Made by a program: the position numbers and the translations under genes | NCBI GenBank assembly: GCA_023270055.1 | Contig: JAGDYB010000019.1 | Location: forward strand, 32,129-96,128 | Source of the DNA: Candidatus Micrarchaeota archaeon | GTDB taxonomy: Archaea > Micrarchaeota > Micrarchaeia > Micrarchaeales > CABMGC01 | Length of the DNA: 64,000 nucleotides | Direction: 5' to 3' | Notes under the pieces: generated by a model | Database searches by the model: none | What the model saw: the letters and a program-made list of their open reading frames with translations, nothing else | What the model was told of the DNA's origin: nothing | In this document: in pieces, positions 1 through 64,000 of the stretch | How the letters are laid out: every line of letters starts with the position of its first letter | Numbering within the stretch: position 1 is the first letter of the stretch

Positions 1-15
1 TGCTTCTGTAGTGCG

Positions 16-1422
16 TTATGCGTTTTTCTTGTATTGTGCATACCTATAGAGCTCGTAAAGCGATTTGGTTGCTGCCATTGGTGAATCGTATACCGGCAGC
101 CCTCCGCTCTCCATCATGATTTTCTGCATCTGCGTATAGTCTCCTCCAGGGCTTATCACTATCATTGGTTTTTCCATATTTTCTTTTTTGTGTATCAGTG
201 CTGCAGCTACGGATGAATCGGCGCCAGGTGTCTGGAATAGCGTTATTACGATTAGCATATCTACATTAGGATCCTTTGAAACTATGTCGACCGCTTTCTC
301 AAATCTTTCTTTGTCAGCATCTCCTGCCAGATCGAGCGGCAGCCTTATGTTTACAATTGGCGGCATGTACTTCTTCAACTCATTCTTTGTCTCGTCGCTC
401 AACTGTGTAAGCGTGAGTCCGCTTTCGTACACTGCGTCGGTAGTTAGTACCCCAGTGCCGCCTCCATTGGTTATTATTGCAACCCTGTTGCCTTCAGGAA
501 GGTTTTCCGAATCAAATATCTTTGCGTAGTAAAGGAGTTCGCTCAGATCTTTTGCTATGCTAAAGCCAAACTGCCTGAATGCAGCTTCATAGACCTCATG
601 GTTTCCGGCTAATGCCGCAGTATGCGAATGCGCAGCAGCTGCGCCCATCTCTGTGGCCCCAGCCTTTATCACAATTATAGGTTTGATTTTCGTCACTTTT
701 TTTGCTACCTCTATAAATTCCTTTCCGCGATTTATTCCCTCGATATACATGACTATTACTTTTGTGTCTTTGTCCTTCATAAGGTAGTTAAGTATGTCTA
801 CCTCGTCTATATACGCAGCATTGCCGTACGATATGAATTTTGCGAGCCCAAACCCCTCCTTCGAAATAAGGTCAAGTATCGTGCTGCCCACTGCACCGCT
901 CTGCGACACGAAGCTAACGCCGCCGACCTTCGGTCTGTTCAGCTTGTATGTAGGCAGGAAAAGGGTGTCAATTCTTGTCCTTGGATCCATCACGCCAAGA
1001 CAGTTAGGCCCGAGCATTGCTATCCTATACTTTTTCGCTATCTCTACTATCCTGTTCTGCAGATCTACATTGCCAACTTCCGCAAAGCCACCGCTTACCA
1101 CTACCGCGCTCTTCACACCCGCCTTGCCGCATTCCTCAAGTATCTGCGGCACTATTGGCGCCGGAAGCGCAATAACCGCAAGATCCACCTTTTCTTTTAT
1201 GTCAAGTATACTCTTGTAGGTTCTGAGTCCAAGTATAGTGTCTGTTTTATTGTTCACTGGAAACAGCTTTCCAGAATAGCCCGCATCGATGTAGTTCTGC
1301 AATATGACGTGCCCCACTTTGTCCGGATCCCTCGAAGCGCCTATAACCGCGACGCTTTTCGGGTTAAGCAGAGGAGTCAAATCTATATCCTTGGTCCTTT
1401 CGGTTTGCTTCATAATTATCAC
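16..1422 (-). CDS. acdA: ADP-forming acetyl-CoA synthetase, alpha subunit (CoA-binding plus CoA-ligase domains)
   Basis: 468-aa ORF. N-terminal CoA-binding Rossmann segment 'PKSVAVIGASRDPDKVGHV'. Succinyl-CoA-synthetase-like phospho-His loop 'AAAHSHTAALAG'. Its start overlaps the stop of the upstream beta-subunit gene by 4 nt. Confidence 0.8.
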   Translation of the reverse strand: MIIMKQTERTKDIDLTPLLNPKSVAVIGASRDPDKVGHVILQNYIDAGYSGKLFPVNNKTDTILGLRTYKSILDIKEKVDLAVIALPAPIVPQILEECGKAGVKSAVVVSGGFAEVGNVDLQNRIVEIAKKYRIAMLGPNCLGVMDPRTRIDTLFLPTYKLNRPKVGGVSFVSQSGAVGSTILDLISKEGFGLAKFISYGNAAYIDEVDILNYLMKDKDTKVIVMYIEGINRGKEFIEVAKKVTKIKPIIVIKAGATEMGAAAAHSHTAALAGNHEVYEAAFRQFGFSIAKDLSELLYYAKIFDSENLPEGNRVAIITNGGGTGVLTTDAVYESGLTLTQLSDETKNELKKYMPPIVNIRLPLDLAGDADKERFEKAVDIVSKDPNVDMLIVITLFQTPGADSSVAAALIHKKENMEKPMIVISPGGDYTQMQKIMMESGGLPVYDSPMAATKSLYELYRYAQYKKNA

Positions 1423-2042
1423 TTCAACATCCTTATGTCAACCACAGAATAGTCACTTTCCCTGACTATCACTGGGTTTAGGTCAAGCTCGCTTATGCTG
1501 TTTTCAGTCAGGAGCTTGTCTACCTTCAACAGCAGGTTCACAACCATTTCAGTCGCCTTGCCATTCTGCGTAACAATCTGCTTTGACTTGAGCTGGTTGA
1601 GCATTTCATTTGCATCATACCTCTTTATTGGGCATATTCTTATGGCAACATCCTTGAACGCTTCAACATATATCCCTCCAATGCCAATCATTATTATCTT
1701 TCCAAACTGCGGGTCTTCCCTACCTCCGATTATTATCTCGTTTCCGGGCTTTGCCATTTTCTGCACAATTATGCTATAAGGTTTCAATTCAGCCGCTTTT
1801 CTATACAGCTCGTTGAATGCATCTGTAATCTGCTTTTCGCCGCTGAGGCCCAACTTTACCACTCCCGCTTTCGTCTTATGCAAAGCTTTTTCAGAAAGCA
1901 CCTTCATAACTATCTGCTCGTTCCCCGCAAACTTCACCGCCTCGGCCGCACTCTTTACGTACTTGCTTTCTATCGTGTTTATTCCATATTTGTTTAATAG
2001 CCTAGCGGCTTCCATATAATCTACTAGCCCCATTGCAACCAC
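1419..2042 (-). CDS. acdB: ADP-forming acetyl-CoA synthetase, beta subunit (ATP-grasp)
   Basis: 207-aa ORF with an ATP-grasp-like N-terminus ('AARLLNKYGINTIESKYVKSAAEAVKFA'). Translationally coupled to the alpha subunit. Confidence 0.7.
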   Translation of the reverse strand: MVAMGLVDYMEAARLLNKYGINTIESKYVKSAAEAVKFAGNEQIVMKVLSEKALHKTKAGVVKLGLSGEKQITDAFNELYRKAAELKPYSIIVQKMAKPGNEIIIGGREDPQFGKIIMIGIGGIYVEAFKDVAIRICPIKRYDANEMLNQLKSKQIVTQNGKATEMVVNLLLKVDKLLTENSISELDLNPVIVRESDYSVVDIRMLK

Positions 2043-2046
2043 ATCA

Positions 2047-2715
2047 TCATATTATTCCTTTAATATAAAGAACGTAAAGCAGGATTAGAATAAGCACAAT
2101 TGTTGCAATTATCTGCGCCTTCCGCTCCGTTTTGATTGTTTTTTTCTGCTCGTTGATTGCATGTATAACTTGTTCGTCAATATCCTGCTTGCTTACTGCT
2201 GTTTCATTAACTTTACCTCCCTCGGTTTTAGACACATTTTGCGCCTGCGATGGCTGTATCTCCTTTATCTTCAGGAATCCGCTTTCTGTCAGCATTATTT
2301 CTGCGCCACCGTTCTTGAGCTCGTAGATCACATAACCTTGCTTGTAGAGCTTGTAAATCCTTAGCGCAAGCACCGAAGCGCCGATATTGAGCGATGCAGC
2401 AAGCTCCAGCGGAAGCCTTTTCCCGCCAGCAAGCTGTTTAAGTACTTCGCTGTCAAGCGCATCGAAAGGCTCCTTGCTTTTTGCTTCAGCCTCCTCTATT
2501 ACCTTTTTGCCAGCATCGGTAAGCACTATCTTGCTCGGCTCCGAATAGTTTGAAGTGAAATCTATGAGCCCTTTCTGCTTTAGCGTGCCTGCCATGTTTA
2601 CGGCATCGAAGTAGCTTGCATTTATGAGCCCTCCCAACTTCTCTAGCACAGTGTCGGGCGTTATCTTAAGGAGGCAAGCAAGGTCCATAAAAGTAATGCT
2701 AGAGTCGGTTGCCAT
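2047..2715 (-). CDS. Hypothetical protein: two winged-helix-like segments and a C-terminal TM anchor
   Basis: The track ORF is 2047..2793. The first 26 codons are Cys-rich junk, so I prefer the internal ATG at 2715 ('MATDSSITFMDLA'). C-terminal hydrophobic helix 'IIATIVLILILLYVLYI'. Ends 4 nt upstream of acdB. Confidence 0.45.
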   Translation of the reverse strand: MATDSSITFMDLACLLKITPDTVLEKLGGLINASYFDAVNMAGTLKQKGLIDFTSNYSEPSKIVLTDAGKKVIEEAEAKSKEPFDALDSEVLKQLAGGKRLPLELAASLNIGASVLALRIYKLYKQGYVIYELKNGGAEIMLTESGFLKIKEIQPSQAQNVSKTEGGKVNETAVSKQDIDEQVIHAINEQKKTIKTERKAQIIATIVLILILLYVLYIKGII

Positions 2716-2940
2716 TTCATCATTAAAACATACACGGGCTAAATTTAAAATGCTTTCTAGTTTTGAAATTGCCACGCAGCATTTGCAACGCAATTCGCTT
2801 TATTTCGCAATCCATTGCATATTTGCAACGCGCATGTGTTTGTGGAGCCGGCGCAGGCAAGCAAACAAAAGTATATAAAGATGAAATTACAGGTTTTTCA
2901 ATAGCAGTGCAATAGCTATCGGCGCGCATCAACGTCCCGT

Positions 2941-4218
2941 GTGCTGCACGCAGAATGCAGTGGTGTATTGAAAATACAATTTCTTGGCGGCGCCTCGGAA
3001 GTCGGGCGTTCGGCAATACTGCTCAAAGGAGACAAAAACATAATGCTCGATTATGGACTAAAAGTAAACAGCAAGCAGGAATATCCTCTTAATCCGGGCA
3101 AAGTCGCGGCAATTATACTGAGTCATGCGCATCTTGATCACTGCGGATCTATACCTATTTTGTACAACTACGCTCTTCCCGTAACGTTTGGAACGCCCCC
3201 AACTCAAGATTTAAGCAGGTTGCTCATAGAGGATTCGCTACAATTGAGCCGCAAATTGCATACAAAAGCGAAATATACAAAGCGGCAGGTGTTCTCTTTC
3301 ATCAACAAGTATGCAGCCTATGACTATGGCCAGCAGATAGAATTCGACAACAAAAACATAACCTTTTATGATGCGGGGCATATTGCAGGAAGCGCAGTAA
3401 CCCTGCTCGAAAACGCAAATTCTGGCAGGCGTATAGTATATACTGGAGATTTCAAGCTGCATCCGCAATTTCTTCAAGGTAGTGCGGAAATAGTCGAAAG
3501 CGACACACTCATAATAGAGTCCACATACGCCACCAGGAAGCATCCTGACAGGGAGAAGCTCATCGAACAGTTTGTTGAAGATGTTAAAGCCACGGTTGAA
3601 AGCGGCGGTATAGCGCTCATTCCCAGTTTCGCTGTTGGAAGAGCGCAAGAAATAGTTTCTATCTTGTATAAAAACAATCTCATAGATAACACATTCATAG
3701 ATGGCATGGCCAAAGCTGCTACGGACATTGTTTTGAGATATCCAAAATTCTCCAAGAACAAAAATATTTTGGTTTCGGCAATGAAAAATATACAATGGAT
3801 AGACAGCACAAAAAGCAGAAACTTGGCGCTGCAGCAAAGTTCGATAATAGTTACAACCGCCGGCATGCTGAATGGCGGCCCCGTTCTTTACTACATAGAA
3901 AGACTTAACAAGAATTCAAAAATATTCCTTACTGGTTATCAAGTAGAAGGAACAAACGGGAGGAGGCTTCTTGAGGGCAAGCCCATCCTGATAGACGGTA
4001 GGAAATTTGCAGTGAAAACTCCTTTTACGTTTTACGATTTCTCCGCGCATGCCGACAGCGAAGACCTGCACCAGTACGTGAAGGGCAGCAACCCAGAAAA
4101 GGTCATATGCGTGCACGGAGACAGCGACGCTGCCCAAACGTTTGCAGAAACATTAAAAATAGAGGGCTTCGATGCCCAAGCGCCAAAGATAGGCGAGGAA
4201 ATAAGCGTGGATTTTTGA
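2941..4218 (+). CDS. Metallo-beta-lactamase / beta-CASP ribonuclease (aCPSF2-like, no KH domains)
   Basis: MBL motif 'SHAHLDHCG', N-terminal 'LGGASEVGRS', C-terminal 'FSAHAD' and 'VHGD' beta-CASP motifs. 425 aa. The track start is GTG; an in-frame TTG at 2968 ('KIQFLGG') is an alternative start. Confidence 0.8.
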   Translation: MLHAECSGVLKIQFLGGASEVGRSAILLKGDKNIMLDYGLKVNSKQEYPLNPGKVAAIILSHAHLDHCGSIPILYNYALPVTFGTPPTQDLSRLLIEDSLQLSRKLHTKAKYTKRQVFSFINKYAAYDYGQQIEFDNKNITFYDAGHIAGSAVTLLENANSGRRIVYTGDFKLHPQFLQGSAEIVESDTLIIESTYATRKHPDREKLIEQFVEDVKATVESGGIALIPSFAVGRAQEIVSILYKNNLIDNTFIDGMAKAATDIVLRYPKFSKNKNILVSAMKNIQWIDSTKSRNLALQQSSIIVTTAGMLNGGPVLYYIERLNKNSKIFLTGYQVEGTNGRRLLEGKPILIDGRKFAVKTPFTFYDFSAHADSEDLHQYVKGSNPEKVICVHGDSDAAQTFAETLKIEGFDAQAPKIGEEISVDF

Positions 4219-4229
4219 ACCTGCGCTAT

Positions 4230-4601
4230 TTACATCTGGTCTTCTTCTAGACCTCCTCCTTCATCATCTTCCGGCTCGTCGCCTTCTGATGATTCCTTTC
4301 CCCCAGCACCTTTTTCTATTACTTCAAGCTTACCATATTTTCCGGTTGACATCTGCGGCGTTCCCCTGAATTCGCTCACATATCCGTTTGTTATCCTTAC
4401 CTTGTCCCCAACATCTACCTTATCTATGTCATCTCCCCATAGCGACATGCCTATGCTTCCAGTATCATCTTTCAGCACAACATGGGCCACTGTAAGCTTT
4501 TTTCCATATTTTGTCACAACTTCTCTTGAATCCTCTTTTTCTACGACAACTGCATCTATAGTGACATTTGATGCACCTGCCTTCAGATCGCTTATTTTCA
4601 T
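4230..4601 (-). CDS. ssb: Single-OB-fold ssDNA-binding protein with acidic C-terminal tail
   Basis: 123 aa. OB-fold core ('VVLKDDTGSIGMSLWGDDIDKVDVGDKVRITNGYVSEFRG') followed by a Gly/Glu/Asp-rich tail 'EGDEPEDDEGGGLEEDQM'. Confidence 0.7.
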   Translation of the reverse strand: MKISDLKAGASNVTIDAVVVEKEDSREVVTKYGKKLTVAHVVLKDDTGSIGMSLWGDDIDKVDVGDKVRITNGYVSEFRGTPQMSTGKYGKLEVIEKGAGGKESSEGDEPEDDEGGGLEEDQM

Positions 4602-4701
4602 ATTATCACTGACTTTTTGGTTTAATCCAATAATTGGCTTAAGACCAATATTATAAATTAATATAATGATAAAGTATAAAATAGTGTAACATAGCCTAGC
4701 C

Positions 4702-5520
4702 GTGTATGGTGAGTATTTGGTAGAAAATTACAACCCAGAAAACATAGACGTTAAAAAGGTACATCCATCATTCGCAAACGTGATATCTGAAAGGGAGACG
4801 GTTAAGAGGAAGTTTCAGGGCGTGAAGCATAAAATAGGGGTATATAGCGCGAAAGGTGGTGTTGGCAAGACAACAGTAGCTGTTAATCTTGCATATGCGC
4901 TGAGCCTGATGGGAAAAAAGGTGGGTTTGATAGATGCAGACATCGACTGCCCAAACATAACGGAATTTTTGGGCATAAAAGAAAAGCAAAATGGCGCATA
5001 TCCCTTGAAGCCTATTGAGAAGAGCGGCGTAAAGGTCATATCTACTGATATGTTTGTGGCGGACAAGCGCGAGCCAATAATATGGCGCGGGCCGCTAATT
5101 GCAAAGATGATAAAGGATTTTCTGATGAATACTGATTGGGGAGATCTCGACTACCTGATTATAGATTTGCCTCCTGGCACAAGCGATGCGCCGCTGTCCA
5201 TAATGCAGTTGCTTAATCTTGACGGATTCATTCTTGTTACGACCCCACAGCATATATCAGCGCTTAATACAATACGGTCTGGAAAAATGATAGCGAAGAT
5301 GGGGGTTGCAGTACTCGGCGTGGTTGAGAACATGTCAGAAGACGATAGTTCCGGCCAAAAAGGCGCGCGCGAGGTGGCGTCTGAATTGGGCTGCGACATA
5401 CTGGGCAGCATAAAATTCGACAAAAGACTCAGCGAATACAGCGATTCAGGGAAAATTCCAGTGCTGGAAAGTGAGCAATTCAAGGGCATTTTCACGAAAA
5501 TAGCAGAAAAGTTGGAGTGA
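4702..5520 (+). CDS. Mrp/NBP35-family P-loop ATPase (Fe-S cluster carrier)
   Basis: Deviant Walker A 'YSAKGGVGKTTVAVNLA' and 'YLIIDLPPGTSD'. 272 aa. Confidence 0.85.
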   Translation: MYGEYLVENYNPENIDVKKVHPSFANVISERETVKRKFQGVKHKIGVYSAKGGVGKTTVAVNLAYALSLMGKKVGLIDADIDCPNITEFLGIKEKQNGAYPLKPIEKSGVKVISTDMFVADKREPIIWRGPLIAKMIKDFLMNTDWGDLDYLIIDLPPGTSDAPLSIMQLLNLDGFILVTTPQHISALNTIRSGKMIAKMGVAVLGVVENMSEDDSSGQKGAREVASELGCDILGSIKFDKRLSEYSDSGKIPVLESEQFKGIFTKIAEKLE

Positions 5521-5632
5521 AGTGCAGCAAACAGCATACGCTTCTATAAATTCAAAAATAGTTATTAATTTAAATTAATTTGGCAGATATAATAAATAAT
5601 CTGCATAATATAAGTCCTGCAGGAAGATATAC

Positions 5633-6859
5633 ATGTCAGAACCCTTTTCAAACATACTCAAAGAATCGCAAATCTTCGCCAATAGGGACGTTCTGTCGCC
5701 GCATTATATACCGGACAGCTTGCTCTTCAGGGACAAGCAAATAAGCAGCATAGTAAAATACATAACACCTTCTTTGAAGGGGGAAAGGGGCAGAAATTTG
5801 TTCATATATGGCAAAACAGGCACAGGAAAGACATCTTGCATGAGGTACGTTATAGAAAAAATCAAAGCAATACCTGAAGTAAAGGCGCGCATATCCTACA
5901 TAAATTGCAGGATTTACAACTCGCGGTTCAGGGTGCTCAGCAAGATAATAAGCGACAACCTTCCGACATATGCCAAGCGCGGATATGGTATAGTGGAGCT
6001 GTACGAGAAGCTCATAAATTGGATAGAAGAAGACGGCAAAATATTCGTGGTAGTGCTTGACGAGATAGACATGGTAAAAGATCTTGACGATCTCATCTAC
6101 ACGCTGACCAGGGCAAACAGTGACATACGCAGTGGCGGAATAACTATAGTAGGCATATCAAACAAGATATCGTTCAAGGACGAACTTGACCCAAGAAGCC
6201 TATCCACGCTCTACGAGAACGAGCTTGTGTTTCCGCCATACAATTCCAATGAACTTGCCGCCATACTGAAGCAGCGCGCCGAATTGGGATTTAAGAAAGA
6301 TGTTATTGATCAGGCGGCAATAAATCTGGCGGCGGCAATATCCGCAAAAGAAAGCGGCGATGCAAGATTCGCCCTGAAAATACTGTCAAAAGCAGGAGAA
6401 ATAGCAGAGGAGGAAAGCAGGCCAAAGGTCACAACAAAAGAGATTGAGGAAGCATCCAGATCTGCGGAGGAAGATGTTGCATACGAGCTTATTAGTACGT
6501 TGCCTGAACACCAGAAGTTGGTTATATATGCAATAGCTCTTCTAACGCTGCAAGGGAGTAGGTACAAGAAGCTAATGGATGGAGCCGAAACGTATTTGTT
6601 CAGCGGAGAGGTATATGACAAATACGTAGACGTGTCAAATGCGCTCAACAAGGATCCTAAAAGTTCGCGGTGGTACAGGAAATACCTTGCAGATTTGGAA
6701 ATGCAGGGCCTTATAGCGACGTATGAGTCTGGCAAAGGAATAAGAGGGCACACAAAACTGATAAAACTCTCGTATTCGCCAGAAAAGATAAAGTCAACCA
6801 TAGAAAAGGAGCTATTCAAGGAGAACGAGGCGGAAGGGAAGGAAACAAGTATGATTTGA
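5633..6859 (+). CDS. cdc6: Orc1/Cdc6 replication initiator
   Basis: Walker A 'YGKTGTGKTSCMRY', Walker B 'VVVLDEIDM', C-terminal winged-helix region. 408 aa. Confidence 0.9.
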   Translation: MSEPFSNILKESQIFANRDVLSPHYIPDSLLFRDKQISSIVKYITPSLKGERGRNLFIYGKTGTGKTSCMRYVIEKIKAIPEVKARISYINCRIYNSRFRVLSKIISDNLPTYAKRGYGIVELYEKLINWIEEDGKIFVVVLDEIDMVKDLDDLIYTLTRANSDIRSGGITIVGISNKISFKDELDPRSLSTLYENELVFPPYNSNELAAILKQRAELGFKKDVIDQAAINLAAAISAKESGDARFALKILSKAGEIAEEESRPKVTTKEIEEASRSAEEDVAYELISTLPEHQKLVIYAIALLTLQGSRYKKLMDGAETYLFSGEVYDKYVDVSNALNKDPKSSRWYRKYLADLEMQGLIATYESGKGIRGHTKLIKLSYSPEKIKSTIEKELFKENEAEGKETSMI

Positions 6860-7407
6860 TGAAACTTTTTGACATCGCCTTTATAGAGATTGAAGATCAG
6901 CTCGCAAATGCCCTTGGTTTTGCCCGTATATACGCAGATAGAACAGACCTGAACATTGCTACAACCAAGCCGGCAAGCCTACAGCCAAACACGCTCATGG
7001 ATGTTAGCTTTGCGCAGCATACAGTCAAAAATAAAAATGTGATCGGATTTGTGGCCGGATCCGAAGCGATCGACAGAAAAACAATAAGCATGCTCAAGGA
7101 AAACGACAAGCCATTGTTTTTCAACGTGAGCATATTGCTAGACGAGACTAGAGCAATCCCTGCAATATATTCGTTCAAGCAGAGTTATGCATATGCAAGC
7201 AAAATAGGGGCAAAATGTTCAGTAGCATCATTTGCAAGGGATATGGACACTCTGTTTTCCGCGGCACAGCTGATAGAAATAGCGAAGCTCATAGGCGCAA
7301 AGGAGGACACGGAAGCAAAAAGCATGCTGGGCCTTGCAGGCAAAATGCTAGGGAGCAGGCGAATCAAGCGGGAGGGAAAGGAAGCAAGTGAATCGCATGA
7401 TAATTAA
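6859..7407 (+). CDS. rnp3: RNase P protein component 3 (Rpp30-like), short form
   Basis: Occupies the first position of the conserved superoperon, just upstream of Pop5 and PsmA. Weak Rpp30-like pattern ('KENDKPLFFNVSILL', 'ASFARDMDTLFSAAQLIEIAKLIG'). The ATG at 6859 overlaps the Orc1 stop (TGATG). Confidence 0.5.
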   Translation: MKLFDIAFIEIEDQLANALGFARIYADRTDLNIATTKPASLQPNTLMDVSFAQHTVKNKNVIGFVAGSEAIDRKTISMLKENDKPLFFNVSILLDETRAIPAIYSFKQSYAYASKIGAKCSVASFARDMDTLFSAAQLIEIAKLIGAKEDTEAKSMLGLAGKMLGSRRIKREGKEASESHDN

Positions 7408-7729
7408 AAAGAAGGTAAGGTACGTGCTGGTCTATGCATCAAAGCCAGTGAACATGGAGCAAAGCAATGCAAAAAATTTTCTGTACCAGAAATTGCTTGC
7501 AGTTTGCGGAATAAAATGCTATTCCGCTATGCGCCCAAAGGTAGTGGAGCAGCTCGGCGAAAACAAATTCATACTACGCATAAGCAGAGGCAGCGAGCGC
7601 GATGCTGTGCTTGCGCTTGCCTTTATCAGGAGCATGCCGGTGCTGGGAAGTATAGGCTTCTACTCCTTGAAGACATCAGGAACACTCAAAGCGCTGAAAA
7701 AGAAAGAATTATATAAGTATAACGTGTAA
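7397..7729 (+). CDS. rnp2: RNase P protein component 2 (Pop5-like)
   Basis: About 110 aa beginning 'MIIKKKVRYVLVY'. Conserved position between Rpp30 and the proteasome alpha subunit. Overlaps the upstream gene by 11 nt. Confidence 0.5.
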   Translation: MIIKKKVRYVLVYASKPVNMEQSNAKNFLYQKLLAVCGIKCYSAMRPKVVEQLGENKFILRISRGSERDAVLALAFIRSMPVLGSIGFYSLKTSGTLKALKKKELYKYNV

Positions 7730-7770
7730 TTATTATTTCAAAGGCATTTTGCACTATTTATAGTGATATT

Positions 7771-8466
7771 ATGTATCCAAACGTACAAGCATATGACAGG
7801 GGGGTTATGTTTAACCCAGATGGTAGACTTTTCCAAGTAGAATACGCAAAGGAGGCAGTAAGGAAAGGCGCCACATCTATAGGAATGGTAACAGAAAACG
7901 GAGTGGTCTTCGTTGCACATAAAAATGTCACAGACCCCCTTGCGGTTCCAAGCACCATACAAAAAGTTTTTACCATAGACTCTACTATTGGCGGCACATA
8001 CAGCGGCATGGTAGCTGATGGGCTGCACATAATATCCACTGCAAGATCCACAGCTCAGAATCACAAGTTTGTTTACAATGAGCCCAAGTCGATAGAGGCG
8101 ATAGCAAAGGAGATTTCCTCATACATGATGCAGGCAACGCAGTATGGTGGCATAAGGCCGTACGCTGTATCTGTGCTAATAGGCGGAATAGATACATCGC
8201 CAAGGCTGTTCGAGATAGAACCTGGCGCATCCTTCCTGGGCTACAGTGCAGATGCAATAGGTGCAGGCAAGAAAACTGCCACGGAAATACTGCTAAAGGA
8301 ATACAAAAAAGAAATGAAAACAGACGAGGCCATAAGCCTTGGCATCAAGATAATAAAGAAGATAAACGAGGGAAAACTGCTCGAGGAAAATGTGGACATA
8401 GGTTACGTCGAAGACGGAAAGCAGTTTGTCATACTTAATACAGATCAGATTGCCAAATACCTGTAA
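7771..8466 (+). CDS. psmA: Proteasome alpha subunit
   Basis: N-terminal signature 'YDRGVMFNPDGRLFQVEYAKEAV'. 231 aa. Confidence 0.95.
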   Translation: MYPNVQAYDRGVMFNPDGRLFQVEYAKEAVRKGATSIGMVTENGVVFVAHKNVTDPLAVPSTIQKVFTIDSTIGGTYSGMVADGLHIISTARSTAQNHKFVYNEPKSIEAIAKEISSYMMQATQYGGIRPYAVSVLIGGIDTSPRLFEIEPGASFLGYSADAIGAGKKTATEILLKEYKKEMKTDEAISLGIKIIKKINEGKLLEENVDIGYVEDGKQFVILNTDQIAKYL

Positions 8467-8474
8467 TATCTTAT

Positions 8475-9182
8475 ATGTCAAATGTGGTACAGATGTCTTC
8501 TAAGACAGTCATAGCAAAATATAGCGCGCAAGGGGAAACGTTTGAGATATTCGTCGATTCTGAGATTGCGTACGAATACATAACAAACAAAAGACAGGAT
8601 CCGCTTTCTGCGCTCACCGTTGAGGAGGTGTTCAAGGATGCGAACAAAGGAGAGCGTCAAAGCCAGGACAAGATACAGAAGGTTTTCAAGACTTCAGACC
8701 TGTCAAAAATCGTAGAGGTCATACTCAAGAACGGCAACGTGCCACTCACCACTGAACAGCGTAATAAGATGCTTGAGGACAAAAGGAAGCAGATAATAAA
8801 CATCATAGCGAGAAACGCCGTTGATCCAAAAACAGGCATACCGCATCCAGCACAGAGAATAGAAAATGCTATGGTGGAAGCAAAAGTGAGCATAGATCCT
8901 TTCAAGCCAGCCACGGAACAGATAAACGACATACTGAAAAAGTTAAACCTCATATTGCCAATAAAGTTCTCCACAGCGAACGTGGAGGTGAGGATTCCTG
9001 CTGAATCGGCAAGCAGATGCTACGGTCTGCTGAAGCAGTATGGCCTCAAGCATGAGGAATGGCAGAAGGACGGTTCGCTGCTTGCAAGACTTGAGTTTCC
9101 TGCTGGTTTGCAATCTGAGTTCTTCGACAAGCTCAACGCTTTGACACATGGAAATGTTGAAACCAAAATAATCAGTGTTTGA
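8475..9182 (+). CDS. sdo1: SBDS/Sdo1-family ribosome maturation protein
   Basis: 235 aa with an FYSH-like N-terminus ('VIAKYSAQGETFEIFVD'). Conserved position after psmA. Confidence 0.8.
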   Translation: MSNVVQMSSKTVIAKYSAQGETFEIFVDSEIAYEYITNKRQDPLSALTVEEVFKDANKGERQSQDKIQKVFKTSDLSKIVEVILKNGNVPLTTEQRNKMLEDKRKQIINIIARNAVDPKTGIPHPAQRIENAMVEAKVSIDPFKPATEQINDILKKLNLILPIKFSTANVEVRIPAESASRCYGLLKQYGLKHEEWQKDGSLLARLEFPAGLQSEFFDKLNALTHGNVETKIISV

Positions 9183-9183
9183 A

Positions 9184-9786
9184 ATGAACAGAATAATAGT
9201 ACCAGGAGAAGTTATAGCAGAAAAAGAAATAAGGATGCCATATACCTATACCGAAGGTGGCAAGACCTACTCTACAGTGCTTGGTATCTACGAGGCGGAG
9301 CATTCAAGTATCATCCCTTTGGAGGGGCTCTGGAGTCCAAACAGGGACGATGACGTAGTAGGCATAGTAGAAGAGGACAAAGGCAGCGTGTATATTGTTG
9401 ATTTAAACTCGCCCTACACAGGTGTAATCATATCTAAATTCTCCCAGACAGAACTCGCTCCAGGAGATGTCATATACGCAAAGGTAAAGGAGTTCGACGA
9501 GAAAAAGGAAGTGATACTAATGCATCCTAGGAAGCTTTATGGGGGCAAAATAATAAATGTTAAGCCATCAAAAGTTCCGAGGATAATAGGCAACAAAAAC
9601 ACGATGCTCAATGAACTGATACAAGGATCTAAGTCAAACATAATAGTAGGTATGAACGGCATGTTGTGGGTAAAGGGCGGCGATGTTGCGCTAGCCACAG
9701 AAGCCATACTTAAGATACAAGAAGAAGCACATACTCAAGGTTTGACGGACAGAATAAAGAAAATGTTTGAAAAAACAGGTGTTTAA
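9184..9786 (+). CDS. rrp4: Exosome RNA-binding subunit Rrp4 (S1/KH)
   Basis: 'IVPGEVIA' N-terminus, S1-like 'GDVIYAKV', KH-like 'IIGNKNTMLNELIQGSKSNIIVGMNGMLWV'. I prefer the ATG at 9184 over the track's GTG at 9175. Confidence 0.75.
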   Translation: MNRIIVPGEVIAEKEIRMPYTYTEGGKTYSTVLGIYEAEHSSIIPLEGLWSPNRDDDVVGIVEEDKGSVYIVDLNSPYTGVIISKFSQTELAPGDVIYAKVKEFDEKKEVILMHPRKLYGGKIINVKPSKVPRIIGNKNTMLNELIQGSKSNIIVGMNGMLWVKGGDVALATEAILKIQEEAHTQGLTDRIKKMFEKTGV

Positions 9787-10522
9787 ATTGGAGGGAAATA
9801 AACCACAGCTTATTATAGACGGTAAGAGAACAGACGGAAGAGGATTCGATGAGCTAAGGCCAATAAAGATAGAAGCAAACATATTGAAGAACGCCAATGG
9901 CTCGGCATACATAGAATGGGGCAATAACAAAATACTTGCCGCAGTATATGGCCCAAAAGAGGCGTTGCCCAAGCACACTGCTGATCCAACAATGGCGATA
10001 ATCAAAAGCAGATATACTATGGCCCCTTTTTCATCGCTTGAAGAGCATGGCAGATCCGGACCAAACAGGAGAGCTACCGAAATTTCGAAAGTCACCTCAG
10101 AAGTATTTGAAAATATAATAATGCGAGAGATGTTTCCAGGAACTGAGATAGATATTTTCATAGAGGTGCTTCAGAGCGATGGTGGTACAAGAGCTGCAGG
10201 CATAACTGTAGCTTCAGTCGCTCTTGCAGCAGCGGGCATACCTATGTATGATCTCCCGTATGCCGTGTCCGCTGGTAAAATAGGAGACCAGATGGTGCTG
10301 GATTTAAACAAAATAGAAGATAATTATTCTGATGCAGATATACCGATGGCGATAAGCCCTCGGAACGGCGACATACTGTTGCTCCAGATGGACGGTTCAA
10401 TCACAAAAGAGGATTTTTCAACTGCATATTCTATGGTGAAAAAAGCTGGAGCCACAATATCAAAAATACAAAAAGACGCGCTGAAAGCGCCATATGAGAA
10501 GATAATAGAAAAATATAGGTAG
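9767..10522 (+). CDS. rrp41: Exosome RNase PH subunit Rrp41
   Basis: 'DGKRTDGRGFDELRP', 'GSAYIEWGNNKILAAVYGP', 'QSDGGTRAAGITVASVAL'. TTG start. The exact start is uncertain because it overlaps the rrp4 end. Confidence 0.9.
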   Translation: MKKQVFKLEGNKPQLIIDGKRTDGRGFDELRPIKIEANILKNANGSAYIEWGNNKILAAVYGPKEALPKHTADPTMAIIKSRYTMAPFSSLEEHGRSGPNRRATEISKVTSEVFENIIMREMFPGTEIDIFIEVLQSDGGTRAAGITVASVALAAAGIPMYDLPYAVSAGKIGDQMVLDLNKIEDNYSDADIPMAISPRNGDILLLQMDGSITKEDFSTAYSMVKKAGATISKIQKDALKAPYEKIIEKYR

Positions 10523-10527
10523 ATTTA

Positions 10528-11316
10528 ATGGGCTACATAGACATTGTAAAAAACGAATACATAAAAGAGATACTTCACAAGGGAATCAGGGATGACGGGC
10601 GCAAGTTCATGCAGTACCGCAGTATACAGGCCAGCGTAGGTACTATTCCAAACGCGGAAGGTTCTGCAGAAGTGGATATTGGAAACACAAAGGTGCTTGC
10701 TGGGATAAAGATAGACGTTGATACTCCAATGCCAGACAAGCCAGAAGAGGGGAATCTTATAGTTTCGGCTGAATTGCTTCCTTTGGCCTCCCCGGACTAC
10801 GATATAGGACCCCCAAGCCCAGCGGCAATAGAACTGGCAAGAGTAGTAGATAGAGGCATTAGGGCAGCCAACATACTCGACACGCAATCATTGTTCATAG
10901 AAAAGGACAAAGTATGGAGCGTATTTATAGATATATATGTACTAAACTATGACGGAAACCTGTTCGATGCGAGCACGCTGTCTGCAGTTGCAGCCTTGCT
11001 TCACACAAGGCAACCGAAATATGAAGAAGAAAAAGTAATCAGGGAAGGCACACTTCCGAAGCTAAAGACAAACGGCATGGTGACATCATGCACGTTCGGC
11101 AAGATAAATGGCAACATCCTTCTTGATCCAGACGGAAGCGAGGAATCAATAATGGATACAAGACTTACAATCGCAAACGATGAAAACAACAACATAAAAG
11201 CAATGCAGAAAGGCTTGCACGGCACGTTTTCGATAAAAGAAGTGGAGTCTATGATAGATACAACATTCGAGAAATCAAAAGATTTGAGGTCTGTGCTCAG
11301 TTCGCTGGAGAATTAA
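10528..11316 (+). CDS. rrp42: Exosome RNase PH-like subunit Rrp42
   Basis: 'GIRDDGRKFMQYR', 'GSAEVDIGNTKVLAGIK'. 262 aa. Confidence 0.85.
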   Translation: MGYIDIVKNEYIKEILHKGIRDDGRKFMQYRSIQASVGTIPNAEGSAEVDIGNTKVLAGIKIDVDTPMPDKPEEGNLIVSAELLPLASPDYDIGPPSPAAIELARVVDRGIRAANILDTQSLFIEKDKVWSVFIDIYVLNYDGNLFDASTLSAVAALLHTRQPKYEEEKVIREGTLPKLKTNGMVTSCTFGKINGNILLDPDGSEESIMDTRLTIANDENNNIKAMQKGLHGTFSIKEVESMIDTTFEKSKDLRSVLSSLEN

Positions 11317-11331
11317 TTTTTGGTGAGATTT

Positions 11332-11577
11332 ATGGCAAAGGCAAGCATAAGATATGGATTCACGCTCAGGAAAAGATACGACGCAGTGCTGAAGCAGAAG
11401 CGCGCAAGATACAGATGTGATGTGTGTGGCAAGCTCGCAGTAAAGAGAATAGGCAACGGCATTTGGCAATGCAAGAGCTGTGGCGCAACCTATGCCGGAG
11501 GCGCGTATACAATGAAGACGGAAGCGGGAGAAGCTTCGATGCGCATGCTTAGCCAGCTCAAGGAGGCAATGAAATGA
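11332..11577 (+). CDS. rpl37ae: Ribosomal protein L37Ae (eL43)
   Basis: Zn-ribbon 'YRCDVCGKLAVKRIGNGIWQCKSCGATYAGGAY'. I prefer the ATG at 11332 ('MAKASIRYG'). Confidence 0.9.
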   Translation: MAKASIRYGFTLRKRYDAVLKQKRARYRCDVCGKLAVKRIGNGIWQCKSCGATYAGGAYTMKTEAGEASMRMLSQLKEAMK

Positions 11578-11942
11578 TAAAAATAACATACGCGCCAGCA
11601 AACGAGCTCGTAATACACGAGATAATAAACATAGCTAAGGAAGACCTTATACGTGAACGCGTAACGCCAGCAGGCGTAATGCCTTTGTATTGGTGTGATG
11701 GCCTGCTCTTCAGTTTTTCATCACTTCCTCTTACTGATGACGTAGTAAAGGACTACCTTAAGGGGAGAATCCACTGGCTGGAAGTTCATTTTGCAAAGGA
11801 GGAAGAGTATAAGCCCGTTCTATCGCTAAACGACGAGGAATACAAAACGACAATGAATGTCAGGGTAATAGATACGAGCAATTCAGAAATGCATCGCGAA
11901 CTTGTAAAATGGATAAAGGGAACTGTAAAATCATACAAATAA
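11574..11942 (+). CDS. Hypothetical protein (122 aa), translationally coupled to rpl37ae
   Basis: The start overlaps the rpl37ae stop (ATGA). No motif recognised. It sits where a Brix-domain protein is usually found in this superoperon. Confidence 0.4.
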   Translation: MIKITYAPANELVIHEIINIAKEDLIRERVTPAGVMPLYWCDGLLFSFSSLPLTDDVVKDYLKGRIHWLEVHFAKEEEYKPVLSLNDEEYKTTMNVRVIDTSNSEMHRELVKWIKGTVKSYK

Positions 11943-11976
11943 TATGATCAAATATAATCAATAGAAGGTGTCTATA

Positions 11977-12108
11977 ATGTATATATGCCTGCATTGCGGC
12001 AAAGAAATAAAACAATTTGAGGAAAATTTCATAAGATGCCCTTACTGCGGTTACCGTGTGCTATCAAAAGCCCGCTCTAACATACCGCGCGAAGTCAAAA
12101 CAGACTGA
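11977..12108 (+). CDS. rpoP: RNA polymerase subunit P (Rpo12)
   Basis: 43-aa ORF absent from the supplied track. My translation: MYICLHCGKEIKQFEENFIRCPYCGYRVLSKARSNIPREVKTD. It has a CxxC...CxxC zinc ribbon, a GGTG Shine-Dalgarno about 7 nt upstream, and the conserved position after L37Ae. Confidence 0.8.
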   Translation: MYICLHCGKEIKQFEENFIRCPYCGYRVLSKARSNIPREVKTD

Positions 12109-12163
12109 ATACCTCGCATTGCGAATTTTCTTATCAAAAACAGCAGCGTTGCTATTGCAGCGT

Positions 12164-12403
12164 TCACTTGTTGCTGACTATTATCACGTCGCCGACCTCC
12201 TTTATCCTCTTGTATAACACGCTTTTCTTTGTGAGCACCTCACGGAGATCGCTTTCCTTTGACAGATGCTCAAGCTTGTCAAGTAGAATATGAGAGACAG
12301 ACAAATCTTCCACGTTTATAATAATCTCCTTGATATTTCCAAGTACGTCTCCGCCAACAGTTATAATCTTCTTGCCATACAAATCGGATATTTTGATTGT
12401 CAT
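12164..12403 (-). CDS. PRC-barrel domain protein
   Basis: 79 aa. 'ISDLYGKKIITVGGDVLGNIKEIIINVEDLSVSHILL' matches the PRC-barrel pattern. Confidence 0.55.
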   Translation of the reverse strand: MTIKISDLYGKKIITVGGDVLGNIKEIIINVEDLSVSHILLDKLEHLSKESDLREVLTKKSVLYKRIKEVGDVIIVSNK

Positions 12404-12412
12404 CGTACCAGC

Positions 12413-12982
12413 CTATTTACTTCCTATTTTCAGCCTACTAATCTTTTTCGATGCAAAAATTCTTAATACGTACTCCTGTATTGTTTTCGCTGTCTCCATT
12501 CTGTCCTTCTCCAGTTCGGCAGTCTCCTCCTCACTGAACAACTCCCTGTTTCTGTCTATAAGCTTCTCAAGATACGCGTCATTCAGAGAGTAGTATTTTT
12601 TACCGCAACTCTTGCAGACATACAAAGGTATAACTGGCACGTTTTTTATCATGCTTGGCTCTACCAGGTCAAGTTCTCTGCACAGACTTTTTTTACCGCA
12701 GGAAGGGCAAACCCCCCTTACTTCAACGGGATCATACCTTTCGTATTCGTCAATTTTAATCTCGCTTACAATTTCACGATTCGCAAAGAAGCCCTTTATG
12801 CACTCAACAGGATCATTGCTCCTATAATATATCTGATCTACAACATCTCCGTCCATTGAAAATTCAGTTGCAACGGTACCATTAACTATTTTTTCGAAGA
12901 CAGCAAAATTTTCGCCGTTCTTCGAACTATATGCTTCTGTTCTGTACCTTCCATCACCGCTCCTTATAATTCTCATGCTCAA
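12413..12982 (-). CDS. Hypothetical zinc-ribbon protein
   Basis: 189 aa with 'CPSCGKK...CKSCGKK' (CxxC x2). The start overlaps the stop of the upstream histone gene by 4 nt. Confidence 0.5.
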   Translation of the reverse strand: MSMRIIRSGDGRYRTEAYSSKNGENFAVFEKIVNGTVATEFSMDGDVVDQIYYRSNDPVECIKGFFANREIVSEIKIDEYERYDPVEVRGVCPSCGKKSLCRELDLVEPSMIKNVPVIPLYVCKSCGKKYYSLNDAYLEKLIDRNRELFSEEETAELEKDRMETAKTIQEYVLRIFASKKISRLKIGSK

Positions 12983-13188
12983 TCAATCTCTAGAAGGGCT
13001 TTTGTTATATCTTCCCTGGTGATCTTGCTCCTGTTATCCTTTTTGGCATTTTCCACAGCCAGCCTCGATATGGCCTTCGCCTTATCCTCTAAAATTTTGG
13101 CGAGCTCATCAGCGCCAGTGTCTGTTATGTTTGCCTTCGCGTATTTTTTAATCAGCTTCTTTATAGCTTCCTTTGGCAAGCTCGCCAT
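12979..13188 (-). CDS. Archaeal histone (single histone fold)
   Basis: From the ATG at 13188: 'MASLPKEAIKKLIKKYAKANITDTGADELAKILEDKAKAISRLAVENAKKDNRSKITREDITKAL'. This aligns by eye with HMf-type histones. GGTGA Shine-Dalgarno 4-5 nt upstream. Confidence 0.8.
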   Translation of the reverse strand: MASLPKEAIKKLIKKYAKANITDTGADELAKILEDKAKAISRLAVENAKKDNRSKITREDITKALLEID

Positions 13189-13202
13189 TGTGTCACCGTA
13201 TA

Positions 13203-13247
13203 TCAGCACTCAAGATCTTCATCACTATTCAGAAGAATTCTCATCAT
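13203..13247 (-). ncRNA. Candidate C/D-box sRNA or K-turn element in the histone leader
   Basis: Minus-strand read: AUGAUGA (13247-13241), 8 nt, CUGA (13232-13229), 3 nt, GUGAUGA (13225-13219), 12 nt, CUGA (13206-13203). The C'/D half has canonical 12-nt spacing. The C/D' spacer is only 8 nt and no clear terminal stem is present. Confidence 0.3.
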
Positions 13248-13460
13248 CTGTGTATATTAAGCAGAGAGATTATAAATATTTAGCTGCGCCATGTCGCATA
13301 TGGTGCGCAATCTGTCAGTGTCAAACACAACAAATAAATAAGTATAAATTAAAATTATAATTGCAATACGGATGGCAAATAAATTAGTAAACGTTTAGTA
13401 ATGTATTTTACGCAAAAAACAGTTAAGATATAAAAGCATGTGTAAAAATATATTGTTCGT

Positions 13461-13793
13461 TTGGTGGTGATTTTGGTGGTTATAGATATAAACGCCGCGG
13501 ATTTTGAAAGAGAGGTTATAAAATCTGATAAGCCTGTAGTAATAGATTTCTGGGCTGAATGGTGCGGTCCATGCCGGATACTGTCTCCTATAATAGACGA
13601 AGTGTCTAACGAGTATGCCGGGAAAGTAAAATTCGTCAAGGTTAACGTGGATGACAATCCACAGCTCGCTGAGAAGTTTAGCATAATGAGCATACCAACA
13701 ACAATGTTATTTGACCATGGGCGCGTTAAGGCCACTTCCATAGGTGCGGTGCCAAAAGAAATATTTAAGAAATGGCTCCAGAATAGTATTTAG
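13461..13793 (+). CDS. trxA: Thioredoxin
   Basis: Active site 'WAEWCGPCR'. About 105 aa. Non-ATG start, exact start uncertain. Confidence 0.85.
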   Translation: MVVILVVIDINAADFEREVIKSDKPVVIDFWAEWCGPCRILSPIIDEVSNEYAGKVKFVKVNVDDNPQLAEKFSIMSIPTTMLFDHGRVKATSIGAVPKEIFKKWLQNSI

Positions 13794-13801
13794 GTGCAAA
13801 A

Positions 13802-15091
13802 ATGCCTATATCGTTGCCAAGAGGGGTATCTGATTTCATTACCAGCGAAGCCATTGCTAGGAAAGAGCTTATTGACATTGCCGAGGAGATATTTAAACGG
13901 TACGGTTTTTACCCCATAGAAACGCCAAGCATTGAAAACCTTGACGTGCTCAACGCAAAATCCTATGGCGACGAGCCAAGCAGGCAGATATATACGATAG
14001 AAGGCGAGAACGCCGGCTTACGTTTTGATCTCACCGTTCCAATGGCGCGGTACATAGCAATGCATTCAAGCATGCCTTTGCCATTCAAAAGGTACCAAAT
14101 AGGGTATACGTGGCGCAAGGACGAGCCGCAGTTTATGAGGCGCAGGGAGTTCCTCCAAGCAGACGTGGATATAGTCGGAAGCTCCAGCGTGACAAGCGAT
14201 GCTGAAGCGATAGCGGCGCCGGCGACTGCGCTTAATGAGATGGGTGTTGACAACTACAAGATATACATAAACAGCAGAGTCTTCCTGAATTCGATTCTTT
14301 CGTATTTTGGCGTGAGCGAGCAGAATCAGAAGCAGGCAATCGTAACAATAGATAAAATGCCAAAGATGTCTGCTGACGAAATAATACTGCAGCTTTCCAA
14401 GCTAAGCAATCAAGAGGTCGCTCAGAAGATAGTCAACTTCATAAACCAAGAAGGCACAAACGAAGAAAAGCTCAACATACTTGAAGCAAACATAAAGGAC
14501 GAAAGGCTTGCCGAAGAAATCAAGAAAGCCAGGAAGCTGCTCGAGCTTTTGGGCAGCTACAACCTTGATCGTGAACTGGTCATAGACCTATCCTTAGCAA
14601 GAGGGCTTGACTATTATACCGGATTCGTATGGGAATTCATAAAAACTGACGATGCAGGCAAACGCTTGCCTACGATCGCCGCTGGCGGCAGATACGACAA
14701 TCTTATAGGCATATACGCTAAAAACAGCCTACCTGCATGCGGTACATCTATAGGCATAGACAGGGTTTTTGAGATGCTGAAGACGGATGCAAGCGAGAAA
14801 TCTTACACAAAGCTTTTTGTTGCATATATCGGCAGTGAAAACGAGGTATATGCTATCAACACTGCAAACAAATGCAGGGCAGCTGGCATATACACAGACA
14901 TGAATCTGACCGAAAGGAATATATCGAAACAATTGGACTATGCCAATGCAATAAAATGCAAGTATGTAATGATACTCGGCAATGAAGAACGGCAGGGCAA
15001 GGTGGTAAGGCTGAAGAACATGATCAGCGGCAATGAGGAACTACTACCACTTGAAGAGGCAATAGAGATTGTTAAAAAGGACCAGGAATAA
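13802..15091 (+). CDS. hisS: Histidyl-tRNA synthetase
   Basis: Class II motifs 'GLRFDLTVPMARY', 'FKRYQIGYTWRKDEPQFMRRREFLQADVDIVG', 'AAGGRYDNLI', 'GTSIGIDRV'. 429 aa. Confidence 0.95.
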   Translation: MPISLPRGVSDFITSEAIARKELIDIAEEIFKRYGFYPIETPSIENLDVLNAKSYGDEPSRQIYTIEGENAGLRFDLTVPMARYIAMHSSMPLPFKRYQIGYTWRKDEPQFMRRREFLQADVDIVGSSSVTSDAEAIAAPATALNEMGVDNYKIYINSRVFLNSILSYFGVSEQNQKQAIVTIDKMPKMSADEIILQLSKLSNQEVAQKIVNFINQEGTNEEKLNILEANIKDERLAEEIKKARKLLELLGSYNLDRELVIDLSLARGLDYYTGFVWEFIKTDDAGKRLPTIAAGGRYDNLIGIYAKNSLPACGTSIGIDRVFEMLKTDASEKSYTKLFVAYIGSENEVYAINTANKCRAAGIYTDMNLTERNISKQLDYANAIKCKYVMILGNEERQGKVVRLKNMISGNEELLPLEEAIEIVKKDQE

Positions 15092-15111
15092 AAGCGCTAT
15101 AACGGTGTGTT

Positions 15112-15630
15112 TTGATGGCAAAAAACGAAGTAGATGCTGTAACCCATGAAACAGTGCAGAAGGGCGGGATTCTTGCAAAGTTATACTTTGATATGCAAAG
15201 CGAGAAGGAAGAAGATCTTCAGCCATTGATGGCCGACCTTATAAGCAACAGGCTGCTCAAGTCGCAAGGTGTCGTGTACTGCTACGGCTCAATAGAAGAA
15301 CCGATAAAGGTAGACAACGTTTATTCGGCAGATGCGGTGGTGACTATACTCACAAAAGATCTTGCAGCGCTTGTGAATGTAGTATTCAACTATGCACCTG
15401 CTGGCATAGAACTTCTCAAACCCGAAAAGGAGTTCGTAATTAAAACAGCGGAACTGCAGTCAACACTTCTTGACATATCGCAGATCTCCATGTCATATAC
15501 GCAGTATATACTTAGCAAGGTTCTCAATAAGGAGGACTACGACAAAACGCTCCAGATACTTAAGGAAAGGGAGGCACTAGGAAAGAAGCTGCTCAAAAAA
15601 GAGAACGACGGCGCAAACAAGCAGCAATAG
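15112..15630 (+). CDS. Hypothetical protein (172 aa)
   Basis: Clean ORF with coding-like composition directly after hisS. No motif recognised. Confidence 0.4.
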   Translation: MMAKNEVDAVTHETVQKGGILAKLYFDMQSEKEEDLQPLMADLISNRLLKSQGVVYCYGSIEEPIKVDNVYSADAVVTILTKDLAALVNVVFNYAPAGIELLKPEKEFVIKTAELQSTLLDISQISMSYTQYILSKVLNKEDYDKTLQILKEREALGKKLLKKENDGANKQQ

Positions 15631-15632
15631 TT

Positions 15633-16733
15633 TCAGTTACGTTTCCTGAGAAAGACCCTTTTGATGATAAGGCTTGGGCTATCCATATCTCCATATTTAG
15701 ACAGAAGACTTTCGAAGCCAAGCTTCTTGGCAGTCTTCATTGCAAACGCCAAGGAACGCAGGCTGCTTCTCGAATAAAAATTGCGCACCATACTGTGCAT
15801 TGCAATGTCCCTTCCAAACTTTTGCCGCCAAGCTTTTTCATATTCAACCAGCTGTTTGCCGTGGCTAATATGTTCATACACTGCGTTTCCAACCATTATC
15901 GCAGCATTTCCGCCTAGCACAATTCCCCCGCCTGTGCTGGCCTTTACTTGCCCCGCAGCATCGCCCACCAGCAGTACTTTTTTTTCTTCGTCAACAAACT
16001 TTTTTCTCAACATAACTGGTATTATGCTTGCTGCTTGATTCCTTGGCTCCTTGCCATTTATCTGTTCTGCCACGTACTTTGTCCTGACAAAGGAATCAAA
16101 TGCGTGCTTGCTGTTTCCGCGCTTTGAATCTATCCCAACTCCAACCTCAATGGTGCCATCACCTTTCGGTATTATCCATCCAAAGAATCCTGGTGTTACG
16201 TTGTTGTCAAAGAACAATTCCACGTTTTCGCTATCTTCCATAGTTCGATACTCTGCCTTGAAGGTAAGCACATACTTTTCTATCGGCGGGAATCCGAAAT
16301 GTTTCGCAACTGTGGATACGGCACCATCAGCCCCGACAATTATGCTTTTTTTGCTAAACTTATCGAGCATAGCACTAGAAACGCCAATTCCTTTCTTCAC
16401 CGATGCTCCTGCGTCTAAGCACTCGTCATAGCAGATTTCATTGAGAATGAGCCTATCGACTACATGCGCAACGGGTTTTTCCGCGTGCACAGTGAAGCTT
16501 TCCCTCCCTGTATGGATTATTGCCCCATACAGATCGTTGGTAACCGCCTTTTTGTAGCTTATTCTAAGGCTTTCCAAACCTCTTATCGATATGACCCCAG
16601 ATGCCTTTACTGGATACCCAAGCTTTTCCTTTCTATCATATACTGTCACCTTTATTCCGTGTGCTGCAATACTTTTGGCTGCAATTAAGCCGGCGGTTCC
16701 AGCACCAATAACCACTACTTCGTCAGTTTCCAT
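15633..16733 (-). CDS. Geranylgeranyl reductase family FAD-dependent oxidoreductase
   Basis: FAD-binding 'VVVIGAGTAGLIAAKSIAAHGIKVTVYDRK' and 'LLVGDAAGQVKASTGGGI'. I prefer the ATG at 16733 ('METDEVVV') over the track start at 16766. Confidence 0.8.
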   Translation of the reverse strand: METDEVVVIGAGTAGLIAAKSIAAHGIKVTVYDRKEKLGYPVKASGVISIRGLESLRISYKKAVTNDLYGAIIHTGRESFTVHAEKPVAHVVDRLILNEICYDECLDAGASVKKGIGVSSAMLDKFSKKSIIVGADGAVSTVAKHFGFPPIEKYVLTFKAEYRTMEDSENVELFFDNNVTPGFFGWIIPKGDGTIEVGVGIDSKRGNSKHAFDSFVRTKYVAEQINGKEPRNQAASIIPVMLRKKFVDEEKKVLLVGDAAGQVKASTGGGIVLGGNAAIMVGNAVYEHISHGKQLVEYEKAWRQKFGRDIAMHSMVRNFYSRSSLRSLAFAMKTAKKLGFESLLSKYGDMDSPSLIIKRVFLRKRN

Positions 16734-16865
16734 TATGATTTCCCTGTTCCAGATTTCAAAGACCAAATCAAAAATTCAAAAACTAAAAGTTCAAATGCTT
16801 TTAAATACCTTTTTATTTATATTATACCAGTTAGCATAAATTCATATGCCAAACCACTTGATTCA

Positions 16866-19800
16866 ATGCCTCTTTTGACGATCTTCATTGCCTTCCTTGC
16901 AATAATTGTCCCCGGCTTCTTCTTAGCACTCGCTCTGCTCAGGAAAACGATGCTGAACCTTTTTGAAATAACAGTAATAGGTTTTATATTTGGTCTTATA
17001 TTTCCACCTGTGCTCACTTGGTTCGAATCTTATTTCATAAACAGCATTCACGCATTTTCCTTTTCTGCCGGGCTTTATAATGTGAATGTTGTTATTCTCA
17101 CGATCATAGGCATAGCGCTCTGCATACAGCAAGGTGCAATAAAGATTCCAGGCATTACCAGAAAGGATGAAGTAAAAGAGATCATAGTGGAAGAGAAGGA
17201 TTACAGGAGCAGAATAAATGATCTCAGGCAGAGAATAAAGTTGCTTAACACTGACCTAACACTTGTCAACAAGCACGAGGAAGAAGAGAATGCGCTAAAA
17301 AGAAGGCAGGAGGCTGAGCTGGCATCATTGCAAGGGCTTTCGGAAGAAGAGAAGGAGAAGATAAAATCGATGCACGAGGAAGAAGTGAAAAAGCTTGTTG
17401 AAGAGCACGAGAAAGAGGAGATGCTTCTTATAAAAAGCTCCAAGAACGAGAAAAATTCAATACCTAGCAGTGCCACATGGCTAATACTTCTTTTCCTAAT
17501 GCTGCTTACTTTTTCGACAAGGATGCTAAGCATAGGCATAGCACCAAAGTTCTTTGAGTTCGATCCATATTTCGACATGATAAGCACGGAATACATACTG
17601 ACGTATGGCTACCAGCTTCTTTACGACCACGCCGCATGGCCTACGGTTGCCACGGGCACATCGCACAGGATTCAGCCCATAATACCATATCTCGAAGCAT
17701 ACTGGTATGATTTGGCCAATTCCCTGGACTTTCACTACACCACGCTCAACACAACGCTGCTAAGCGATGTGAGCAGCTTCTATCCACCAATCGCCGCTGC
17801 GTTGCTAGTCTTTGTAATATTCCTGTTCCTTTATCATGAGTACGGAAGCTTTACTGCCCTTGTCGGCGCTTCGCTTGCTACGTTTATGCCAACGCTGATA
17901 ACAACCTTCGTTGCAGGCGAACAACTCCTTGAGCCGTGGGGTATTTTTGCGATGTTCTTCTTCTACGCAACATATTTCCTTGCTGTTAAGCACTCTAAGG
18001 AAAGGAGGTTTGCGGTGCTTGCCGGCATTGCTTTTGCATCAACATTCCTAGGCGCCCACTACTACACGGTTAACGCCGGAGTAATGGCCATATACATATT
18101 GCTTCAGGGTGTATATCTTATTCTTAAAAAGCGCGAGACAAGAGACTTCTACATAACAAATGCGATAGTAATCATAACCTTCTCCATATTCTACCTAATA
18201 TACTCGCCGTACAACGCAACCTTAACTGAAAGAATACCTTCGTTCCTCGGCGTACCATCGATAATAGGCTTTCCTCTGGCTGCATTCCTCATAATCATGA
18301 TATACGAATACGTGCCAATCCTGCTAAACAAATTCAAGATAACAAACCTCAAGATAAATCGGTCGCTGTATGTAGAATGGCTTGTGCTGCTTGTAATAAT
18401 AGCGCTGCTTCTTGTAGCTTTTACCTCAGTAGGGAAGCCAATAAAGTCTTACTTGAACTTGAGCTACAAGTTCACCCACCCTTCGACTCCACTGTTCATG
18501 ACTGTGCAGGAATTCGAGCCTAGCGGCATAAATTTTGATTTTGGCTCAGCAGGTTTTGGCATAATAGCGGTACAGTTCGGAGGCTTCAGCATACTGCTAT
18601 GGGCTGTAATCATAGCATTCACTGTAATAGAAATTTTGTTGCTTCTTTACAGAAATTCAATGTCAAGCATTTTGCTGCTCGCTGCAGTGTGGCCGCTGAT
18701 AATAGCCGCGATGGCTGAAGTCAAGTACATACCACATTTCGGCGTTGCATACATATTGGCTCTGAGTATAATTTTCGGGGAACTTCTCATATATGCAGAA
18801 AAAAATAAGTTATCTTCGAACAACAAGATAAACCTCAAAAACGTGGTTTATGCCATTGGACTTTTCGTAGTATTTGCTGAGGCACTTGTTCTGGTGCCTA
18901 TCCTTTCTGCAGTTTCAAATCCAAACTGCGCAGTACTGTCAAATCCAAACAATCCAAACGCAATAGGCTACGATTTGTACTGCAACGTAGTGCCTAGCTA
19001 TTGGCTCAGCGCGACTGCATGGATGAAATCCCATGTTGGCCCGTATGCGGCAAGGATACTCTCATGGTGGGACTACGGCGATTGGATAAATTGGTTTGGC
19101 AACAGCAACGCTGTTATAAGGGGCGACAATTCTGTGCCATCACTTGACGAGGCAGTTGCAGCACAGTATGTACTAAGCCCACAAGATGGTTTTGGTCCAA
19201 AAACGCTTGCCAACTTCATGAACAAAAACCAGACAGAATATGTAGTTTTTGATAACGCACTTCAGCAGAAATGGGGTGCATTGGATTTCCTTGCATGCGT
19301 ATATGTCAACGAGACAAGCGAGCAGTATGCTGAACAGCAGGCAAGTGTGCTGAATGCATCGCAACCATACGTACTAGGCCAGTCAACATGCGAGGTTAAC
19401 CATGCACCAGTATATGCTTTGGTGCCGCTAAATACATCAATCATAAGCAACTTCTGTCAATCTAGCAATTCATCCGCAGTTGCAATTAAAACAATTCTCA
19501 TACAAGGCAATCACGAGCCGCCGCTTACCGTGGGCACGTACTGCATACCAGAGAACGGACTTAACAATCCTGTAGTGCGGCTTTACAATCAAACGGGCAA
19601 ACCTACAAACATGCTTATAGTGCAATCTTCACAGTTCTTCTACGGCTACGCCAAAATACCAGGCATGGGTGTTGTCGCAGATTTCATGGTGCTTTACACT
19701 CCAAACGGACCAAACTACACAATAACAGACGCACCGTCGCTGTTCTACAATTCCACATACTACAAAGCTTTCTTCTTCGGCCATCTCAAAGGGTTTACTT

Positions 19801-19949
19801 TAGTGTATCCTCAAAATTTCACTGGTATGAACTATATCAACTCTACTGCGCCGGTAATGATATTCAAGCTGGATAACTATAGCGGTGGTGCCGCACCGGT
19901 AACGCCAAAGCCTCCGTGGATAAAGAATAACTACACAATGCCTGGCTAA
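16866..19949 (+). CDS. aglB: Oligosaccharyltransferase AglB/STT3 with N-terminal 3-TM plus coiled-coil extension
   Basis: Catalytic 'WWDYGDWI' motif, first-loop 'FEFDPYFD' acidic motif, many TM helices. 1027 aa. Residues about 1-205 are extra: three TM helices plus a charged heptad-like segment. Confidence 0.9.
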   Translation: MPLLTIFIAFLAIIVPGFFLALALLRKTMLNLFEITVIGFIFGLIFPPVLTWFESYFINSIHAFSFSAGLYNVNVVILTIIGIALCIQQGAIKIPGITRKDEVKEIIVEEKDYRSRINDLRQRIKLLNTDLTLVNKHEEEENALKRRQEAELASLQGLSEEEKEKIKSMHEEEVKKLVEEHEKEEMLLIKSSKNEKNSIPSSATWLILLFLMLLTFSTRMLSIGIAPKFFEFDPYFDMISTEYILTYGYQLLYDHAAWPTVATGTSHRIQPIIPYLEAYWYDLANSLDFHYTTLNTTLLSDVSSFYPPIAAALLVFVIFLFLYHEYGSFTALVGASLATFMPTLITTFVAGEQLLEPWGIFAMFFFYATYFLAVKHSKERRFAVLAGIAFASTFLGAHYYTVNAGVMAIYILLQGVYLILKKRETRDFYITNAIVIITFSIFYLIYSPYNATLTERIPSFLGVPSIIGFPLAAFLIIMIYEYVPILLNKFKITNLKINRSLYVEWLVLLVIIALLLVAFTSVGKPIKSYLNLSYKFTHPSTPLFMTVQEFEPSGINFDFGSAGFGIIAVQFGGFSILLWAVIIAFTVIEILLLLYRNSMSSILLLAAVWPLIIAAMAEVKYIPHFGVAYILALSIIFGELLIYAEKNKLSSNNKINLKNVVYAIGLFVVFAEALVLVPILSAVSNPNCAVLSNPNNPNAIGYDLYCNVVPSYWLSATAWMKSHVGPYAARILSWWDYGDWINWFGNSNAVIRGDNSVPSLDEAVAAQYVLSPQDGFGPKTLANFMNKNQTEYVVFDNALQQKWGALDFLACVYVNETSEQYAEQQASVLNASQPYVLGQSTCEVNHAPVYALVPLNTSIISNFCQSSNSSAVAIKTILIQGNHEPPLTVGTYCIPENGLNNPVVRLYNQTGKPTNMLIVQSSQFFYGYAKIPGMGVVADFMVLYTPNGPNYTITDAPSLFYNSTYYKAFFFGHLKGFTLVYPQNFTGMNYINSTAPVMIFKLDNYSGGAAPVTPKPPWIKNNYTMPG

Positions 19950-20022
19950 GTCCCAGTTTTTGGCACTTTGCAGCCATATTTTTATATATAAAAAGAGAAT
20001 ATATTTTACAGGGCGCAGATTG

Positions 20023-21165
20023 ATGAAATTGCTTATAGTGCAACCGTTCCTGAACATAAAAGGGGGATATGCAAGAGTGATACTAAAGATAGCGCAGTAT
20101 TACGATGCAACGATCTACACACTTGAATATGAAAAGGACAAGACGTTTGACGAATTCAAGTCCATAAACATAAAAACCATATCAAAACATGTGCCCTTTT
20201 CAGAAATGTTACCATACAGAGCGTCACAGGGTCTCAGGTACGGCTACGCCTTTTACAACATGAAGCTTGAAGACGACTTCGATCTCATAAATGCGCACAT
20301 ATCCCCAAGTGAATTTATTAGACATAAGAATTCGCCTGTTTTATGGTATTGCCATACTCCTCCCCGCGAGGTATACGACATGTACAGCATAAGGATGAAA
20401 GGCAGATCCTATAAGGACAAAATCGTCTACGCCTCCTTCGTCAGCGTATACAAGTTTCTTGCTAAAGGCATAGTAAACAATATAGAGGAAATTGCAACAA
20501 ACAGCAACAACACAAAGAGCAGGATTAAGAAATACTTCATGCGCGATTCAACGGTAATATCCCCCGGAGTGGACTATGAATTATTTTCTAATAAAAACGA
20601 CGAAAAATATTTCTTGTATCCTTCTAGGATAACCCCCACCAAGAGGCAGGAATATGCGATAAAAGCATTCCAGAGGTTTCTGAAGATGAGTAGCGACAAG
20701 CATTACAAACTCATACTTGCAGGGGAGCTTTCCAGCGATCCAGAGCATAGGCAATATTTCCAGAAGCTGAGCAAAATGGCTAGCAAAAACGTGGTGTTCA
20801 AGATTGATGTGACGGATAAGGAACTGATTGATCTATACGCGCATTCAACCGCGGTTCTTTTTACCTCTATAAATGAGGATTTTGGAATAGTCCCTCTTGA
20901 AGCAATGGCAAGTTTCAAACCTATAATCTCGGTTAACGAGGGCGGGCCAAAAGAGACTGTAGTAAACAACGAGACAGGTTTTCTTGTAAATTCGCCAGAG
21001 GAAATGGCGCAGAAGATGCTGCTTGTTTCAGAAAACAAGGCGCTTGCCGAGAAGCTCGGCAGGAACGGACGTCAGAGGGTAGTAAAAAACTATAGTTGGG
21101 ACGTATTTTTGTCCAAGTTCGACAGGCTAGCAAGAAAGACGATAAAGGAAAACAGCGAAAGATAG
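20023..21165 (+). CDS. GT4-family glycosyltransferase
   Basis: C-terminal 'EDFGIVPLEAMASFKPIISVNEGGPKETV' (E-x7-E). I prefer the ATG at 20023 ('MKLLIVQPFLN'). Confidence 0.85.
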   Translation: MKLLIVQPFLNIKGGYARVILKIAQYYDATIYTLEYEKDKTFDEFKSINIKTISKHVPFSEMLPYRASQGLRYGYAFYNMKLEDDFDLINAHISPSEFIRHKNSPVLWYCHTPPREVYDMYSIRMKGRSYKDKIVYASFVSVYKFLAKGIVNNIEEIATNSNNTKSRIKKYFMRDSTVISPGVDYELFSNKNDEKYFLYPSRITPTKRQEYAIKAFQRFLKMSSDKHYKLILAGELSSDPEHRQYFQKLSKMASKNVVFKIDVTDKELIDLYAHSTAVLFTSINEDFGIVPLEAMASFKPIISVNEGGPKETVVNNETGFLVNSPEEMAQKMLLVSENKALAEKLGRNGRQRVVKNYSWDVFLSKFDRLARKTIKENSER

Positions 21166-21174
21166 CCAAATTGC

Positions 21175-21492
21175 TTATTTTGCCGGCTCCTCTTCTATTG
21201 TGTATTTTGATATTATTTTAGTCGCATAGTCAAGTACTTTTTTAATGTTGCTTTCAGTGCTAGAGCCGGTGCAAATCAGCTTTCCATTCTTGAATAGTAT
21301 TATGACCGCTTTCGGTTCCTTGACCCTGAAAATTGCGCCAGGGAACTGCTCAGGCTCATAGTCAACTTCCCTAACATTTTTTGACAGTGCATAAAGGTTT
21401 ATCGTCGCATGTAAATCTGCACTTACGACAATATTCTCTATTCTTATTTCGGGCTTCAGGTTGAGCTTTCTTTCACTCTTCTCTTGCGCCAT
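21175..21492 (-). CDS. Single-repeat TATA-binding-protein-like protein (half-size TBP, about 105 aa)
   Basis: From the ATG at 21492: '[12 protein letters not shown]...[37 protein letters not shown]'. This matches one TBP repeat, most like the C-terminal repeat of archaeal TBPs. No second repeat is present in frame or adjacent. Confidence 0.7.
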   Translation of the reverse strand: [105 protein letters not shown]

Positions 21493-21518
21493 AATATCAG
21501 TATACATATAAAAACCAA

Positions 21519-21531
21519 CATTTAAATATTT
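21519..21531 (-). promoter_or_regulatory. TATA-box-like element for the TBP-like gene
   Basis: Minus-strand 'AATATTTAAATG' lies about 29-38 nt upstream of the ATG at 21492. This is consistent with a near-leaderless transcript. Confidence 0.4.
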
Positions 21532-21763
21532 GCAACTTTTTCTCCAGGCAAATAAATGGCATAGTTTGGCTGGTTTGTAACAACAGCACATATCTTTGCA
21601 AAGCCATCGTTTAGTCTAAAATAAAAATATAAGAATGCCGTATTTACGAGACAAACATTTAAATTTTTATCGCGGCATATTATTAACAAGATAGAGCTAC
21701 AGAAGTGCTGCTAATTCGTAACGTTTATTCATAATCAGTTTTTGTGCTGAAAACGGTGATAAT

Positions 21764-23425
21764 ATGGCTGAAAATCAATTGCAAGGCGGACAACAGTATC
21801 TGTTTTTGCCTGAAGGGGCAACAAGAATTTTGGGCAGGGAAGCCCAGAGGACAAACATAGCTGTCGCATATGCGGTAGCTAGCTTGATAAGGACAACATT
21901 GGGCCCTAAGGGAATGGACAAAATGCTGGTCAGCGAGCTTGGAGACATAGTGATCACAAACGATGGTGCAACGATCTTGGAGGAGATGAACGTAGAGCAC
22001 CCGGTAGCGAAGATAATGGTTGAAGTCGCAAAAACCCAGGATAAGGAAGTGGGCGACGGCACGACCACAGCGGTGATACTTTCCGGAGAGCTTTTGAAAA
22101 GCGCCGGCAATCTCCTGGACAAGGGTGTGCACCCGTCAATCATAATAAAAGGGTACAAGATGGCTGCTGACAAGGCGAGAGAGATCCTTTCCGACTACTC
22201 ATACACGCTCACGATTTCCGACGAGGATAAGCTGAACCAGATAGCGTACGTGGCGCTAGCATCAAAGAACGTCGGCAGCGATGCCTCAAAGAAGTACATA
22301 TCAAAGCTTACAATACAGGCAATAAAACAAGTTGCAGAGCAACGCGACGGCAAGGTTGTTATTGACAACGACCTTATAAAGATAGAAAAGAAGGAGGGTG
22401 GAAGCGTAGATGACACAGAGTTCATAAACGGGGTTCTTATAGACAAGGAAGTTGCACATCCTGGCATGCCTAAGCAGGTGAAGAACGCAAAGATCGCGCT
22501 GCTTGATGTTGCGCTTGAAATTGAAAAGACTGAGACCGATGCGCGCATCGAGATAACCTCACCAGACCAGATGCAGGCATTCCTGGAGCAGGAGGAAAAA
22601 ATGCTGAAGAGCATGGTGGAGAAGATAGAGAAGAGCGGCGCAACCGCGGTTTTCACGCAGAAGGGCATAGACGACATAGCGCAGCACTATCTTGCCAAGG
22701 CGGGCATAATGGCTGTTAGGCGCGTCAAAAAGAGCGATATCGAGAAGCTTTCAAAGGCCACAGGCGGAAGGCTTGTAACAAGCCTGGACGACTTGACGGC
22801 TGACGATCTCGGCTACGCTGGCTTAATAGAAGAGAGAAAGGTATCCGGCGAGGAAATGGTATTCGTGGAGAAGTGCAAAGACCCAAAGAGCGTGACTCTG
22901 TTCGTCAGGGGATCAACATCCCAGGTAGTCAACGAGGCAGAGAGATCGATAAAAGACGTGCTTGGCGCCTTGACAAGCGCAATAGAGGAAGGCAGGTACG
23001 TCATAGGCGGCGGGAGCATAGAAATAGATCTAGCAAACAAGCTCAGGGAATATGCGGCAGGCGTCGGTGGCAGAGAACAACTTGCAATCCAGGAGTTTGC
23101 TGAAGCGGTTGAAATAATACCGAAGATACTTGCGGACAGCGCAGGCATGGATCCGATAGACACGCTGGTGCAGCTCAGGAGCAAACACAAGAACAAGGAT
23201 GGCAAGGTATACGGAGTCAACATCTACGAAGGTGCTATAGCAGACATGAACAAGCTCGGAGTAATAGAACCGCTGAAGGTAAAGGAGCAGGCAATAGCGA
23301 GCGCTAGCGAGGCAGCAGAGATAATACTGAGAATAGACGACATGATAAGCTCCAAGAGCAGGCCTCCAGCAGGCGGAGAGGGCGGCATGGGGGCCCAGGG
23401 CGGAGGCATGGGCGAAGCAGACTAA
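21764..23425 (+). CDS. ths: Thermosome (group II chaperonin) subunit
   Basis: 'GPKGMDKML', 'VGDGTTTAVILSGELL', 'VIGGGSIEIDLA', GGM-like tail 'GGEGGMGAQGGGMG'. GGTGA Shine-Dalgarno 4 nt upstream. Confidence 0.95.
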   Translation: MAENQLQGGQQYLFLPEGATRILGREAQRTNIAVAYAVASLIRTTLGPKGMDKMLVSELGDIVITNDGATILEEMNVEHPVAKIMVEVAKTQDKEVGDGTTTAVILSGELLKSAGNLLDKGVHPSIIIKGYKMAADKAREILSDYSYTLTISDEDKLNQIAYVALASKNVGSDASKKYISKLTIQAIKQVAEQRDGKVVIDNDLIKIEKKEGGSVDDTEFINGVLIDKEVAHPGMPKQVKNAKIALLDVALEIEKTETDARIEITSPDQMQAFLEQEEKMLKSMVEKIEKSGATAVFTQKGIDDIAQHYLAKAGIMAVRRVKKSDIEKLSKATGGRLVTSLDDLTADDLGYAGLIEERKVSGEEMVFVEKCKDPKSVTLFVRGSTSQVVNEAERSIKDVLGALTSAIEEGRYVIGGGSIEIDLANKLREYAAGVGGREQLAIQEFAEAVEIIPKILADSAGMDPIDTLVQLRSKHKNKDGKVYGVNIYEGAIADMNKLGVIEPLKVKEQAIASASEAAEIILRIDDMISSKSRPPAGGEGGMGAQGGGMGEAD

Positions 23426-23442
23426 AGTAGCGAAGTAGCCTA

Positions 23443-23490
23443 ATTTTTGTTTTTTTGCTTTTTCTGTTTTATGCTTTATTGCTGTTTGTT
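23443..23490 (+). terminator. Oligo-T-rich putative terminator after the thermosome gene
   Basis: Runs 'TTTTTGTTTTTTTGCTTTTTCTGTTTT' immediately downstream of the stop. Archaeal termination typically uses T tracts. Confidence 0.4.
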
Positions 23491-23618
23491 CGCCGTCGCG
23501 CTACGGCGAAATCTTTATATAATTTGCAGATAAAGAGATATTGCTTTTTTCTTTCCCAGTTTAGCGGTTTCAAGGCTTAGCAGTACATGCACGGTACGTG
23601 CTTTAGGTGATGTTCTAT

Positions 23619-24179
23619 ATGGCGAATGTCGTAATTGTGGTGGGGACTCCGGGCGCAGGGAAGACGTCGATAGTCAGCGCGCTGAGCAAGGACTACAAAG
23701 TAGTAAACATAGGCACCGAGATGCTCAAGGCAACAGAGGGCAAGGTGGCGGATAGGGACAAGCTCAGGACCTTACCTTTTGAGGACATACGCTATTACCG
23801 CGCCAAGGCTCTTGTAAACATAGACCATATGCCAGGGAACATCATATTCGATACACATATTGCAGTCAAGAGTGGAAACCGCTTCGTGCCCGGATTCAGC
23901 GCCGAAGAGATAAAAGAGCTAAAAAACCTCAAATCGATAATATATATAGATGCGACCCCGGAGGAAATCCGCATGCGCAGGGAGAGAGACCAGTCGCGAA
24001 GGAGGGACATGGATACGCCAGAGGAGATTGCAGAGCAGCGGGACATATCTATTAATTTTATAAGCACGTACGCAGCATACTTTGGCATACCTATTTATAT
24101 CTTAAAAAACAAGGAGAATAAATTAGATGAGAGCATATCTGAAGCAGAGAGAATATGCAAGGAGTCGTTTAGTGATTGA
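23619..24179 (+). CDS. adkA: Archaeal-type adenylate kinase
   Basis: P-loop 'VVGTPGAGKTS'. Conserved order adk, DUF106, L34e, cmk, L14e. I prefer the ATG at 23619. Confidence 0.85.
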   Translation: MANVVIVVGTPGAGKTSIVSALSKDYKVVNIGTEMLKATEGKVADRDKLRTLPFEDIRYYRAKALVNIDHMPGNIIFDTHIAVKSGNRFVPGFSAEEIKELKNLKSIIYIDATPEEIRMRRERDQSRRRDMDTPEEIAEQRDISINFISTYAAYFGIPIYILKNKENKLDESISEAERICKESFSD

Positions 24180-24668
24180 ATGCTTGAACTTTTAGTGCTT
24201 TTTGAGCTTTTACTAATAGCCATAGCCTATACGCTTTTCTCAGTGTTTTTGCAGCGGAAGCTTTCTAATATGAAGAGAATGCGCGAGATCCAGCAGGCAA
24301 TGAACGACAAGACCAAGGAATTGGCGCAGCTGAGCAAAGCGAATCCGAACAGCGCCGAGCTTCAAGCAAAACAGAAGGAGATCATGTCGATGGCGTCTGA
24401 GAGCATGAGGCTCCAGATAAAACCAATGATAATAATACTTCCCCTTTTTGTAATTGTATACGACCTGCTGCTTCCAATGGGTTTTGCACATGCTGACTTT
24501 TCCCTAATGCTTGCTTCAGTAAAGCTTACTTACCAGACTTTCTTCCTTGTTGTAGTATTTGTGCTTGGGATGGCGATTTCAATAAGCCTGATGGCAATTG
24601 ACAGAAAGAAGGCCAAGGTTGAAAAACAACAGCAAATTCAGGCCGCAGAACCCCAAAAAACCATATAA
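24180..24668 (+). CDS. DUF106-family membrane protein (archaeal YidC/Oxa1-like)
   Basis: 162 aa: a TM helix, a charged coiled segment, then two TM helices. Conserved position directly after adk. Confidence 0.55.
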   Translation: MLELLVLFELLLIAIAYTLFSVFLQRKLSNMKRMREIQQAMNDKTKELAQLSKANPNSAELQAKQKEIMSMASESMRLQIKPMIIILPLFVIVYDLLLPMGFAHADFSLMLASVKLTYQTFFLVVVFVLGMAISISLMAIDRKKAKVEKQQQIQAAEPQKTI

Positions 24669-24671
24669 AAG

Positions 24672-25007
24672 GTGTTTAATTTGCCACAACCGCGATATAG
24701 ATCGAGAAGCTATAGGAGATTGGCTAGGGTCACGCCAAAGAAAAGGAACGTAACGCATTACGTGCGGAAAAGCTCAGCGCTTCCACACTGTGCAATTTGC
24801 GGGAAGGAGCTCAACGGCATATCCTCAAGCAGGAAGGCCAAGGGCAAGACGCTCAAGTCGAACGCTAGGATATTCGGTGGCGTTCTATGTTCCTCATGCA
24901 CAGCCGAAGTGATAAAGCTGGCAAGCAGGATAGAAAACGGCGAGATGAAGCTTAACGACATAAACATAAAACAGCGCGAGTACGTGCTGCAGATGATTTC
25001 ACATTGA
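24672..25007 (+). CDS. rpl34e: Ribosomal protein L34e (eL34)
   Basis: 'YRSRSYRRLARVTPKKRNVTHYVRK...CAICGKELNGI'. Confidence 0.85.
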   Translation: MFNLPQPRYRSRSYRRLARVTPKKRNVTHYVRKSSALPHCAICGKELNGISSSRKAKGKTLKSNARIFGGVLCSSCTAEVIKLASRIENGEMKLNDINIKQREYVLQMISH

Positions 25008-25017
25008 GTGTGCTGAA

Positions 25018-25539
25018 ATGATAATTTGCATCTCTGGCTATACAGGCTCTGGCAAGACTACGGTAGGTGAACTGCTGGCAAAGGAGCTCGGAATAAGACA
25101 CATAGCGCACTCGTACAAGGATTTTGCCTCAGGGAAGGAAAACGTGATAAATGTAATAAAAAAAGCTGACTCCCGTTTTGCCAAGGATTTTGACAGCCAA
25201 GTGGTGAAAGAGGCGAAGAAGCAAGATTGCGTGGTGACAACGTGGCTTGGCCCGTGGCTTATAAAAGATGCAACACTCAGAATATGGCTTAATGCGAGCT
25301 TGGAGAGCAGAGCAAAAAGAATCGCACGCGACAAGGGCATGAGCGTTGCCAAGGCAAAAAAGTATGTTATGGAAAAAGACAAGCTTACGGCGGCGCATTT
25401 CAAGCGAATATACAAGATAGATCTAGCGGATCATTCGCAGTTCGATGCGGAGATAAATACTGAGAAGTACAAGCCCAAGGAAATAGCTTCGATAATAGCA
25501 TATCTTTCTATTGAAAAATCAAAAAGAAGGTTTGATTGA
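25018..25539 (+). CDS. cmk: Cytidylate kinase (archaeal type)
   Basis: P-loop 'ICISGYTGSGKTTVGELLAKELG'. 173 aa. Conserved position. Confidence 0.85.
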   Translation: MIICISGYTGSGKTTVGELLAKELGIRHIAHSYKDFASGKENVINVIKKADSRFAKDFDSQVVKEAKKQDCVVTTWLGPWLIKDATLRIWLNASLESRAKRIARDKGMSVAKAKKYVMEKDKLTAAHFKRIYKIDLADHSQFDAEINTEKYKPKEIASIIAYLSIEKSKRRFD

Positions 25540-25788
25540 ATGGCACTAATAGAAATCGGAAGAGTTTGCGTCAAGAAGTATGGGCGCGATGCAGGAAGCA
25601 GAGGGATCATAACAAAAGCGATCGACAAGAACTTCGTGAATATAATTACTGCAGATAGGCTCAAGGAGCGCAGGTGCAACATAAAACATTTGGAGCTTCT
25701 CAATAGCAAGGTGGACCTAAAAGATAAGGAGGCTGTTGCAAAGGCGCTCGAGTTACAGCCCAAAGAAGCAGAGAAGCTAAAGATATAA
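25540..25788 (+). CDS. rpl14e: Ribosomal protein L14e (eL14)
   Basis: KOW-like 'IEIGRVCVKKYGRDAGSRGII'. 82 aa. Starts directly after the cmk stop. Confidence 0.85.
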   Translation: MALIEIGRVCVKKYGRDAGSRGIITKAIDKNFVNIITADRLKERRCNIKHLELLNSKVDLKDKEAVAKALELQPKEAEKLKI

Positions 25789-25872
25789 TTGTCTAGCTCG
25801 ACATCGCGCTGAAACAATTAGCTACACTTCTAATTAGCATATCAATAAATATTTTGCCAGCATTATCCTATC

Positions 25873-27195
25873 ATGATAAAAATAGATAGGAAGATAACCG
25901 ACATAATAAAGCGCGACAGGAAAGTCATAATGACAACAACACGCGAATCGTATCCTTTCGTACCAGACCACGGTGACGGCGATTTCATATATGATATTTC
26001 TGGAAACAAGTTTATCGATTTCTCCAGCTTCATAAGCGTATATAATTTCGGCGTGAACGCAAACAAAGAAGTGCGGGAGGCAATAAAAAAACAAGTCGAC
26101 AAGCTTATGCATCCAGCATTCACAGATTATTATGGCGAGTTGCCAGTCAAGTTCGCAGAGAAGTTAGTAAAAATGTTTCCTAGCGGTTTTGGGAAAGTGT
26201 TTTTCTCCAACTCTGGCACCGAAGCAAACGAAGCAGCGATGAAATTTGCCCGCATATTCACAAAAAGAACCTACATACTCGCATTTTACAATTCTTTTCA
26301 CGGAAGGACGCTTGGATCCCTTGGGATGACTGCGTCTAAGGTTGTGCAGAGGGAATATTTCGGCCCTTTCGCAAACATTGTGCATGCACCTTTCCCATAT
26401 CCATACAGATGCCCTTTTGACCACGAGCAGTTTGAATGTGGCATGGATTACATAAATTTCATAGAGAACTATATATTCAGGAAGGAAGTATCACCAGAGG
26501 AAATTGCAGCAGTATTTATAGAGCCAGTACAGGGCGAAGGGGGTTATATAGTCCCGCCCAAAAAGTTCATTACTGAACTGAGAAAAATAACGTCTGAACA
26601 CGGCATATTGCTTATCGATGACGAGGTACAGGCTGGCAACTTTCGCACTGGCAAGTTTCTTGCGCTGGACAATTTCGGCGTGTCAGCTGACATATACACG
26701 ATGGCAAAATCGGTAGGAGCTGGCATACCTATAGGTTTGACTGTATCCAGAAACTCGCTCGGGAGCATACCAGCAGGTGCCCACGCCAATACGTTTGGTG
26801 GCAACCTTGTTGCTGTTTCCGCAGCAAACGCATTGCTCGATTACGTGACAAGGAACAAAACGCGCATAGAGCGCGGGGTAAAGGCCAAGGGAGCGTATGC
26901 AATGAAAAGGCTAAACGAGATGAAGGACAAATACGAGATAATAGGCGATGTGAGGGGCATCGGGCTTATGATAGGCGTTGAAATTGTAAAGGACAAAAAA
27001 TCGAAAGCTCCAGGGATCAAGGAGCGCGAGAAGATACTCAATGACAGCTTTTACAACGGGTTGGTTCTGCTTCCCGCAGGCGAATCTTCAATAAGGATAA
27101 TACCGCCGCTTACCGTAGCCGATGAAAATCTGAGGAAAGGCCTTGACATATTCGAGAATGCGGTGAAAAAAGCCAACTCAGACAAAGCGGTTTAA
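25873..27195 (+). CDS. Class III PLP-dependent aminotransferase (acetylornithine/GABA aminotransferase family)
   Basis: 'FSNSGTEANEAAMKFAR', 'LLIDDEVQAGNFRTGKF', PLP-Lys region 'YTMAKSVGAGIPIG'. 440 aa. Confidence 0.85.
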   Translation: MIKIDRKITDIIKRDRKVIMTTTRESYPFVPDHGDGDFIYDISGNKFIDFSSFISVYNFGVNANKEVREAIKKQVDKLMHPAFTDYYGELPVKFAEKLVKMFPSGFGKVFFSNSGTEANEAAMKFARIFTKRTYILAFYNSFHGRTLGSLGMTASKVVQREYFGPFANIVHAPFPYPYRCPFDHEQFECGMDYINFIENYIFRKEVSPEEIAAVFIEPVQGEGGYIVPPKKFITELRKITSEHGILLIDDEVQAGNFRTGKFLALDNFGVSADIYTMAKSVGAGIPIGLTVSRNSLGSIPAGAHANTFGGNLVAVSAANALLDYVTRNKTRIERGVKAKGAYAMKRLNEMKDKYEIIGDVRGIGLMIGVEIVKDKKSKAPGIKEREKILNDSFYNGLVLLPAGESSIRIIPPLTVADENLRKGLDIFENAVKKANSDKAV

Positions 27196-30100
27196 GCTGA
27201 ACTGGCGCTTGTCAACGATTTTCGGCTCACTAAACACATTTTCTATCTCGTCTTTTATTAGCTTGAGCCTTTGCTTGATATACATGTCAATATCGTACTT
27301 GTTGGCAAGGTTCAGCGCAAGCGAAAGATATTTTTCTATGTTGCCTTTAGAGACGGTAAGCAGAAGCTTGCCCCCATCCTTTGGGCATACTCCGGAAAGC
27401 GGAACGCGCCTGTATTTTGCATTGCAAACGGAGCATCTGAAAGTTTGCTTCGAGAACGTGTGGAGGTTGCCGATTATGTCTGGTATGAAATGGCTCAAAA
27501 GAAGCTTTTTCGCCGCGTCTTTGCTGTCTGTTGCATATATCATGTCCATGAGTTTGAATTCTGTATCTACTTTTTCTTGCATGTTGTTAAGCAAAGAGTA
27601 CCTGCCTCTTTTCGGCGCTGATTTTAGCGCGTTTATAGACGCTTCGTACGTGAAATTCAGCCCCCTAAACCTTTCATCTCCTTTGTCCAACCGGCTTTTT
27701 ACTATTTCAACGTCAACTTCATTTGGCGATACATAATTTAATGTCTTATAATAAAAGTCCTTGCCAAGCGACTTCGTGACGTCCATCATGTGCACTTCGT
27801 CATCTACCTCTTCAGGAACAACGTTGAGCATCAGAATTATCGGAGCGTCCATGGTTCCGCCCGTGCTGTTGGGCAGGTACTCCTTTGAAAAGTTTATCAG
27901 CGCGTCAAGCAGCAGCATAGTTGTGTCTTCATCGCCATCGCAGTTTCTTCGCCTTGCCGCGATAGTATACGGATGCGCCAGTCCAACATTTGCATCAGTA
28001 AAGCCTATAATTCTTCCAAGCACGCCACAAGATGTATGCGGCGAGAGCGTTATAACGAGTTGGCCTACTAAGTCCTGCACCTTTTCAGCATTGTAAAACT
28101 TCGGCAGCCGGTATAGTTTCTCAAGCATTTCGTCGACGAAGTTTGCAACTTTTAGCAGGTATTCCGCGCCGTGCATGTTTAGGATGACATCTTGGTGCTT
28201 AAGCTCAACCAATTGTTCGCTGCTGGCTAGCTTGTTTCCCAAATAATCTTTATCATATCCAAGCTCATTGAGCTTTTCAATGCTCGTGCCTATCTCCGCA
28301 GGATAAAAGTGCGTCAGCGGTGCGTCTGTTGCGTCAAATCTTGCCGTGCCATCTTTGAATATATAGACGCCGTGAAGGCTGCGCAATATGCCTTTTTCAA
28401 TCGGCTCCACCTTCTTGCCCTTGTTGCTGAGCCCTTTCACACCTTTTATAATGCTTGGCAGCTTTCCTACCCCTATCTTTTTGCTAGCATCACTGATAAG
28501 TTTAACTATGTCTACTTCATGCTCGCTTACCTCGCTCGTCTCCCCTCCGCACCTATCGCATGTTTCTCCAGAGCTCACAGCCCCACACTTTATGCACTTT
28601 CTCACAACCTCCGTAGGCATCTGGCAATCATAGCAATACGAGGTTGGCATCAACCGCTTGCAGTTTTTACACATATAATTTGCAGTTTCTACCTTTATGG
28701 ACGAATGGTCGAATTTTCTTGACCCTATGTTATAAGCCTTTATTATATTTCTCTCTTTTCCCCCGTATTCGCCTATGGGAAACAGCACGTTTGGCGGAGG
28801 TTTCATAAGCCTCTCTTTTGCCTTTTCTGGCCTCCCAACTCTTGCTGCAATGAATGTAGACCTTTTCATCACTGGAAATGCCGAAACCTTATTCACTAGC
28901 TCGATTGTGTCTTTGCTGTCATTTTCATAAAGCTTGAGCCTGTCAACAACATGATCTGACACATCAAGTGTCTCATCTGCCGAAAGAAAACCCAGAGAGC
29001 CTAGAAGAGCCTTGGCATAATCCCCGCGCACGACAACTTTGCCGTCTTCAATTTCATGGGGCACTGCAAGTAGTTCAAGCGTTCTCTTAACTGCAGCATC
29101 AACTTTGATATGTTGCACTCTTTGCAGTTCTGTTTTGTCAATTGCTTTATTTTCTTTTATAATCGCATCAGCAAGGCTTTCTATATCTTTCTTTTCGACA
29201 GAACCAAATTCATATAAATATTTTGGATGTATAGGCACCCCATACTTGCTGGACAGCGCATACGCATCATCAAATGCAACATTTTTCTCGTCAATGCTTA
29301 TGTTGTCATCCTTCTCCTTGAGCTGCTCCTTCCAGAAATCTTCAACATAACTGCTTGGCAACAGCATAGTGTTTGCATTTCTGAAGTCGCCGTATGCTAT
29401 CAGTATGTCGCCGAGATAAATTATCTCTTCCACATCGTTCTTTATCTCCTCTGCAAGCGCAGCGTCATTTACCCTTAACGCTCTTCCATCCTTGAGTCTT
29501 ACAAAAGGCCCCTCAATACTGTCTACTGGTGTGGCGATGCATCCTTTTCTGGGAGTGTGCATTTTGAGCTGAGTGCCAACAGCTATAAAATTCATTGTTA
29601 GTATCATAGTTGCAGGGCTGAATCCCATTGCGGCGATTCCGCTGAACCTGCTTCTGCCATACCTAAGCCTGAAGCCGCCTGCATAGCCCGGATACGCAAG
29701 TATGGGCCTTCCTGCGACAAGCTCACTGAGAAATGCTGTTGATTCGTCTTCCGTTTCCGTTTTCTTCTCCATCTTGTCTATTCTTATTATGTTGTTGAGC
29801 CATTCCCAGTCCAATCCAACCTTTCTTACCTCTTTTATGATTTTCTTTGCTTTTTGGGCTATGCCTTCGCATAGCACCAGTGGCACGCCCCCTCTTACTC
29901 TATTTGTCAAGAACACCGTTTTTCCCTCAGCATCCTTTCTCTTTATATCTCTGTGAACGCTAACTTCGATATCCTCGCTTGCAACTCCGTCAACGCATAC
30001 TGGGCAGTTTCCTGCTATGAATCTCAGGTCTTCCTCTGGCGGCTTGTATTGCAACCTAGCGGCTCTTGCATCGTAGAGGTTTACCTCCTCAACATACCTA

Positions 30101-30627
30101 TCTATCTCGTCTTGTGTCGGCTTGTACGGCCCAATGTTAAAAATCCTTCTTGCATAGTCAGCCAAAGCCACGGAAAGCGCTGCCGCAGTGCCTCCTGCAC
30201 CTCTTATCGGACCAGCATACATCACCGCTATATAATCGGTATTGTCCGGATTCTTGTACATTCTAACCTCTTGCAGCCCTTCTGTCGGTGCAACAAGTAT
30301 GCCTTCCGTCAATATGGCAAGTCCAACTTTTGTTGCCAGCTCTATCCTCTTTATCATTTCGTAATGTGCAAACGCGTCGTTTGTGCATATTTCCTTTGTA
30401 ACTTCGAAGGCGAGCTCGCTCCTTGTTTGCCCTTTCATCTTGTCGTTTATCGTTTTGGCAAGGCCTGCAATACCTATTATACCTTCCACTCTTGAACCTA
30501 TGTCTGGCGCGGCTTTTATTTCGACAAATGGCTTTGGATCAATGCCCTCTTTTTTTGCTAATGCAGCAAGCATATTCGCATTGTCAAAGTTTTTTTTCAA
30601 AATCTCGAAATACTCCTTGTTGTCCAA
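27178..30627 (-). CDS. polC: DNA polymerase II (PolD) large subunit DP2
   Basis: 1149 aa with Cys clusters 'CKNCKRLMPTSYCYDCQ...CIKCG...CDRCG' and 'CSVCNAKYRRVPLSGVCPKDGGKL'. Directly downstream of DP1. No intein-sized insertion. Confidence 0.95.
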   Translation of the reverse strand: MDNKEYFEILKKNFDNANMLAALAKKEGIDPKPFVEIKAAPDIGSRVEGIIGIAGLAKTINDKMKGQTRSELAFEVTKEICTNDAFAHYEMIKRIELATKVGLAILTEGILVAPTEGLQEVRMYKNPDNTDYIAVMYAGPIRGAGGTAAALSVALADYARRIFNIGPYKPTQDEIDRYVEEVNLYDARAARLQYKPPEEDLRFIAGNCPVCVDGVASEDIEVSVHRDIKRKDAEGKTVFLTNRVRGGVPLVLCEGIAQKAKKIIKEVRKVGLDWEWLNNIIRIDKMEKKTETEDESTAFLSELVAGRPILAYPGYAGGFRLRYGRSRFSGIAAMGFSPATMILTMNFIAVGTQLKMHTPRKGCIATPVDSIEGPFVRLKDGRALRVNDAALAEEIKNDVEEIIYLGDILIAYGDFRNANTMLLPSSYVEDFWKEQLKEKDDNISIDEKNVAFDDAYALSSKYGVPIHPKYLYEFGSVEKKDIESLADAIIKENKAIDKTELQRVQHIKVDAAVKRTLELLAVPHEIEDGKVVVRGDYAKALLGSLGFLSADETLDVSDHVVDRLKLYENDSKDTIELVNKVSAFPVMKRSTFIAARVGRPEKAKERLMKPPPNVLFPIGEYGGKERNIIKAYNIGSRKFDHSSIKVETANYMCKNCKRLMPTSYCYDCQMPTEVVRKCIKCGAVSSGETCDRCGGETSEVSEHEVDIVKLISDASKKIGVGKLPSIIKGVKGLSNKGKKVEPIEKGILRSLHGVYIFKDGTARFDATDAPLTHFYPAEIGTSIEKLNELGYDKDYLGNKLASSEQLVELKHQDVILNMHGAEYLLKVANFVDEMLEKLYRLPKFYNAEKVQDLVGQLVITLSPHTSCGVLGRIIGFTDANVGLAHPYTIAARRRNCDGDEDTTMLLLDALINFSKEYLPNSTGGTMDAPIILMLNVVPEEVDDEVHMMDVTKSLGKDFYYKTLNYVSPNEVDVEIVKSRLDKGDERFRGLNFTYEASINALKSAPKRGRYSLLNNMQEKVDTEFKLMDMIYATDSKDAAKKLLLSHFIPDIIGNLHTFSKQTFRCSVCNAKYRRVPLSGVCPKDGGKLLLTVSKGNIEKYLSLALNLANKYDIDMYIKQRLKLIKDEIENVFSEPKIVDKRQFSLNRFV

Positions 30628-30631
30628 TTTC

Positions 30632-32146
30632 TCACCAGAGCTCGCTGTTAAAATCTATCTCCGAATAATTCATGCTTTTAATTTCATATACTGGCAATAT
30701 CCCTGGGGTAGGTATATGTCCTTGCCTTACCTGGAATGCCGTTCTTGCCTGCCAAGTGCCGCTGTTTATAAGCAGTGTGCCATGGTATTCCGCGACACCA
30801 TTTTTGTGTATGTGCCCCATGTGCAGTATGTCAGGTACTTGATCAATGACCAGCGGGTCGTTCTTGGAAGGTACAACTATGTTACCTCCATATATAGGTG
30901 ACAGATGTCTTCTTTTTAGCAGTTCCTTCATTGCCTCCTCTGGTTTGGAATAGCTGCAGTTTGGTATAGACTGTATTACTGAATCGAGGGACGTTCCATG
31001 ATATGTGAGCAGATTCACACCATTTATTTTTATATAAGACGGGTTTGATACAAAATGTACATTTCCCTTGGCAAATCCTCCAATCAAGTCGTTCGGAAAC
31101 GGTGGTTGTGGTTCAGACCGCTGAACTGCGTCATGATTGCCAGGCAGCACAAAAACTTCTATGTAATCCGGTATTGCATCAATGAAATCAAGGAGTATTG
31201 AATACTGCTTGTACATATCATCGACGCTCAGATCTCTTTCCTGTTCAGGATAAACACCTATTCCATCTGCGACATCCCCATCCATTATTACATATTTTAC
31301 CTTTCCCGCCAAGTCGTTCCTGTAGTTTAAACCCCCATTAAGCCAAGCTATAGCTTTTTTAAATTGTTTGTCAAGAAAAAGCTTGCTTCCAATATGTATG
31401 TCAGAAAAAAACGCGATTGCAACGTCATCCTCCCCCTTTCTTCTTGACCTTATCGGCACGTCTGGCCATAATATACTGTTTGCTATAACGAATGGGCCTG
31501 ATATTTTACCCTTCACTATTACTATATCATCGTTAATGAGCCTTCTTCCGCTTTCGAATATTTCATTTGTTCCCCCTGTTTTTAGGAACAGTACTTTTGC
31601 GTATCCTGTCTCGTCTTCAAGTGTGACAAGCAAGTGGCCATTCTTAGTTATATGCTTATCATAAACAATGCCACAAACACTTATCTCTCGCCCATCCCCG
31701 TAATTCTTTATATTGCTTATGTTGTTTATCATGCTTCCTATGGTTCCATTTCTTCCATTTGTAATTATTTCCTTTATCTTTTTGTATCTGTCATCGAAAT
31801 ATTCGGAGAAATCCGCGACGGCTCCTCCAGTTTTTTCCAGCTCCAAATTCCTCACGCTGAAGTCCGGCTTTACATCTTTAGCCTCCGCCTTAAAGCCATT
31901 GCTCCTTATAACCTCAACTGTTATCGGAGTTTTGTCATTACCCTCGCTTATTATCTTTTTGAGCTCGTCATTGGTCAATATTGCAATCCCAGCGCCTTCA
32001 AAATGCTTTATGATTTTCACCGCGAGCGCTTCAATATCCATGCCAGCAATATCATTTTCGCCGATTTCAGCGCTAACCACGACCTTGCCACTAAGCAGTT
32101 GTGTAAGCTTTACTACAAGTGAGCTGTCAATGGCGTCGCTCCCCAT
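30632..32146 (-). CDS. polB: DNA polymerase II (PolD) small subunit DP1 (Mre11-like phosphoesterase exonuclease)
   Basis: Calcineurin-like motifs 'FFSDIHIGS', 'MDGDVADG', 'LPGNHDA', 'MGHIHKNG'. 504 aa. Confidence 0.95.
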   Translation of the reverse strand: MGSDAIDSSLVVKLTQLLSGKVVVSAEIGENDIAGMDIEALAVKIIKHFEGAGIAILTNDELKKIISEGNDKTPITVEVIRSNGFKAEAKDVKPDFSVRNLELEKTGGAVADFSEYFDDRYKKIKEIITNGRNGTIGSMINNISNIKNYGDGREISVCGIVYDKHITKNGHLLVTLEDETGYAKVLFLKTGGTNEIFESGRRLINDDIVIVKGKISGPFVIANSILWPDVPIRSRRKGEDDVAIAFFSDIHIGSKLFLDKQFKKAIAWLNGGLNYRNDLAGKVKYVIMDGDVADGIGVYPEQERDLSVDDMYKQYSILLDFIDAIPDYIEVFVLPGNHDAVQRSEPQPPFPNDLIGGFAKGNVHFVSNPSYIKINGVNLLTYHGTSLDSVIQSIPNCSYSKPEEAMKELLKRRHLSPIYGGNIVVPSKNDPLVIDQVPDILHMGHIHKNGVAEYHGTLLINSGTWQARTAFQVRQGHIPTPGILPVYEIKSMNYSEIDFNSELW

Positions 32147-32353
32147 GATTAGGTAATTATCCGCTCATATATAAAAACCCATTTTCAATTATGCTGGCAT
32201 AAAACTTCCTTTTGGAGAAGACGAGGCAAAGGAATCAAGGTTTTATAATCTATTGCAAGAAAACCGTGATACTCTAGATTGCGTACATATTGCCAATAGG
32301 ATGAGCATACATGGGGCACTTGTGAACTATTGAATTATGGCTTTTGACTCAAG

Positions 32354-32815
32354 CTAGACCCTTTTGTACTTTTCTATATTTACTCCCAAATCCAAAGGCC
32401 CAAAAGCATACGGCAGTAACTCGCTTATCTTCTTTATAATTACAGTATCCTTTTTGGTGTTAGACATTATCACTTCAATATCCACATCAGATATCTGCGA
32501 CGCTTCAAACAGTGACTGCCTGCAAGCGCCGCACGGACTTATCGGCTGATCCATATCGAAGTTTTCGCCCCTAGCTATAATTGCTATAGCTTTGAATTTC
32601 CTGTAACCCTCTGCGTTAGCCCTTAATAGTGCGGATCTTTCGGCGCACATCGTATTGCCATAAGATGCATTCTCATAATTCGCGCCTGTTATTATTTTGT
32701 CGTCTGTTGTAAGCAAAGCCGCGCCCACATAGAAATTCGAATATGGATTATACGCCTTTTCCATAGCTTTTTCCGCAGCATTTAGCAATTCTGTCTGATA
32801 ATCTTTAAGCTTCAT
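32354..32815 (-). CDS. cdd: Cytidine deaminase
   Basis: 'YNPYSNFYVGAALL', 'CAERSALLRA', 'SPCGACRQ'. The track ORF extends to 32965. I prefer the ATG at 32815 ('MKLKDYQTELL'); 32833 is an alternative. Confidence 0.8.
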   Translation of the reverse strand: MKLKDYQTELLNAAEKAMEKAYNPYSNFYVGAALLTTDDKIITGANYENASYGNTMCAERSALLRANAEGYRKFKAIAIIARGENFDMDQPISPCGACRQSLFEASQISDVDIEVIMSNTKKDTVIIKKISELLPYAFGPLDLGVNIEKYKRV

Positions 32816-32961
32816 CTTGTTTCCTTCCATCATATCGCCTATTATGTTTTGCTTTTTTCCTTTTAAAGTTTTTGCCGAGCAACATGCCGCGTTCCATTGA
32901 AAGTTTCCGCTCATTATTTTGTTTTTTTGTGTTATGCCTCTATTCAAGCATGGAGCATTTG

Positions 32962-33231
32962 TCATTCTTTTATAGATTCAAGGAGACTCAATATATTCCA
33001 GACTACCGTTCTTGCATATGGAGGCAGGTTTATGTCATTGCTTATCTCGTCTATCTTGTATGTTGCTGTCGATGCCCTTACTACATAGCTACCTTCTCCG
33101 TCTAGTGCTTTTCTTGCTTCGTCGAGCGCCGATTTAACATTCCTTGGCACGCTATTGTCATTCAACAAGACGTCTATCTGTTGCCTTATTTTTTTCATCG
33201 TATCTTCGAACTGTTCCGAATTTTTTGTCAT
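32962..33231 (-). CDS. UPF0147-family small protein
   Basis: 89 aa. 'NSVPRNVKSALDEARKAL...IDEISNDINLPPYARTVVWNILSLLE' matches my recollection of the UPF0147 pattern. Confidence 0.55.
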   Translation of the reverse strand: MTKNSEQFEDTMKKIRQQIDVLLNDNSVPRNVKSALDEARKALDGEGSYVVRASTATYKIDEISNDINLPPYARTVVWNILSLLESIKE

Positions 33232-33257
33232 GAAATCACTTCTTTAGATTATATTTA

Positions 33258-33347
33258 CGGGCCCGGCGGGAATCTCATTTTTCAAATTTGAACCCGCGAC
33301 CGTCAGCTTAGAAGGCTGCTGCTCTGTCCAAGCTGAGCTACGGGCCC
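33258..33347 (-). tRNA. tRNA-Arg (UCU) with a 15-nt intron in the T-loop (about position 59/60)
   Basis: Hand fold: GGGCCCG TA GCTC AGCTTGGACA GAGC A GCAGC CTTCTAA GCTGA CGGTC GCGGG TTCAAA[TTTGAAAAATGAGAT]T CCCGC CGGGCCC G. No encoded CCA. The 5' end lies 7 nt after the tatD stop. Confidence 0.8.
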
Positions 33348-33354
33348 TTGAGTA

Positions 33355-34104
33355 TCATATGTAAAAGAACTCTCTTAAATTGTTTGTTGTCATCTCGGCT
33401 ATTTCATTAACGTCCATGTTTTTCACACTTGAAATTATAGACAGTGAATTTATTACATCAATTGGGGATTTGCCCACGACCGGCGAATCCGTCTCTGCTA
33501 CTATGCTATTTATGTCAACTTCCTTTATAGCCCTTTCCCTTTCTTCGCTTCTTACAGGTGGCACCGATATGATATACCCCCTTCTTTTTATTTCTTCTAC
33601 ATGCTCCTTTTTGCCTCCCTCAAAAAAGTGGAACATTGCTTTTTCGATCTTCTTTTCGACAAGTATGTTTATCACGTAGGGCAAAGCCCTTCTTGAATGT
33701 ATAACTATAGGAAGGTCAAGCTCCTTTGCAAGATCTACTTGCTTTTCAAACACCGCGGCTTGTGCATTCCTGCTTTCACTATCTTTAGCTATTTTGAAGT
33801 CCAAACCTATTTCGCCTATGCCTACTATCTTCTTGCTTTTCTTTATCATCTGTTCCAGCTGCTCTGTGTCCAATCCTTCGCCCACCGCGTCAGGGCTTAT
33901 TCCAATAACGCCAAAGACATTATCATGCTTGACGATTTCAAGCGTTTTTTCATTATCTCTATTGGATCCGCCAGCAGTAACAATAGTTTTTATGTTTTTT
34001 TCAGAGGCTTGCTTCAGCACTTCGTCTACGCTGTCAAAAAGGCTAAGGTGGCAATGCGCGTCCGAAAGCTCTACTGGTTCCTCTTTTTGGCTTTCAATCT
34101 GCAT
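33355..34104 (-). CDS. tatD: TatD-family metal-dependent hydrolase
   Basis: 'SDAHCHL', 'VGIGEIGLD', 'VIHSR', 'ETDSP'. I prefer the ATG at 34104. Confidence 0.85.
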   Translation of the reverse strand: MQIESQKEEPVELSDAHCHLSLFDSVDEVLKQASEKNIKTIVTAGGSNRDNEKTLEIVKHDNVFGVIGISPDAVGEGLDTEQLEQMIKKSKKIVGIGEIGLDFKIAKDSESRNAQAAVFEKQVDLAKELDLPIVIHSRRALPYVINILVEKKIEKAMFHFFEGGKKEHVEEIKRRGYIISVPPVRSEERERAIKEVDINSIVAETDSPVVGKSPIDVINSLSIISSVKNMDVNEIAEMTTNNLREFFYI

Positions 34105-34161
34105 ATCAGTCTGGTACAATAAACCACCGCAAATCCATACTTGTAAGCAAGCCATAACGAT

Positions 34162-34959
34162 TTATTTGGCATGCAACGCTATCAGCTTCAACCTTTCGCT
34201 TGCAATCTTGAATGTAAGTTCTTTGCCGTTCTCAACCGCAATCCCCCTTTCTGGCAGTGTTGGTCCATAAAGGTATTGCCTTGCGCCCCTGTCGAATGTC
34301 AGTGTAATCTTTGATTCTATAGGGAACACCTCCCTTACATTACCTTGCCTCCTAGTTTTGCCACTTCTTTCAATTACGTATGTTGGGAGTATGTGTGCAA
34401 CACCAAGGCCATTTATCCTTTTTGGCCGCTTTTTGTTCAGTATGTCTACATAAGCATAATATCCTGTCGAGCCTAACGGCGTTGTTATTATTACTCCGTT
34501 CGATATGCCCCATATCTCTGTTTCTTTACCATGATAACTCACGCGTAGCTTGTATCGAAGCGCGCTTCGTATGTTACCTCTTTCTATGTAAAAATCTCCT
34601 GCAGTAATGTATTCCTTGTTCATATACCTAAGCTTGAGAAGAGGCTCCTCCTTTATATAGAAATTTTGTTCAGAAATGGCACGAAGTACTTTTGGCAAAT
34701 CTGCATCTGTTACTTCTATCGTAAAACCTCTACTGCCAAGCAGTTTGCTTTCAGCACTGGTACTCTTCACAGCTAATATGGGCTTGTCATGATACAGCGC
34801 AGCGTACTTGAGAAATGTACCATCACCTCCAAATACGAGTATTGCATCATACTTTTTATTGTCTATTTTTATATTGTATCCGCTAAGCATGCGTTTAATG
34901 TAATTGTATCTCATCTTTGCGTACCTGCTTACCAGAACCTTTACTCTACGTACTTCCAT
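34162..34959 (-). CDS. nadK: NAD kinase
   Basis: 'ILVFGGDGTFL' and 'NGVIITTPLGSTGY'. I prefer the ATG at 34959. Confidence 0.85.
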   Translation of the reverse strand: MEVRRVKVLVSRYAKMRYNYIKRMLSGYNIKIDNKKYDAILVFGGDGTFLKYAALYHDKPILAVKSTSAESKLLGSRGFTIEVTDADLPKVLRAISEQNFYIKEEPLLKLRYMNKEYITAGDFYIERGNIRSALRYKLRVSYHGKETEIWGISNGVIITTPLGSTGYYAYVDILNKKRPKRINGLGVAHILPTYVIERSGKTRRQGNVREVFPIESKITLTFDRGARQYLYGPTLPERGIAVENGKELTFKIASERLKLIALHAK

Positions 34960-35051
34960 TTGCAATCTACCAGACGCAATATAAACAAAAAACCCAAAGT
35001 TCAAGAAAGGTATAAATATATATTAACATAAAGCTTTTTAAGGTGCGATAG

Positions 35052-36215
35052 ATGGATCCTGAAAATGAACATACTGATGGTCAAAAGGAAAAAGAGAGAG
35101 AACATACACATACAGAATCGGTTGAAAAGCTTAATGCTGCGCTCAAGATGACAAAGACAATAACATACCTATCACTGGCAATAGGCATAATAGCGATAGG
35201 CATAGCGCTTTTTGCAATATTGAGAACACCATCCCACGTAGTTACACCAATCGCAACAACCACAATATCAAATTCCACTCCAGCAAACCTTACAGGACCA
35301 ATTGTCGTTAACGGGAGCCCAATAGTTCCGCCGCTATCGCGCGCTTCTGCGCCAGTTATAACCTCGCAAGGTTCATTCGGCAGCAGGTTGACAAACATAA
35401 ATGCGCCTTTCAACGCGACAGAATTGGCGGTAATAAACAACGCGCCAGACAGCTATTTCGAAAAGGCTGGTGAAATGTTCCTCAACCACTCTTTGACTAA
35501 CGAGGTTGGTCTGCCATCAGTTTCAACTGCTCCGGAACTCATTGTAAACGGCAAGCCTGCAGTGTTGTATGTCGGCTCAATATCCTGCATATACTGCGGG
35601 GAAAACAGATGGGCAATGGCACTTGCACTAAGCAGGTTCGGCAATTTTACCAACCTTTTCAAGGGCTATTCCAGCTTTGGCGACGGCGACTTGCCGACAA
35701 TTTATTGGTCTCCTGATGCATACAACACCACTGCCAACGTAACGTTTGGCAATTTTTACCAGAGCAAATATCTAACATTCATAACAATGGAATATGACTC
35801 AAAGATCGTGCAGGGATTCGAAGTCCAACCGCCTTCCTACTTTTTGAGCAAAGCAAATGCGACAGGGAACAACGTCTATATTACGGCGGCAGAATATTTC
35901 AACAAGGTAGTCAATCCAAGCAGTTTTGGCACTCCATTCACCGTATGGGGCAAGTACCCGGTAATGGGTGCAGACGCGGTTGATTTTGGCAACACAATGC
36001 CAACACAAGCAAATTCAACGCTGGGCCTTGAGTATATGACCCACGCCGACGTGTTGAATTCCCTCTCCAGCTTCAACAGCGAGTTCGCTTGGACCGAATA
36101 TGCAGGTGCGGACATCTATATATCCTTGGCGTGCTCCAGCCTCAACAACACAGCACCGATATGCTCGCTACCAGCAATAAAAGGCATAGAAAAAGCGCTA
36201 AATCTCAGTGGATAA
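35052..36215 (+). CDS. DUF929-like membrane-anchored extracytoplasmic protein (thioredoxin-like CxxC)
   Basis: N-terminal TM anchor, then 'YVGSISCIYCGENRWAMALALSRFGNF', the DUF929 signature as I recall it. Many N-x-S/T sequons. Confidence 0.55.
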   Translation: MDPENEHTDGQKEKEREHTHTESVEKLNAALKMTKTITYLSLAIGIIAIGIALFAILRTPSHVVTPIATTTISNSTPANLTGPIVVNGSPIVPPLSRASAPVITSQGSFGSRLTNINAPFNATELAVINNAPDSYFEKAGEMFLNHSLTNEVGLPSVSTAPELIVNGKPAVLYVGSISCIYCGENRWAMALALSRFGNFTNLFKGYSSFGDGDLPTIYWSPDAYNTTANVTFGNFYQSKYLTFITMEYDSKIVQGFEVQPPSYFLSKANATGNNVYITAAEYFNKVVNPSSFGTPFTVWGKYPVMGADAVDFGNTMPTQANSTLGLEYMTHADVLNSLSSFNSEFAWTEYAGADIYISLACSSLNNTAPICSLPAIKGIEKALNLSG

Positions 36216-36749
36216 ATGCCTGAAAAAATAGGCATCGCAAGCGTGATAGGCGACATATTCAAGTCTCCCTATTACGTTGTTTTAGCTGTGATAGTAGCGT
36301 TTATCTACTACTATCTAATAATTTATCTTGTGCAAGTGGACAACAGCGGCGCTTTTTTAATCACAATACCAAGTTATTTAATATACGCTCTTGTGTTTGC
36401 CTCATCAATTCTTTTGACTGTGAGTGTATACTCCATCCGCAAGGCCTTTAATGCCACAAAATCAGGCTTGGGCGGTGGTGTGCTCAGCGCGATTTCAACT
36501 TTTTTCTCAGCCTTAATATTTAGCTGCGGCTGCACTGCCCCTTTGCTCAACATAGTGCTGGGTCTCTTCGCCCTCAATATAGGAACTATCGTAAGCCTGA
36601 GAAATTTCCTAGCAAGCTACCAAGCTTTAATAGTATCAGCAATTATCGTGATGGATGTAGTATTCATATTCTACCAGCTCTCAAAGCTCACGAAGACGTG
36701 CGCATTGGACAAAGGCAAGATTGTAAGCCTGAAAGTCAAGCTGAAGTGA
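36216..36749 (+). CDS. Polytopic membrane protein with an intramembrane CGC motif
   Basis: 177 aa, about 4-5 TM helices, 'LIFSCGCTAPLL'. The ATG immediately follows the DUF929 stop, implying an operon. Confidence 0.45.
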   Translation: MPEKIGIASVIGDIFKSPYYVVLAVIVAFIYYYLIIYLVQVDNSGAFLITIPSYLIYALVFASSILLTVSVYSIRKAFNATKSGLGGGVLSAISTFFSALIFSCGCTAPLLNIVLGLFALNIGTIVSLRNFLASYQALIVSAIIVMDVVFIFYQLSKLTKTCALDKGKIVSLKVKLK

Positions 36750-36815
36750 GATAGGCAAAAAGCATTTTATATCTATTCCTCGTAAGTAGATTGATGCTGT
36801 CTTAAGGCGACCAAA

Positions 36816-37838
36816 ATGACAGCCAAAAAATCAAAGGCAAAAAAAGCCAGGGTGAGGCTTGCCTCGCGGAAGCGCAAACGCATTCAAAAAAAGGCAGTTG
36901 CACAAGCAAAGAAGAAAAATAAGACATCACTTCAGCAGCAAGTAGCCAGCATTGAAGAACTTCTTACTAAAAACATACTTGACGAAAAATCTGAAAGAAC
37001 TGCAAGCCCTATACTGCCTGCAGTGCTTTACAACCTGAATGCAGCAACAAGAAGCCTTGCCTATCAGTTAGGCTACGACCTTGGATACAAGATATGTGCG
37101 ACTACGCGCGGCGGAATAAACGCGCTGCTTACCGTGCTGAAAAACGCGGGCTTGGGCGACATGCTGTATTATCCATTCAGTGATATGGCAAGAATATCAA
37201 CGCTCAAAAAGAGCCCGATAGCAAACGTAGGAATGAGAATGCACAACTATGAAGCTGGCATAATTTCCGGATTCATGTCGAACGCGCTTTCCAGGAAGAT
37301 AAATGTAACAGAGTCAAAGTGCATATACAACGGCGACGAAAGATGCGAATTCATTGCGTCGCCATTACCTCAAGCGAACGAAACTGCTGGCAGTGAGCAG
37401 GCAAGCATAACTCCCAATTCATTGGGGAGCATTATGAACTATCTGGTGACAAGCCCTCCAGATTCTGACACCGCAAACGGGAGCTATGTTATGCTGAAGC
37501 TTGCTCCTTTCACTAGGCAACCGCTTCTCAACGCAACTGCAAAGCTATTTTCGTCGCTCGGCGGCAACATGAACGGCAGCAATCTGGACAAGCTTGCACG
37601 ATTTCTCCCCGGCATCGAAAAGATAGAGGTCAGCAGGCGCAAGCGCAGGATAAGCGGGATTTCAGTGAAATATAGCAAAGAATATTCTTCGATGCCGTAT
37701 GTGGCGTTTTCTTCACCTTTCATACTGGGTGCAAGCGCAAGCATGCTGGGCATGCAATCCAAAGAGCCGAAAGTAGCAATAAAATTAAATAATGATAGCT
37801 CGTATACATTAGAAATAAAAAGGCAAACAGGCAAATAG
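36816..37838 (+). CDS. V4R-domain protein with polybasic N-terminus
   Basis: N-terminus 'KKSKAKKARVRLASRKRKRIQKKAVAQAKKKNK'. V4R-like 'HNYEAGIISGFMSNAL...SKCIYNGDERCEFIA'. 340 aa. Confidence 0.5.
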   Translation: MTAKKSKAKKARVRLASRKRKRIQKKAVAQAKKKNKTSLQQQVASIEELLTKNILDEKSERTASPILPAVLYNLNAATRSLAYQLGYDLGYKICATTRGGINALLTVLKNAGLGDMLYYPFSDMARISTLKKSPIANVGMRMHNYEAGIISGFMSNALSRKINVTESKCIYNGDERCEFIASPLPQANETAGSEQASITPNSLGSIMNYLVTSPPDSDTANGSYVMLKLAPFTRQPLLNATAKLFSSLGGNMNGSNLDKLARFLPGIEKIEVSRRKRRISGISVKYSKEYSSMPYVAFSSPFILGASASMLGMQSKEPKVAIKLNNDSSYTLEIKRQTGK

Positions 37839-37854
37839 ATTTTGGGCTGGTGCT

Positions 37855-39300
37855 TTGTTCTTAGAAAAATTAGACCCCATATTCAAGCTTATACCTAGCA
37901 TAAGGAAGCCGTCAACCCCACTTACATTCAAGGCGAAACTCAAGTGGACCGCAATAATAATGGGTGTCTACTTCCTTCTATTCAGCATACCCGCCGTAGG
38001 GGTAAGCATATCAACGCTGTCCCAGCCAGCGCTGCAGCTCATAAGCATAATTTTTGCCGCTAGGATAGGCAGCCTGATAACTGTAGGCATAGGCCCGATA
38101 GTGCTTGCAAGCATAGTTCTGCAGCTTCTCGTAGGATCGAAGGCCATAAACGTCGATCTCAACGATCCAGAGCAGAAGTCGAGGTTCCAGAGCACGCAAA
38201 AGCTTTCTGCTATAGTTATAGCGATCATAGAGGCGTTCGTATTCGTGGCCACAAAATACGTGCCTACGAGCCCCAACTACTTCGGCCTTGTGGTATTCCA
38301 GCTTGCTCTTGGTGCCATATTCGTTATATATATGGACGAGGCGATGACAAAATACGGCCTCACCTCTGGAATAAACCTGTTCATAGCCGGCGGGGTAGCA
38401 TACGCGATAATAGCAGGCACATTTAACATCATGCTGCCCGGAGCAATAGCAGCAATACAAGCAGGCGGCGCAGCAGCATTATCAAATGCCATACTCGCAT
38501 TCGGTCCTCTTTTCTTCGCAATAATCGTATTTCTTGTAAGTATATATGCTTACGACATAAAACTGGAGCTGCCGCTCGTCTTCAATCAGTTTCGCGGGGT
38601 TGGTGGCAGGCTACCGCTTCCGCTGCTTTACGTGAGCGTGCTTCCAGTCATACTCGCTACGTCTTTCGAGCTGAGCCTTACAGTATGGTTCAAGTTCCTG
38701 AGCGGCGTCACTGGAAGTCTGGCAAACCTAGCCAGGTTTATAGCATATTACCCGCCTGGAGCAACGGAGCCTACAGGAGGGCTGTTATACCTAATCTCCC
38801 CTCTCTTTCCTATGCCATACCCGGCGAAATTTGGTGGCGTAGGTGGATATGCGCAGTATTTTGCCTATCTTTCAACGCACACGAGCCCGCTGTATCTTCC
38901 TGCAGGGGGCATAATGTATGTGCCGGAAGTTTTCCATATACTCATATATACGCTAGTTCTTGTGGCGTTGTGCGTAGTGTTTGGCAAGTTCTGGATTGAG
39001 ATGACAGGGCAAAACCCCAAGACGGTCGCGGGGCAGCTGCAGGATTACGGCTGGCAGATACCTGGGTTCAGAAGGGATCCGCGCATCGTAGAAAGCATGC
39101 TCAACAAGTACATACCTACAATAACCGTTCTTGGCAGCATTGTGGTGGCGCTTCTAGCTTCGTTCGCTACGCTAACCGGGGCGGTAGGCACCGGCGTGGG
39201 AATTCTTCTTACAGTAGGTATAATGTACATGCTTTACCAGCAGCTTGAACAGGAGCACGCTTTTGAGAGCTATGCAAAACTGGACAAGTTCCTTTCATGA
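37855..39300 (+). CDS. secY: Preprotein translocase subunit SecY
   Basis: 481 aa, 10-TM pattern. N-terminus 'LIPSIRKPSTPLTFKAKLKWTAIIMGVYFLL', 'RGSLITVGIGPIV'-like segment, 'GFRRDPRIVE'. Confidence 0.9.
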   Translation: MFLEKLDPIFKLIPSIRKPSTPLTFKAKLKWTAIIMGVYFLLFSIPAVGVSISTLSQPALQLISIIFAARIGSLITVGIGPIVLASIVLQLLVGSKAINVDLNDPEQKSRFQSTQKLSAIVIAIIEAFVFVATKYVPTSPNYFGLVVFQLALGAIFVIYMDEAMTKYGLTSGINLFIAGGVAYAIIAGTFNIMLPGAIAAIQAGGAAALSNAILAFGPLFFAIIVFLVSIYAYDIKLELPLVFNQFRGVGGRLPLPLLYVSVLPVILATSFELSLTVWFKFLSGVTGSLANLARFIAYYPPGATEPTGGLLYLISPLFPMPYPAKFGGVGGYAQYFAYLSTHTSPLYLPAGGIMYVPEVFHILIYTLVLVALCVVFGKFWIEMTGQNPKTVAGQLQDYGWQIPGFRRDPRIVESMLNKYIPTITVLGSIVVALLASFATLTGAVGTGVGILLTVGIMYMLYQQLEQEHAFESYAKLDKFLS

Positions 39301-39329
39301 GCACCAAAAAACCGAAGCACGGCAACGCA

Positions 39330-41087
39330 TTATTCCTCTAGCCTTTCCTTCAGCTTGTAGAATTCGCCCCACAGCTCCCTAGGCATACGCTCGCCGAAGC
39401 TTTCAAGGAAGGGCTTTACCTCCTCAAGCTCTTTTAGCCATCCTTCTTTGTCTACGTACAGAAGCTTCTCTGCCTGCTCCCTTGATACCTTGCCGTAGTC
39501 GAAGCTTTCGATGCTGGGTACCATGCCAATTGGAGTTTCGACGGCATCTCTTGCGCCGCCGCTTGCCCTTTCTATTATCCACTTCAGCACGCGCATATTT
39601 TCTCCGAAGCCTGGCCATATATACTTGCCGTTTTCGTCCTTCCTGAACCAATTTATCATATATATTTTTGGCTTGTCCCTTATCTGTTCGCCCATCTTGA
39701 GCCAATGCGCAAAGTAGTCTGCCATATTGTAGCCGCAGAATGGCCTCATAGCCATGGGGTCGTTCCTTACCACGCCAACTTTTCCCACAACCGCAGCCGT
39801 TGTTTCGGCCCTGAGCATTGCGCCGAGCAAAACGCCGTGCGCCCAATTGTACGCCTCAAAAACAAGCGGCACAAGTGTTGTCCTTCTTCCGCCAAAAAGC
39901 ATCGCATTTATCTTCATTCCTTCCGCAGCAGTATATTTATCGGAAAGGTATGGATACTGCCTTATCGGCGTGGTGAACCTTGAATTTGGGTGAGCTGCAG
40001 GCCCGTTTTTAGGGTCGTAGCTTCTTCCCTGCCAGTCTATGAGCCCCTGCGGTGGCTCGCCAAGGCCCTCCCACCACGGTTCTATTTCAGTTGTGAGTGC
40101 AACGTTGGTGAATATGGTGTTGCTGTTTATAGAACGCATGGCATTTGGATTTGTTTTGTCGTTGGTGCCTGGCGCCACGCCGAAAAACCCGTACTCCGGA
40201 TTTATGGCGTTTACTCCCCCTCCATGCTCAAAGAGCCATATTATGTCATCGCTCAGGAGCCTGACTTTCCATCCCTTGAAATCTTCTGGCGGGTTGATCA
40301 TAGCGAGGTTAGTCTTCCCGCTAGAGCTTGGAAATGCGCCGGATATGCCATAGCTTTTGCCTTCTGGTGTAGTCACCTCTATTGCCATCATGTGCTCAGT
40401 CATAAATCCTTTTTCCTTAGCGATTGCGCTCGCTATCCTGAGTGCGTGGCATTTCTTGCTCAGCAGCGCATTGCCGCCGTAATCGGTGTTTACGCTTATT
40501 ATAAGCCTCTCCTTTGGGAAGTGTGCGATATACCTTTTGTTTGGGTCTAACTGCATAGTTTGGTGTATTCCAAGAACGTGCTCCTCACCTTTCTCAAGCC
40601 GTTCTATTGCTGCATCGCCGACAAGTGCTATGATCATCTGGTTTGCAGCTACGTAAGCACTGTCAGTTATCTCTATTCCAACCTGCGAGTATTCTGAGCC
40701 ATTTGGGCCGAGCACGTACGGCAACACGTACAGCTCCTTTCCAGCAGAGGCGTTTGCAATGAGCTTGAACAGCATCTCCTTTGCCTCTCTCCTGTCAAGC
40801 CAGTTGTTCGTAGGCCCAGCCTCCTCCTTGCTATCTGTGCATATATACGTGTTCTGTTCCGTCCTCGCCACGTCGTTCGGGTTGCTTCTGGCGAGATAGC
40901 AGTTCGGGTATGTAGTTTCGTTCAGCTTTATGAGCCTGCCCTCGCCAAGCAGCCTGCTAACAAGCATTTCGTATTCCTCTGGCTTACCGTGTAGCATCGT
41001 CACCTTCTTTGGATTTAGTAGCTCAACAACATCTCCCACTTCCTTGTCAACATCCTCATTCTGGAATAAGCCCCTACTCGTCATCAT
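39330..41087 (-). CDS. pckG: Phosphoenolpyruvate carboxykinase (GTP)
   Basis: 'FPSSSGKTNLAM' (kinase-1a; Ser where many GTP-PEPCKs have Cys), 'YGGNALLSKKC', 'GENMRVLKWI'. 585 aa. Confidence 0.9.
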   Translation of the reverse strand: MMTSRGLFQNEDVDKEVGDVVELLNPKKVTMLHGKPEEYEMLVSRLLGEGRLIKLNETTYPNCYLARSNPNDVARTEQNTYICTDSKEEAGPTNNWLDRREAKEMLFKLIANASAGKELYVLPYVLGPNGSEYSQVGIEITDSAYVAANQMIIALVGDAAIERLEKGEEHVLGIHQTMQLDPNKRYIAHFPKERLIISVNTDYGGNALLSKKCHALRIASAIAKEKGFMTEHMMAIEVTTPEGKSYGISGAFPSSSGKTNLAMINPPEDFKGWKVRLLSDDIIWLFEHGGGVNAINPEYGFFGVAPGTNDKTNPNAMRSINSNTIFTNVALTTEIEPWWEGLGEPPQGLIDWQGRSYDPKNGPAAHPNSRFTTPIRQYPYLSDKYTAAEGMKINAMLFGGRRTTLVPLVFEAYNWAHGVLLGAMLRAETTAAVVGKVGVVRNDPMAMRPFCGYNMADYFAHWLKMGEQIRDKPKIYMINWFRKDENGKYIWPGFGENMRVLKWIIERASGGARDAVETPIGMVPSIESFDYGKVSREQAEKLLYVDKEGWLKELEEVKPFLESFGERMPRELWGEFYKLKERLEE

Positions 41088-41274
41088 GTTATCATCGAGC
41101 TAGCTGCTGCTTTCATCCTTTTATAGTTGTCGTGGATTCTGCTGTTGTCAAATTCATATTGCTAAGCGTTATCTTATATCAGATATTAACATAAATGTTT
41201 TGCGAGCGCATATTTAAATATTTATCTAATAATAGATATCTATAAAATGAATTAAGACAATAAATGGTGATAAA

Positions 41275-41826
41275 ATGATAGATGAAGAAGACGATGTTCG
41301 TGGTCCAAGGCGTGGTATGCGTGGCGGCATGGGAAGAGGAGGCGGAGGCATTGGAGGTAGAGGTCATGGTCAAGGAATGCGTGGCCCAGGTATGCACGGC
41401 GCTGGCATGCATCATTATGGCATGCATTTCGGCAGGCGCGGGGCGCTTCGCCCGCTGATAATAAGCATGCTCTCCGAATTGCCAAGGAACGGCCCTGAAC
41501 TAATGGACGCGATAGAAAACATATACGGCTGGCGCCCTAGCCCAGGCTCAATATACCCGATTCTAGACGAGCTTGAAAGTGAAGGGATAATAGAGAAAAA
41601 GGACGAAAAGTACAGGCTAACAGGCAATGCGCAGGACAATACGGACTGGCCCTTCGGTTTCGGCAGGCCCGCAACAACATTCGACATAATAGAAAGAATT
41701 GACATGTGGCTTGACTATTTCGAAAAAATGAAAAGCAGGGATCCAAACAGTTTCAAGGCATATTCGGAAAAGCTGAGCCAGATGAGGGATAAGATGAACA
41801 AGCTTGTTGGCAGCGGCGCAACATAA
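41275..41826 (+). CDS. PadR-family transcriptional regulator with Gly/Arg/Met/His-rich N-terminal region
   Basis: wHTH 'LIISMLSELPRNGPELMDAIENIYGWRPSPGSIYPILDELESEGII', preceded by 'RGMRGGMGRGGGGIGGRGHGQGMRGPGMHGAGMHHYGMH'. Confidence 0.7.
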   Translation: MIDEEDDVRGPRRGMRGGMGRGGGGIGGRGHGQGMRGPGMHGAGMHHYGMHFGRRGALRPLIISMLSELPRNGPELMDAIENIYGWRPSPGSIYPILDELESEGIIEKKDEKYRLTGNAQDNTDWPFGFGRPATTFDIIERIDMWLDYFEKMKSRDPNSFKAYSEKLSQMRDKMNKLVGSGAT

Positions 41827-41974
41827 GCGCAGAAGCATTTATGCATATGTGAAAAGAGGATGAGGGATCCGCGTATCAGAAGGTGGGGATTTAAGCGCGA
41901 ATCCTTCAGAGTTATCTATGATAATTAATATATAAATACTTGTCTTTTTTATAAAATTTATGCACAAATTATTG

Positions 41975-43012
41975 TTATTTTGTAAAGTCAGCCCGCCATC
42001 TTATGAGTTTATACTCATTTTGCGCATCTATGCTTCTTATGGGAAGTCTGCCAAGTATCACTTTGTCTAAGTATGCAAATTTCACTTCTACTTTATGCTT
42101 TTCAAGAACAGATTTATGGTAATTTATGTCGTGTTTCAGTGCCGAATCGTAGCTGTCAAATGCACCTAGGGTGAAGAAGTCATAGCTTCCCACCAGCGGC
42201 GCACACACCAAATATCTGCTCACCAGCGAAAATCTATCATCGTTTAAAAATGCCTTCCTTGCGAGGGCCGAGCTTTCCTCATACCCTTCCCTCGGGCTAT
42301 ACTTGCTGAAAAACGACATAAAAACAATGCCTTTTGGTGGCGCCATGCTTATTGTGGCTCTTTCTATATAACCGCTTTTAATCATCTTTTCGAATGTGTA
42401 CGCCACTGTGTTAAAGTGTATGCCAAGCTTTTTCGAGATTTCCTGGAATGTTGCTCTCGAATTTTCATTGAGCACCTTAAGCAGGTTCTTATATTTCTCC
42501 TTTATTGCCAATTGATCTATCAGCTCATTCCTTACTGGAAAATAGCCTAGCTGCTTGTGCACCGCCCAAGAGGACTGCCATGTGGCGCCGTATTTCGATA
42601 ATGCTATTTGCATTGCCTTGTCCCAATTTGCATATTCTCTGCTTATCGGCGTTACCGCATATATGATCATATCATAGTCTCCCTTTGTCGCAACTGCAAC
42701 CTGCGGCACATAAGACTTTGCAAGAATCTCTGCAATCTTGTCGTAGTCCGGCTTTTTCCCGAATTTTATCATGACAAGGTGTGGATTGTCAATTCCAAGC
42801 TTGGCTTCGTTAAGTTCCAGTGTGTACCGTATATCAAATGTTTTTTCCACATGCTTCAATTTTTTAATCGCTGTTACACGAGATACTCCAACTTTCTTCG
42901 ATAGATCTGAAACAGAAATTCTTGCATCTTCTGAAAGAAACCTTATAATTTTTCTTACCTGTATGTCGTATGTGTCGTTGAACGCGCTGTGAAACTCATA
43001 ATCATAATTCAT
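41975..43012 (-). CDS. Tandem Lrp/AsnC-like transcriptional regulator (two HTH plus effector-like modules)
   Basis: Two HTH segments, 'ARISVSDLSKKVGVSRVTAIKKLKHVEK' and 'SRATFQEISKKLGIHFNTVAYTFEKMIKSGYI'. Each is followed by about 100 aa. 345 aa in total. Confidence 0.55.
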   Translation of the reverse strand: MNYDYEFHSAFNDTYDIQVRKIIRFLSEDARISVSDLSKKVGVSRVTAIKKLKHVEKTFDIRYTLELNEAKLGIDNPHLVMIKFGKKPDYDKIAEILAKSYVPQVAVATKGDYDMIIYAVTPISREYANWDKAMQIALSKYGATWQSSWAVHKQLGYFPVRNELIDQLAIKEKYKNLLKVLNENSRATFQEISKKLGIHFNTVAYTFEKMIKSGYIERATISMAPPKGIVFMSFFSKYSPREGYEESSALARKAFLNDDRFSLVSRYLVCAPLVGSYDFFTLGAFDSYDSALKHDINYHKSVLEKHKVEVKFAYLDKVILGRLPIRSIDAQNEYKLIRWRADFTK

Positions 43013-43125
43013 TTAATCATATTTACAATTTAACAAATCTTAACGCCGAAATTATAATATTATATCAGATTTAATAATCTTTTTCGTCTATACTTATATT
43101 AGTAGATACTCCACTTGGCGGTTGC

Positions 43126-44406
43126 GTGAACCTTAAGTTGCTTGCAAATACATACCTGCTGCTTGCACTTGTGCTGGGTGCGTTGCTGCCTGTCATGCTC
43201 GATTTTGCAAGCGGATCAAATCTTGCTGGGTTTCTGTTCTATACCTATCTTATCTCAGTTTTTGTATCCCTGCTACTGATTGTTTCGACTAAGCGCACTG
43301 GCCGGCTCATTGCATACTTCAAGAATGTCAAGGATTTTCTGCTCATAGCGTTCATAGGCTTGCTCAACTATGCACTGCTTGAATACGGTATAACTTACGC
43401 TGAGAAATTCGTAAGCGCGTCGCTTGCCACTGTGGTATACAGAACATCGCCTATACTCATGCTCATATTTCTTCCTCTTATCCTAAGGGAAAGAGTGACG
43501 AAATATCAGCTTCTTGCGCTGGTACTGGGTTTTGTCGGGCTCTACATAGCAATTAGCGGTGGGACCTTGAGCTTTGCATATAGCGGTAATTCTCTTATTG
43601 TAATATTCCTCATTTTCGTGGCTCTGGCTGGCGCCCTTGCTACCGTACTGGTAAAAAAGTATTCATTTGACATGATAACTGGGATGTTTATATTTAACCT
43701 AGCCAACATGTTGTTTTTTGGGGCAGTGTTTCTCGCAAGCGGCGCTTACACGGTCACATTCTCGACTAACGAGATAATTGCATTGCTATACGTCGGTATT
43801 ATCTATAACGTTTTTGTCGGGTTTATGTATTACGATTCGTTCAGAATGCTCAAATCCACATTCGTGACAAACATATATTTCCTTTCTCCATTCATAACTT
43901 TCCTGTTTGCAGGCATAATTCTTGGCGAGGCGATAAAGATATACTACATAGTAATAGCACTCCTTGTTGCAGTGGGCATAATAATCCAAAAATTCGACAA
44001 GCTGGGCAGCACATATTCACCAAAAGAAAACAAGCACAAAAATTACACAATATTTGACGTCACCAGCGCGTTTGTGAATACGCAGGAAGATGTTGTTTAT
44101 AATGTAATAAAGTCCGGCGGCAGGGTGCTGGCAATAAATGTGAGCGGCAAGCCTAAACATTTCGTAGAAAGTGCCATGAATATCCCAAATGGTGGCCTTT
44201 TGGTATATACTGATAGCCATAAATTCGTGAGAAATGAGGAGAGAGAATTTGTCAGAGACATTATAGGCGCAAAGGAGGGCGACAGTGTGATAATGTGTGC
44301 AGGGCAGCAGGAGCAGACTGAAAGTGCCTTGTTTTCTATAATGGAGAAACTTGAGTCGGGAGAAAACACATTTGCAATGCCAAACTCTCAGCAAAAGCAG
44401 AATTAA
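43126..44406 (+). CDS. EamA/DMT-family transporter with about 130-aa C-terminal soluble extension
   Basis: About 10 TM helices in two EamA-like halves, followed by a hydrophilic tail (residues about 295-426) with no recognised motif. Confidence 0.7.
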   Translation: MNLKLLANTYLLLALVLGALLPVMLDFASGSNLAGFLFYTYLISVFVSLLLIVSTKRTGRLIAYFKNVKDFLLIAFIGLLNYALLEYGITYAEKFVSASLATVVYRTSPILMLIFLPLILRERVTKYQLLALVLGFVGLYIAISGGTLSFAYSGNSLIVIFLIFVALAGALATVLVKKYSFDMITGMFIFNLANMLFFGAVFLASGAYTVTFSTNEIIALLYVGIIYNVFVGFMYYDSFRMLKSTFVTNIYFLSPFITFLFAGIILGEAIKIYYIVIALLVAVGIIIQKFDKLGSTYSPKENKHKNYTIFDVTSAFVNTQEDVVYNVIKSGGRVLAINVSGKPKHFVESAMNIPNGGLLVYTDSHKFVRNEEREFVRDIIGAKEGDSVIMCAGQQEQTESALFSIMEKLESGENTFAMPNSQQKQN

Positions 44407-44414
44407 TGCAAATG

Positions 44415-44489
44415 TGGGCCTGAGGGGATTTGAACCCCTGACTTACTGGTTAAAAGCCAGCCACTCTGGCCAAGCTGAGTTACAGGCCC
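44415..44489 (-). tRNA. tRNA-Lys (UUU)
   Basis: Hand fold: GGGCCTG TA ACTC AGCTTGGCCA GAGT G GCTGG CTTTTAA CCAGT AAGTC AGGGG TTCAAAT CCCCT CAGGCCC A. No intron. Confidence 0.9.
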
Positions 44490-44532
44490 ATAAGCTTCAT
44501 TTTCCTAAACTGGTCAAACAAAAACTAAAAGA

Positions 44533-44763
44533 TTATCTTTTTTGGTTGGCAAAGTTTGCTTCTTCATTTGACAGCTCCAACATTCTCGACTTCTGATAAC
44601 CGCTTACTCCTTCGCTCGCATCTCTGTAGAGCTCGGAAGCCTGTCTGTGCAGCTCCTTCGCCTTTTCGGGATCAGTAACTTCAGATCTTTTTGCAACTTC
44701 TCTAAGAGTGTTCGCAGCACTTACATCCACCACCCACTTCGGCACATCATTAAGTTTTTCCAT
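44533..44763 (-). CDS. Hypothetical small helical protein (76 aa)
   Basis: ORF with charged, helical composition. TATA-like 'AATATAATTTATAC' upstream. No motif recognised. Confidence 0.35.
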   Translation of the reverse strand: MEKLNDVPKWVVDVSAANTLREVAKRSEVTDPEKAKELHRQASELYRDASEGVSGYQKSRMLELSNEEANFANQKR

Positions 44764-44897
44764 TATATCCCCCGCTATGCGTATAAATTATATTACATTA
44801 TCCTTATATTTATTGCTTGCCATTCAGCAGGCTTTGCCGGCAAAGCAAAATCTTATAAACAAAGAAATTCAAGGAAAGATTAGCACAACAAAAAAAG

Positions 44898-45251
44898 TTA
44901 ATTGCGTTTTGCTTTTTTTATCTGTTCCGCTACCTTTTCCTTGTCCTCCACTTCTATTATTAAATAGTCATAAGGCTCATTTTTAAATTCTATTGTAACG
45001 CATTTTGTTGGATCTTTCATCGCAAAGAATGCCGTTTTACCGCCCCTCATTACATATCTACCCTCTTTAATAATACCAGGCAAGCCTGTTCCTCCAACTC
45101 GCAATCCCTCTACCCATTTCTTTTGGTCTGTAGATACAGAGACCACATTATTTAGGTCGAATTCTAACTTCCTTTTTATAGCCGCCAGTTCTTCAAGGCC
45201 CTGAAATTCCACTTTTATCTTTCCATCTTTTATCTCTACTTTGTGAGCCAT
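44898..45251 (-). CDS. Hypothetical protein (117 aa), possibly PH-like beta-sandwich
   Basis: Beta-rich pattern 'VEIKDGKIKVEFQG...GRYVMRGGKTAFFAMKDPTKCVTIEF' and a C-terminal helix. The fold guess is weak. Confidence 0.4.
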   Translation of the reverse strand: MAHKVEIKDGKIKVEFQGLEELAAIKRKLEFDLNNVVSVSTDQKKWVEGLRVGGTGLPGIIKEGRYVMRGGKTAFFAMKDPTKCVTIEFKNEPYDYLIIEVEDKEKVAEQIKKAKRN

Positions 45252-45361
45252 TTCATCATCATATTGATGAAGCTTTTTTAATATATAAATTTTTGCTGCG
45301 GGTTTTATTTTACGTTTGCTTTGAGGCGTTTTTTTAACAAAACAAGTATCGTATAAGAAAG

Positions 45362-45433
45362 CGCCCGAAGCAGGGATCGGACCTGCGACCTACTGGTTAA
45401 CAGCCAGTCGCTCTACCACTGAGCTATTCGGGC
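45362..45433 (-). tRNA. tRNA-Asn (GUU)
   Basis: Hand fold: GCCCGAA TA GCTC AGTGGT AGAGC G ACTGG CTGTTAA CCAGT AGGTC GCAGG TCCGATC CCTGC TTCGGGC G. The T-loop reads UCCGAUC, with C at the usually invariant U55 position. Confidence 0.85.
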
Positions 45434-45479
45434 TCTCTAACAGAATGCTGCATTTACCTTTTTAATTTTTTTCTACAGC

Positions 45480-46172
45480 CTATTCCAAATTGAAAAATGG
45501 GAAAGGCTCTGCCAATTCTATTTTTTTCGCATACATATAAGAATGCTCTCCAATTTCGTTTGAAAAATCCATTTTGTTGTTTGAATAATCATACCTTATA
45601 AAACCTTCCTTCGGCAAAGAATCCATGAACGTGTAGTAAAAGATTTTCTGCTCGTCATCTAGCTCATCGAAAAGGTCAAAAGCGCCAAGCACAGCCTTGC
45701 CTTTGTAACTAAACGAATATGCCTTTTCTATATTCTCGTTTTCTATGGCTTTCTTTATCACTGTCCTGACCAGTTGATCCGCCTTTCCTATTTTGACAAA
45801 TGCGACATTGCTTATTTTTTCAGGATTTTCAGATATAAGCCCTGAAAGCTCAGCATCAACGATGCTCATATAATATGTGTCGGTTTGTGATAGGTCAATT
45901 TCATCTGTAAATTCAACTCGCTCATCAAATCCAGCAATATATTTTACGATGCTTTCCTTGGATGCGCTTGGCGTATAATAGAATAGAACATGTCCGTCAA
46001 CAGTTTCTCCCGGCGCAATTATTCTGCTTTCGCCTTTGTAAACTGTCCTTATCAGCTCTGTCGGTGTCTGATCAAACCTGCAGGCATACCTGGCCAAATC
46101 ATTTATTGAAGAGGTTCTTATGAATGCAATCTTTTTCTTTTTATCAGCCTTTGCCAAAAAATCACCCTGCAA
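45480..46172 (-). CDS. Hypothetical cytoplasmic protein (230 aa)
   Basis: Clean ORF overlapping the upstream secreted-protein gene by 11 nt. No motif recognised. Confidence 0.45.
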   Translation of the reverse strand: MQGDFLAKADKKKKIAFIRTSSINDLARYACRFDQTPTELIRTVYKGESRIIAPGETVDGHVLFYYTPSASKESIVKYIAGFDERVEFTDEIDLSQTDTYYMSIVDAELSGLISENPEKISNVAFVKIGKADQLVRTVIKKAIENENIEKAYSFSYKGKAVLGAFDLFDELDDEQKIFYYTFMDSLPKEGFIRYDYSNNKMDFSNEIGEHSYMYAKKIELAEPFPFFNLE

Positions 46173-47022
46173 GGTACTTGTAGATATCGTTTATGAACTG
46201 CAGTACTGCATACGCCGGCTCAAACACTATCGGGGCAAGATTCACACCCTGCCCAAGCGCCACATAGTCATTTTCCAAGCTTGCATTTGCTATCAGCGTC
46301 ACTTCAAAAGTCTTGCCAACTAGCGGGCTCGTTGTCGATCCCACGGAAACATTGAACTTATATGTTCCCGGTTCGCTTACAAAAACAGGATAAATATAAT
46401 TGTTCTGCCTGGAATGCAATACTATTATGTTTTCCGTGCTGTTCCAGGCGGGCAATCCAGATGCCGTTATGGCAAATTGACCATCAGAAACGCCTGTATT
46501 GTTTATTGTCACATGCACGTTTACTGGTTTGTTCAAGCCTGCATAAATCTTTTTTGGCCCAACGCTTATGTTGAATACTGTTGGGGTAACGTTTACATAC
46601 GCTGTGAATGTAAGGTTCCCAAGTTTTGAGTAGTTGCCGATGTTTACTGCGCGAAGTACCATGGAATAAATGCCGCTTTGTGCAGTCGGCAGCACCGTAA
46701 TTTTCATTTCCATAGGATTCTCATAAAGCAGAGAAGGTTGCGCAGACCAGCCCGTAGGCAACGTAACGTATGTTAGCCTATCCCAGCCTATGTTAATCAA
46801 TGTCCCATTGTAGTTTGGGGTTGTAGGTGAAGCAAGAATGTAAAAGCTCTCCCCCGGCGCGACTTTGCCAAGGTATATGTTGCCATTGTTGAGCAAGGTG
46901 CCATTTGTAGGGCTCAATATCTTGAGATAGGGTGCAGCGTTTACCGAGTTCAGCAACAGCAGTATCGTGGCAGCGTAAAAAAATCCAAACAATCTCCATT
47001 TAGCTGGCGGCATAACCATCAA
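46162..47022 (-). CDS. Secreted or surface beta-sandwich protein rich in N-glycosylation sequons
   Basis: Signal-like N-terminus 'WRLFGFFYAATILLLLNSVNA'. At least 10 N-x-S/T sequons (NGT, NYS, NLT, NVT, NIS, NNT, NST, NVS, NAS). Beta-rich repeats. Confidence 0.55.
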   Translation of the reverse strand: MMVMPPAKWRLFGFFYAATILLLLNSVNAAPYLKILSPTNGTLLNNGNIYLGKVAPGESFYILASPTTPNYNGTLINIGWDRLTYVTLPTGWSAQPSLLYENPMEMKITVLPTAQSGIYSMVLRAVNIGNYSKLGNLTFTAYVNVTPTVFNISVGPKKIYAGLNKPVNVHVTINNTGVSDGQFAITASGLPAWNSTENIIVLHSRQNNYIYPVFVSEPGTYKFNVSVGSTTSPLVGKTFEVTLIANASLENDYVALGQGVNLAPIVFEPAYAVLQFINDIYKYLAG

Positions 47023-47046
47023 AACCTAATGCATTTTATAAATATA

Positions 47047-47592
47047 TCAATTTTTGCCTTCAAGCTTATTTATTAGCATGTCTACGTTCTTCTTCAAGTC
47101 CCTCATAGTACCTGTATTCGCTATTATGTAGTCAGCATCATTCAACGCGGAAACTATGCCAAGCTTTTTCTCTGCCTTCTCTCTTTCAAGAAATGCTGAC
47201 ATGGATTTCACGTCGTCGCTTCTCTTTCTTTTCCTTAACCTCATAAACCTTATTTTTTGCGGTGCTGATACCGAGACAACAACAATATCCTTTGCATGAC
47301 TCTTGAAATATTTCAGTTCGGCATCGCTCCTGACACCAGTTATGACCACATTCTTGTTCTTAGAACGTCTTATCATGCTGTATGTCTTCCTTGCAACTAT
47401 GTCTGGTCCAAGGCGTTTTCTTATGTTTATAGCGAACTCCTTCATTGTTTCGTTGTTTATCTCCAGCTTTCTCTTTTTCATTTCGCTTATTATTGCGTCA
47501 TGCATCTCGAATATAGCAAAACCTTTTTTCTTCAGTATGTCAGCAACACTGCTCTTTCCCGCACCGCGCATGCCAGTTATGCAAATTATCAT
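47047..47592 (-). CDS. UPF0200-family P-loop kinase-like protein
   Basis: 'MIICITGMRGAGKSSVADILKKKGF', 'VVITGVRSDAELKYF', 'RKRSDD'. The layout matches archaeal UPF0200 proteins as I recall them. Confidence 0.7.
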   Translation of the reverse strand: MIICITGMRGAGKSSVADILKKKGFAIFEMHDAIISEMKKRKLEINNETMKEFAINIRKRLGPDIVARKTYSMIRRSKNKNVVITGVRSDAELKYFKSHAKDIVVVSVSAPQKIRFMRLRKRKRSDDVKSMSAFLEREKAEKKLGIVSALNDADYIIANTGTMRDLKKNVDMLINKLEGKN

Positions 47593-47921
47593 TATCTCAC
47601 CAGGCTTCCCTCCTTTACAGGTCTATCAACGGTAAGTATCGAAATTGTTTTGTCATCCTCAGCAGCGAGCAGCATACCTTCCGAAACGACACCAGCTATG
47701 GCCTTCGGTTCCAAGTTCGCAGCTATCACTATATACTTGCCAATAAGCTCTTCCTTTGTGTAAATTCCCTTTATGCCAGCTACAATTGTTCTTTTGCCCG
47801 CGTCTCCAACGTCGACGGTAAGCTTATACATCGGTTTGCTGGAATATGGGTGGTCCTCGACATCGGTTATCTTTCCAACCCTGATCTCTATTTCCTTGAA
47901 TCTTTCTATATTTATCATCAA
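47592..47921 (-). CDS. tRNA-binding domain protein (Trbp111/CsaA/EMAP-like OB fold)
   Basis: 'EIRVGKITDVEDHP...KLTVDVGDAGKRTIVAGIKGIYTKEELIGKYIVIAANLEPKAIAGVVSEGMLLAA'. Confidence 0.8.
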   Translation of the reverse strand: MMINIERFKEIEIRVGKITDVEDHPYSSKPMYKLTVDVGDAGKRTIVAGIKGIYTKEELIGKYIVIAANLEPKAIAGVVSEGMLLAAEDDKTISILTVDRPVKEGSLVR

Positions 47922-48034
47922 AACACCGGCAACACATATTATTCAATATCAAGTTTTATATATTTCTTTTTGGCACCATATAATGCGGTAACGTTTGAGC
48001 GAATGTGTTCTGTACCGCTAGCTTGGTTGTTTGC

Positions 48035-48574
48035 ATGCGGTGTTTCATAAGTATCGACGTGCCTGACGAAATAAAGAAGAAGCTGATCGCTGCAGGCCAG
48101 CGTTTGACTGGTCGCGGTGTTACACTTGTGAAAGCAGACGCGTTGCACATAACCCTGCTTTTTCTGGGTGACATAAGTGATGTCGAGATAGGGTACGCGA
48201 AAAGTGCATTGGATTCTATAAAGCGGGAGCGTTTCACAGTTGACGTGTATGGTGTTGATTATTTTACGCCGAATGTATTGCGCGTTGTATATGCAAAAAT
48301 CGGCCAAGGTGCCGCAGAGTTGAAGGATCTGCATAATGCAATACTGAAAGAGCTTTCAAAAACAATATCCGGCCTAAAGCGCGAGAATTTTGTTCCGCAC
48401 CTCACAATCGCCAGGGTAAAACCTACAGCCGACAGGCGGGAGCTCCTTGCACATATCAGTCAGATTGAAAGCTTGCATTTTGGCAGTTTCGAAGCTAGAG
48501 GGGTATCGCTTAAAAGTAGCATTTTGACACCTGATGGCCCTCTCTACAAAGATTTATACAAAACTGATTTTTGA
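48035..48574 (+). CDS. thpR: RNA 2',3'-cyclic phosphodiesterase (2H family, LigT/ThpR)
   Basis: Two HxT/S motifs, 'HITLLFLG' and 'HLTIARV'. I prefer the ATG at 48035 ('MRCFISIDVP'). Confidence 0.8.
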   Translation: MRCFISIDVPDEIKKKLIAAGQRLTGRGVTLVKADALHITLLFLGDISDVEIGYAKSALDSIKRERFTVDVYGVDYFTPNVLRVVYAKIGQGAAELKDLHNAILKELSKTISGLKRENFVPHLTIARVKPTADRRELLAHISQIESLHFGSFEARGVSLKSSILTPDGPLYKDLYKTDF

Positions 48575-49141
48575 CTTTTTCGCTTCAAAATCGTTCTTGC
48601 CAAGCGTAGTTACCAGCTCGCCAGGCCTATAAATCCTGTCAAGTAGAAGGATGTTGTATGTCATACCAGTTTTCAGGTCAAGCGCTATATGCCTTGTCTC
48701 ATTTCCAAATACATCAAGCTCAACAATAGGTCCTTTGCAAATTTCCTTTACCTTATTTATCTCTTCGAGCAGTTCCATGTCGCCATTTTGCAAGCCTATC
48801 CCTCTAATCTCAAGATTTGGCTTTTTGAGACTTCGGACGAAGCTCCTGATCTTCGTTTCTTCCTTGTTATCAATTGCCTGAGACGGCCTTAGTACTATCG
48901 CAGAATGCGAGTTTACATCGTAGACTGATATAAACAGGTCATATGTAATATCCCTTGCAATGACATAGCGTTTTAGATTTCCATACTTTTGCATTGTTCC
49001 TTGATTAATGCCTATTTCCTTAGATATTCTTTGTATCATGGAAAGCGATGTATGTGGTCTCTGTTTGGTTGAAAGCACAGCCCTCTCGCTACCAAATTCT
49101 TTATTCAGTCTCAGTTTGTCTATGGAGTTTGAAAAGTCCAA
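48554..49141 (-). CDS. Hypothetical protein with N-terminal HTH-like segment
   Basis: 'SLSMIQRISKEIGINQGTMQKYGN' is HTH-like. The C-terminal half is unassigned; a faint CheD-like resemblance is not trusted. 3' ends overlap convergently with thpR. Confidence 0.4.
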   Translation of the reverse strand: MDFSNSIDKLRLNKEFGSERAVLSTKQRPHTSLSMIQRISKEIGINQGTMQKYGNLKRYVIARDITYDLFISVYDVNSHSAIVLRPSQAIDNKEETKIRSFVRSLKKPNLEIRGIGLQNGDMELLEEINKVKEICKGPIVELDVFGNETRHIALDLKTGMTYNILLLDRIYRPGELVTTLGKNDFEAKKSKISFV

Positions 49142-49185
49142 TTGATCACATGTTTAACCGCGTGTTTGTGTCGCACCTGAAGCAG

Positions 49186-49884
49186 TTAGCCCTTCTTGTT
49201 AAGCTCCCCCGCTTCTAGCGCTTTAGATACCTCTTCAGCATCTTTTATAGAATCTATGCTATGCCAGTACGCATCTTCGATCTTTACCCCTGCCACTCTT
49301 CTTTCAGCAACTAGCTTTACAAAAGTTGTCTTCTCAAGGTCTCCTTTTTCTGGGACGTAATCGAATATCTCTCTTTTCATCGAATAGATTCCACCATTGA
49401 TCCAATGGTCCTTTATCAGCGGTTTTTCCCTGAAGGCGGTTACAGTTTCACCTACCGTTTCAACGATGCCAAAAGGGCTTCTGAATGGCACAAGTACCAT
49501 TTTAACTAACTCCTTGCCTTTCATATCTGCTACCCTGCTTATATCAATGTTCGTTATGATGTCTCCATTCAGCATTAGAAACTGATCCCCATCAACAAGC
49601 TTTTGTGCATTCTTCAAGGCTCCCGCTGTGCCAAGTGGCTCATTTTCTTCTGAAAGCAAAATGCTTACTCCAAGCTCCTCATTCAATTTGCCAGCATATT
49701 CGGCAATCTTCTCCTTGAGATAGCCTGTAGTTAGTATGTAATCTCTTATGCCGAACGAGCTGAGCCATTCTATCTGCCACTTCAGTATCGGTTTATTGTA
49801 AACATGCACCAGCGGTTTAGGCAACGATTGCGTCAACGGTGCGAGTCTCTTTCCAAGCCCTCCAGCGAGAATGACCGCTTGCAT
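49186..49884 (-). CDS. Sugar-1-phosphate nucleotidyltransferase (NDP-sugar pyrophosphorylase)
   Basis: 'MQAVILAGGLGKRLAPLTQSLPKPLV' signature. 232 aa. Confidence 0.85.
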   Translation of the reverse strand: MQAVILAGGLGKRLAPLTQSLPKPLVHVYNKPILKWQIEWLSSFGIRDYILTTGYLKEKIAEYAGKLNEELGVSILLSEENEPLGTAGALKNAQKLVDGDQFLMLNGDIITNIDISRVADMKGKELVKMVLVPFRSPFGIVETVGETVTAFREKPLIKDHWINGGIYSMKREIFDYVPEKGDLEKTTFVKLVAERRVAGVKIEDAYWHSIDSIKDAEEVSKALEAGELNKKG

Positions 49885-49908
49885 TCAATCACATCTAAAA
49901 CTAGTTGC

Positions 49909-49956
49909 GTTTTCATAATATAAAGATGTTTCATAATATAAAAATGTTTCATAATC
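49909..49956. repeat. About 2.7 tandem copies of a TGTTTCATAATATAAA-like unit in a promoter region
   Basis: 'GTTTTCATAATATAAA GATGTTTCATAATATAAAA ATGTTTCATAATC', lying 25-70 nt upstream of the nucleotidyltransferase start at 49884 on the minus strand. Confidence 0.6.
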
Positions 49957-50061
49957 CCGGTTTGCTAATAGGTGAGATTTTACCATTTGCAAGCAATTGT
50001 ACTACCCATAGTTAATTTTTTATATATGCTGTCTATATATTTAATAAGCCTAGCTGATTAG

Positions 50062-50637
50062 ATGCAAATAACATATATCGAGAATACACCATTTGCCGTG
50101 AAGTTCGAGATAAAAGGCGTAACATATACATTCGCAAACGCACTCAGAAGGATAATGATAAACAGCGTGCCAGCGTTTGCCATAGATTCAGTAACTTTCT
50201 ACAAGAACACGAGCGCAATGTTTGACGAATACATAGCGCACAGGATTGGGCTTGTGCCAATATTGACGCCCACTTCCGGGTATGACGAAAAGGACGAAAT
50301 TCTATTCACGCTAGAGGCGGAAGGCCCAAAGACCGTATATTCTGGGGAGCTGAAAAGCACTGACAAGAAGGTGCGCGTAGCAAATGAGAAAATACCAATA
50401 ATAAAGCTTGCGGAAGGGCAAGAAATAAGGCTTGAGGGCAAGGCGGTTATGGGCACAGCCGCAAAGAGTGCTAAATTCCAACCAGGCTTTGTGACCTACA
50501 AGTCAAAAGACGGCTCAAGCGAAGATTTCGAGTTTTATGTTGAAACTTTTGGGCAGATGGCTGCCAATGACATAATACGCAAAGGGCTTGACGTGCTCAG
50601 CGATCAGCTGAAGGCGTTCGAGAAGGCGCTTAAGTGA
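50062..50637 (+). CDS. rpoD: RNA polymerase subunit D (Rpo3), Cys-free short form
   Basis: 'FANALRRIMINSVPAFAIDSVTFYKNTSAMFDEYIAHRIGLVPI'. 191 aa with no cysteines, so no Fe-S domain. Confidence 0.85.
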   Translation: MQITYIENTPFAVKFEIKGVTYTFANALRRIMINSVPAFAIDSVTFYKNTSAMFDEYIAHRIGLVPILTPTSGYDEKDEILFTLEAEGPKTVYSGELKSTDKKVRVANEKIPIIKLAEGQEIRLEGKAVMGTAAKSAKFQPGFVTYKSKDGSSEDFEFYVETFGQMAANDIIRKGLDVLSDQLKAFEKALK

Positions 50638-50638
50638 T

Positions 50639-50741
50639 GCGGGGGTGGCAGAGTTTGGCCAAATGCGCAGGACTGAGGTGCAGTAAGCTCAGAACTCCTG
50701 TAGCTTAAGTGCTTGCGTGAGTTCAAATCTCACCCCCCGCA
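50639..50741 (+). tRNA. tRNA-Leu (GAG) with a 16-nt canonical (37/38) intron
   Basis: Hand fold: GCGGGGG TG GCA GAGTTTGGCCAAA TGC G CAGGA CTGAGG[TGCAGTAAGCTCAGAA]C TCCTG TAGCTTAAGTGCTTGC GTGAG TTCAAAT CTCAC CCCCCGC A. Starts 1 nt after the rpoD stop codon. Confidence 0.85.
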
Positions 50742-50852
50742 TATTAACACGGGCAAATTGTCTGGAATGCAAAAATGGGAAAAGAATAAAAATGGTTAAT
50801 AATAAATATATCAAACATCATTAATGCTTTATAGCACTTCAAGAGTGGATTT

Positions 50853-51287
50853 ATGGCTGACGAGACTGTAATAGACGGAAAGGGCAAGATTCTCGGGAGG
50901 GTAGCGAGCACAGTAGCCAAAATGCTGCTTAACAACAAGAAAGTTGCGCTTGTAAATGCAGGCGAAATACTGATAAGCGGGCATCCGGAAAGCATCGTGC
51001 AAAAATACAAACAGAGAATAGAACTCAAAGACAAGGCCAATCCGGAACACTCGCCTTATTGGCCGAGAAGACCAGACATGCTTGTGAGGAGAATAATAAG
51101 GGGAATGCTCCCGTACAAAAAGGCAAAAGGCAAAAACGCCTATAAGTTGCTAAGGGTATATGCGGGTCTGCCCGAAAGCTTGAAGAACGCAAAATTCTAC
51201 GAACTGAACACAAAGAGCGCCAACCAAATTTTCGAAAAGACCATGAGCATAAACGAACTGTCTGAAAAATTGGGATACAAGAGGTAG
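50853..51287 (+). CDS. rpl13: Ribosomal protein L13 (uL13)
   Basis: 'VIDGKGKILGRVASTVAKMLL', 'RRIIRGMLPYK'. 144 aa. Confidence 0.9.
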   Translation: MADETVIDGKGKILGRVASTVAKMLLNNKKVALVNAGEILISGHPESIVQKYKQRIELKDKANPEHSPYWPRRPDMLVRRIIRGMLPYKKAKGKNAYKLLRVYAGLPESLKNAKFYELNTKSANQIFEKTMSINELSEKLGYKR

Positions 51288-51291
51288 TAAT

Positions 51292-51825
51292 GTGGATGCT
51301 GAGGAACAAAATGCTGGCATAGAAAGACTGAATCGAGAGATGGCAGGTGTGGTGCCACAGCAGGCCGAGGCTGTGAAGGAAAAGAAGGCAAGACCAAAAC
51401 GAAAGGTATCGCCAAAGCCAAAGGTTATACTTGCCGTTAGTAAAAGAAAGAGGGCAATAGCCAGGGCACGCCTAATCAAAGGCGCCGGAATGATTTTGGT
51501 AAACGGAATAAACATAAACAACATAAAACCTAAGGAAATAAGGGAACTTATGCTTGAGCCGGTGAACTTTTCCAATCTGACAAAGAGCGTTGTAGAATCG
51601 TCCAATATAAAAGTTGATGTGCATGGAGGTGGCGCAAGTGGTCAGGCGCAAGCAGTGAGAAGCGCGATTGCAAAGGCCATAGCAGATGCTTATCCAAGTG
51701 ATGTGGTAAGAAAGAGCTACATGAGATATGACAGGACTCTTCTCGTTGACGATTCAAGGAGGGTAGAACCTAAGAAGTTCCTTGGTCCAAAGGCAAGGGC
51801 GAGATTCCAGACCTCATATAGGTGA
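51292..51825 (+). CDS. rps9: Ribosomal protein S9 (uS9) with about 45-aa N-terminal extension
   Basis: '[17 protein letters not shown]', C-terminal '[10 protein letters not shown]'. GTG start. An internal ATG at 51340 is an alternative start. Confidence 0.9.
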
Positions 51826-51835
51826 AGATGATACT

Positions 51836-52036
51836 ATGATGATACCTGTAAGATGCTTTTCGTGCGGTCAAGTCGTTGCGGACAAGTGGGAAGAATATGA
51901 CAGGAGAGTGAATAAAAACGGGGAAGATGCGGGCAAAGTCTTGGACGACCTAGGTGTTAAAAGGTATTGCTGCAGGCGCATGCTCATAAGCAATGTCGAG
52001 CTGATGGACGAAGTAGAGATGTACGGAAGGAAGTAA
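51836..52036 (+). CDS. rpoN: RNA polymerase subunit N (Rpo10)
   Basis: '[14 protein letters not shown]...[15 protein letters not shown]'. 66 aa from the ATG at 51836. Confidence 0.9.
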
Positions 52037-52160
52037 AAATTCAGAATCAAAAGCAGCAATTGCTGCAGCATCTCGCCCAGCGAAATGCATATAAATATGC
52101 TATGCACAAGTTGTAATACGTTTTACGTTTCTTTAAATTGATACTTGCCAAATCACAAAA

Positions 52161-52172
52161 GCTATATAAAAA
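52161..52172 (+). promoter_or_regulatory. TATA-box-like element upstream of tRNA-Pro
   Basis: 'GCTATATAAAAA' lies 23-34 nt upstream of the predicted tRNA 5' end. Confidence 0.4.
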
Positions 52173-52194
52173 CAATAATGGTTATATTTATCGC

Positions 52195-52279
52195 GGGGTC
52201 GTCTGCTAGCCTGGTTAGGCTCTGTGCTTAGGGAGCACATGACCCGAGAAACCCGGGAATTCAAATCTCGGCGACCCCG
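52195..52279 (+). tRNA. tRNA-Pro with an 11-nt insertion at the T-stem/T-loop junction; anticodon reads AGG
   Basis: Hand fold: GGGGTCG TC TGCT AGCCTGGTTA GGCT C TGTGC TTAGGGA GCACA TGAC CCGAG[AAACCCGGGAA]TTCAAAT CTCGG CGACCCC G. The D-stem has a U:U pair and the variable loop is 4 nt. The fold is less clean than the others. Confidence 0.55.
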
Positions 52280-52291
52280 TTCAGTGATAAT

Positions 52292-52531
52292 ATGAGTGTA
52301 AAAGAACGAGAACAGAAAGCTGCGCTTATTGAGCTTTACAACAGCAGTCACGGCGACGCTGCGCACGCGGCGCAAGTGCTTGCCCATACAATGAAAGCAG
52401 CAGAGTTGAAAATCATTGCAGATGGTGCTGTCGGTCTGAGTGCAGATATCACCGATTTCAAAATGCATAATTTCGCGAAAGAACTTGGCGAAAAAATAAT
52501 GACATTAATAGAATCAAGAAGAGGGCCGTGA
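52292..52531 (+). CDS. Hypothetical small protein (79 aa) coupled to rps2
   Basis: The ORF ends 4 nt before the rps2 ATG. Helical composition. No motif recognised, and it is not RpoK-like. Confidence 0.35.
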   Translation: MSVKEREQKAALIELYNSSHGDAAHAAQVLAHTMKAAELKIIADGAVGLSADITDFKMHNFAKELGEKIMTLIESRRGP

Positions 52532-52535
52532 TAAC

Positions 52536-53150
52536 ATGGAAGATGAACTCTTAATAGACCAAAGTGTGTACTTGGAATCTGGCATACACATTGCTACAAA
52601 AACCAAAACCCCAGGCATGAAAAAATTCATATACAAGGTTAGGGAGGACGGTTTGTATCTGCTTGATCTTACCACCATAGACAAAAGGATTCGCGTGGCC
52701 GCCAAAATGCTTGCACAATTCGACGAGAAGGATATAGTTGTAACGGCATCCAGAATATATGCAATAGCCGCAGCATCAAAATTCGCAGAGGTAACGAAAA
52801 CAAGATTCATAAAAGGCAGGGTAGTGCCGGGTGTGTTTACAAATCCGCACCGCGAGGATTTCAGCGAGCCTAGCGTGCTGCTCATAAGCGATACAAGAAA
52901 CGAAAGGCAAGCTATAAGAGAGGCGAGCAAGACGAACATACCAGTGGTTGCACTGTGCGACACGGACAACTGGATAAAATATGTTGATGTAATAATACCA
53001 TGCAACAACAAAGGCAGGCGTTCGCTCGCGCTGATTTATTATCTGCTTGCAAGAGAGTTCCTCAAAGAAAAGGGCGCCATAAAATCAAACGACGAGTTCA
53101 AATACGATGTTTCAGATTTTGAAGCAAAAACAGAGTCAAGAATGGCATGA
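52536..53150 (+). CDS. rps2: Ribosomal protein S2 (uS2)
   Basis: 'LESGIHIATKTKTPGMKKFIY', 'LLISDTRNERQAIREASKTNIPVVALCDTD'. 204 aa. Confidence 0.9.
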   Translation: MEDELLIDQSVYLESGIHIATKTKTPGMKKFIYKVREDGLYLLDLTTIDKRIRVAAKMLAQFDEKDIVVTASRIYAIAAASKFAEVTKTRFIKGRVVPGVFTNPHREDFSEPSVLLISDTRNERQAIREASKTNIPVVALCDTDNWIKYVDVIIPCNNKGRRSLALIYYLLAREFLKEKGAIKSNDEFKYDVSDFEAKTESRMA

Positions 53151-53199
53151 GCAACCAGTCAAAACAATTTAAATAACTTTAATAATCAATTATCAATCA

Positions 53200-53730
53200 A
53201 TGGACAGAATCAAATCACAAGCCGCAGTCGACTTTATGACTTCATACGGCGTGGCCCTCATAATAATAATAATTGCCATGGCAGTAATATACAAAGTTGG
53301 CTTCTTGAACAGCAGCCTGACTCCGGTTTCGTGCACTGGATTCTCTGGCTTTTCCTGTGGTGCATTTGCGATAAACTCAAGCGGCGTGCTCAGCATCTAC
53401 CTATATCAAGCAACTGGCGGAAAGATAATAATAAATGCAATTTCTTGTTCAAGCGCGATAAACGCTTCTGGTGACAAGCCAGCATACGGAAATTTCTATG
53501 TCACTGATAATTCGATATTTTATCCTCCGGGCAATGCCATACCAAGTAATGGCATACCATTGTACAGCGGTTCTGGTACTTCACTTGTGGTAAACTGCTA
53601 TGATTCCGCAGGCATTGCGACAGGGTCTCTTGGCAGCGCATTCTTCGGATATGTATGGCTTAATTATACGGTGCCGGGCTATGCCACGGTAACACGAGAG
53701 GTGGCTACATTTACAAGCAAATATACATAA
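53200..53730 (+). CDS. Archaeal type IV pilin-like protein (class III signal peptide)
   Basis: N-terminus 'KSQAAVDFMTSYGVALIIIIIAMAVI' matches the class III signal/pilin motif (Q-A-x-x-[DE]-[FY]-[LM]-x-[ST]-Y). Ser/Gly/Asn-rich beta-type C-terminal domain. Confidence 0.65.
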   Translation: MDRIKSQAAVDFMTSYGVALIIIIIAMAVIYKVGFLNSSLTPVSCTGFSGFSCGAFAINSSGVLSIYLYQATGGKIIINAISCSSAINASGDKPAYGNFYVTDNSIFYPPGNAIPSNGIPLYSGSGTSLVVNCYDSAGIATGSLGSAFFGYVWLNYTVPGYATVTREVATFTSKYT

Positions 53731-53825
53731 AAATATGGACCATTAATCAAGCGGCAGCAACGCAGGGCCGCATTTCAAATAAAGCTATAAAGATGTTGCG
53801 CCTGTAAATACTTAACCGTGATTTA

Positions 53826-54368
53826 ATGATTCTTTCAGATTTCGACCTAGAGAATGCTATAAGGCATAAGCGACTTGTTGTGAAGCCTTTTGACAAAAGG
53901 ATAATAAAGGAGAATGGTCTGGACCTGAGGTTGGCAGACGATATCGCATACCACAAAGAGCTCGGAAGTAATTTCATACTTGATCCGTCTGACAAAAAAA
54001 AGATAGATGCATGCTTCAGATATTTGAGGAAACAGAAGTCAATGGTACTAAGGCCGCACGAGCAGGTTCTTTTGTCAACCTACGAGTACATAAAAATGCC
54101 TGACGATGCGATAGGGTTCGTAGAACTGCGGAGCACATGGGGCAGGCACGGCCTCTCAATGCCTCCAACAATAATAGATGCTGGATTCGAGGGAAACATA
54201 ACGCTGGAGGTAGTGAACAATGCGCCGTACAGCATAATGCTAAAGCCAAAGCTGAGGTTCGCGCATATAATATTTGCTAAGACAAGCAATAGGGTAAAAA
54301 AGACGTACTCAGGGCTGTACATGCGCCAGCGCGGCATAAGATTTCCGCATGCTGAGAAGGTGGATTAA
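53826..54368 (+). CDS. dcd: dCTP deaminase family protein
   Basis: 'MILSDFDLENAI', 'GFVELRSTWGRHGL', 'IDAGFEGNITLEVVN'. 180 aa. Confidence 0.85.
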   Translation: MILSDFDLENAIRHKRLVVKPFDKRIIKENGLDLRLADDIAYHKELGSNFILDPSDKKKIDACFRYLRKQKSMVLRPHEQVLLSTYEYIKMPDDAIGFVELRSTWGRHGLSMPPTIIDAGFEGNITLEVVNNAPYSIMLKPKLRFAHIIFAKTSNRVKKTYSGLYMRQRGIRFPHAEKVD

Positions 54369-55844
54369 TTGGTTGACAACGCAAGGCTAGAAAAGCTGAA
54401 AGAGCTGAAAGAGCTCGGAATAAGCGCGTTTCCGTACACATATAGGCAGCAGAAGCATGCAAGCGAGATAGTGGCGAAATTCGATAAGCTTAACGGCAAG
54501 AAAGTGAGCGTTGCCGGGAGAGTAATGAGGCTTAGGCAGCTTGGTAAGCTGTATTTTATGGATCTTTTCGATTCAAGCGGGAAGATACAGATAATGGCAA
54601 GGCCAGAGTCCGTAAGCAGCGGGTCCGCAAAGCTTCTTGGACTGCTCGACGTGGGCGACATAATCGGCGTTTCCGGCGTGGTGACAAAAAGCAACAGCGG
54701 AGAGATAAGTGTTGATGCGGCAACGGTAACGCTTCTTGCAAAATCGCTCATGCAGCCGCCTGAAAAATTCCACGGTCTATCAGATGTCGAGCTGCGGTAC
54801 AGGAAAAGATACCTTGACATAATGTCAAACCAGGAGGCAAGAAGAATATTCGTCTACAGGGCGAAGATCATAGACTATATAAGAAATTTTCTCAACAAGC
54901 GCGGCTATTTGGAGGTTGAGACGCCCATTTTGCAGCCAGTCTATGGCGGCGCATTCGCCGAGCCGTTCATAACGCACCACAACTATCTTGATGTCGACAT
55001 GTACCTGAGAATATCAAACGAGCTATATCTCAAAAGACTGATAATAGGTGGCTACGAGAGGGTATACGAATTCTCAAAAGACTTCAGGAACGAGGCCGTT
55101 GACGCGAACCACAATCCAGAATTCACGCTTCTGGAATTCTACGAAGCATACAGCGACTACAACACGTTTATGAAGCTTACGGAAAAATTGCTTAGCGGCA
55201 TGGTGAAAAAGCTGTACGGAAGCTATGACCGCACGTACCAAGGCAAGACGATAAGCTTCAAGCCACCGTTCAAGCGCATATACCTTGTTGATGAGATAAA
55301 AAAGAAAAGCGGCATAGACATAGCCGAGCTAACCGATGATGCTGTGGAGGAGATTGCAAAAAAGGAAGGCATAGATCTGGCAATCAAAAACAGATACCAT
55401 CTCGCCGACGCCCTGTTCGACAAATACGTACAAAAAGACCTTTCCGATCCGACGTTCGTTTTGGACTATCCAACTTACATGTGCTCGCTTACCAAGGACA
55501 AGCGGGGAGACAGCAGGCTGAGCGAACGGTTTGAGCTTTTTGTTGCTGGAAAAGAGATCGCAAATTGCTACTCCGAGCTGACCGATCCAATACAACAGAG
55601 GGCAAAATTCGAAGAGGAAGATGCAGAAAGGAGAAAAGGCGATCCAGAAGCTCCGCCGATAGACTTCGATTTCATAGAGGCGATGGAATATGGCATGCCT
55701 CCTACGGCAGGCATCGGAATCGGCATAGACCGGCTCGTAATGTTGCTCGAGAACGTCGGCTCTATAAAAGAAGTCATATTGTTCCCAACGACAAAGCCGC
55801 AGGCTTCGGCACAGGCCAAAGGAAGTGCCGAGGCAGGCAAATGA
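54369..55844 (+). CDS. lysS: Lysyl-tRNA synthetase, class II
   Basis: OB anticodon-binding 'VSVAGRVMRLRQLGKLYFMDLFDSSGKIQI'. Motif 2 region 'FRNEAVDANHNPEFTLLEFYEAY'. 'ERFELFVAGKEIANCYSELTD'. Motif 3 'GIGIGIDRLVMLL'. TTG start directly after the dcd stop. Confidence 0.9.
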   Translation: MVDNARLEKLKELKELGISAFPYTYRQQKHASEIVAKFDKLNGKKVSVAGRVMRLRQLGKLYFMDLFDSSGKIQIMARPESVSSGSAKLLGLLDVGDIIGVSGVVTKSNSGEISVDAATVTLLAKSLMQPPEKFHGLSDVELRYRKRYLDIMSNQEARRIFVYRAKIIDYIRNFLNKRGYLEVETPILQPVYGGAFAEPFITHHNYLDVDMYLRISNELYLKRLIIGGYERVYEFSKDFRNEAVDANHNPEFTLLEFYEAYSDYNTFMKLTEKLLSGMVKKLYGSYDRTYQGKTISFKPPFKRIYLVDEIKKKSGIDIAELTDDAVEEIAKKEGIDLAIKNRYHLADALFDKYVQKDLSDPTFVLDYPTYMCSLTKDKRGDSRLSERFELFVAGKEIANCYSELTDPIQQRAKFEEEDAERRKGDPEAPPIDFDFIEAMEYGMPPTAGIGIGIDRLVMLLENVGSIKEVILFPTTKPQASAQAKGSAEAGK

Positions 55845-55952
55845 AGCAAAGCACACGCCATGCATAGCGAAAGGTATATATTTTTAGGTCTCAGATATTA
55901 CCAAGTGTTTATTTAAAACATTGCAACATATTTAAATGTCAAAAATCAATAG

Positions 55953-55965
55953 CTTTAAATATAAA
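55953..55965 (+). promoter_or_regulatory. TATA-box-like element upstream of tRNA-Ser
   Basis: 'CTTTAAATATAAA' lies 22-34 nt upstream of the tRNA 5' end. Confidence 0.45.
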
Positions 55966-55986
55966 TTTTTACAATATAAGTAGAGC

Positions 55987-56101
55987 GCCAGGGTGGCGGA
56001 AACTGGTAACGCGTACGCCTGGAGACCAAAGGCCTAAAAGCGTATGGCTCTCACGAGCCTTCTGGGTTCAAATGCTAACGCTGAATATCCCAGCCCTGGC
56101 G
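55987..56101 (+). tRNA. tRNA-Ser (GGA) with two introns: 14 nt at 37/38 and 15 nt in the T-loop (about 59/60)
   Basis: Hand fold: GCCAGGG TG GCG GAAACTGGTAA CGC G TACGC CTGGAG[ACCAAAGGCCTAAA]A GCGTA T GGCTC TCAC GAGCC TT CTGGG TTCAAA[TGCTAACGCTGAATA]T CCCAG CCCTGGC G. All stems are Watson-Crick. Confidence 0.8.
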
Positions 56102-56111
56102 TGGTGATGTA

Positions 56112-56657
56112 ATGGAAGCTGGAAACAAGAACGAAGCAAAGAAAGCGACGTCAAGCATAGTTAGAATAGCGGGCAGGGACATCAATGGCAGCTACAAGAT
56201 TCAAAAAGCTTTGAACCAGGTAAAAGGCATAGGCATCAATCTTGCCTCTTCAATAGCGCTTGTTGCTGAGAAGAAGTTCAACATAAAAAAAGAATCGAGC
56301 ATAGGCTCGCTTAGCGAGGATCAGATAAGCAAGCTCGAGGCTATGATAAAGAATCCTTCGGAGTATGGCATACCCTCTTACATGCTTAACAGGAGAAAGG
56401 ACAGCGAGACTGGAAAGGACATGCATCTCGTAGGCAGCGACCTGATAATAAAGGTCAAGCAGGTAATAGACGAGGACGTTAAGATGCAAACATGGCGCGG
56501 ATTCAGGCACCAGTATGGGCAGAAGGTCAGAGGGCAAAAGACAAGGTCCACTGGAAGAACCGGCGCCACTGTCGGCGTGATGAAGAAGACGGTGCAGGCG
56601 GCGCAGGCAGCCGCAAAGGCGGAAGGCGCTCAGGCAGCGAAGACGGAGAAAAAGTGA
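56112..56657 (+). CDS. rps13: Ribosomal protein S13 (uS13)
   Basis: 'VRIAGRDINGSYKIQKALNQVKGIGINLA', 'WRGFRHQYGQKVRGQKTRSTGR'. Confidence 0.9.
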   Translation: MEAGNKNEAKKATSSIVRIAGRDINGSYKIQKALNQVKGIGINLASSIALVAEKKFNIKKESSIGSLSEDQISKLEAMIKNPSEYGIPSYMLNRRKDSETGKDMHLVGSDLIIKVKQVIDEDVKMQTWRGFRHQYGQKVRGQKTRSTGRTGATVGVMKKTVQAAQAAAKAEGAQAAKTEKK

Positions 56658-56661
56658 TTGA

Positions 56662-57231
56662 ATGGGCTCGCCAAAAAGGATCAGGAAAAAATACGATAAG
56701 TCAAAGCTTGTGTGGGATACCGCACGCATAAACGAAGTGCATTCGCTCATGCGCAAGTATGGGCTCAAGAATGCGAGGGAGCTGCTGATCGCGGAGAACG
56801 AGCTTGACAGGATAAGAAAGAACGCCAGGGAAGTTCTTTCAGGCAGGGCGAGCGAGGAGATGGCCAAATCGCTAATACAAAGGCTTGCGAGATACAACAT
56901 AGTCAAGCCTGATGCTAGCATAGAAGATCTGCTCACGATAAATGTGGAGGCGTTGCTGGCAAGGAGACTGCAGTCGCTCATAGTGGAAAAAGGGCTTGCG
57001 AAAAGCATGCGACAGGCGCGCCAGCTTGTAACGCACGGGTTCATAGCGATAAATTCGGTAAAGGTTTCTTCGCCAGGATACATGGTGCAGGCCAGCGAGG
57101 AAAATGCAATATCATACTACAAACCCATAAATCTTGACGCTGGTGCTGCCGGCGCCACTGTCGGTGGGGGCGTTCCAGCAAGCGGCGTTGAAGCAGCAGA
57201 TGCTGAAGATGTAGAAAATTCAGAAGAGTAG
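56662..57231 (+). CDS. rps4: Ribosomal protein S4 (uS4) with Ala/Gly/acidic C-terminal tail
   Basis: '[16 protein letters not shown]'. S4 domain '[40 protein letters not shown]'. Confidence 0.9.
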
Positions 57232-57238
57232 TGTTTTT

Positions 57239-57742
57239 ATGGCGAGTGTCAAAAAATCAAAAGAGCCTGAAAAAGAGAAGGAAAAGCAGCAAGTGAAGAA
57301 AGAGAAGATATCATATGAGGAAGAGGCTGCAGCTGCAGCGGAAAAGTTTAAACCGAAAGCAATAAGGTGGGGTGTCGCACACATATACGCGTCTAAAAAC
57401 GATACTATCATAACGCTTACTGATCTTTCCGGCGCCGAAACGCTTGCTGTAGGCAGCGGTGGCATGGTTGTCGATGCAGACCATGAAGAAGGAACGCCTT
57501 ATGCGGCGATGCAGGCAGCGTACAAGGTGGCAGCCAAGGCGCATGAGAAGAACATAACGAACATTAACATAAAAATAAGGGCACCCGGAGGGCACGGATC
57601 AAAGACCCCTGGACCTGGCGCTCAGGCAGTTGTCAGGGCGCTCGCGCGCAGTGGCTTCAAGATAGGAAGCATAGAAGATGTCACTCCTATACCTACAGAT
57701 ACAACCAGAAGGCCTGGAGGAAGAAGAGGAAGAAGGGTCTAA
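57239..57742 (+). CDS. rps11: Ribosomal protein S11 (uS11) with Lys/Glu-rich N-terminal extension
   Basis: '[19 protein letters not shown]', '[27 protein letters not shown]', C-terminal 'GGRRGRRV'. Confidence 0.9.
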
Positions 57743-60738
57743 GCTTTTACCTTCCCGTTGCCGTTCCCATTCTTTTTGTCTTTAACTTCAGCCACAGCCA
57801 CGCTTGTATTGGCTTCATCCAAGCGCATTGATCTCTGCAGGCGCTTGAACTGCTCCCACCTTTCATCCCTTTCCAGCAGCTTCAATGCTATGAGATCGTC
57901 CTGGAGTATAGGCTCAACGGTCGTCTTCACAATTCTGCCGGTGCCGCTGTCTATCTTGATATGCAAGTTCAAGTAGCCGTTGAGATTTTTTGCCATGCGC
58001 TCTGATATTGTCTCTAAATAAGCCTGATTGTCTGGATCCTGACCTGAAGGTATCTTTACCTCCCACCTCTCGCCCTGCGCGCTGATCTCAAACCGGTGGT
58101 AATGCCCGCTTATGACCAAATCAGCATCGCGCTCCTGCTTGTCCAGGAGGTCTTCTCCCTTTGATATGCTCCTGGCAAGCTTGTGCGTGAAAAATATCGG
58201 GGTAAGCTTGCCGTTTATAGAAATATACAACTCGCCAGCGCCGTACTCGCCCCCGGACACAATTTTTATGTGGTCCTTATACTCTTCGCTGACCTTGTCT
58301 TCGATGGCAGCAGCAATTCTTATTGCTTCGTCAAGTTTAAGCCCCTGGAACGTGTTGTTATAGTGGTTTCCTGCGACCACCACCACATACTTACCTTTGT
58401 TGACTAGCTCTGCAGAAACATCAATGAGCCCGCGCATGAGTTTGTCGCGCATCTGGTTATCTATATTGTATTCAGGCGTGCTGTAAAGGTATCTTTCAAG
58501 GTATTTTTCCTGTTCTGCAAGCACCTCACCTTCGCTCAAACCACTTTTTTTGAGCATTTCCGTGTATTCGTCGAACGTCTGCTTCGTGTAACGTATGTCC
58601 GGATCATATTTGAAGCTCTTGTGGTCCCCTTCTATCACATCGCCGCCTATGACAAATATATCAGGGTTTTCATTTCTTATGCGAGTTAGCATTGCGATTA
58701 TCACTTTATAGTTTGGTTTTCCGCCGATATGCAGATCCGACACCATAGACAGCTTTACATTGGCATATCCATTTAGTTCCACACTGCTATATGGTATCAG
58801 CGCAGATATCTTTTCAGGCGTCACTTGTGCTAATTCCCTTTCCCTTAGCTCAGAGGGCCGCCTGCTGCGTATTATCGCAGCTTCCAAGTTCGGCTTCTCC
58901 CCAACCCCTTCAGCGGTGCCTTCATCAGTTTTTTTGAACCTTGAAATATCAATATTTTTACCCTCCTCTATATCATCTGCAATCCTCTCCTTCGCCAGCT
59001 CCTTGTAATTAATGTTGTCTAAGCTCACTATTCCCTTCCCGTTTATTGTCATCATGCTTGCGCTGTAGTCCATTCGCCTCTGGAATCCTTCGGTGTAAGT
59101 ATCTTTTATTCCCTTGTTCCAGGCATTGTACGCAAGCTGCGGATCGATGAACGGGCCCTGGTTCCAGTACCACACCCTTGATTGCGTTTTCTCAAAGAGC
59201 ACCGGCTTAAACATGGTCAAAGCATTATGGCCTGATATTACTATATTCGGCTCGAAGTTTATGGCTTCATAAAGCCGGTATATAACCTTTTGTGCTTCGT
59301 CAACGCTGCTTTTTTTGAACATGTAAGACGTGTTTGTGAGGGAATGGGCAATGAGCACATTATACCCCTTGTTGCTATTTCCCTCCACGCTCTTCGTGAA
59401 CTTTGCAAGCGGATCTACCTCCTTCTTTGCTATTGTAAAACTCCTGTATTTTGCGTTTCCATCCCCTCCGTCGCTTGCTTCTATCTTCGACACCCGCACC
59501 GGAGTTATATTCTCGTCTAGAATCACTATCTCGCGCTTCCTTCCAAAAGCATCCTTGATATGGCCTTTGTATATCTCAACAGCAAGGTTCTCTATGCCCT
59601 TCGCCATGTCTGCCTCTATATACACCTGACCTGTGAATCTGTATGCCTGCCTGAATCTTCTCTCCCTTGCCATGCGCTCCTCGCCGCCAATCATCTCATC
59701 CAGGCGCTTGTGCAAGGCGCGAAGCCCGTTGGCAAGTTTTCTCCTTTCCTGATCTGATGCTGCATTCTTCAATTTTCTTTCCGTGTATTTGATCTCGTTA
59801 GTTATGTCAAGCTCCTCAAGTCTTTTCTCCAAAGCCTTAAGCCGCTTGGTGAGAAGCTCCTTGTCTCCGCTGTCATGGTTTTTGCCGGTGCCATTTATCC
59901 TATGCAGCGCCTTAGTTGTCTCCTTTATCGCCCTCTTTATAAATTTCTCGTTGCTGGTATAATCAAGCGAATTTATGAAGACGTTTTCCAGCATTACATA
60001 CTGCTTGTTCAGATCGTCAATCTCGCTTTTTGTCATGTAAGTTTTCCTTTCTATATTCTCAAGTTTTTTGTTTATTGTCGCAGCCTTGTTTCCGTTGCCG
60101 TTTGACTCAAGCCCATTTGTCTTCAGTTCCTCGAGCTTTTTCTCGTATTCCGCTTTTGACTTGTCCATCCCCCATATTATTGTCTTCTTGGCTTTTATCT
60201 CGGATGTAACCCTTGTTATCCTTTCGAGCAGCTTGTCCTGCTGCGCCTTGAAATCGTACACAAGTATGTCAGAAAGTTCTTCTATGTTCTGCCTGTCTTC
60301 CTCATTTAGAACGTAGATCACTGCCGTGCTGTTTGGAAGGCGATTTAGCAGTCTTTCGATGCTCGGTTTCACAACCGCTGCAGCATCGTTCAGTTCGTTT
60401 ACTCCATTCTGAAGCGCATTGAGCTTATCCTTTTTCTTCCTTATCTTTGGAGGTATGTATGGCAGTGCGCCCCCGTTCACTATGAAAAGATCCGGCATTT
60501 CTTCGGCGCGTAAGCCTTTAAGCAAGTGTGCAAGGCCTATCATGTTGTTCTTGCCTTCATAAACCTTGCCTCCTCCTATATCCGCAACCTGCAATATCCT
60601 GAGCCCTTCAAGCTCGCTCGGCTTCCGGATAAGGCCCAGTTCAATTATCTTATTCGAGAAACCGTCAAAAAAAGCATCTTCATTTACATTAACCTGGTCG
60701 TCATGCAAATTTTCCCCCATTTCACTCCCCAATTGCAT
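57739..60738 (-). CDS. Large uncharacterised protein: degenerate N-terminal plus intact C-terminal calcineurin-like phosphoesterase domains, with a long coiled-coil insertion
   Basis: The C-terminal domain has all five motifs: 'SDLHIGG', 'GGDVIEGDH', 'AGNHYNN', 'FTHK', 'SGHYHRFE'. The N-terminal region has the same order but degenerate: 'VADIGGG', 'VNGGALP', 'LNEEDR', 'IAHSL', 'SGHNAL'. Residues about 150-400 are K/E/L-rich and heptad-like. A TATA-like 'TTTTAAATA' at 60752-60761 favours a start at Met7 (60720). Confidence 0.6.
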
Positions 60739-60845
60739 ATATCGGCGAAACTATTTAAAACTTCCACAATTCCACTATTATTGATATATTTTTTTGTTTA
60801 TGGCTGTAATAAAATTGGCAAAGCAATGCAAAGCAGCGCATAATT

Positions 60846-61418
60846 TCATCGCGCGACGATTAGGAATAGCGCAATTAGCGCAACAGGAACGAGCAAGTTG
60901 TCATCGATTTTTATATCAAGGCTCTCCACAAACGTTGCCAGCAGCGAGAATACGATTGCAACAACACCAACCGCAAAATAGCCAAAGGCAAGCATGCTTG
61001 TAAAGTAGAATGCTGAGCCGACTATTGTCTTCCTTCTGCTATACGGCAGCAACGGCCCTTTTAGCGTAATACCAGATATTGTTGCAAGCGAATCGCTTAT
61101 CATAGTTGCAAACAGGAGCATGAGCAGGTAAGGTTCTGAATGGACAAAAAGCAGGTAGAGCAGCACTCCTATGCCGAGCCATATGGCCCCGCTGCCAAAC
61201 CCCCTGTTTTTCCTCTCAAGCCTGTACAGAAACCGCAGTGGTCCCGCACTTTTCGAGTTTCGTGCTATCGCAACAGTCATGAAGCCCAACAGCACAAGCA
61301 CCGCTATTGCCAGGCTGCCGAGCTCAAGCCCGAGCCAAGCTAAAACCGTAATTACCACTATGCCGGCAAGTATCTGAAAAATATCCCTTTCTATTTCAAT
61401 CCTTTCATGCTCGAGCAT
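60846..61418 (-). CDS. Polyprenol/dolichol kinase-like membrane protein (CTP-transferase-1 superfamily)
   Basis: 190 aa, about 6 TM helices. 'ISDSLATISGITLKGPLLPYSRRKTIVGSAFYF' resembles the D-x-x-A...K-[ST]-x-x-G-[ST] motif of dolichol/phytol kinases. Confidence 0.5.
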   Translation of the reverse strand: MLEHERIEIERDIFQILAGIVVITVLAWLGLELGSLAIAVLVLLGFMTVAIARNSKSAGPLRFLYRLERKNRGFGSGAIWLGIGVLLYLLFVHSEPYLLMLLFATMISDSLATISGITLKGPLLPYSRRKTIVGSAFYFTSMLAFGYFAVGVVAIVFSLLATFVESLDIKIDDNLLVPVALIALFLIVAR

Positions 61419-61470
61419 AACGATCCCGCAGCAACTCGTTCCGCAGCAAAGTCCAGCTAAACCTATTCAG

Positions 61471-63324
61471 CTAAATATAATATATAATCCAAGCCGATAT
61501 GATCAAACCCGCGGTCACAATTATAGGCGTGCCGATTTTCACCATCCTTAATACGTATTTGCTCGCTTTCGTAAGTTTCTCCTCAGCATTGCCGCCCCAC
61601 ACCCTAAAGTTCCTTATATTTATAATGCCGAAATGCGAGTCAACCTCTTCAATGTTTCCAAGGGCGGTCTCTATCATGCCGTCCACAACCGGAAGCAAAG
61701 TTTCCGCTCTTGTACTCCTGCCCAAGACATTGCTTGCAGGCAAAGACAGGCCGTTCACCCCGTGCGTATCTGTTGTATAAACCTCTGCATCAATCCCAAA
61801 TTTTTCCCTTACATGTACTATTATTTTTTCTCTGAGGCTGGGCAGCATGTTGTTCGCATCAAAATATATCATTGCGAACTTTTTATTTTTGGAGAAGTCA
61901 AAAACGCATACGCTCGCAAAGCCTTTACCAATATCTTTTCTCGCTCCAAGAACGCTGTGCAGGCGTACTTGTGCAACGCCGCATCTTACGGTGCCACTTG
62001 TATAACCATTACAGCTCTCCTCTATAGCCTTTTCATACTTTTCCACATACTTGCTGCCTGGATATATACCTTTTAGTTCATCGCTGCTCGACGTTTCAAA
62101 TCTTGAATTGTGCGCATCAATCAGCATAACGCCTTTAGAAAAGCGCGAAGCCAAGGTTTCGAGTTTTTTGCCAACCTCTTCATCAATATCTTCGGTTACT
62201 GTAGGCGCTTTTGTAAGGCTTATCATTGAGACGCCATTTATATTAACGTTTATGGCCTTGCACGGCTTCTCATAACCTTCGCCAAGAAAACCGTTTGAAT
62301 GCTTGAAGGCATTTGCGTCAAGTAAGTCTATGTATTTGTCTACCTCCTTTATCATGGCATTGACCTCCGCACTGCTTATCGGGTTGCTTTTCGCAGTTAC
62401 TGTTCCATGCAGAGTGAATGGCACGGCATTGTACTTGCCGTATATATGCTGGCCCATTCTTTCAGTGAAAACGCTTCCGCCTACGCCAGCGAAAGGTCCA
62501 TAGTGTATGGCAGGCTCGACAAAAATCGCTTTATATCCCTTCTTGCGCCTGAGAGCGAGTATCTTCACGGGTATATCCTTTGCTTCTCCCATGTTCGAAC
62601 TGAAAGTCTCCTCGAAAGTACCTGTGTTGTATAACCACTGGTTCACCATTATCGAAAATGCCTTTATGCCGCTCGTGTTGAGCGCCTTTTTCATGGGCTT
62701 GTCTATGATATACATGAACAGAACCGCAATCACTAGCGAGCCTATCATGCCGCCAAGCAGCTTTATTATTGCTATGTCAAGTGGCATGTTCAAGCTCAAT
62801 ACATACTTGCCAAGCGGCACGTAGAAAAACACATTTAACAAGGGCTGCAGGGCTGACACGACCCACGCTCTCTTCTTGTTTGCAGTAAAAACCATCTTGT
62901 TTATTATTATCCAAAAAGTGTACACGCTGGCGTTTCCAAGCAGCATAATTAGGTATGCTGGCAGCGCATTCTTTGAAATATAGAATAGCAACGCATTCAA
63001 AACTATGAATATCGAGTAGATAAGGCTGCTTATTATGGTTGCAAAAAACAGGTGCTTGAGCATTGCCCTCCTTGTCACGCCCTTCATCAGCATTATAGTG
63101 AGCAGTGCTGGCAACGTTATCACAAGCAATCCGGCGCTCGCCCCGCTAATCAGAAGAGAAAAAAGCGTTTGCGGTGAGACCAGCGCAGCATGCGTGAACA
63201 GCACTGCTATCGCGCCTACCACAGCGCCCAAAACTAAAAGCAAGACAAGCTGCTCCCACGCTTCGGGCACCTTTTTTGTGAAGTACCTGCTATAACCTAA
63301 AAGGTCTCTTCTTGAGTCAGGCAT
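61471..63324 (-). CDS. DUF2070-like archaeal membrane protein (N-terminal multi-TM plus large soluble domain plus C-terminal TM)
   Basis: 617 aa: about 7 N-terminal TM helices, a roughly 370-aa hydrophilic domain ('HYGPFAGVGGS', 'IDAHNS', 'TTDTHGVNG'), and a terminal TM. The family assignment is from memory of the architecture only. Confidence 0.5.
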   Translation of the reverse strand: MPDSRRDLLGYSRYFTKKVPEAWEQLVLLLVLGAVVGAIAVLFTHAALVSPQTLFSLLISGASAGLLVITLPALLTIMLMKGVTRRAMLKHLFFATIISSLIYSIFIVLNALLFYISKNALPAYLIMLLGNASVYTFWIIINKMVFTANKKRAWVVSALQPLLNVFFYVPLGKYVLSLNMPLDIAIIKLLGGMIGSLVIAVLFMYIIDKPMKKALNTSGIKAFSIMVNQWLYNTGTFEETFSSNMGEAKDIPVKILALRRKKGYKAIFVEPAIHYGPFAGVGGSVFTERMGQHIYGKYNAVPFTLHGTVTAKSNPISSAEVNAMIKEVDKYIDLLDANAFKHSNGFLGEGYEKPCKAINVNINGVSMISLTKAPTVTEDIDEEVGKKLETLASRFSKGVMLIDAHNSRFETSSSDELKGIYPGSKYVEKYEKAIEESCNGYTSGTVRCGVAQVRLHSVLGARKDIGKGFASVCVFDFSKNKKFAMIYFDANNMLPSLREKIIVHVREKFGIDAEVYTTDTHGVNGLSLPASNVLGRSTRAETLLPVVDGMIETALGNIEEVDSHFGIINIRNFRVWGGNAEEKLTKASKYVLRMVKIGTPIIVTAGLIISAWIIYYI

Positions 63325-63335
63325 AAAAACACATG

Positions 63336-64000
63336 CTAGTTGCCAAACCTTCTTTCTCTTGTGCTATAATCCATCAAGGCTTTTTCAAGGTCCATCTTGC
63401 TGAAGTCAGGCCAGAGTTTCCTCGAGAAATAGAGCTCAGAGTATGCGGACTGCAAAGGCATGAATCCCGAAAGCCTCATTTCCCCGGATGTCCTTATTAC
63501 AAGATCTATGTTTGGTATATCCTTTGAAATAAGGTAGTTGCTGAAGTTCGAGAGGCTTAGCCTTATCACCCTGCCTTTGTCCAAAACTGTTTTCGCATAT
63601 TCCTTTGCCGCATACAGTATGTCTGCGCCTCCTCCGTACCCAATGAGCATATTTATGACATTTTTCTTGTAGCCCTCGGTTTTTGCTTCGGCATTTTCGA
63701 GCGCTTTTTCAAGGTCGCCAGGAAGCAGTTCCCTTCTCCCAATTATTCTGAGCCTGGTTTCGTTCTGGCGCAATCTTTCTATTATGTTTTCATCCAGCGC
63801 CGTTTTTTTGTATATCTTGAACAGTATGCTGAGCTCGTTGCTTTTTCTTTTCAGATTTTCCGTGGACAAGGCCCAAACCGTAAGATTTTTTATTCCATAT
63901 CCCAGGCACCATTCGCTGAAATCTATGAACTTGTTTACGCCCTGCTGGTAACCCTCAAAAAAAGATATATTGTTTCTTTTGGACCATCTCCTGTTTCCAT
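63336..64000 (-). CDS. uppS: cis-Prenyltransferase (undecaprenyl/dehydrodolichyl diphosphate synthase), 5'-truncated by the window edge
   Basis: My translation of the reading frame upstream of the track ORF gives '..GNRRWSKRNNISFFEGYQQGVNKFIDFSEWCLGYGIKNLTVWALSTENLKR', followed by 'IRTSGEMRLSGF' and 'YSELYFSRKLWPDF'. The N-terminus lies beyond position 64000. Confidence 0.85.
   Translation of the reverse strand, partial: GNRRWSKRNNISFFEGYQQGVNKFIDFSEWCLGYGIKNLTVWALSTENLKRKSNELSILFKIYKKTALDENIIERLRQNETRLRIIGRRELLPGDLEKALENAEAKTEGYKKNVINMLIGYGGGADILYAAKEYAKTVLDKGRVIRLSLSNFSNYLISKDIPNIDLVIRTSGEMRLSGFMPLQSAYSELYFSRKLWPDFSKMDLEKALMDYSTRERRFGN

Follow-up and report, generated by a model that had tools for sequence, protein, structure and literature searches.

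A stand-alone, strongly conserved half-TATA-binding-protein gene in Micrarchaeota

The TATA-binding protein, TBP for short, is a textbook pseudo-symmetric protein, thought to have descended from a homodimer by duplication and fusion. Its saddle needs two repeats, a single repeat being half of a ten-stranded sheet, and in archaea the acidic stirrup of the C-terminal repeat, YEPEQFPG, contacts TFB. The polarity of archaeal promoters, in turn, is established to come from TFB reading the BRE. Canonical archaeal TBPs, such as those of Pyrococcus woesei (1PCZ/1AIS) and Sulfolobus acidocaldarius (1MP9), carry two repeats in a chain of about 180 aa. Split genes, in which two ORFs replace one ancestral protein, occur in Nanoarchaeum; we know of no organism in which basal transcription is run on an unfused half-TBP.

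Stand-alone TBP domains as such were known before. In Halobacteria, TbpA consists of one free-standing TBP domain; it falls in the cluster of true TBP domains, closely resembles the full-length TBPs of its own species, is non-essential and coexists with other TBP genes (Brindefalk et al. 2013, PMC3597702). Thermococcales have monopartite TBP-domain proteins of 91-97 aa (e.g., P. furiosus NP_578195), which form a separate cluster distant from TBP (PMC3597702). A single copy of the TBP-like fold is also present at the N-terminus of RNase HIII (DUF3378), a bacterial family. When we looked for literature on single-repeat, half or split TBPs in Micrarchaeota or DPANN archaea, only the 2013 study by Brindefalk and colleagues was found, and the main text of a 163-genome study of Micrarchaeota does not mention TBP. 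The family described here, which we call type A, differs from these precedents in being an old, order-wide and highly conserved family of a DPANN phylum, paired with a second half-TBP at the ancestral TBP locus and belonging to a clade with nearly symmetric two-repeat TBPs.

The gene lies on the minus strand at 21175-21492 of the window, by which we mean the whole 64 kb stretch of DNA that was analysed. Its ORF is intact, runs from an ATG at 21492 to a stop codon at 21175-21177 and comprises 105 codons. The protein carries the TBP-domain signature of Pfam PF00352 over all 85 of 85 profile positions (residues 15-97), at 87.5 bits against a curated cutoff of 22.9 (E 5.4e-25), as expected from the initial annotation, which had described a stand-alone single TBP repeat of about 105 aa from the ATG at 21492. 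There is one domain only and not two tandem repeats in one polypeptide. A six-frame search of the entire window (phmmer --max) returned no further TBP-like stretch at E<0.3, in keeping with the earlier statement that no second repeat is adjacent; such searches also rule out a frameshifted second repeat. That 21175-21492 holds a genuine half-TBP gene, and a strongly conserved one, we consider confirmed.

Among proteins of known structure, type A matches the TBPs in the PDB at E of about 1e-40; in archaeal TBPs the match extends to each of the two repeats, with E 8.8e-40 for 1mp9 of Sulfolobus. An AF2 model built on a 64-sequence alignment reached a pLDDT of 85.3 and shows the element order of the TBP repeat fold, S1-H1-S2-S3-S4-S5-H2, with S1 at residues 21-26, H1 at 33-39, S2 at 43-45, S3 at 53-57, S4 at 62-66, S5 at 71-77 and H2 at 80-95, between a short, variable tail at the N-terminus (residues 1-14) and an acidic one at the C-terminus. 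In a Foldseek search of the PDB, for which the first, lower-confidence model was used (pLDDT 60.5), the top 44 matches were all TBP, with an rmsd mostly of 1.8-2.8 A, and up to 6.6 A, over 67-79 columns. With a shallow alignment, S1 was the strand left unmodelled in the monomer, which agrees, if weakly, with a possible pairing of subunits across S1.

This places the protein within TBP proper and not among other bearers of the fold. A profile of the DUF3378 family (PF11858) gave 19.3 bits against a cutoff of 27 (E 1.3e-3) and RNase HIII gave E 0.04-0.06; with only these marginal matches, and with no RNase H domain in the 105 aa of type A, a non-TBP member of the TBP-fold superfamily is ruled out. 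The Thermococcales monopartite proteins resemble type A in length, in having a single domain and in coexisting with another TBP-family gene. Their published description, however, sets them apart as diverged, whereas type A is a strong member of PF00352, and membership of type A in that group is unlikely because of its strong TBP scores.

The functional residues of type A were placed by alignment to solved TBP structures in the PDB, with yeast F190/F207, N159, V161, V213 and T215 as what we take by homology to be the DNA-contact residues. The two DNA-kinking phenylalanines, F50 and F67, are kept and invariant, as are the minor-groove residues N20, V22 and I73, while T75 is nearly invariant, so that the alignment recovers both the kinking Phe pair and the minor-groove Asn/Val/Thr set. 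P51 is conserved across the family, and at R56, the basic position that follows FPGxI, most members have R or K. The stirrup D44-YEPEQFPG-52 is invariant in all 23 aligned members and identical to that of the Pyrococcus and Sulfolobus C repeats; the Pyrococcus C-repeat string that the initial annotation had quoted proved correct in the 1pcz alignment. Given that the residues contacting DNA and TFB are invariant or nearly so (R56 excepted), type A appears from its sequence to be a functional half-saddle for the binding of DNA and TFB. It thus shares family, fold, Phe pair, minor-groove Asn/Val/Thr and the YEPEQFPG stirrup with the canonical archaeal TBPs, each repeat of which is 37-39% identical to it, and differs from them in having one repeat per chain, so that any homodimer would be perfectly symmetric.

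The surroundings of the gene are informative as well. Upstream, on the minus strand at 21530-21520, lies AATATTTAAAT, a TATA-like element whose centre is some 32 nt from the ATG at 21492, close to the distance of about 30 nt given in the initial annotation. The usual archaeal TATA-to-start spacing fits a leaderless or short-leader mRNA, and AATATTTAAAT, read from the sequence and assigned a function from its spacing, may accordingly be the putative TATA box of a leaderless or very short-leader transcript. This spacing favours the ATG at 21492, which is also the NCBI start, over the one at 21507, from which other gene callers begin, five codons further upstream, to give 110 aa. The only upstream extension in the ORF list, one of 33 codons, is unsupported. 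The divergent intergenic region of 271 bp (21493-21763) is shared with the thermosome (Cpn60/TCP-1, PF00118) gene on the plus strand at 21764-23425, and a six-frame phmmer --max search found no remnant of a second TBP repeat in it. Downstream, a GT4-family glycosyltransferase gene (by its Pfam labels) runs convergently on the plus strand at 20023-21165, its stop 9 nt from that of the half-TBP gene. The arrangement first proposed, a glycosyltransferase downstream and a divergent thermosome gene upstream, therefore holds.

How far does this arrangement extend? We surveyed 85 type A loci (1.33 Mb, with 10 kb on either side of each gene). A GT4 homologue sits in the same convergent position in 64 of the 85 and thus marks the orthology of type A loci, while the thermosome gene keeps its upstream position in 25. 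In 84 loci a lone single-domain TBP ORF is all that resembles TBP within 10 kb on either side; the remaining one has a single additional marginal match (E 0.21). Members of the family are 90-144 aa long and 66-88% identical. Among the best 120 protein matches, 104 are single-repeat proteins of 90-144 aa with 69-100% identity (most 70-88%), their named sources being Micrarchaeota, Micrarchaeia and Micrarchaeaceae MAGs, and two-repeat TBPs appear only at 44-55% identity to type A. When prokaryotic species were scanned with one genome for each, the best 80 loci came from as many different records, all of them with a lone single-repeat gene; these include chromosome-scale contigs of 0.78, 0.93, 1.05 and 1.21 Mb, and some are named MFD isolates. 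No tandem relative of type A was present among about 465 database matches.

Conservation and selection point in the same direction. Mean pairwise identity in the type A core is 81%, with variable tails, the invariant parts of the alignment being N20-I-V22, the block D44-54 and F67-K..GK.IC.G76. The median dN/dS is 0.10, and both the stop codon and the neighbours of the gene are conserved across loci. With this dN/dS and conservation in more than 80 species, a pseudogene under relaxed selection, one of the outcomes against which the initial annotation had cautioned, is ruled out. Assembly truncation is ruled out too: independent assemblies from ENA, JGI, Logan and NCBI all contain the identical gene, those from NCBI including the MAGs GCA_049967115.1 and GCA_049965915.1 ('Candidatus Micrarchaeia archaeon'), and relatives carry theirs on chromosome-scale contigs. 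Type A is found across a whole order of Micrarchaeota and is under strong purifying selection. In this it departs from TbpA, a recent truncation in a few haloarchaea: near-identity to a full-length TBP, as in TbpA, is not seen in type A, whose nearest listed two-repeat TBPs are 44-55% identical and belong to other lineages.

Type A is, however, not alone. In an exhaustive search of representatives we found a divergent single-repeat protein, P0349, of 117 aa and 52% identical to type A, whose gene lies on contig JAGWHI010000008.1 of the MAG REEA75; the same MAG carries a type A gene on JAGWHI010000004.1, and the two contigs have a similar GC content (55-56%). The P0349 gene is divergent, adjoins rpl21e and is near rpoF (Rpb4) and DUF655, and no second-repeat remnant was found after it in a sequence search of the locus. 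The two-repeat TBP of Anstonellaceae and that of the organism of P0397 occupy the same divergent position at rpl21e, with rpoF and DUF655 nearby. With the rpl21e protein as query, a scan of metagenomes gave 54 loci, and among those extending upstream, about 34 have a single-repeat TBP at this ancestral position, 45-55% identical to type A and 59-77% to P0349. A two-repeat gene of near-identical repeats is present in another 3, and in 3 loci with full flanks the gene is absent. The single-repeat TBPs at rpl21e are a second half-TBP family, which we call type B. Like type A it is under purifying selection, with a dN/dS of 0.15 and a mean identity of 74% compared with 0.10 and 81%, and ten positions are fixed differently in the two families, mostly as hydrophobic size swaps in S1, S4 and H2.

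A second, different half-TBP gene, of which the initial annotation could not have known, thus exists elsewhere in genomes of the lineage, though not within the 64 kb window, and this keeps the split-gene and two-gene options alive. Co-occurrence of A and B was seen directly in one MAG, REEA75, which may not be pure. Independently of it, a published arCOG table lists two members of the TBP arCOG (arCOG01764) for the complete genome of Micrarchaeon Mia14. Type B contigs are also present in the same ENA samples as the organism of the window; the tetranucleotide correlation of one of them (L126) with the window is 0.907, but other species reach 0.95, so this measure cannot separate species in this group. 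Besides type A, the cell probably has at least one more protein of the TBP family.

As for a conventional TBP beside the two halves, none from the type A contigs of 1.21 Mb or 0.94 Mb appeared among the best 120 of three match lists, in which such a two-repeat protein should have ranked. Likewise, no long contig with both a type A gene and a two-repeat TBP was among the best 120 of the lists compared, and the NCBI accession blocks of type A and of another TBP showed no overlap of submission series. Type A-bearing cells may therefore lack a covalent two-repeat TBP; for these genomes the absence is read from the best-120 lists and from the ancestral locus, where a single repeat is the usual state.

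The relation of the two halves to the N- and C-terminal repeats of ordinary TBPs proved less clear-cut than first suggested. The initial annotation had likened type A to the C-terminal repeat, and against standard models this stands: the C repeat is the best-matching stretch in 10 of 10 NCBIfam TBP models for type A (10/10, 10/10 and 9/10 for three proteins), while for type B the N repeat is best in 5, 5 and 7 of 10. Against relatives it does not. The identity of type A to either repeat of two-repeat TBPs is 37-51%, about equal for the two repeats among relatives, and when scored against N- and C-repeat profiles built from 90 diverse TBPs, the difference, C minus N, was a neutral -1.2 bits for type A (controls -11.6 and +13.7), with type B leaning towards N at -5.9 bits. 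In a neighbour-joining tree, based on a short alignment and of modest support, N and C repeats cluster by lineage and not by position. A clear C-repeat origin of type A is therefore not upheld by the comparison with relatives.

The reason lies in the relatives themselves. The closest two-repeat TBPs among the matches listed come from the sister order Anstonellales (P0125) and from other Micrarchaeota or Diapherotrites-like archaea, and their repeats are 68-86% identical to each other, or 92% in P0397, compared with 41-45% in the TBPs of Sulfolobus and Pyrococcus. Both repeats carry the stirrup EYEPEQFPG, which is why type A is 'C-terminal' only against standard models. P0125 and the B-B tandems P0395-P0398, 44-55% identical to type A and its closest listed two-repeat relatives, have the same stirrup and the same LLLFKNGKIICTG motif in both repeats; in contrast to type A, which is single and at another locus, they are covalent tandems at rpl21e-rpoF-DUF655. 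Judging from these sequences, symmetric TBPs are tolerated in the phylum Micrarchaeota.

Type B additionally shows how close the single and tandem forms can be. Within one of its subgroups, single repeats, among them one carried by a contig of 651 kb, stand beside B-B tandems. In contigs L131 and L132, from sibling samples, the flanks are 98.7% identical. A tandem is present in one contig, while in its counterpart there is a lone repeat that begins like the start of the tandem and finishes like its end; the single form could be a recombination product between the repeats or an assembler collapse. In the tandem P0397, 92% of residues are equal between the halves, but only 56 of the 77 codons for identical residues are the same, and the halves have thus been kept alike at the protein level. 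One-repeat and two-repeat forms of type B seem interchangeable, and the occurrence of type B both as a single and as a tandem is what one would expect if two separate copies of one repeat, as a homodimer, are equivalent to a tandem.

These observations support the view, already put forward in the initial annotation, that the true situation is one of three: a homodimer, half of a split gene or a paralogue. Given that the saddle needs two repeats, TBP architecture implies that type A could work only as a dimer, and we infer dimerisation and DNA binding from the conserved residues described above. To the proposal that type A forms the TBP saddle as a symmetric homodimer, A2, perhaps with mixed A-B dimers as well, we would give an even chance. 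Two type A subunits would pair across strand S1, and the TATA box would be bound and kinked by two Phe pairs that are identical to each other. On either side this dimer would present the TFB-binding stirrup YEPEQFPG, so that the direction of transcription would have to be set by TFB reading the BRE. The A2 dimer is favoured because the lineage tolerates symmetric TBPs, because B behaves as if B2 equals B-B, and because A is more constrained than B. Set against it are REEA75, which carries both A and B, and Mia14, with its two members of the TBP arCOG. A wider reading, for which we see about as much reason to accept as to doubt, is that Micrarchaeales have no covalent two-repeat TBP, that their saddle is made from separate A and B subunits and that one- and two-repeat forms have been repeatedly exchanged, a passage made possible by halves that were kept functionally interchangeable.

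The same co-occurrence can also be read in terms of a split TBP, with A and B as obligate halves of one heterodimer: B, N-repeat-like, would have stayed at the ancestral locus, exactly where relatives have their two-repeat gene, and A, C-repeat-like, would have moved next to the GT4 gene. This is a serious rival, since both genes are retained in streamlined genomes (about 1 Mb, with both families under purifying selection) and there is a weak contrast between a C-like A and an N-leaning B in the NCBIfam models. The N/C profile test sides with it in part, B leaning towards N and A being neutral, and several of the ten fixed differences between A and B are large/small swaps of residues in S1, S4 and H2. 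The pairing in JAGWHI010000004.1 and JAGWHI010000008.1 fits this arrangement, as do the two arCOG01764 members of Mia14, but direct co-occurrence is limited to that single, possibly impure MAG. Compared with diverse TBPs, moreover, A is not clearly C-like, and a weak N/C signal is to be expected either way, as the ancestral repeats were already near-identical. Two further observations weigh against obligate halves, namely the B-B tandems, whose repeats of 92% identity show that B is able to self-pair, and the three fully flanked rpl21e loci that have no type B. On balance we consider a heterodimer of obligate halves possible but unlikely.

A different division of labour would make A an accessory paralogue or modulator, specialised or regulatory, with B or an undetected two-repeat TBP as the general TBP; A might, for example, serve a subset of promoters, titrate TFB or form inactive mixed dimers. 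A second TBP-family gene is indeed present at the ancestral locus, type A is located away from it, and a non-essential single-domain TBP paralogue is known in Halobacteria (TbpA; PMC3597702). Yet A is more conserved than B in both identity and dN/dS, it is present in all of the best 80 genomes, and none of its DNA-contact or stirrup residues has been lost; in a decoy one would expect the DNA-binding residues to go, and their retention counts against such a role. An accessory function for type A thus appears quite improbable.

Finally, although short-read assemblers can collapse near-identical tandem repeats and all three tandem-bearing metagenome contigs break inside the second repeat, it is barely credible that type A arose from a two-repeat TBP as a truncated pseudogene or as an artefact of assembly (through a frameshift, contig break or collapsed repeat), given the identical gene in independent assemblies from four sources, the chromosome-scale contigs of relatives, the lack of a remnant in any frame of the window or of a tandem relative among the matches, the low dN/dS and the conserved stop codon and neighbours.

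If Micrarchaeales do run basal transcription on unfused halves, they would harbour a living, secondarily derived version of the homodimeric TBP that has long been postulated, at the origin of the archaeal/eukaryotic transcription machinery, to precede the duplication, and the ancestral-homodimer hypothesis could be tested with natural A2, B2, AB and B-B tandem forms. It would also show how much of the asymmetry of TBP is dispensable when TFB and the BRE supply polarity, and would bear on promoter orientation, TBP turnover and regulation in genome-reduced symbionts.

A more practical matter concerns annotation. NCBI lists the same 105-aa product as 'hypothetical protein ACP5MK_00845'. Against the NCBIfam TATA-box-binding protein models (PRK00394 series), type A scores 72-88 bits where the cutoffs are 181-347, and it falls under all ten because only half of each model is matched; the label 'hypothetical' follows from the inability of a half protein to reach these cutoffs. 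With A and B both labelled in this way, their genomes appear to be without a TBP, an appearance that bears on estimates of completeness and on comparative work on transcription in DPANN archaea. The label given to these single-repeat proteins by JGI, on the other hand, is TBP.

A second family of single-repeat TBPs, type B, occupies the ancestral TBP locus, where its gene is divergent to rpl21e with rpoF and DUF655 nearby. We saw type B genes in about 34 metagenome loci adjoining rpl21e (within L095-L146), and one MAG holds both type B and type A, the family of the window gene, with its type B gene at 3622-3975 of locus L086 (JAGWHI010000008.1). At three rpl21e loci (L094, L104 and L125) a TBP gene was not found despite full upstream sequence; in L104, a 587 kb contig, a 501-aa ORF sits where the TBP gene would be beside rpl21e.

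L131 and L132 are two contigs from sibling samples whose flanks are 98.7% identical. L131 encodes a tandem TBP (3-536); its counterpart in L132 (872-1198) is one repeat bearing both ends of the tandem. The difference is due either to recombination between the repeats, giving a population polymorphism, or to a collapse in assembly. Among two-repeat TBPs, the N- and C-terminal repeats are 79-92% identical in protein sequence in P0397, P0395, P0396, P0398, P0029 and P0037, while the two repeats of P0397 (L089 6001-6591) are only 86% identical in DNA, which suggests that the two halves are held alike by selection or gene conversion.

Another single-repeat TBP, P0274 (127 aa), is encoded in a gene context like that of type A (L148 1100-1483). 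Its first half resembles type A and its second half type B (CKIHEPKTALLLFKNGKIICTGAKTEADIRKAIDQ), a mosaic that could stem from gene conversion between the type A and type B paralogues or from a chimeric contig. Public collections also hold TBP-family proteins of 272-283 aa with three consecutive repeats (P0127, P0159, P0160, P0230 and P0246), as well as one, P0247, with four eukaryote-type repeats that is possibly artefactual. How many repeats a member of the family has appears more fluid than in the textbook view.

Six type A loci (L060, L074, L084, L068, L038 and L077) come from records titled Acidiferrales bacterium, Saccharimonadales bacterium, Actinomycetota bacterium, 'bacterium' or Marsarchaeota; the contigs probably belong to Micrarchaeota and were mis-binned or mislabelled.

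Elsewhere in the window, Rfam matched a 103-nt tRNA at 50639-50741 (+; 46.7 bits) that probably contains an intron, and a 59-nt tRNA-model match at 33289-33347 (-), scoring 31.4 against a gathering score of 29, could be a chance hit or a tRNA that is truncated or atypical; both are absent from the ARAGORN output. The 1027-aa polytopic membrane protein encoded at 16866-19949 (+) looks by eye like a candidate oligosaccharyltransferase, and it carries a Glu/Lys-rich, coiled-coil-like insertion of about 90 residues near residues 100-190.

Follow-up and report, generated by a model that had tools for sequence, protein, structure and literature searches.

An archaeal protein family with an intact metallophosphoesterase domain, a predicted inactive copy and a helical insertion

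Introduction

Calcineurin-like metallophosphoesterases (MPEs; PF00149 Metallophos and PF12850 Metallophos_2) carry an ordered motif set of D-x-H, G-D, G-N-H, H and G-H-x-H. Mre11, which works as a dimer, belongs with Rv0805 and GpdQ to the dimeric MPEs, and its partner Rad50 has long coiled coils inserted in an ABC head. Eukaryotic DNA polymerase B-subunits are themselves inactivated MPEs and provide precedents for MPE domains that have lost catalysis and serve as structural or binding modules. The YaeI/LpxG-like phosphodiesterases are single-domain proteins of about 270-400 aa; YaeI and LpxG have transmembrane segments.

The protein analysed here is encoded in a 64-kb stretch of archaeal DNA (the window, meaning the whole stretch) and had been described in a first-pass annotation as a tandem MPE of Mre11/Rad50-like layout. 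It shares with the calcineurin-like superfamily a C-terminal domain with the full motif set, and its N-terminal domain is predicted to keep the fold and the motif order. It differs in having two copies in one chain, the N-terminal one without most metal ligands, in a helical module of about 250 aa inside the dead copy and in a helical insert of about 70 aa in the live copy; motif III also reads G-N-H-Y-N rather than G-N-H-[DE]. To which class of enzyme it belongs is evident; its architecture is undescribed within this known superfamily; Pfam, NCBIfam and the annotations of homologues agree with the first impression that no named family has it.

Results

Gene and domain layout

The 999-aa ORF claimed at 57739-60738 was confirmed in the ORF list as a complete reading frame on the minus strand (57739..60738), and its convergent 4-nt overlap with the S11 gene (rps11; 57239..57742, plus strand) proved real. 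An identical 999-aa protein was present in JGI data (P0001), and a contiguous homologous ORF was present in 27 related loci. Direct reading of the 107-nt gap upstream of the gene located a TATA-box-like TTTTAAATA (60752..60760, minus strand), which suggests that the gene has its own promoter. Because this element, by the usual archaeal promoter spacing, is too near the first ATG, translation may in fact begin at Met7 (ATG at 60720-60718, minus strand), giving a protein of 993 aa. GGAGTGA stands before the second ATG, and the independent gene call for P0014 begins at MGENL. No signal peptide or membrane anchor was seen on reading the N-terminal sequence.

The full-length AlphaFold (AF2) model had a pLDDT of 80.5 and a pTM of 0.81. 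All features lie on the minus strand. A non-conserved N-terminal extension (aa 1-42; 60613..60738), modelled with pLDDT below 50 and absent or different in homologues, precedes the first part of the pseudo-MPE domain. Between the second part of that domain and the catalytic domain lies a mostly helical linker (aa 577-657; 58768..59010) in which P628-S629-E630 is nearly invariant. The protein ends in a helix followed by a low-complexity K/N/G tail (aa 951-999 and stop; 57739..57888), the last 4 nt of which form the overlap with the S11 gene. Separate HMMs recovered the same order of first N-terminal part, helices, second N-terminal part, linker and C-terminal MPE in distant members. All 50 PDB matches listed by Foldseek for the full model were MPE-fold structures, without indication of which half of the query was aligned, and the best were the PolD small subunit DP1 and eukaryotic DNA polymerase B-subunits.

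The C-terminal catalytic domain

The C-terminal domain (aa 658-950; 57889..58767) is a catalytically intact MPE. Pfam Metallophos (PF00149) matched aa 666-882 with 45.1 bits against a cutoff of 21.5 (E 2e-11), a model matched individually by 17 of the 44 family members, and AF2 pLDDT was mostly above 85 across the domain. The motifs were located at positions 667 (SDLHIGG), 698 (GGDVIEGDH), 789 (AGNHYNN), 850 (FTHK) and 877 (SGHYHRFE). The motif set was therefore as complete as first read; its placement at about 690-930 did not stand, since the set spans aa 667-884 within a domain of about aa 658-950.

Conservation was assessed in 44 homologues with 19-30% identity to the window protein. D668, H792, H852 and H881 were present in all 44, H670 in 43, D700 in 42 and N791 in 36 (with Q in six more); the remaining key residue, H879, was H in 28 and D in 15. 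The Pfam score, together with ligands that are invariant or nearly so across these homologues, shows that the C-terminal motifs did not arise by chance, and invariance over such deep divergence indicates that catalysis is under selection. Between motifs II and III the live copy contains its helical insert of about 70 aa, in which Q762 is invariant.

The N-terminal degenerate domain

The first-pass annotation had proposed that the N-terminal half repeats the motif order in degenerate form, and all five quoted motifs were located (VADIGGG 51, VNGGALP 87, LNEEDR 144, IAHSL 463 and SGHNAL 502). They fall in two segments that form the N-terminal core: aa 45-145 (60304..60606), with predicted order beta1-alpha-beta2-alpha-beta3, and aa 398-576 (59011..59547), with a small beta subdomain at 404-436 and pseudo-motifs IV (IAHSL) and V (SGHNAL). 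Across the family, pseudo-motif I is [ED]-[IL]-G-G-G and has no His, pseudo-motif II is G-G-x-L-P-x-x-P with G-[GE] at the ligand position, and pseudo-motif III is Y-V-x-G-x-x-D-x-x-N. Pseudo-motif IV is variable, and H504 of pseudo-motif V is kept in 25 of the 44 homologues. Most of the catalytic metal ligands are thus lost, which marks this copy as a probable pseudo-enzyme domain.

Profile and structure comparisons supported the proposed internal duplication with one inactivated copy. Alignment by hhalign of the N-terminal core with the C-terminal profile gave E 2.6e-5 over 186 columns with the five motif pairs in register, and revealed that both halves carry N-[IL]-D between their second and third motifs; control comparisons with the helical region gave E of about 0.3. 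The core also aligned with independent YaeI-like MPEs over motifs I-II (E 0.006), and Pfam Metallophos matched weakly at aa 46-89 (E 0.0025-0.03). Consistent with these alignments, an AF2 model of the core (aa 45-145 joined to 398-576) reached a pLDDT of 81.6, and in Foldseek it retrieved solely MPE structures with a best E of 2e-5 and modest TM-scores of 0.3-0.46, so that the fold proposed for this half was recovered. Among these matches were a YydB model, Mre11, SapH, DP1 and DNA polymerase B-subunits. Taken together, sequence profiles and models support the N-terminal half as a degenerate, presumably catalytically dead MPE copy. No part of the protein is better conserved than the pseudo-active-site loops of this copy, and aa 45-145 form the best-conserved segment of the family: mean pairwise identity was 32.7% there, 24.8% in the catalytic domain and 19% in the helices.

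The helical insertion

Between pseudo-motifs III and IV lies a K/E/L-rich insertion (aa 146-397; 59548..60303) with eight helices predicted by AF2. Both these helices and a 3.5-residue hydrophobic periodicity conserved across the family bore out the heptad-like stretch that had been noted at this place; its earlier estimate of 250-330 residues held at the lower end, at about 250. Two of the three segments first quoted from it were found, the 14-letter one at 298 and the 18-letter one at 332, and the 16-letter one (aa 170-185) contained a one-letter misquotation. A conserved I-K-D-A-F-G-R motif closes the insertion. Matches to coiled coils in a PDB profile search were no more than weak.

The longest predicted helices (aa 167-207 and 215-260, of 41 and 46 aa) are joined by a short loop and are read from the model as a hairpin. 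By helix geometry, helices of 46 residues or fewer would form an arm of roughly 6-7 nm and not one of tens of nm. No CxxC zinc hook occurred in the insert of any of the 44 members, and Cys made up 0.1% of the insert. Insert length ranged from 148 to 269 aa (median 229, n=44); about 30 residues replace it in the distant relative P0060 and it is short in P0066, indicating that the core function does not depend on it. Helix length, the missing hook and the relatives that lack the insert together predict a short hairpin or bundle and not an arm of Rad50 length.

Distribution and gene neighbourhood

An exhaustive profile search gave 103 matches, 71 of them at E<=1e-10, and defined a family of about 70 clusters, mostly of 850-1000 aa. 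The few taxon-labelled members were Micrarchaeota, with shorter relatives in Woesearchaeota and in unclassified archaeal MAGs. Judged from these few labels, the family appears to be restricted to DPANN archaea, which are tiny symbionts. No member had a functional name beyond "hypothetical protein" or a generic "metallophosphoesterase", and the N-terminal 650 residues matched no Pfam or NCBIfam model.

No conserved operon partner, ATPase or other, was found among the 27 homologous loci, in which the only recurrent ATPase neighbours were a HerA/CedD-like protein and an ABC-transporter ATPase. Downstream of the gene in two deep clades, 22% identical to each other, is a convergent pair encoding the HerA/CedD-like ATPase and endonuclease IV (nfo); being convergent, these genes are not co-transcribed with it, and the pair is absent from the window and from most lineages sampled. 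Weak SMC_N/AAA_23 matches in the annotated loci came from this ABC-transporter ATPase (305 aa, locus L003) and from no other protein. Genes of nucleotide metabolism were seen near several homologues: Ham1, thymidylate kinases and NUDIX in L006, dCMP deaminase in L010, deoxyribosyltransferase and HD in L011, and NUDIX in L013 and L014.

Comparison with described MPE proteins

The protein shares with Mre11/SbcD the MPE fold and a motif I of D-x-H-[LIV]-G type. It differs in that the Mre11/SbcD models TIGR00619, NF041029 and NF041753 gave no match at E<=10 in the NCBIfam search, and the capping domain (Mre11_DNA_bind) had no Pfam match in the 999-aa protein or the 44 members. Motif V is followed, before the tail, by no more than about 65 residues, in which a beta hairpin at 921-945 is the main element. 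PDB profile matches to MRE11A, Rad32 and Thermotoga maritima Mre11 had E-values of 0.03-0.5, and 0.03 was the best value in that search. As first stated, there is no Walker A or ABC signature: [AG]xxxxGK[ST] is absent, and no SMC_N, AAA_23 or ABC Pfam model matched. Neither in the window nor in the annotated homologous loci does the gene have a neighbour of the Rad50/SbcC type, which would be large and have coiled-coil arms. The helical arm is at least 10-fold shorter than the coiled coils of Rad50, lacks the zinc hook and emerges from an MPE domain instead of an ABC head.

With DP1 the protein shares a G-D-x-[IV]-[DE]-G type of motif II, and hhalign with the window's own DP1 gave a local match around motif V (E 1.6e-4); we take motif I (D-x-H-[IV]-G) and motif II (G-D-x-I-E-G) to resemble those of both DP1 and Mre11. 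In contrast to DP1, the 999-aa protein has no OB fold and no DNA_pol_E_B match, and its domain order and helical insert are unrelated. A genuine DP1 (30632-32146; DNA_pol_E_B, OB and Metallophos) and DP2 (27178-30627) are encoded elsewhere in the window.

The nearest out-of-family sequences in the exhaustive search were YaeI/LpxG-like in the motif I-II region (hhalign E 8.9e-13), and the best NCBIfam match was LpxG, at 18.4 bits against a cutoff of 350 and over aa 639-702 only. This match of about 60 residues lies far under family cutoffs; the matched YaeI/LpxG-like proteins have 100-160 extra N-terminal residues, and the 999-aa protein has no transmembrane segments of the kind present in YaeI and LpxG. 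Similarity to any characterised MPE subfamily was generic at the sequence level.

Discussion

The explanation that we consider probable, with real room for doubt, is that the protein belongs to a cytoplasmic, stand-alone DPANN family in which an ancient internal duplication of a calcineurin-like MPE domain gave rise to a single-chain "pseudo-dimer". The C-terminal copy has all metal and phosphate ligands and the N-terminal copy lacks most of them. A heptad-patterned helical module of about 230-250 residues separates pseudo-motif III from pseudo-motif IV in the dead copy. Such a protein would act as a phosphodiesterase whose single active site has a binuclear metal centre of Mn/Fe/Co type. In the presumed pseudo-dimer geometry, the dead domain would stand where dimeric MPEs (Mre11, Rv0805, GpdQ) have their partner subunit and provide substrate or partner binding, and the helical arm would mediate self-association or docking.

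Nucleic acid (ends or phosphodiester backbone, in repair or salvage) is the leading candidate for substrate class, a choice that we make tentatively and with less than even confidence. DNA enzymes were prominent among the structural neighbours of both halves; these, the likeness of motifs I and II to DP1 and Mre11, and the HerA/CedD-like and nfo pair in two clades are the weaker kind of hint. Foldseek E-values for nucleases could not be told apart from those for cNMP phosphodiesterases, Vps29 or SMPDL3, and because the nearest out-of-family sequences are YaeI/LpxG-like, small-molecule or lipid substrates can be argued as much as DNA.

The enzyme might instead be a phosphodiesterase of small molecules or nucleotides (cyclic or 2',3'-cyclic nucleotides, Ap4A, nucleotide-sugar or lipid pyrophosphate, as for YaeI, LpxG, Rv0805 and SapH), with the dead domain and arm as a regulatory or localisation module, perhaps for nucleotide salvage in an auxotrophic symbiont. 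We regard this as unlikely, yet as the most serious competitor. The YaeI/LpxG-like similarity and the weak LpxG match point to it, as does the presence of Rv0805, GpdQ, SapH and SMPDL3 among Foldseek matches; these similarities, however, are superfamily-generic and under every family cutoff, and the membrane segments of YaeI and LpxG are missing. The nucleotide-metabolism genes scattered near homologues were never the same gene twice and could be explained by dense small genomes, and 1000 residues with a conserved pseudo-domain would be unusual for a simple nucleotide hydrolase.

The Mre11/Rad50-like functional layout first proposed was unsupported, given the lack of any Mre11/SbcD or Rad50/SMC profile match, the short arm and the absent hook. 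We accordingly hold it improbable that the protein is a single-chain, ATP-independent analogue of Mre11-Rad50/SbcCD that tethers and processes DNA ends, the tandem MPE serving as the Mre11 dimer and the insert as the Rad50 arm, and that it might stand in where reduced DPANN genomes lack an MR complex. Mre11/SbcD structures were among the Foldseek matches of both halves, a tandem repeat could imitate the Mre11 dimer, and no Rad50 or Mre11 gene was present among the 13 window proteins scanned with Pfam. Archaeal HerA is a known Mre11 partner, as far as the reference list of PMC7779479 indicates, and a HerA-family ATPase with endonuclease IV is the conserved convergent neighbour in two deep clades; the HerA-like gene is nevertheless missing in most loci, including the window. 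Profile matches to Mre11/SbcD, Mre11_DNA_bind, SMC_N and AAA_23 are all lacking, as are a Walker A motif and, in the 44 members, a CxxC hook; the helices do not exceed 46 aa, and the insert, reduced in P0060 and P0066, sits in a dead MPE and not in an ATPase head. An extended form of this proposal is just as doubtful: an ATP-independent, single-chain DPANN device for DNA-end processing or tethering, in which the live and dead MPEs would form the equivalent of the Mre11 dimer and the hairpin would self-associate to bridge DNA, acting with the HerA/CedD-like translocase and endonuclease IV and serving either in place of Mre11-Rad50 or to break down host DNA that has been imported, so that its nucleotides could be salvaged.

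Less likely again is a protein with a chiefly structural or scaffolding role (in the cytoskeleton, or in mediating symbiont-host contact) whose MPE domain is a protein phosphatase or vestigial. The coiled-coil-like module, the apparently DPANN-restricted distribution among the few labelled Micrarchaeota and Woesearchaeota, the fast evolution of the helical part (19% identity) and the inactive MPE scaffolds among structural matches (GAP50, Vps29, polymerase B-subunits) would fit it. The C-domain ligands are nevertheless invariant over very deep divergence, the N-terminus shows neither signal peptide nor anchor, and the motifs characteristic of PPP-type phosphatases (GDxHG, GDxVDRG and GNHE) were not matched.

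Finally, despite the unusual length and the DP1 structures at the top of the Foldseek matches, an artefact can be set aside almost entirely: the same domain order in over 40 full-length homologues, drawn from independent assemblies, speaks against a mis-assembled or frame-fused ORF of two unrelated genes, and the bona fide DP1 and DP2 at 27178-32146 and the lack of a DNA_pol_E_B or OB match speak against a mis-read DP1.

The family thus presents a clear, testable tandem of enzyme and pseudo-enzyme in the MPE superfamily, with the dead copy more conserved than the live one. If its substrate is DNA and the link to the HerA/CedD-like protein and endonuclease IV is functional, it would represent a new solution to end processing without a Rad50-type ATPase. 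Otherwise the family, still unnamed, merits a domain definition of its own, its members now being annotated "hypothetical protein". In reduced DPANN genomes, large conserved single-copy proteins without a known role are candidates for lineage-specific essential biology, which may include genome maintenance, nucleotide scavenging or host dependence.

Tandem metallophosphoesterase domains

The C-terminal part of the 999-aa protein matched the Pfam family Metallophos at aa 666-882 (45.1 bits against a cutoff of 21.5, E 2e-11) and, weakly, Metallophos_2. The motif set of a calcineurin-like metallophosphoesterase (MPE), which the first-pass annotation had placed at about residues 690-930, was present, but with catalytic motif I at aa 667 and the set spanning 667-884. 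In an alignment of 44 sequences sharing 19-30% identity with the query, D668, H792, H852 and H881 were invariant, H670, D700 and N791 nearly so, and His alternated with Asp at position 879. This conserved ligand pattern is the one that characterises active binuclear-metal phosphoesterases. For the full protein, an AlphaFold2 model generated from the same alignment was confident (mean pLDDT 80.5, pTM 0.81), and all 50 matches listed by Foldseek against the PDB were MPE-fold proteins. Among these, PolD DP1 ranked best (E 1e-5), followed by Rv0805, GAP50, Lmo2642, Mre11, Vps29, GpdQ and SMPDL3; as judged from the model, this ranking singles out no MPE subfamily. Identity as DP1 was rejected because the genuine DP1/DP2 pair is encoded at 27178-32146 of the window.

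The N-terminal half had been proposed to be an inactivated duplicate. Pfam aligned aa 46-89 only weakly with the beginning of the Metallophos model (E 0.03; E 0.0025 in a construct with the helices removed). A family profile of the N-terminal core (aa 40-165 plus 398-600) aligned with that of the C-terminal domain over 186 columns (E 2.6e-5, probability 75%), placing the proposed motif pairs, including SGHNAL/SGHYHR, in register, and both halves carried an N-[IL]-D element located after motif II and before motif III. The core profile also aligned with an independent YaeI-like MPE set over motifs I-II (E 0.006); control comparisons with the helical region gave E ~0.3. A model of the spliced core (pLDDT 81.6) retrieved MPE structures only (YydB model, 2e-5; Mre11, 1e-4; SapH; SMPDL3B; DP1), among them the B-subunits of DNA polymerases delta, epsilon and zeta, whose MPE domains are inactivated. 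Taken together, the profile alignment, its controls and the matches of the predicted structure make internal duplication with a pseudo-enzyme copy a well supported reading.

Across the 44 sequences, the N-terminal metal ligands were mostly lost and the residues in their place conserved, as pseudo-motif I ([ED]-[IL]-G-G-G), pseudo-motif II (G-G-x-L-P-x-x-P) and pseudo-motif III (Y-V-x-G-x-x-D148-x-x-N151, with D148 in 42/44 and N151 in 43/44); pseudo-motifs IV and V were variable. Mean pairwise identity was highest of the whole protein at aa 45-151 (32.7%, versus 24.8% in the catalytic domain). By position, the conserved residues correspond to the active-site loops of real MPEs, and the pocket of the dead domain may retain a binding or interface role. 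DNA polymerase B-subunits offer a parallel, as their dead MPE domain is used as an interaction module.

The helical insert

AlphaFold2 predicted eight helices in aa 146-397, inside the dead domain. The two longest (167-207 and 215-260), separated by a short N/G-rich loop (208-214), can be read as an antiparallel hairpin; confidence was low at aa 313-359. Hydrophobic positions conserved across the family showed a sharp 3.5-residue periodicity in helices 167-207, 215-260, 264-283 and 290-309 (normalised power 5.5-10.5 versus <=2.6 at other periods). The insert is K/E/L-rich (K 12.5%, E 12.3%, L 10%), and its family profile, searched against PDB sequences, best matched designed antiparallel coiled coils, tropomyosin and keratins, all weakly (E 0.003-0.1). 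The heptad periodicity agrees with the coiled-coil-like character claimed for this region, but the insert is not an arm of the Rad50/SbcC type. Such arms carry a zinc hook, whereas helix geometry in the model predicts a hairpin or bundle of 6-7 nm, and no CxxC was found in the family inserts (148-269 aa, median 229), in which Cys is essentially absent. The insert ends in a strongly conserved I-K-D-A-F-G-R (aa 394-400), and the inter-domain linker contains a nearly invariant P-S-E (628-630).

Extent of the family

A word-indexed search returned only two proteins, an identical one from JGI and one of 891 aa from Micrarchaeales (31% identity). A profile built from those two sequences was then run exhaustively with HMMER against 1.84 billion cluster representatives. 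It retrieved 103 proteins (E<=1e-3), of which 71 reached E<=1e-10 and 53 reached E<=1e-30; most were 850-1000 aa long and matched end to end. The majority have neither a name nor a taxon label. Where names are given they read 'hypothetical protein' and, once, 'metallophosphoesterase, partial'; labelled members belong to Micrarchaeia, Micrarchaeales and Micrarchaeaceae, and more distant relatives of 700-850 aa to Woesearchaeota and unclassified archaeal MAGs. Domain order in distant members, tested with five segment-specific HMMs, was that of the window protein: first part of the dead domain, helical insert, second part, linker, C-terminal MPE. The full-length matches in the scan, the order recovered by the segment HMMs and the contiguous homologous ORFs at 27 loci ruled out an assembly artefact.

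In two homologues the dead/live tandem was kept with a reduced insert, of ~110-130 aa in P0066 (714 aa) and ~30 residues in P0060 (580 aa). This shrinkage with the tandem order intact argues, at the sequence level, that the ancestral core consists of the two MPE-like domains in tandem, the helical module being a lineage-specific elaboration. Both proteins are natural 'deletion' variants of use for experiments.

Gene and genomic context

The predicted ORF (57739..60738, minus strand, 999 codons) was present, with all quoted peptides at their expected sites, although the stretch given as LEERITRV... reads LLERITRV.... Around its stop codon the ORF shares 4 nt with the convergent gene for ribosomal protein S11 (57239..57742, plus strand), as annotated. 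An A/T-rich gap of 107 nt separates it from the next same-strand gene upstream. A TATA-like element (TTTTAAATA, 60760-60752, minus strand) lies only ~18 nt from the first ATG, an SD-like GGAGTGA (within 60718-60760, minus strand) precedes the second ATG (Met7, 60720), and P0014, an independent gene call on the identical sequence, starts at Met7. These features suggest that Met7 is probably the real start and the product 993 aa.

Upstream on the same strand lie genes for a 190-aa multi-pass membrane protein without Pfam match (60846-61418), a homologue of which also flanks the MPE gene in loci L019-L021, a DUF2070 membrane protein (61471-63324) and an undecaprenyl-diphosphate-synthase-like prenyltransferase (63336-63869). 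The window is archaeal, encoding PolD DP1 and DP2, a thermosome subunit, SecY, PEPCK and an S13-S4-S11 ribosomal protein block. Another large uncharacterised protein, of 1027 aa (16866-19949, plus strand; no Pfam match at E<=0.001), has several hydrophobic transmembrane-like segments at its start, then a K/E-rich helical stretch, and its ORF is immediately followed by a GT4 glycosyltransferase gene (19960-21165). ARAGORN reported tRNA-Lys and tRNA-Asn only (44414-45433); two further Rfam tRNA matches, of 103 nt (50639-50741, plus strand; probably intron-containing) and, weakly, 59 nt (33289-33347, minus strand; 31 bits), may represent archaeal tRNAs that contain introns or are atypical.

Flanking ORFs were clustered without prior assumptions at 27 loci (the window, GTDB genomes, and contigs with exact family members or metagenome relatives). 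No conserved same-strand partner was found among them, and the gene therefore looks monocistronic everywhere, as annotated in the window. Most flanking genes had housekeeping roles: clusters for ribosomal proteins and RNA polymerase (window, L007, L012), aminoacyl-tRNA synthetases, ABC transporters and PmbA/TldD. The single recurring association was a convergent pair encoding a DUF87 ATPase and endonuclease IV, immediately downstream in 12/27 loci (among them L002, 3842-6613, and L007, 11429-13966, both minus strand; also L015, L016 and L018-L023). The endonuclease scored above cutoff as nfo (TIGR00587); the best NCBIfam similarities of the ATPase were CedD, CedB and HerA, all far below cutoffs. 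The 12 loci represent two lineages, the P0002 and P0114/P0049 clades, which the family tree sets on opposite sides (22% identity between clades) and between which the neighbour proteins are 46-49% identical. The pair was absent from the window (tblastn) and from the other lineages sampled. It is no operon evidence; it hints at a DNA-related role or possibly reflects mere inherited synteny. The occurrence of a Ced-like DNA translocase in DPANN archaea may by itself merit interest. At two loci of distant relatives outside Micrarchaeota, a further phosphoesterase, of ~300 aa and Metallophos_3 type, is encoded by a separate gene (L010, 5666-6610; L011, 6320-7216; both minus strand) 1-2 kb upstream on the strand opposite the MPE gene; it may lie there by chance or represent a second MPE partner.

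Proposed function

One intact active site and a homologous dead domain, the latter holding a heptad-patterned helical module, share a single chain. Many MPEs (Mre11, Rv0805, GpdQ, MJ0936) function as homodimers, and the tandem probably fixes a homodimer-type arrangement within one chain, in which one half would be catalytic and the other binding or regulatory; the helical hairpin may serve self-association or partner docking. The structural neighbours, the character of the motifs and the adjacent HerA-like/nfo genes tentatively favour a nucleic acid substrate. A nucleotide or other small-molecule phosphodiester is a rather doubtful alternative, to which scattered nucleotide-metabolism genes near homologues point, as do YaeI/LpxG-like phosphodiesterases, the nearest sequences outside the family, with a resemblance confined to motifs I-II. 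The fused Mre11/Rad50-like machine of the first-pass annotation is improbable and without specific support: the protein had no Mre11/SbcD or Rad50/SMC profile match, capping-domain model match, hook or partner, nor ATPase motifs (no Walker A pattern and no ABC/SMC/AAA Pfam match, consistent with the absence already remarked), and so belongs to neither family.

Searches of the 999-aa protein also rejected known defence and phage families. Nothing in the evidence points to an unexpected mechanism, and the enzyme superfamily is well known. As the annotation had held, no named family with a dead/live MPE tandem and a helical module in the dead copy is described in the profile libraries or literature searched. 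The undescribed architecture comprises this tandem, the insert in the dead copy, the restriction to DPANN archaea and the stronger conservation of the dead copy relative to the live one. The family is a clean target for biochemistry and deserves its own family definition.
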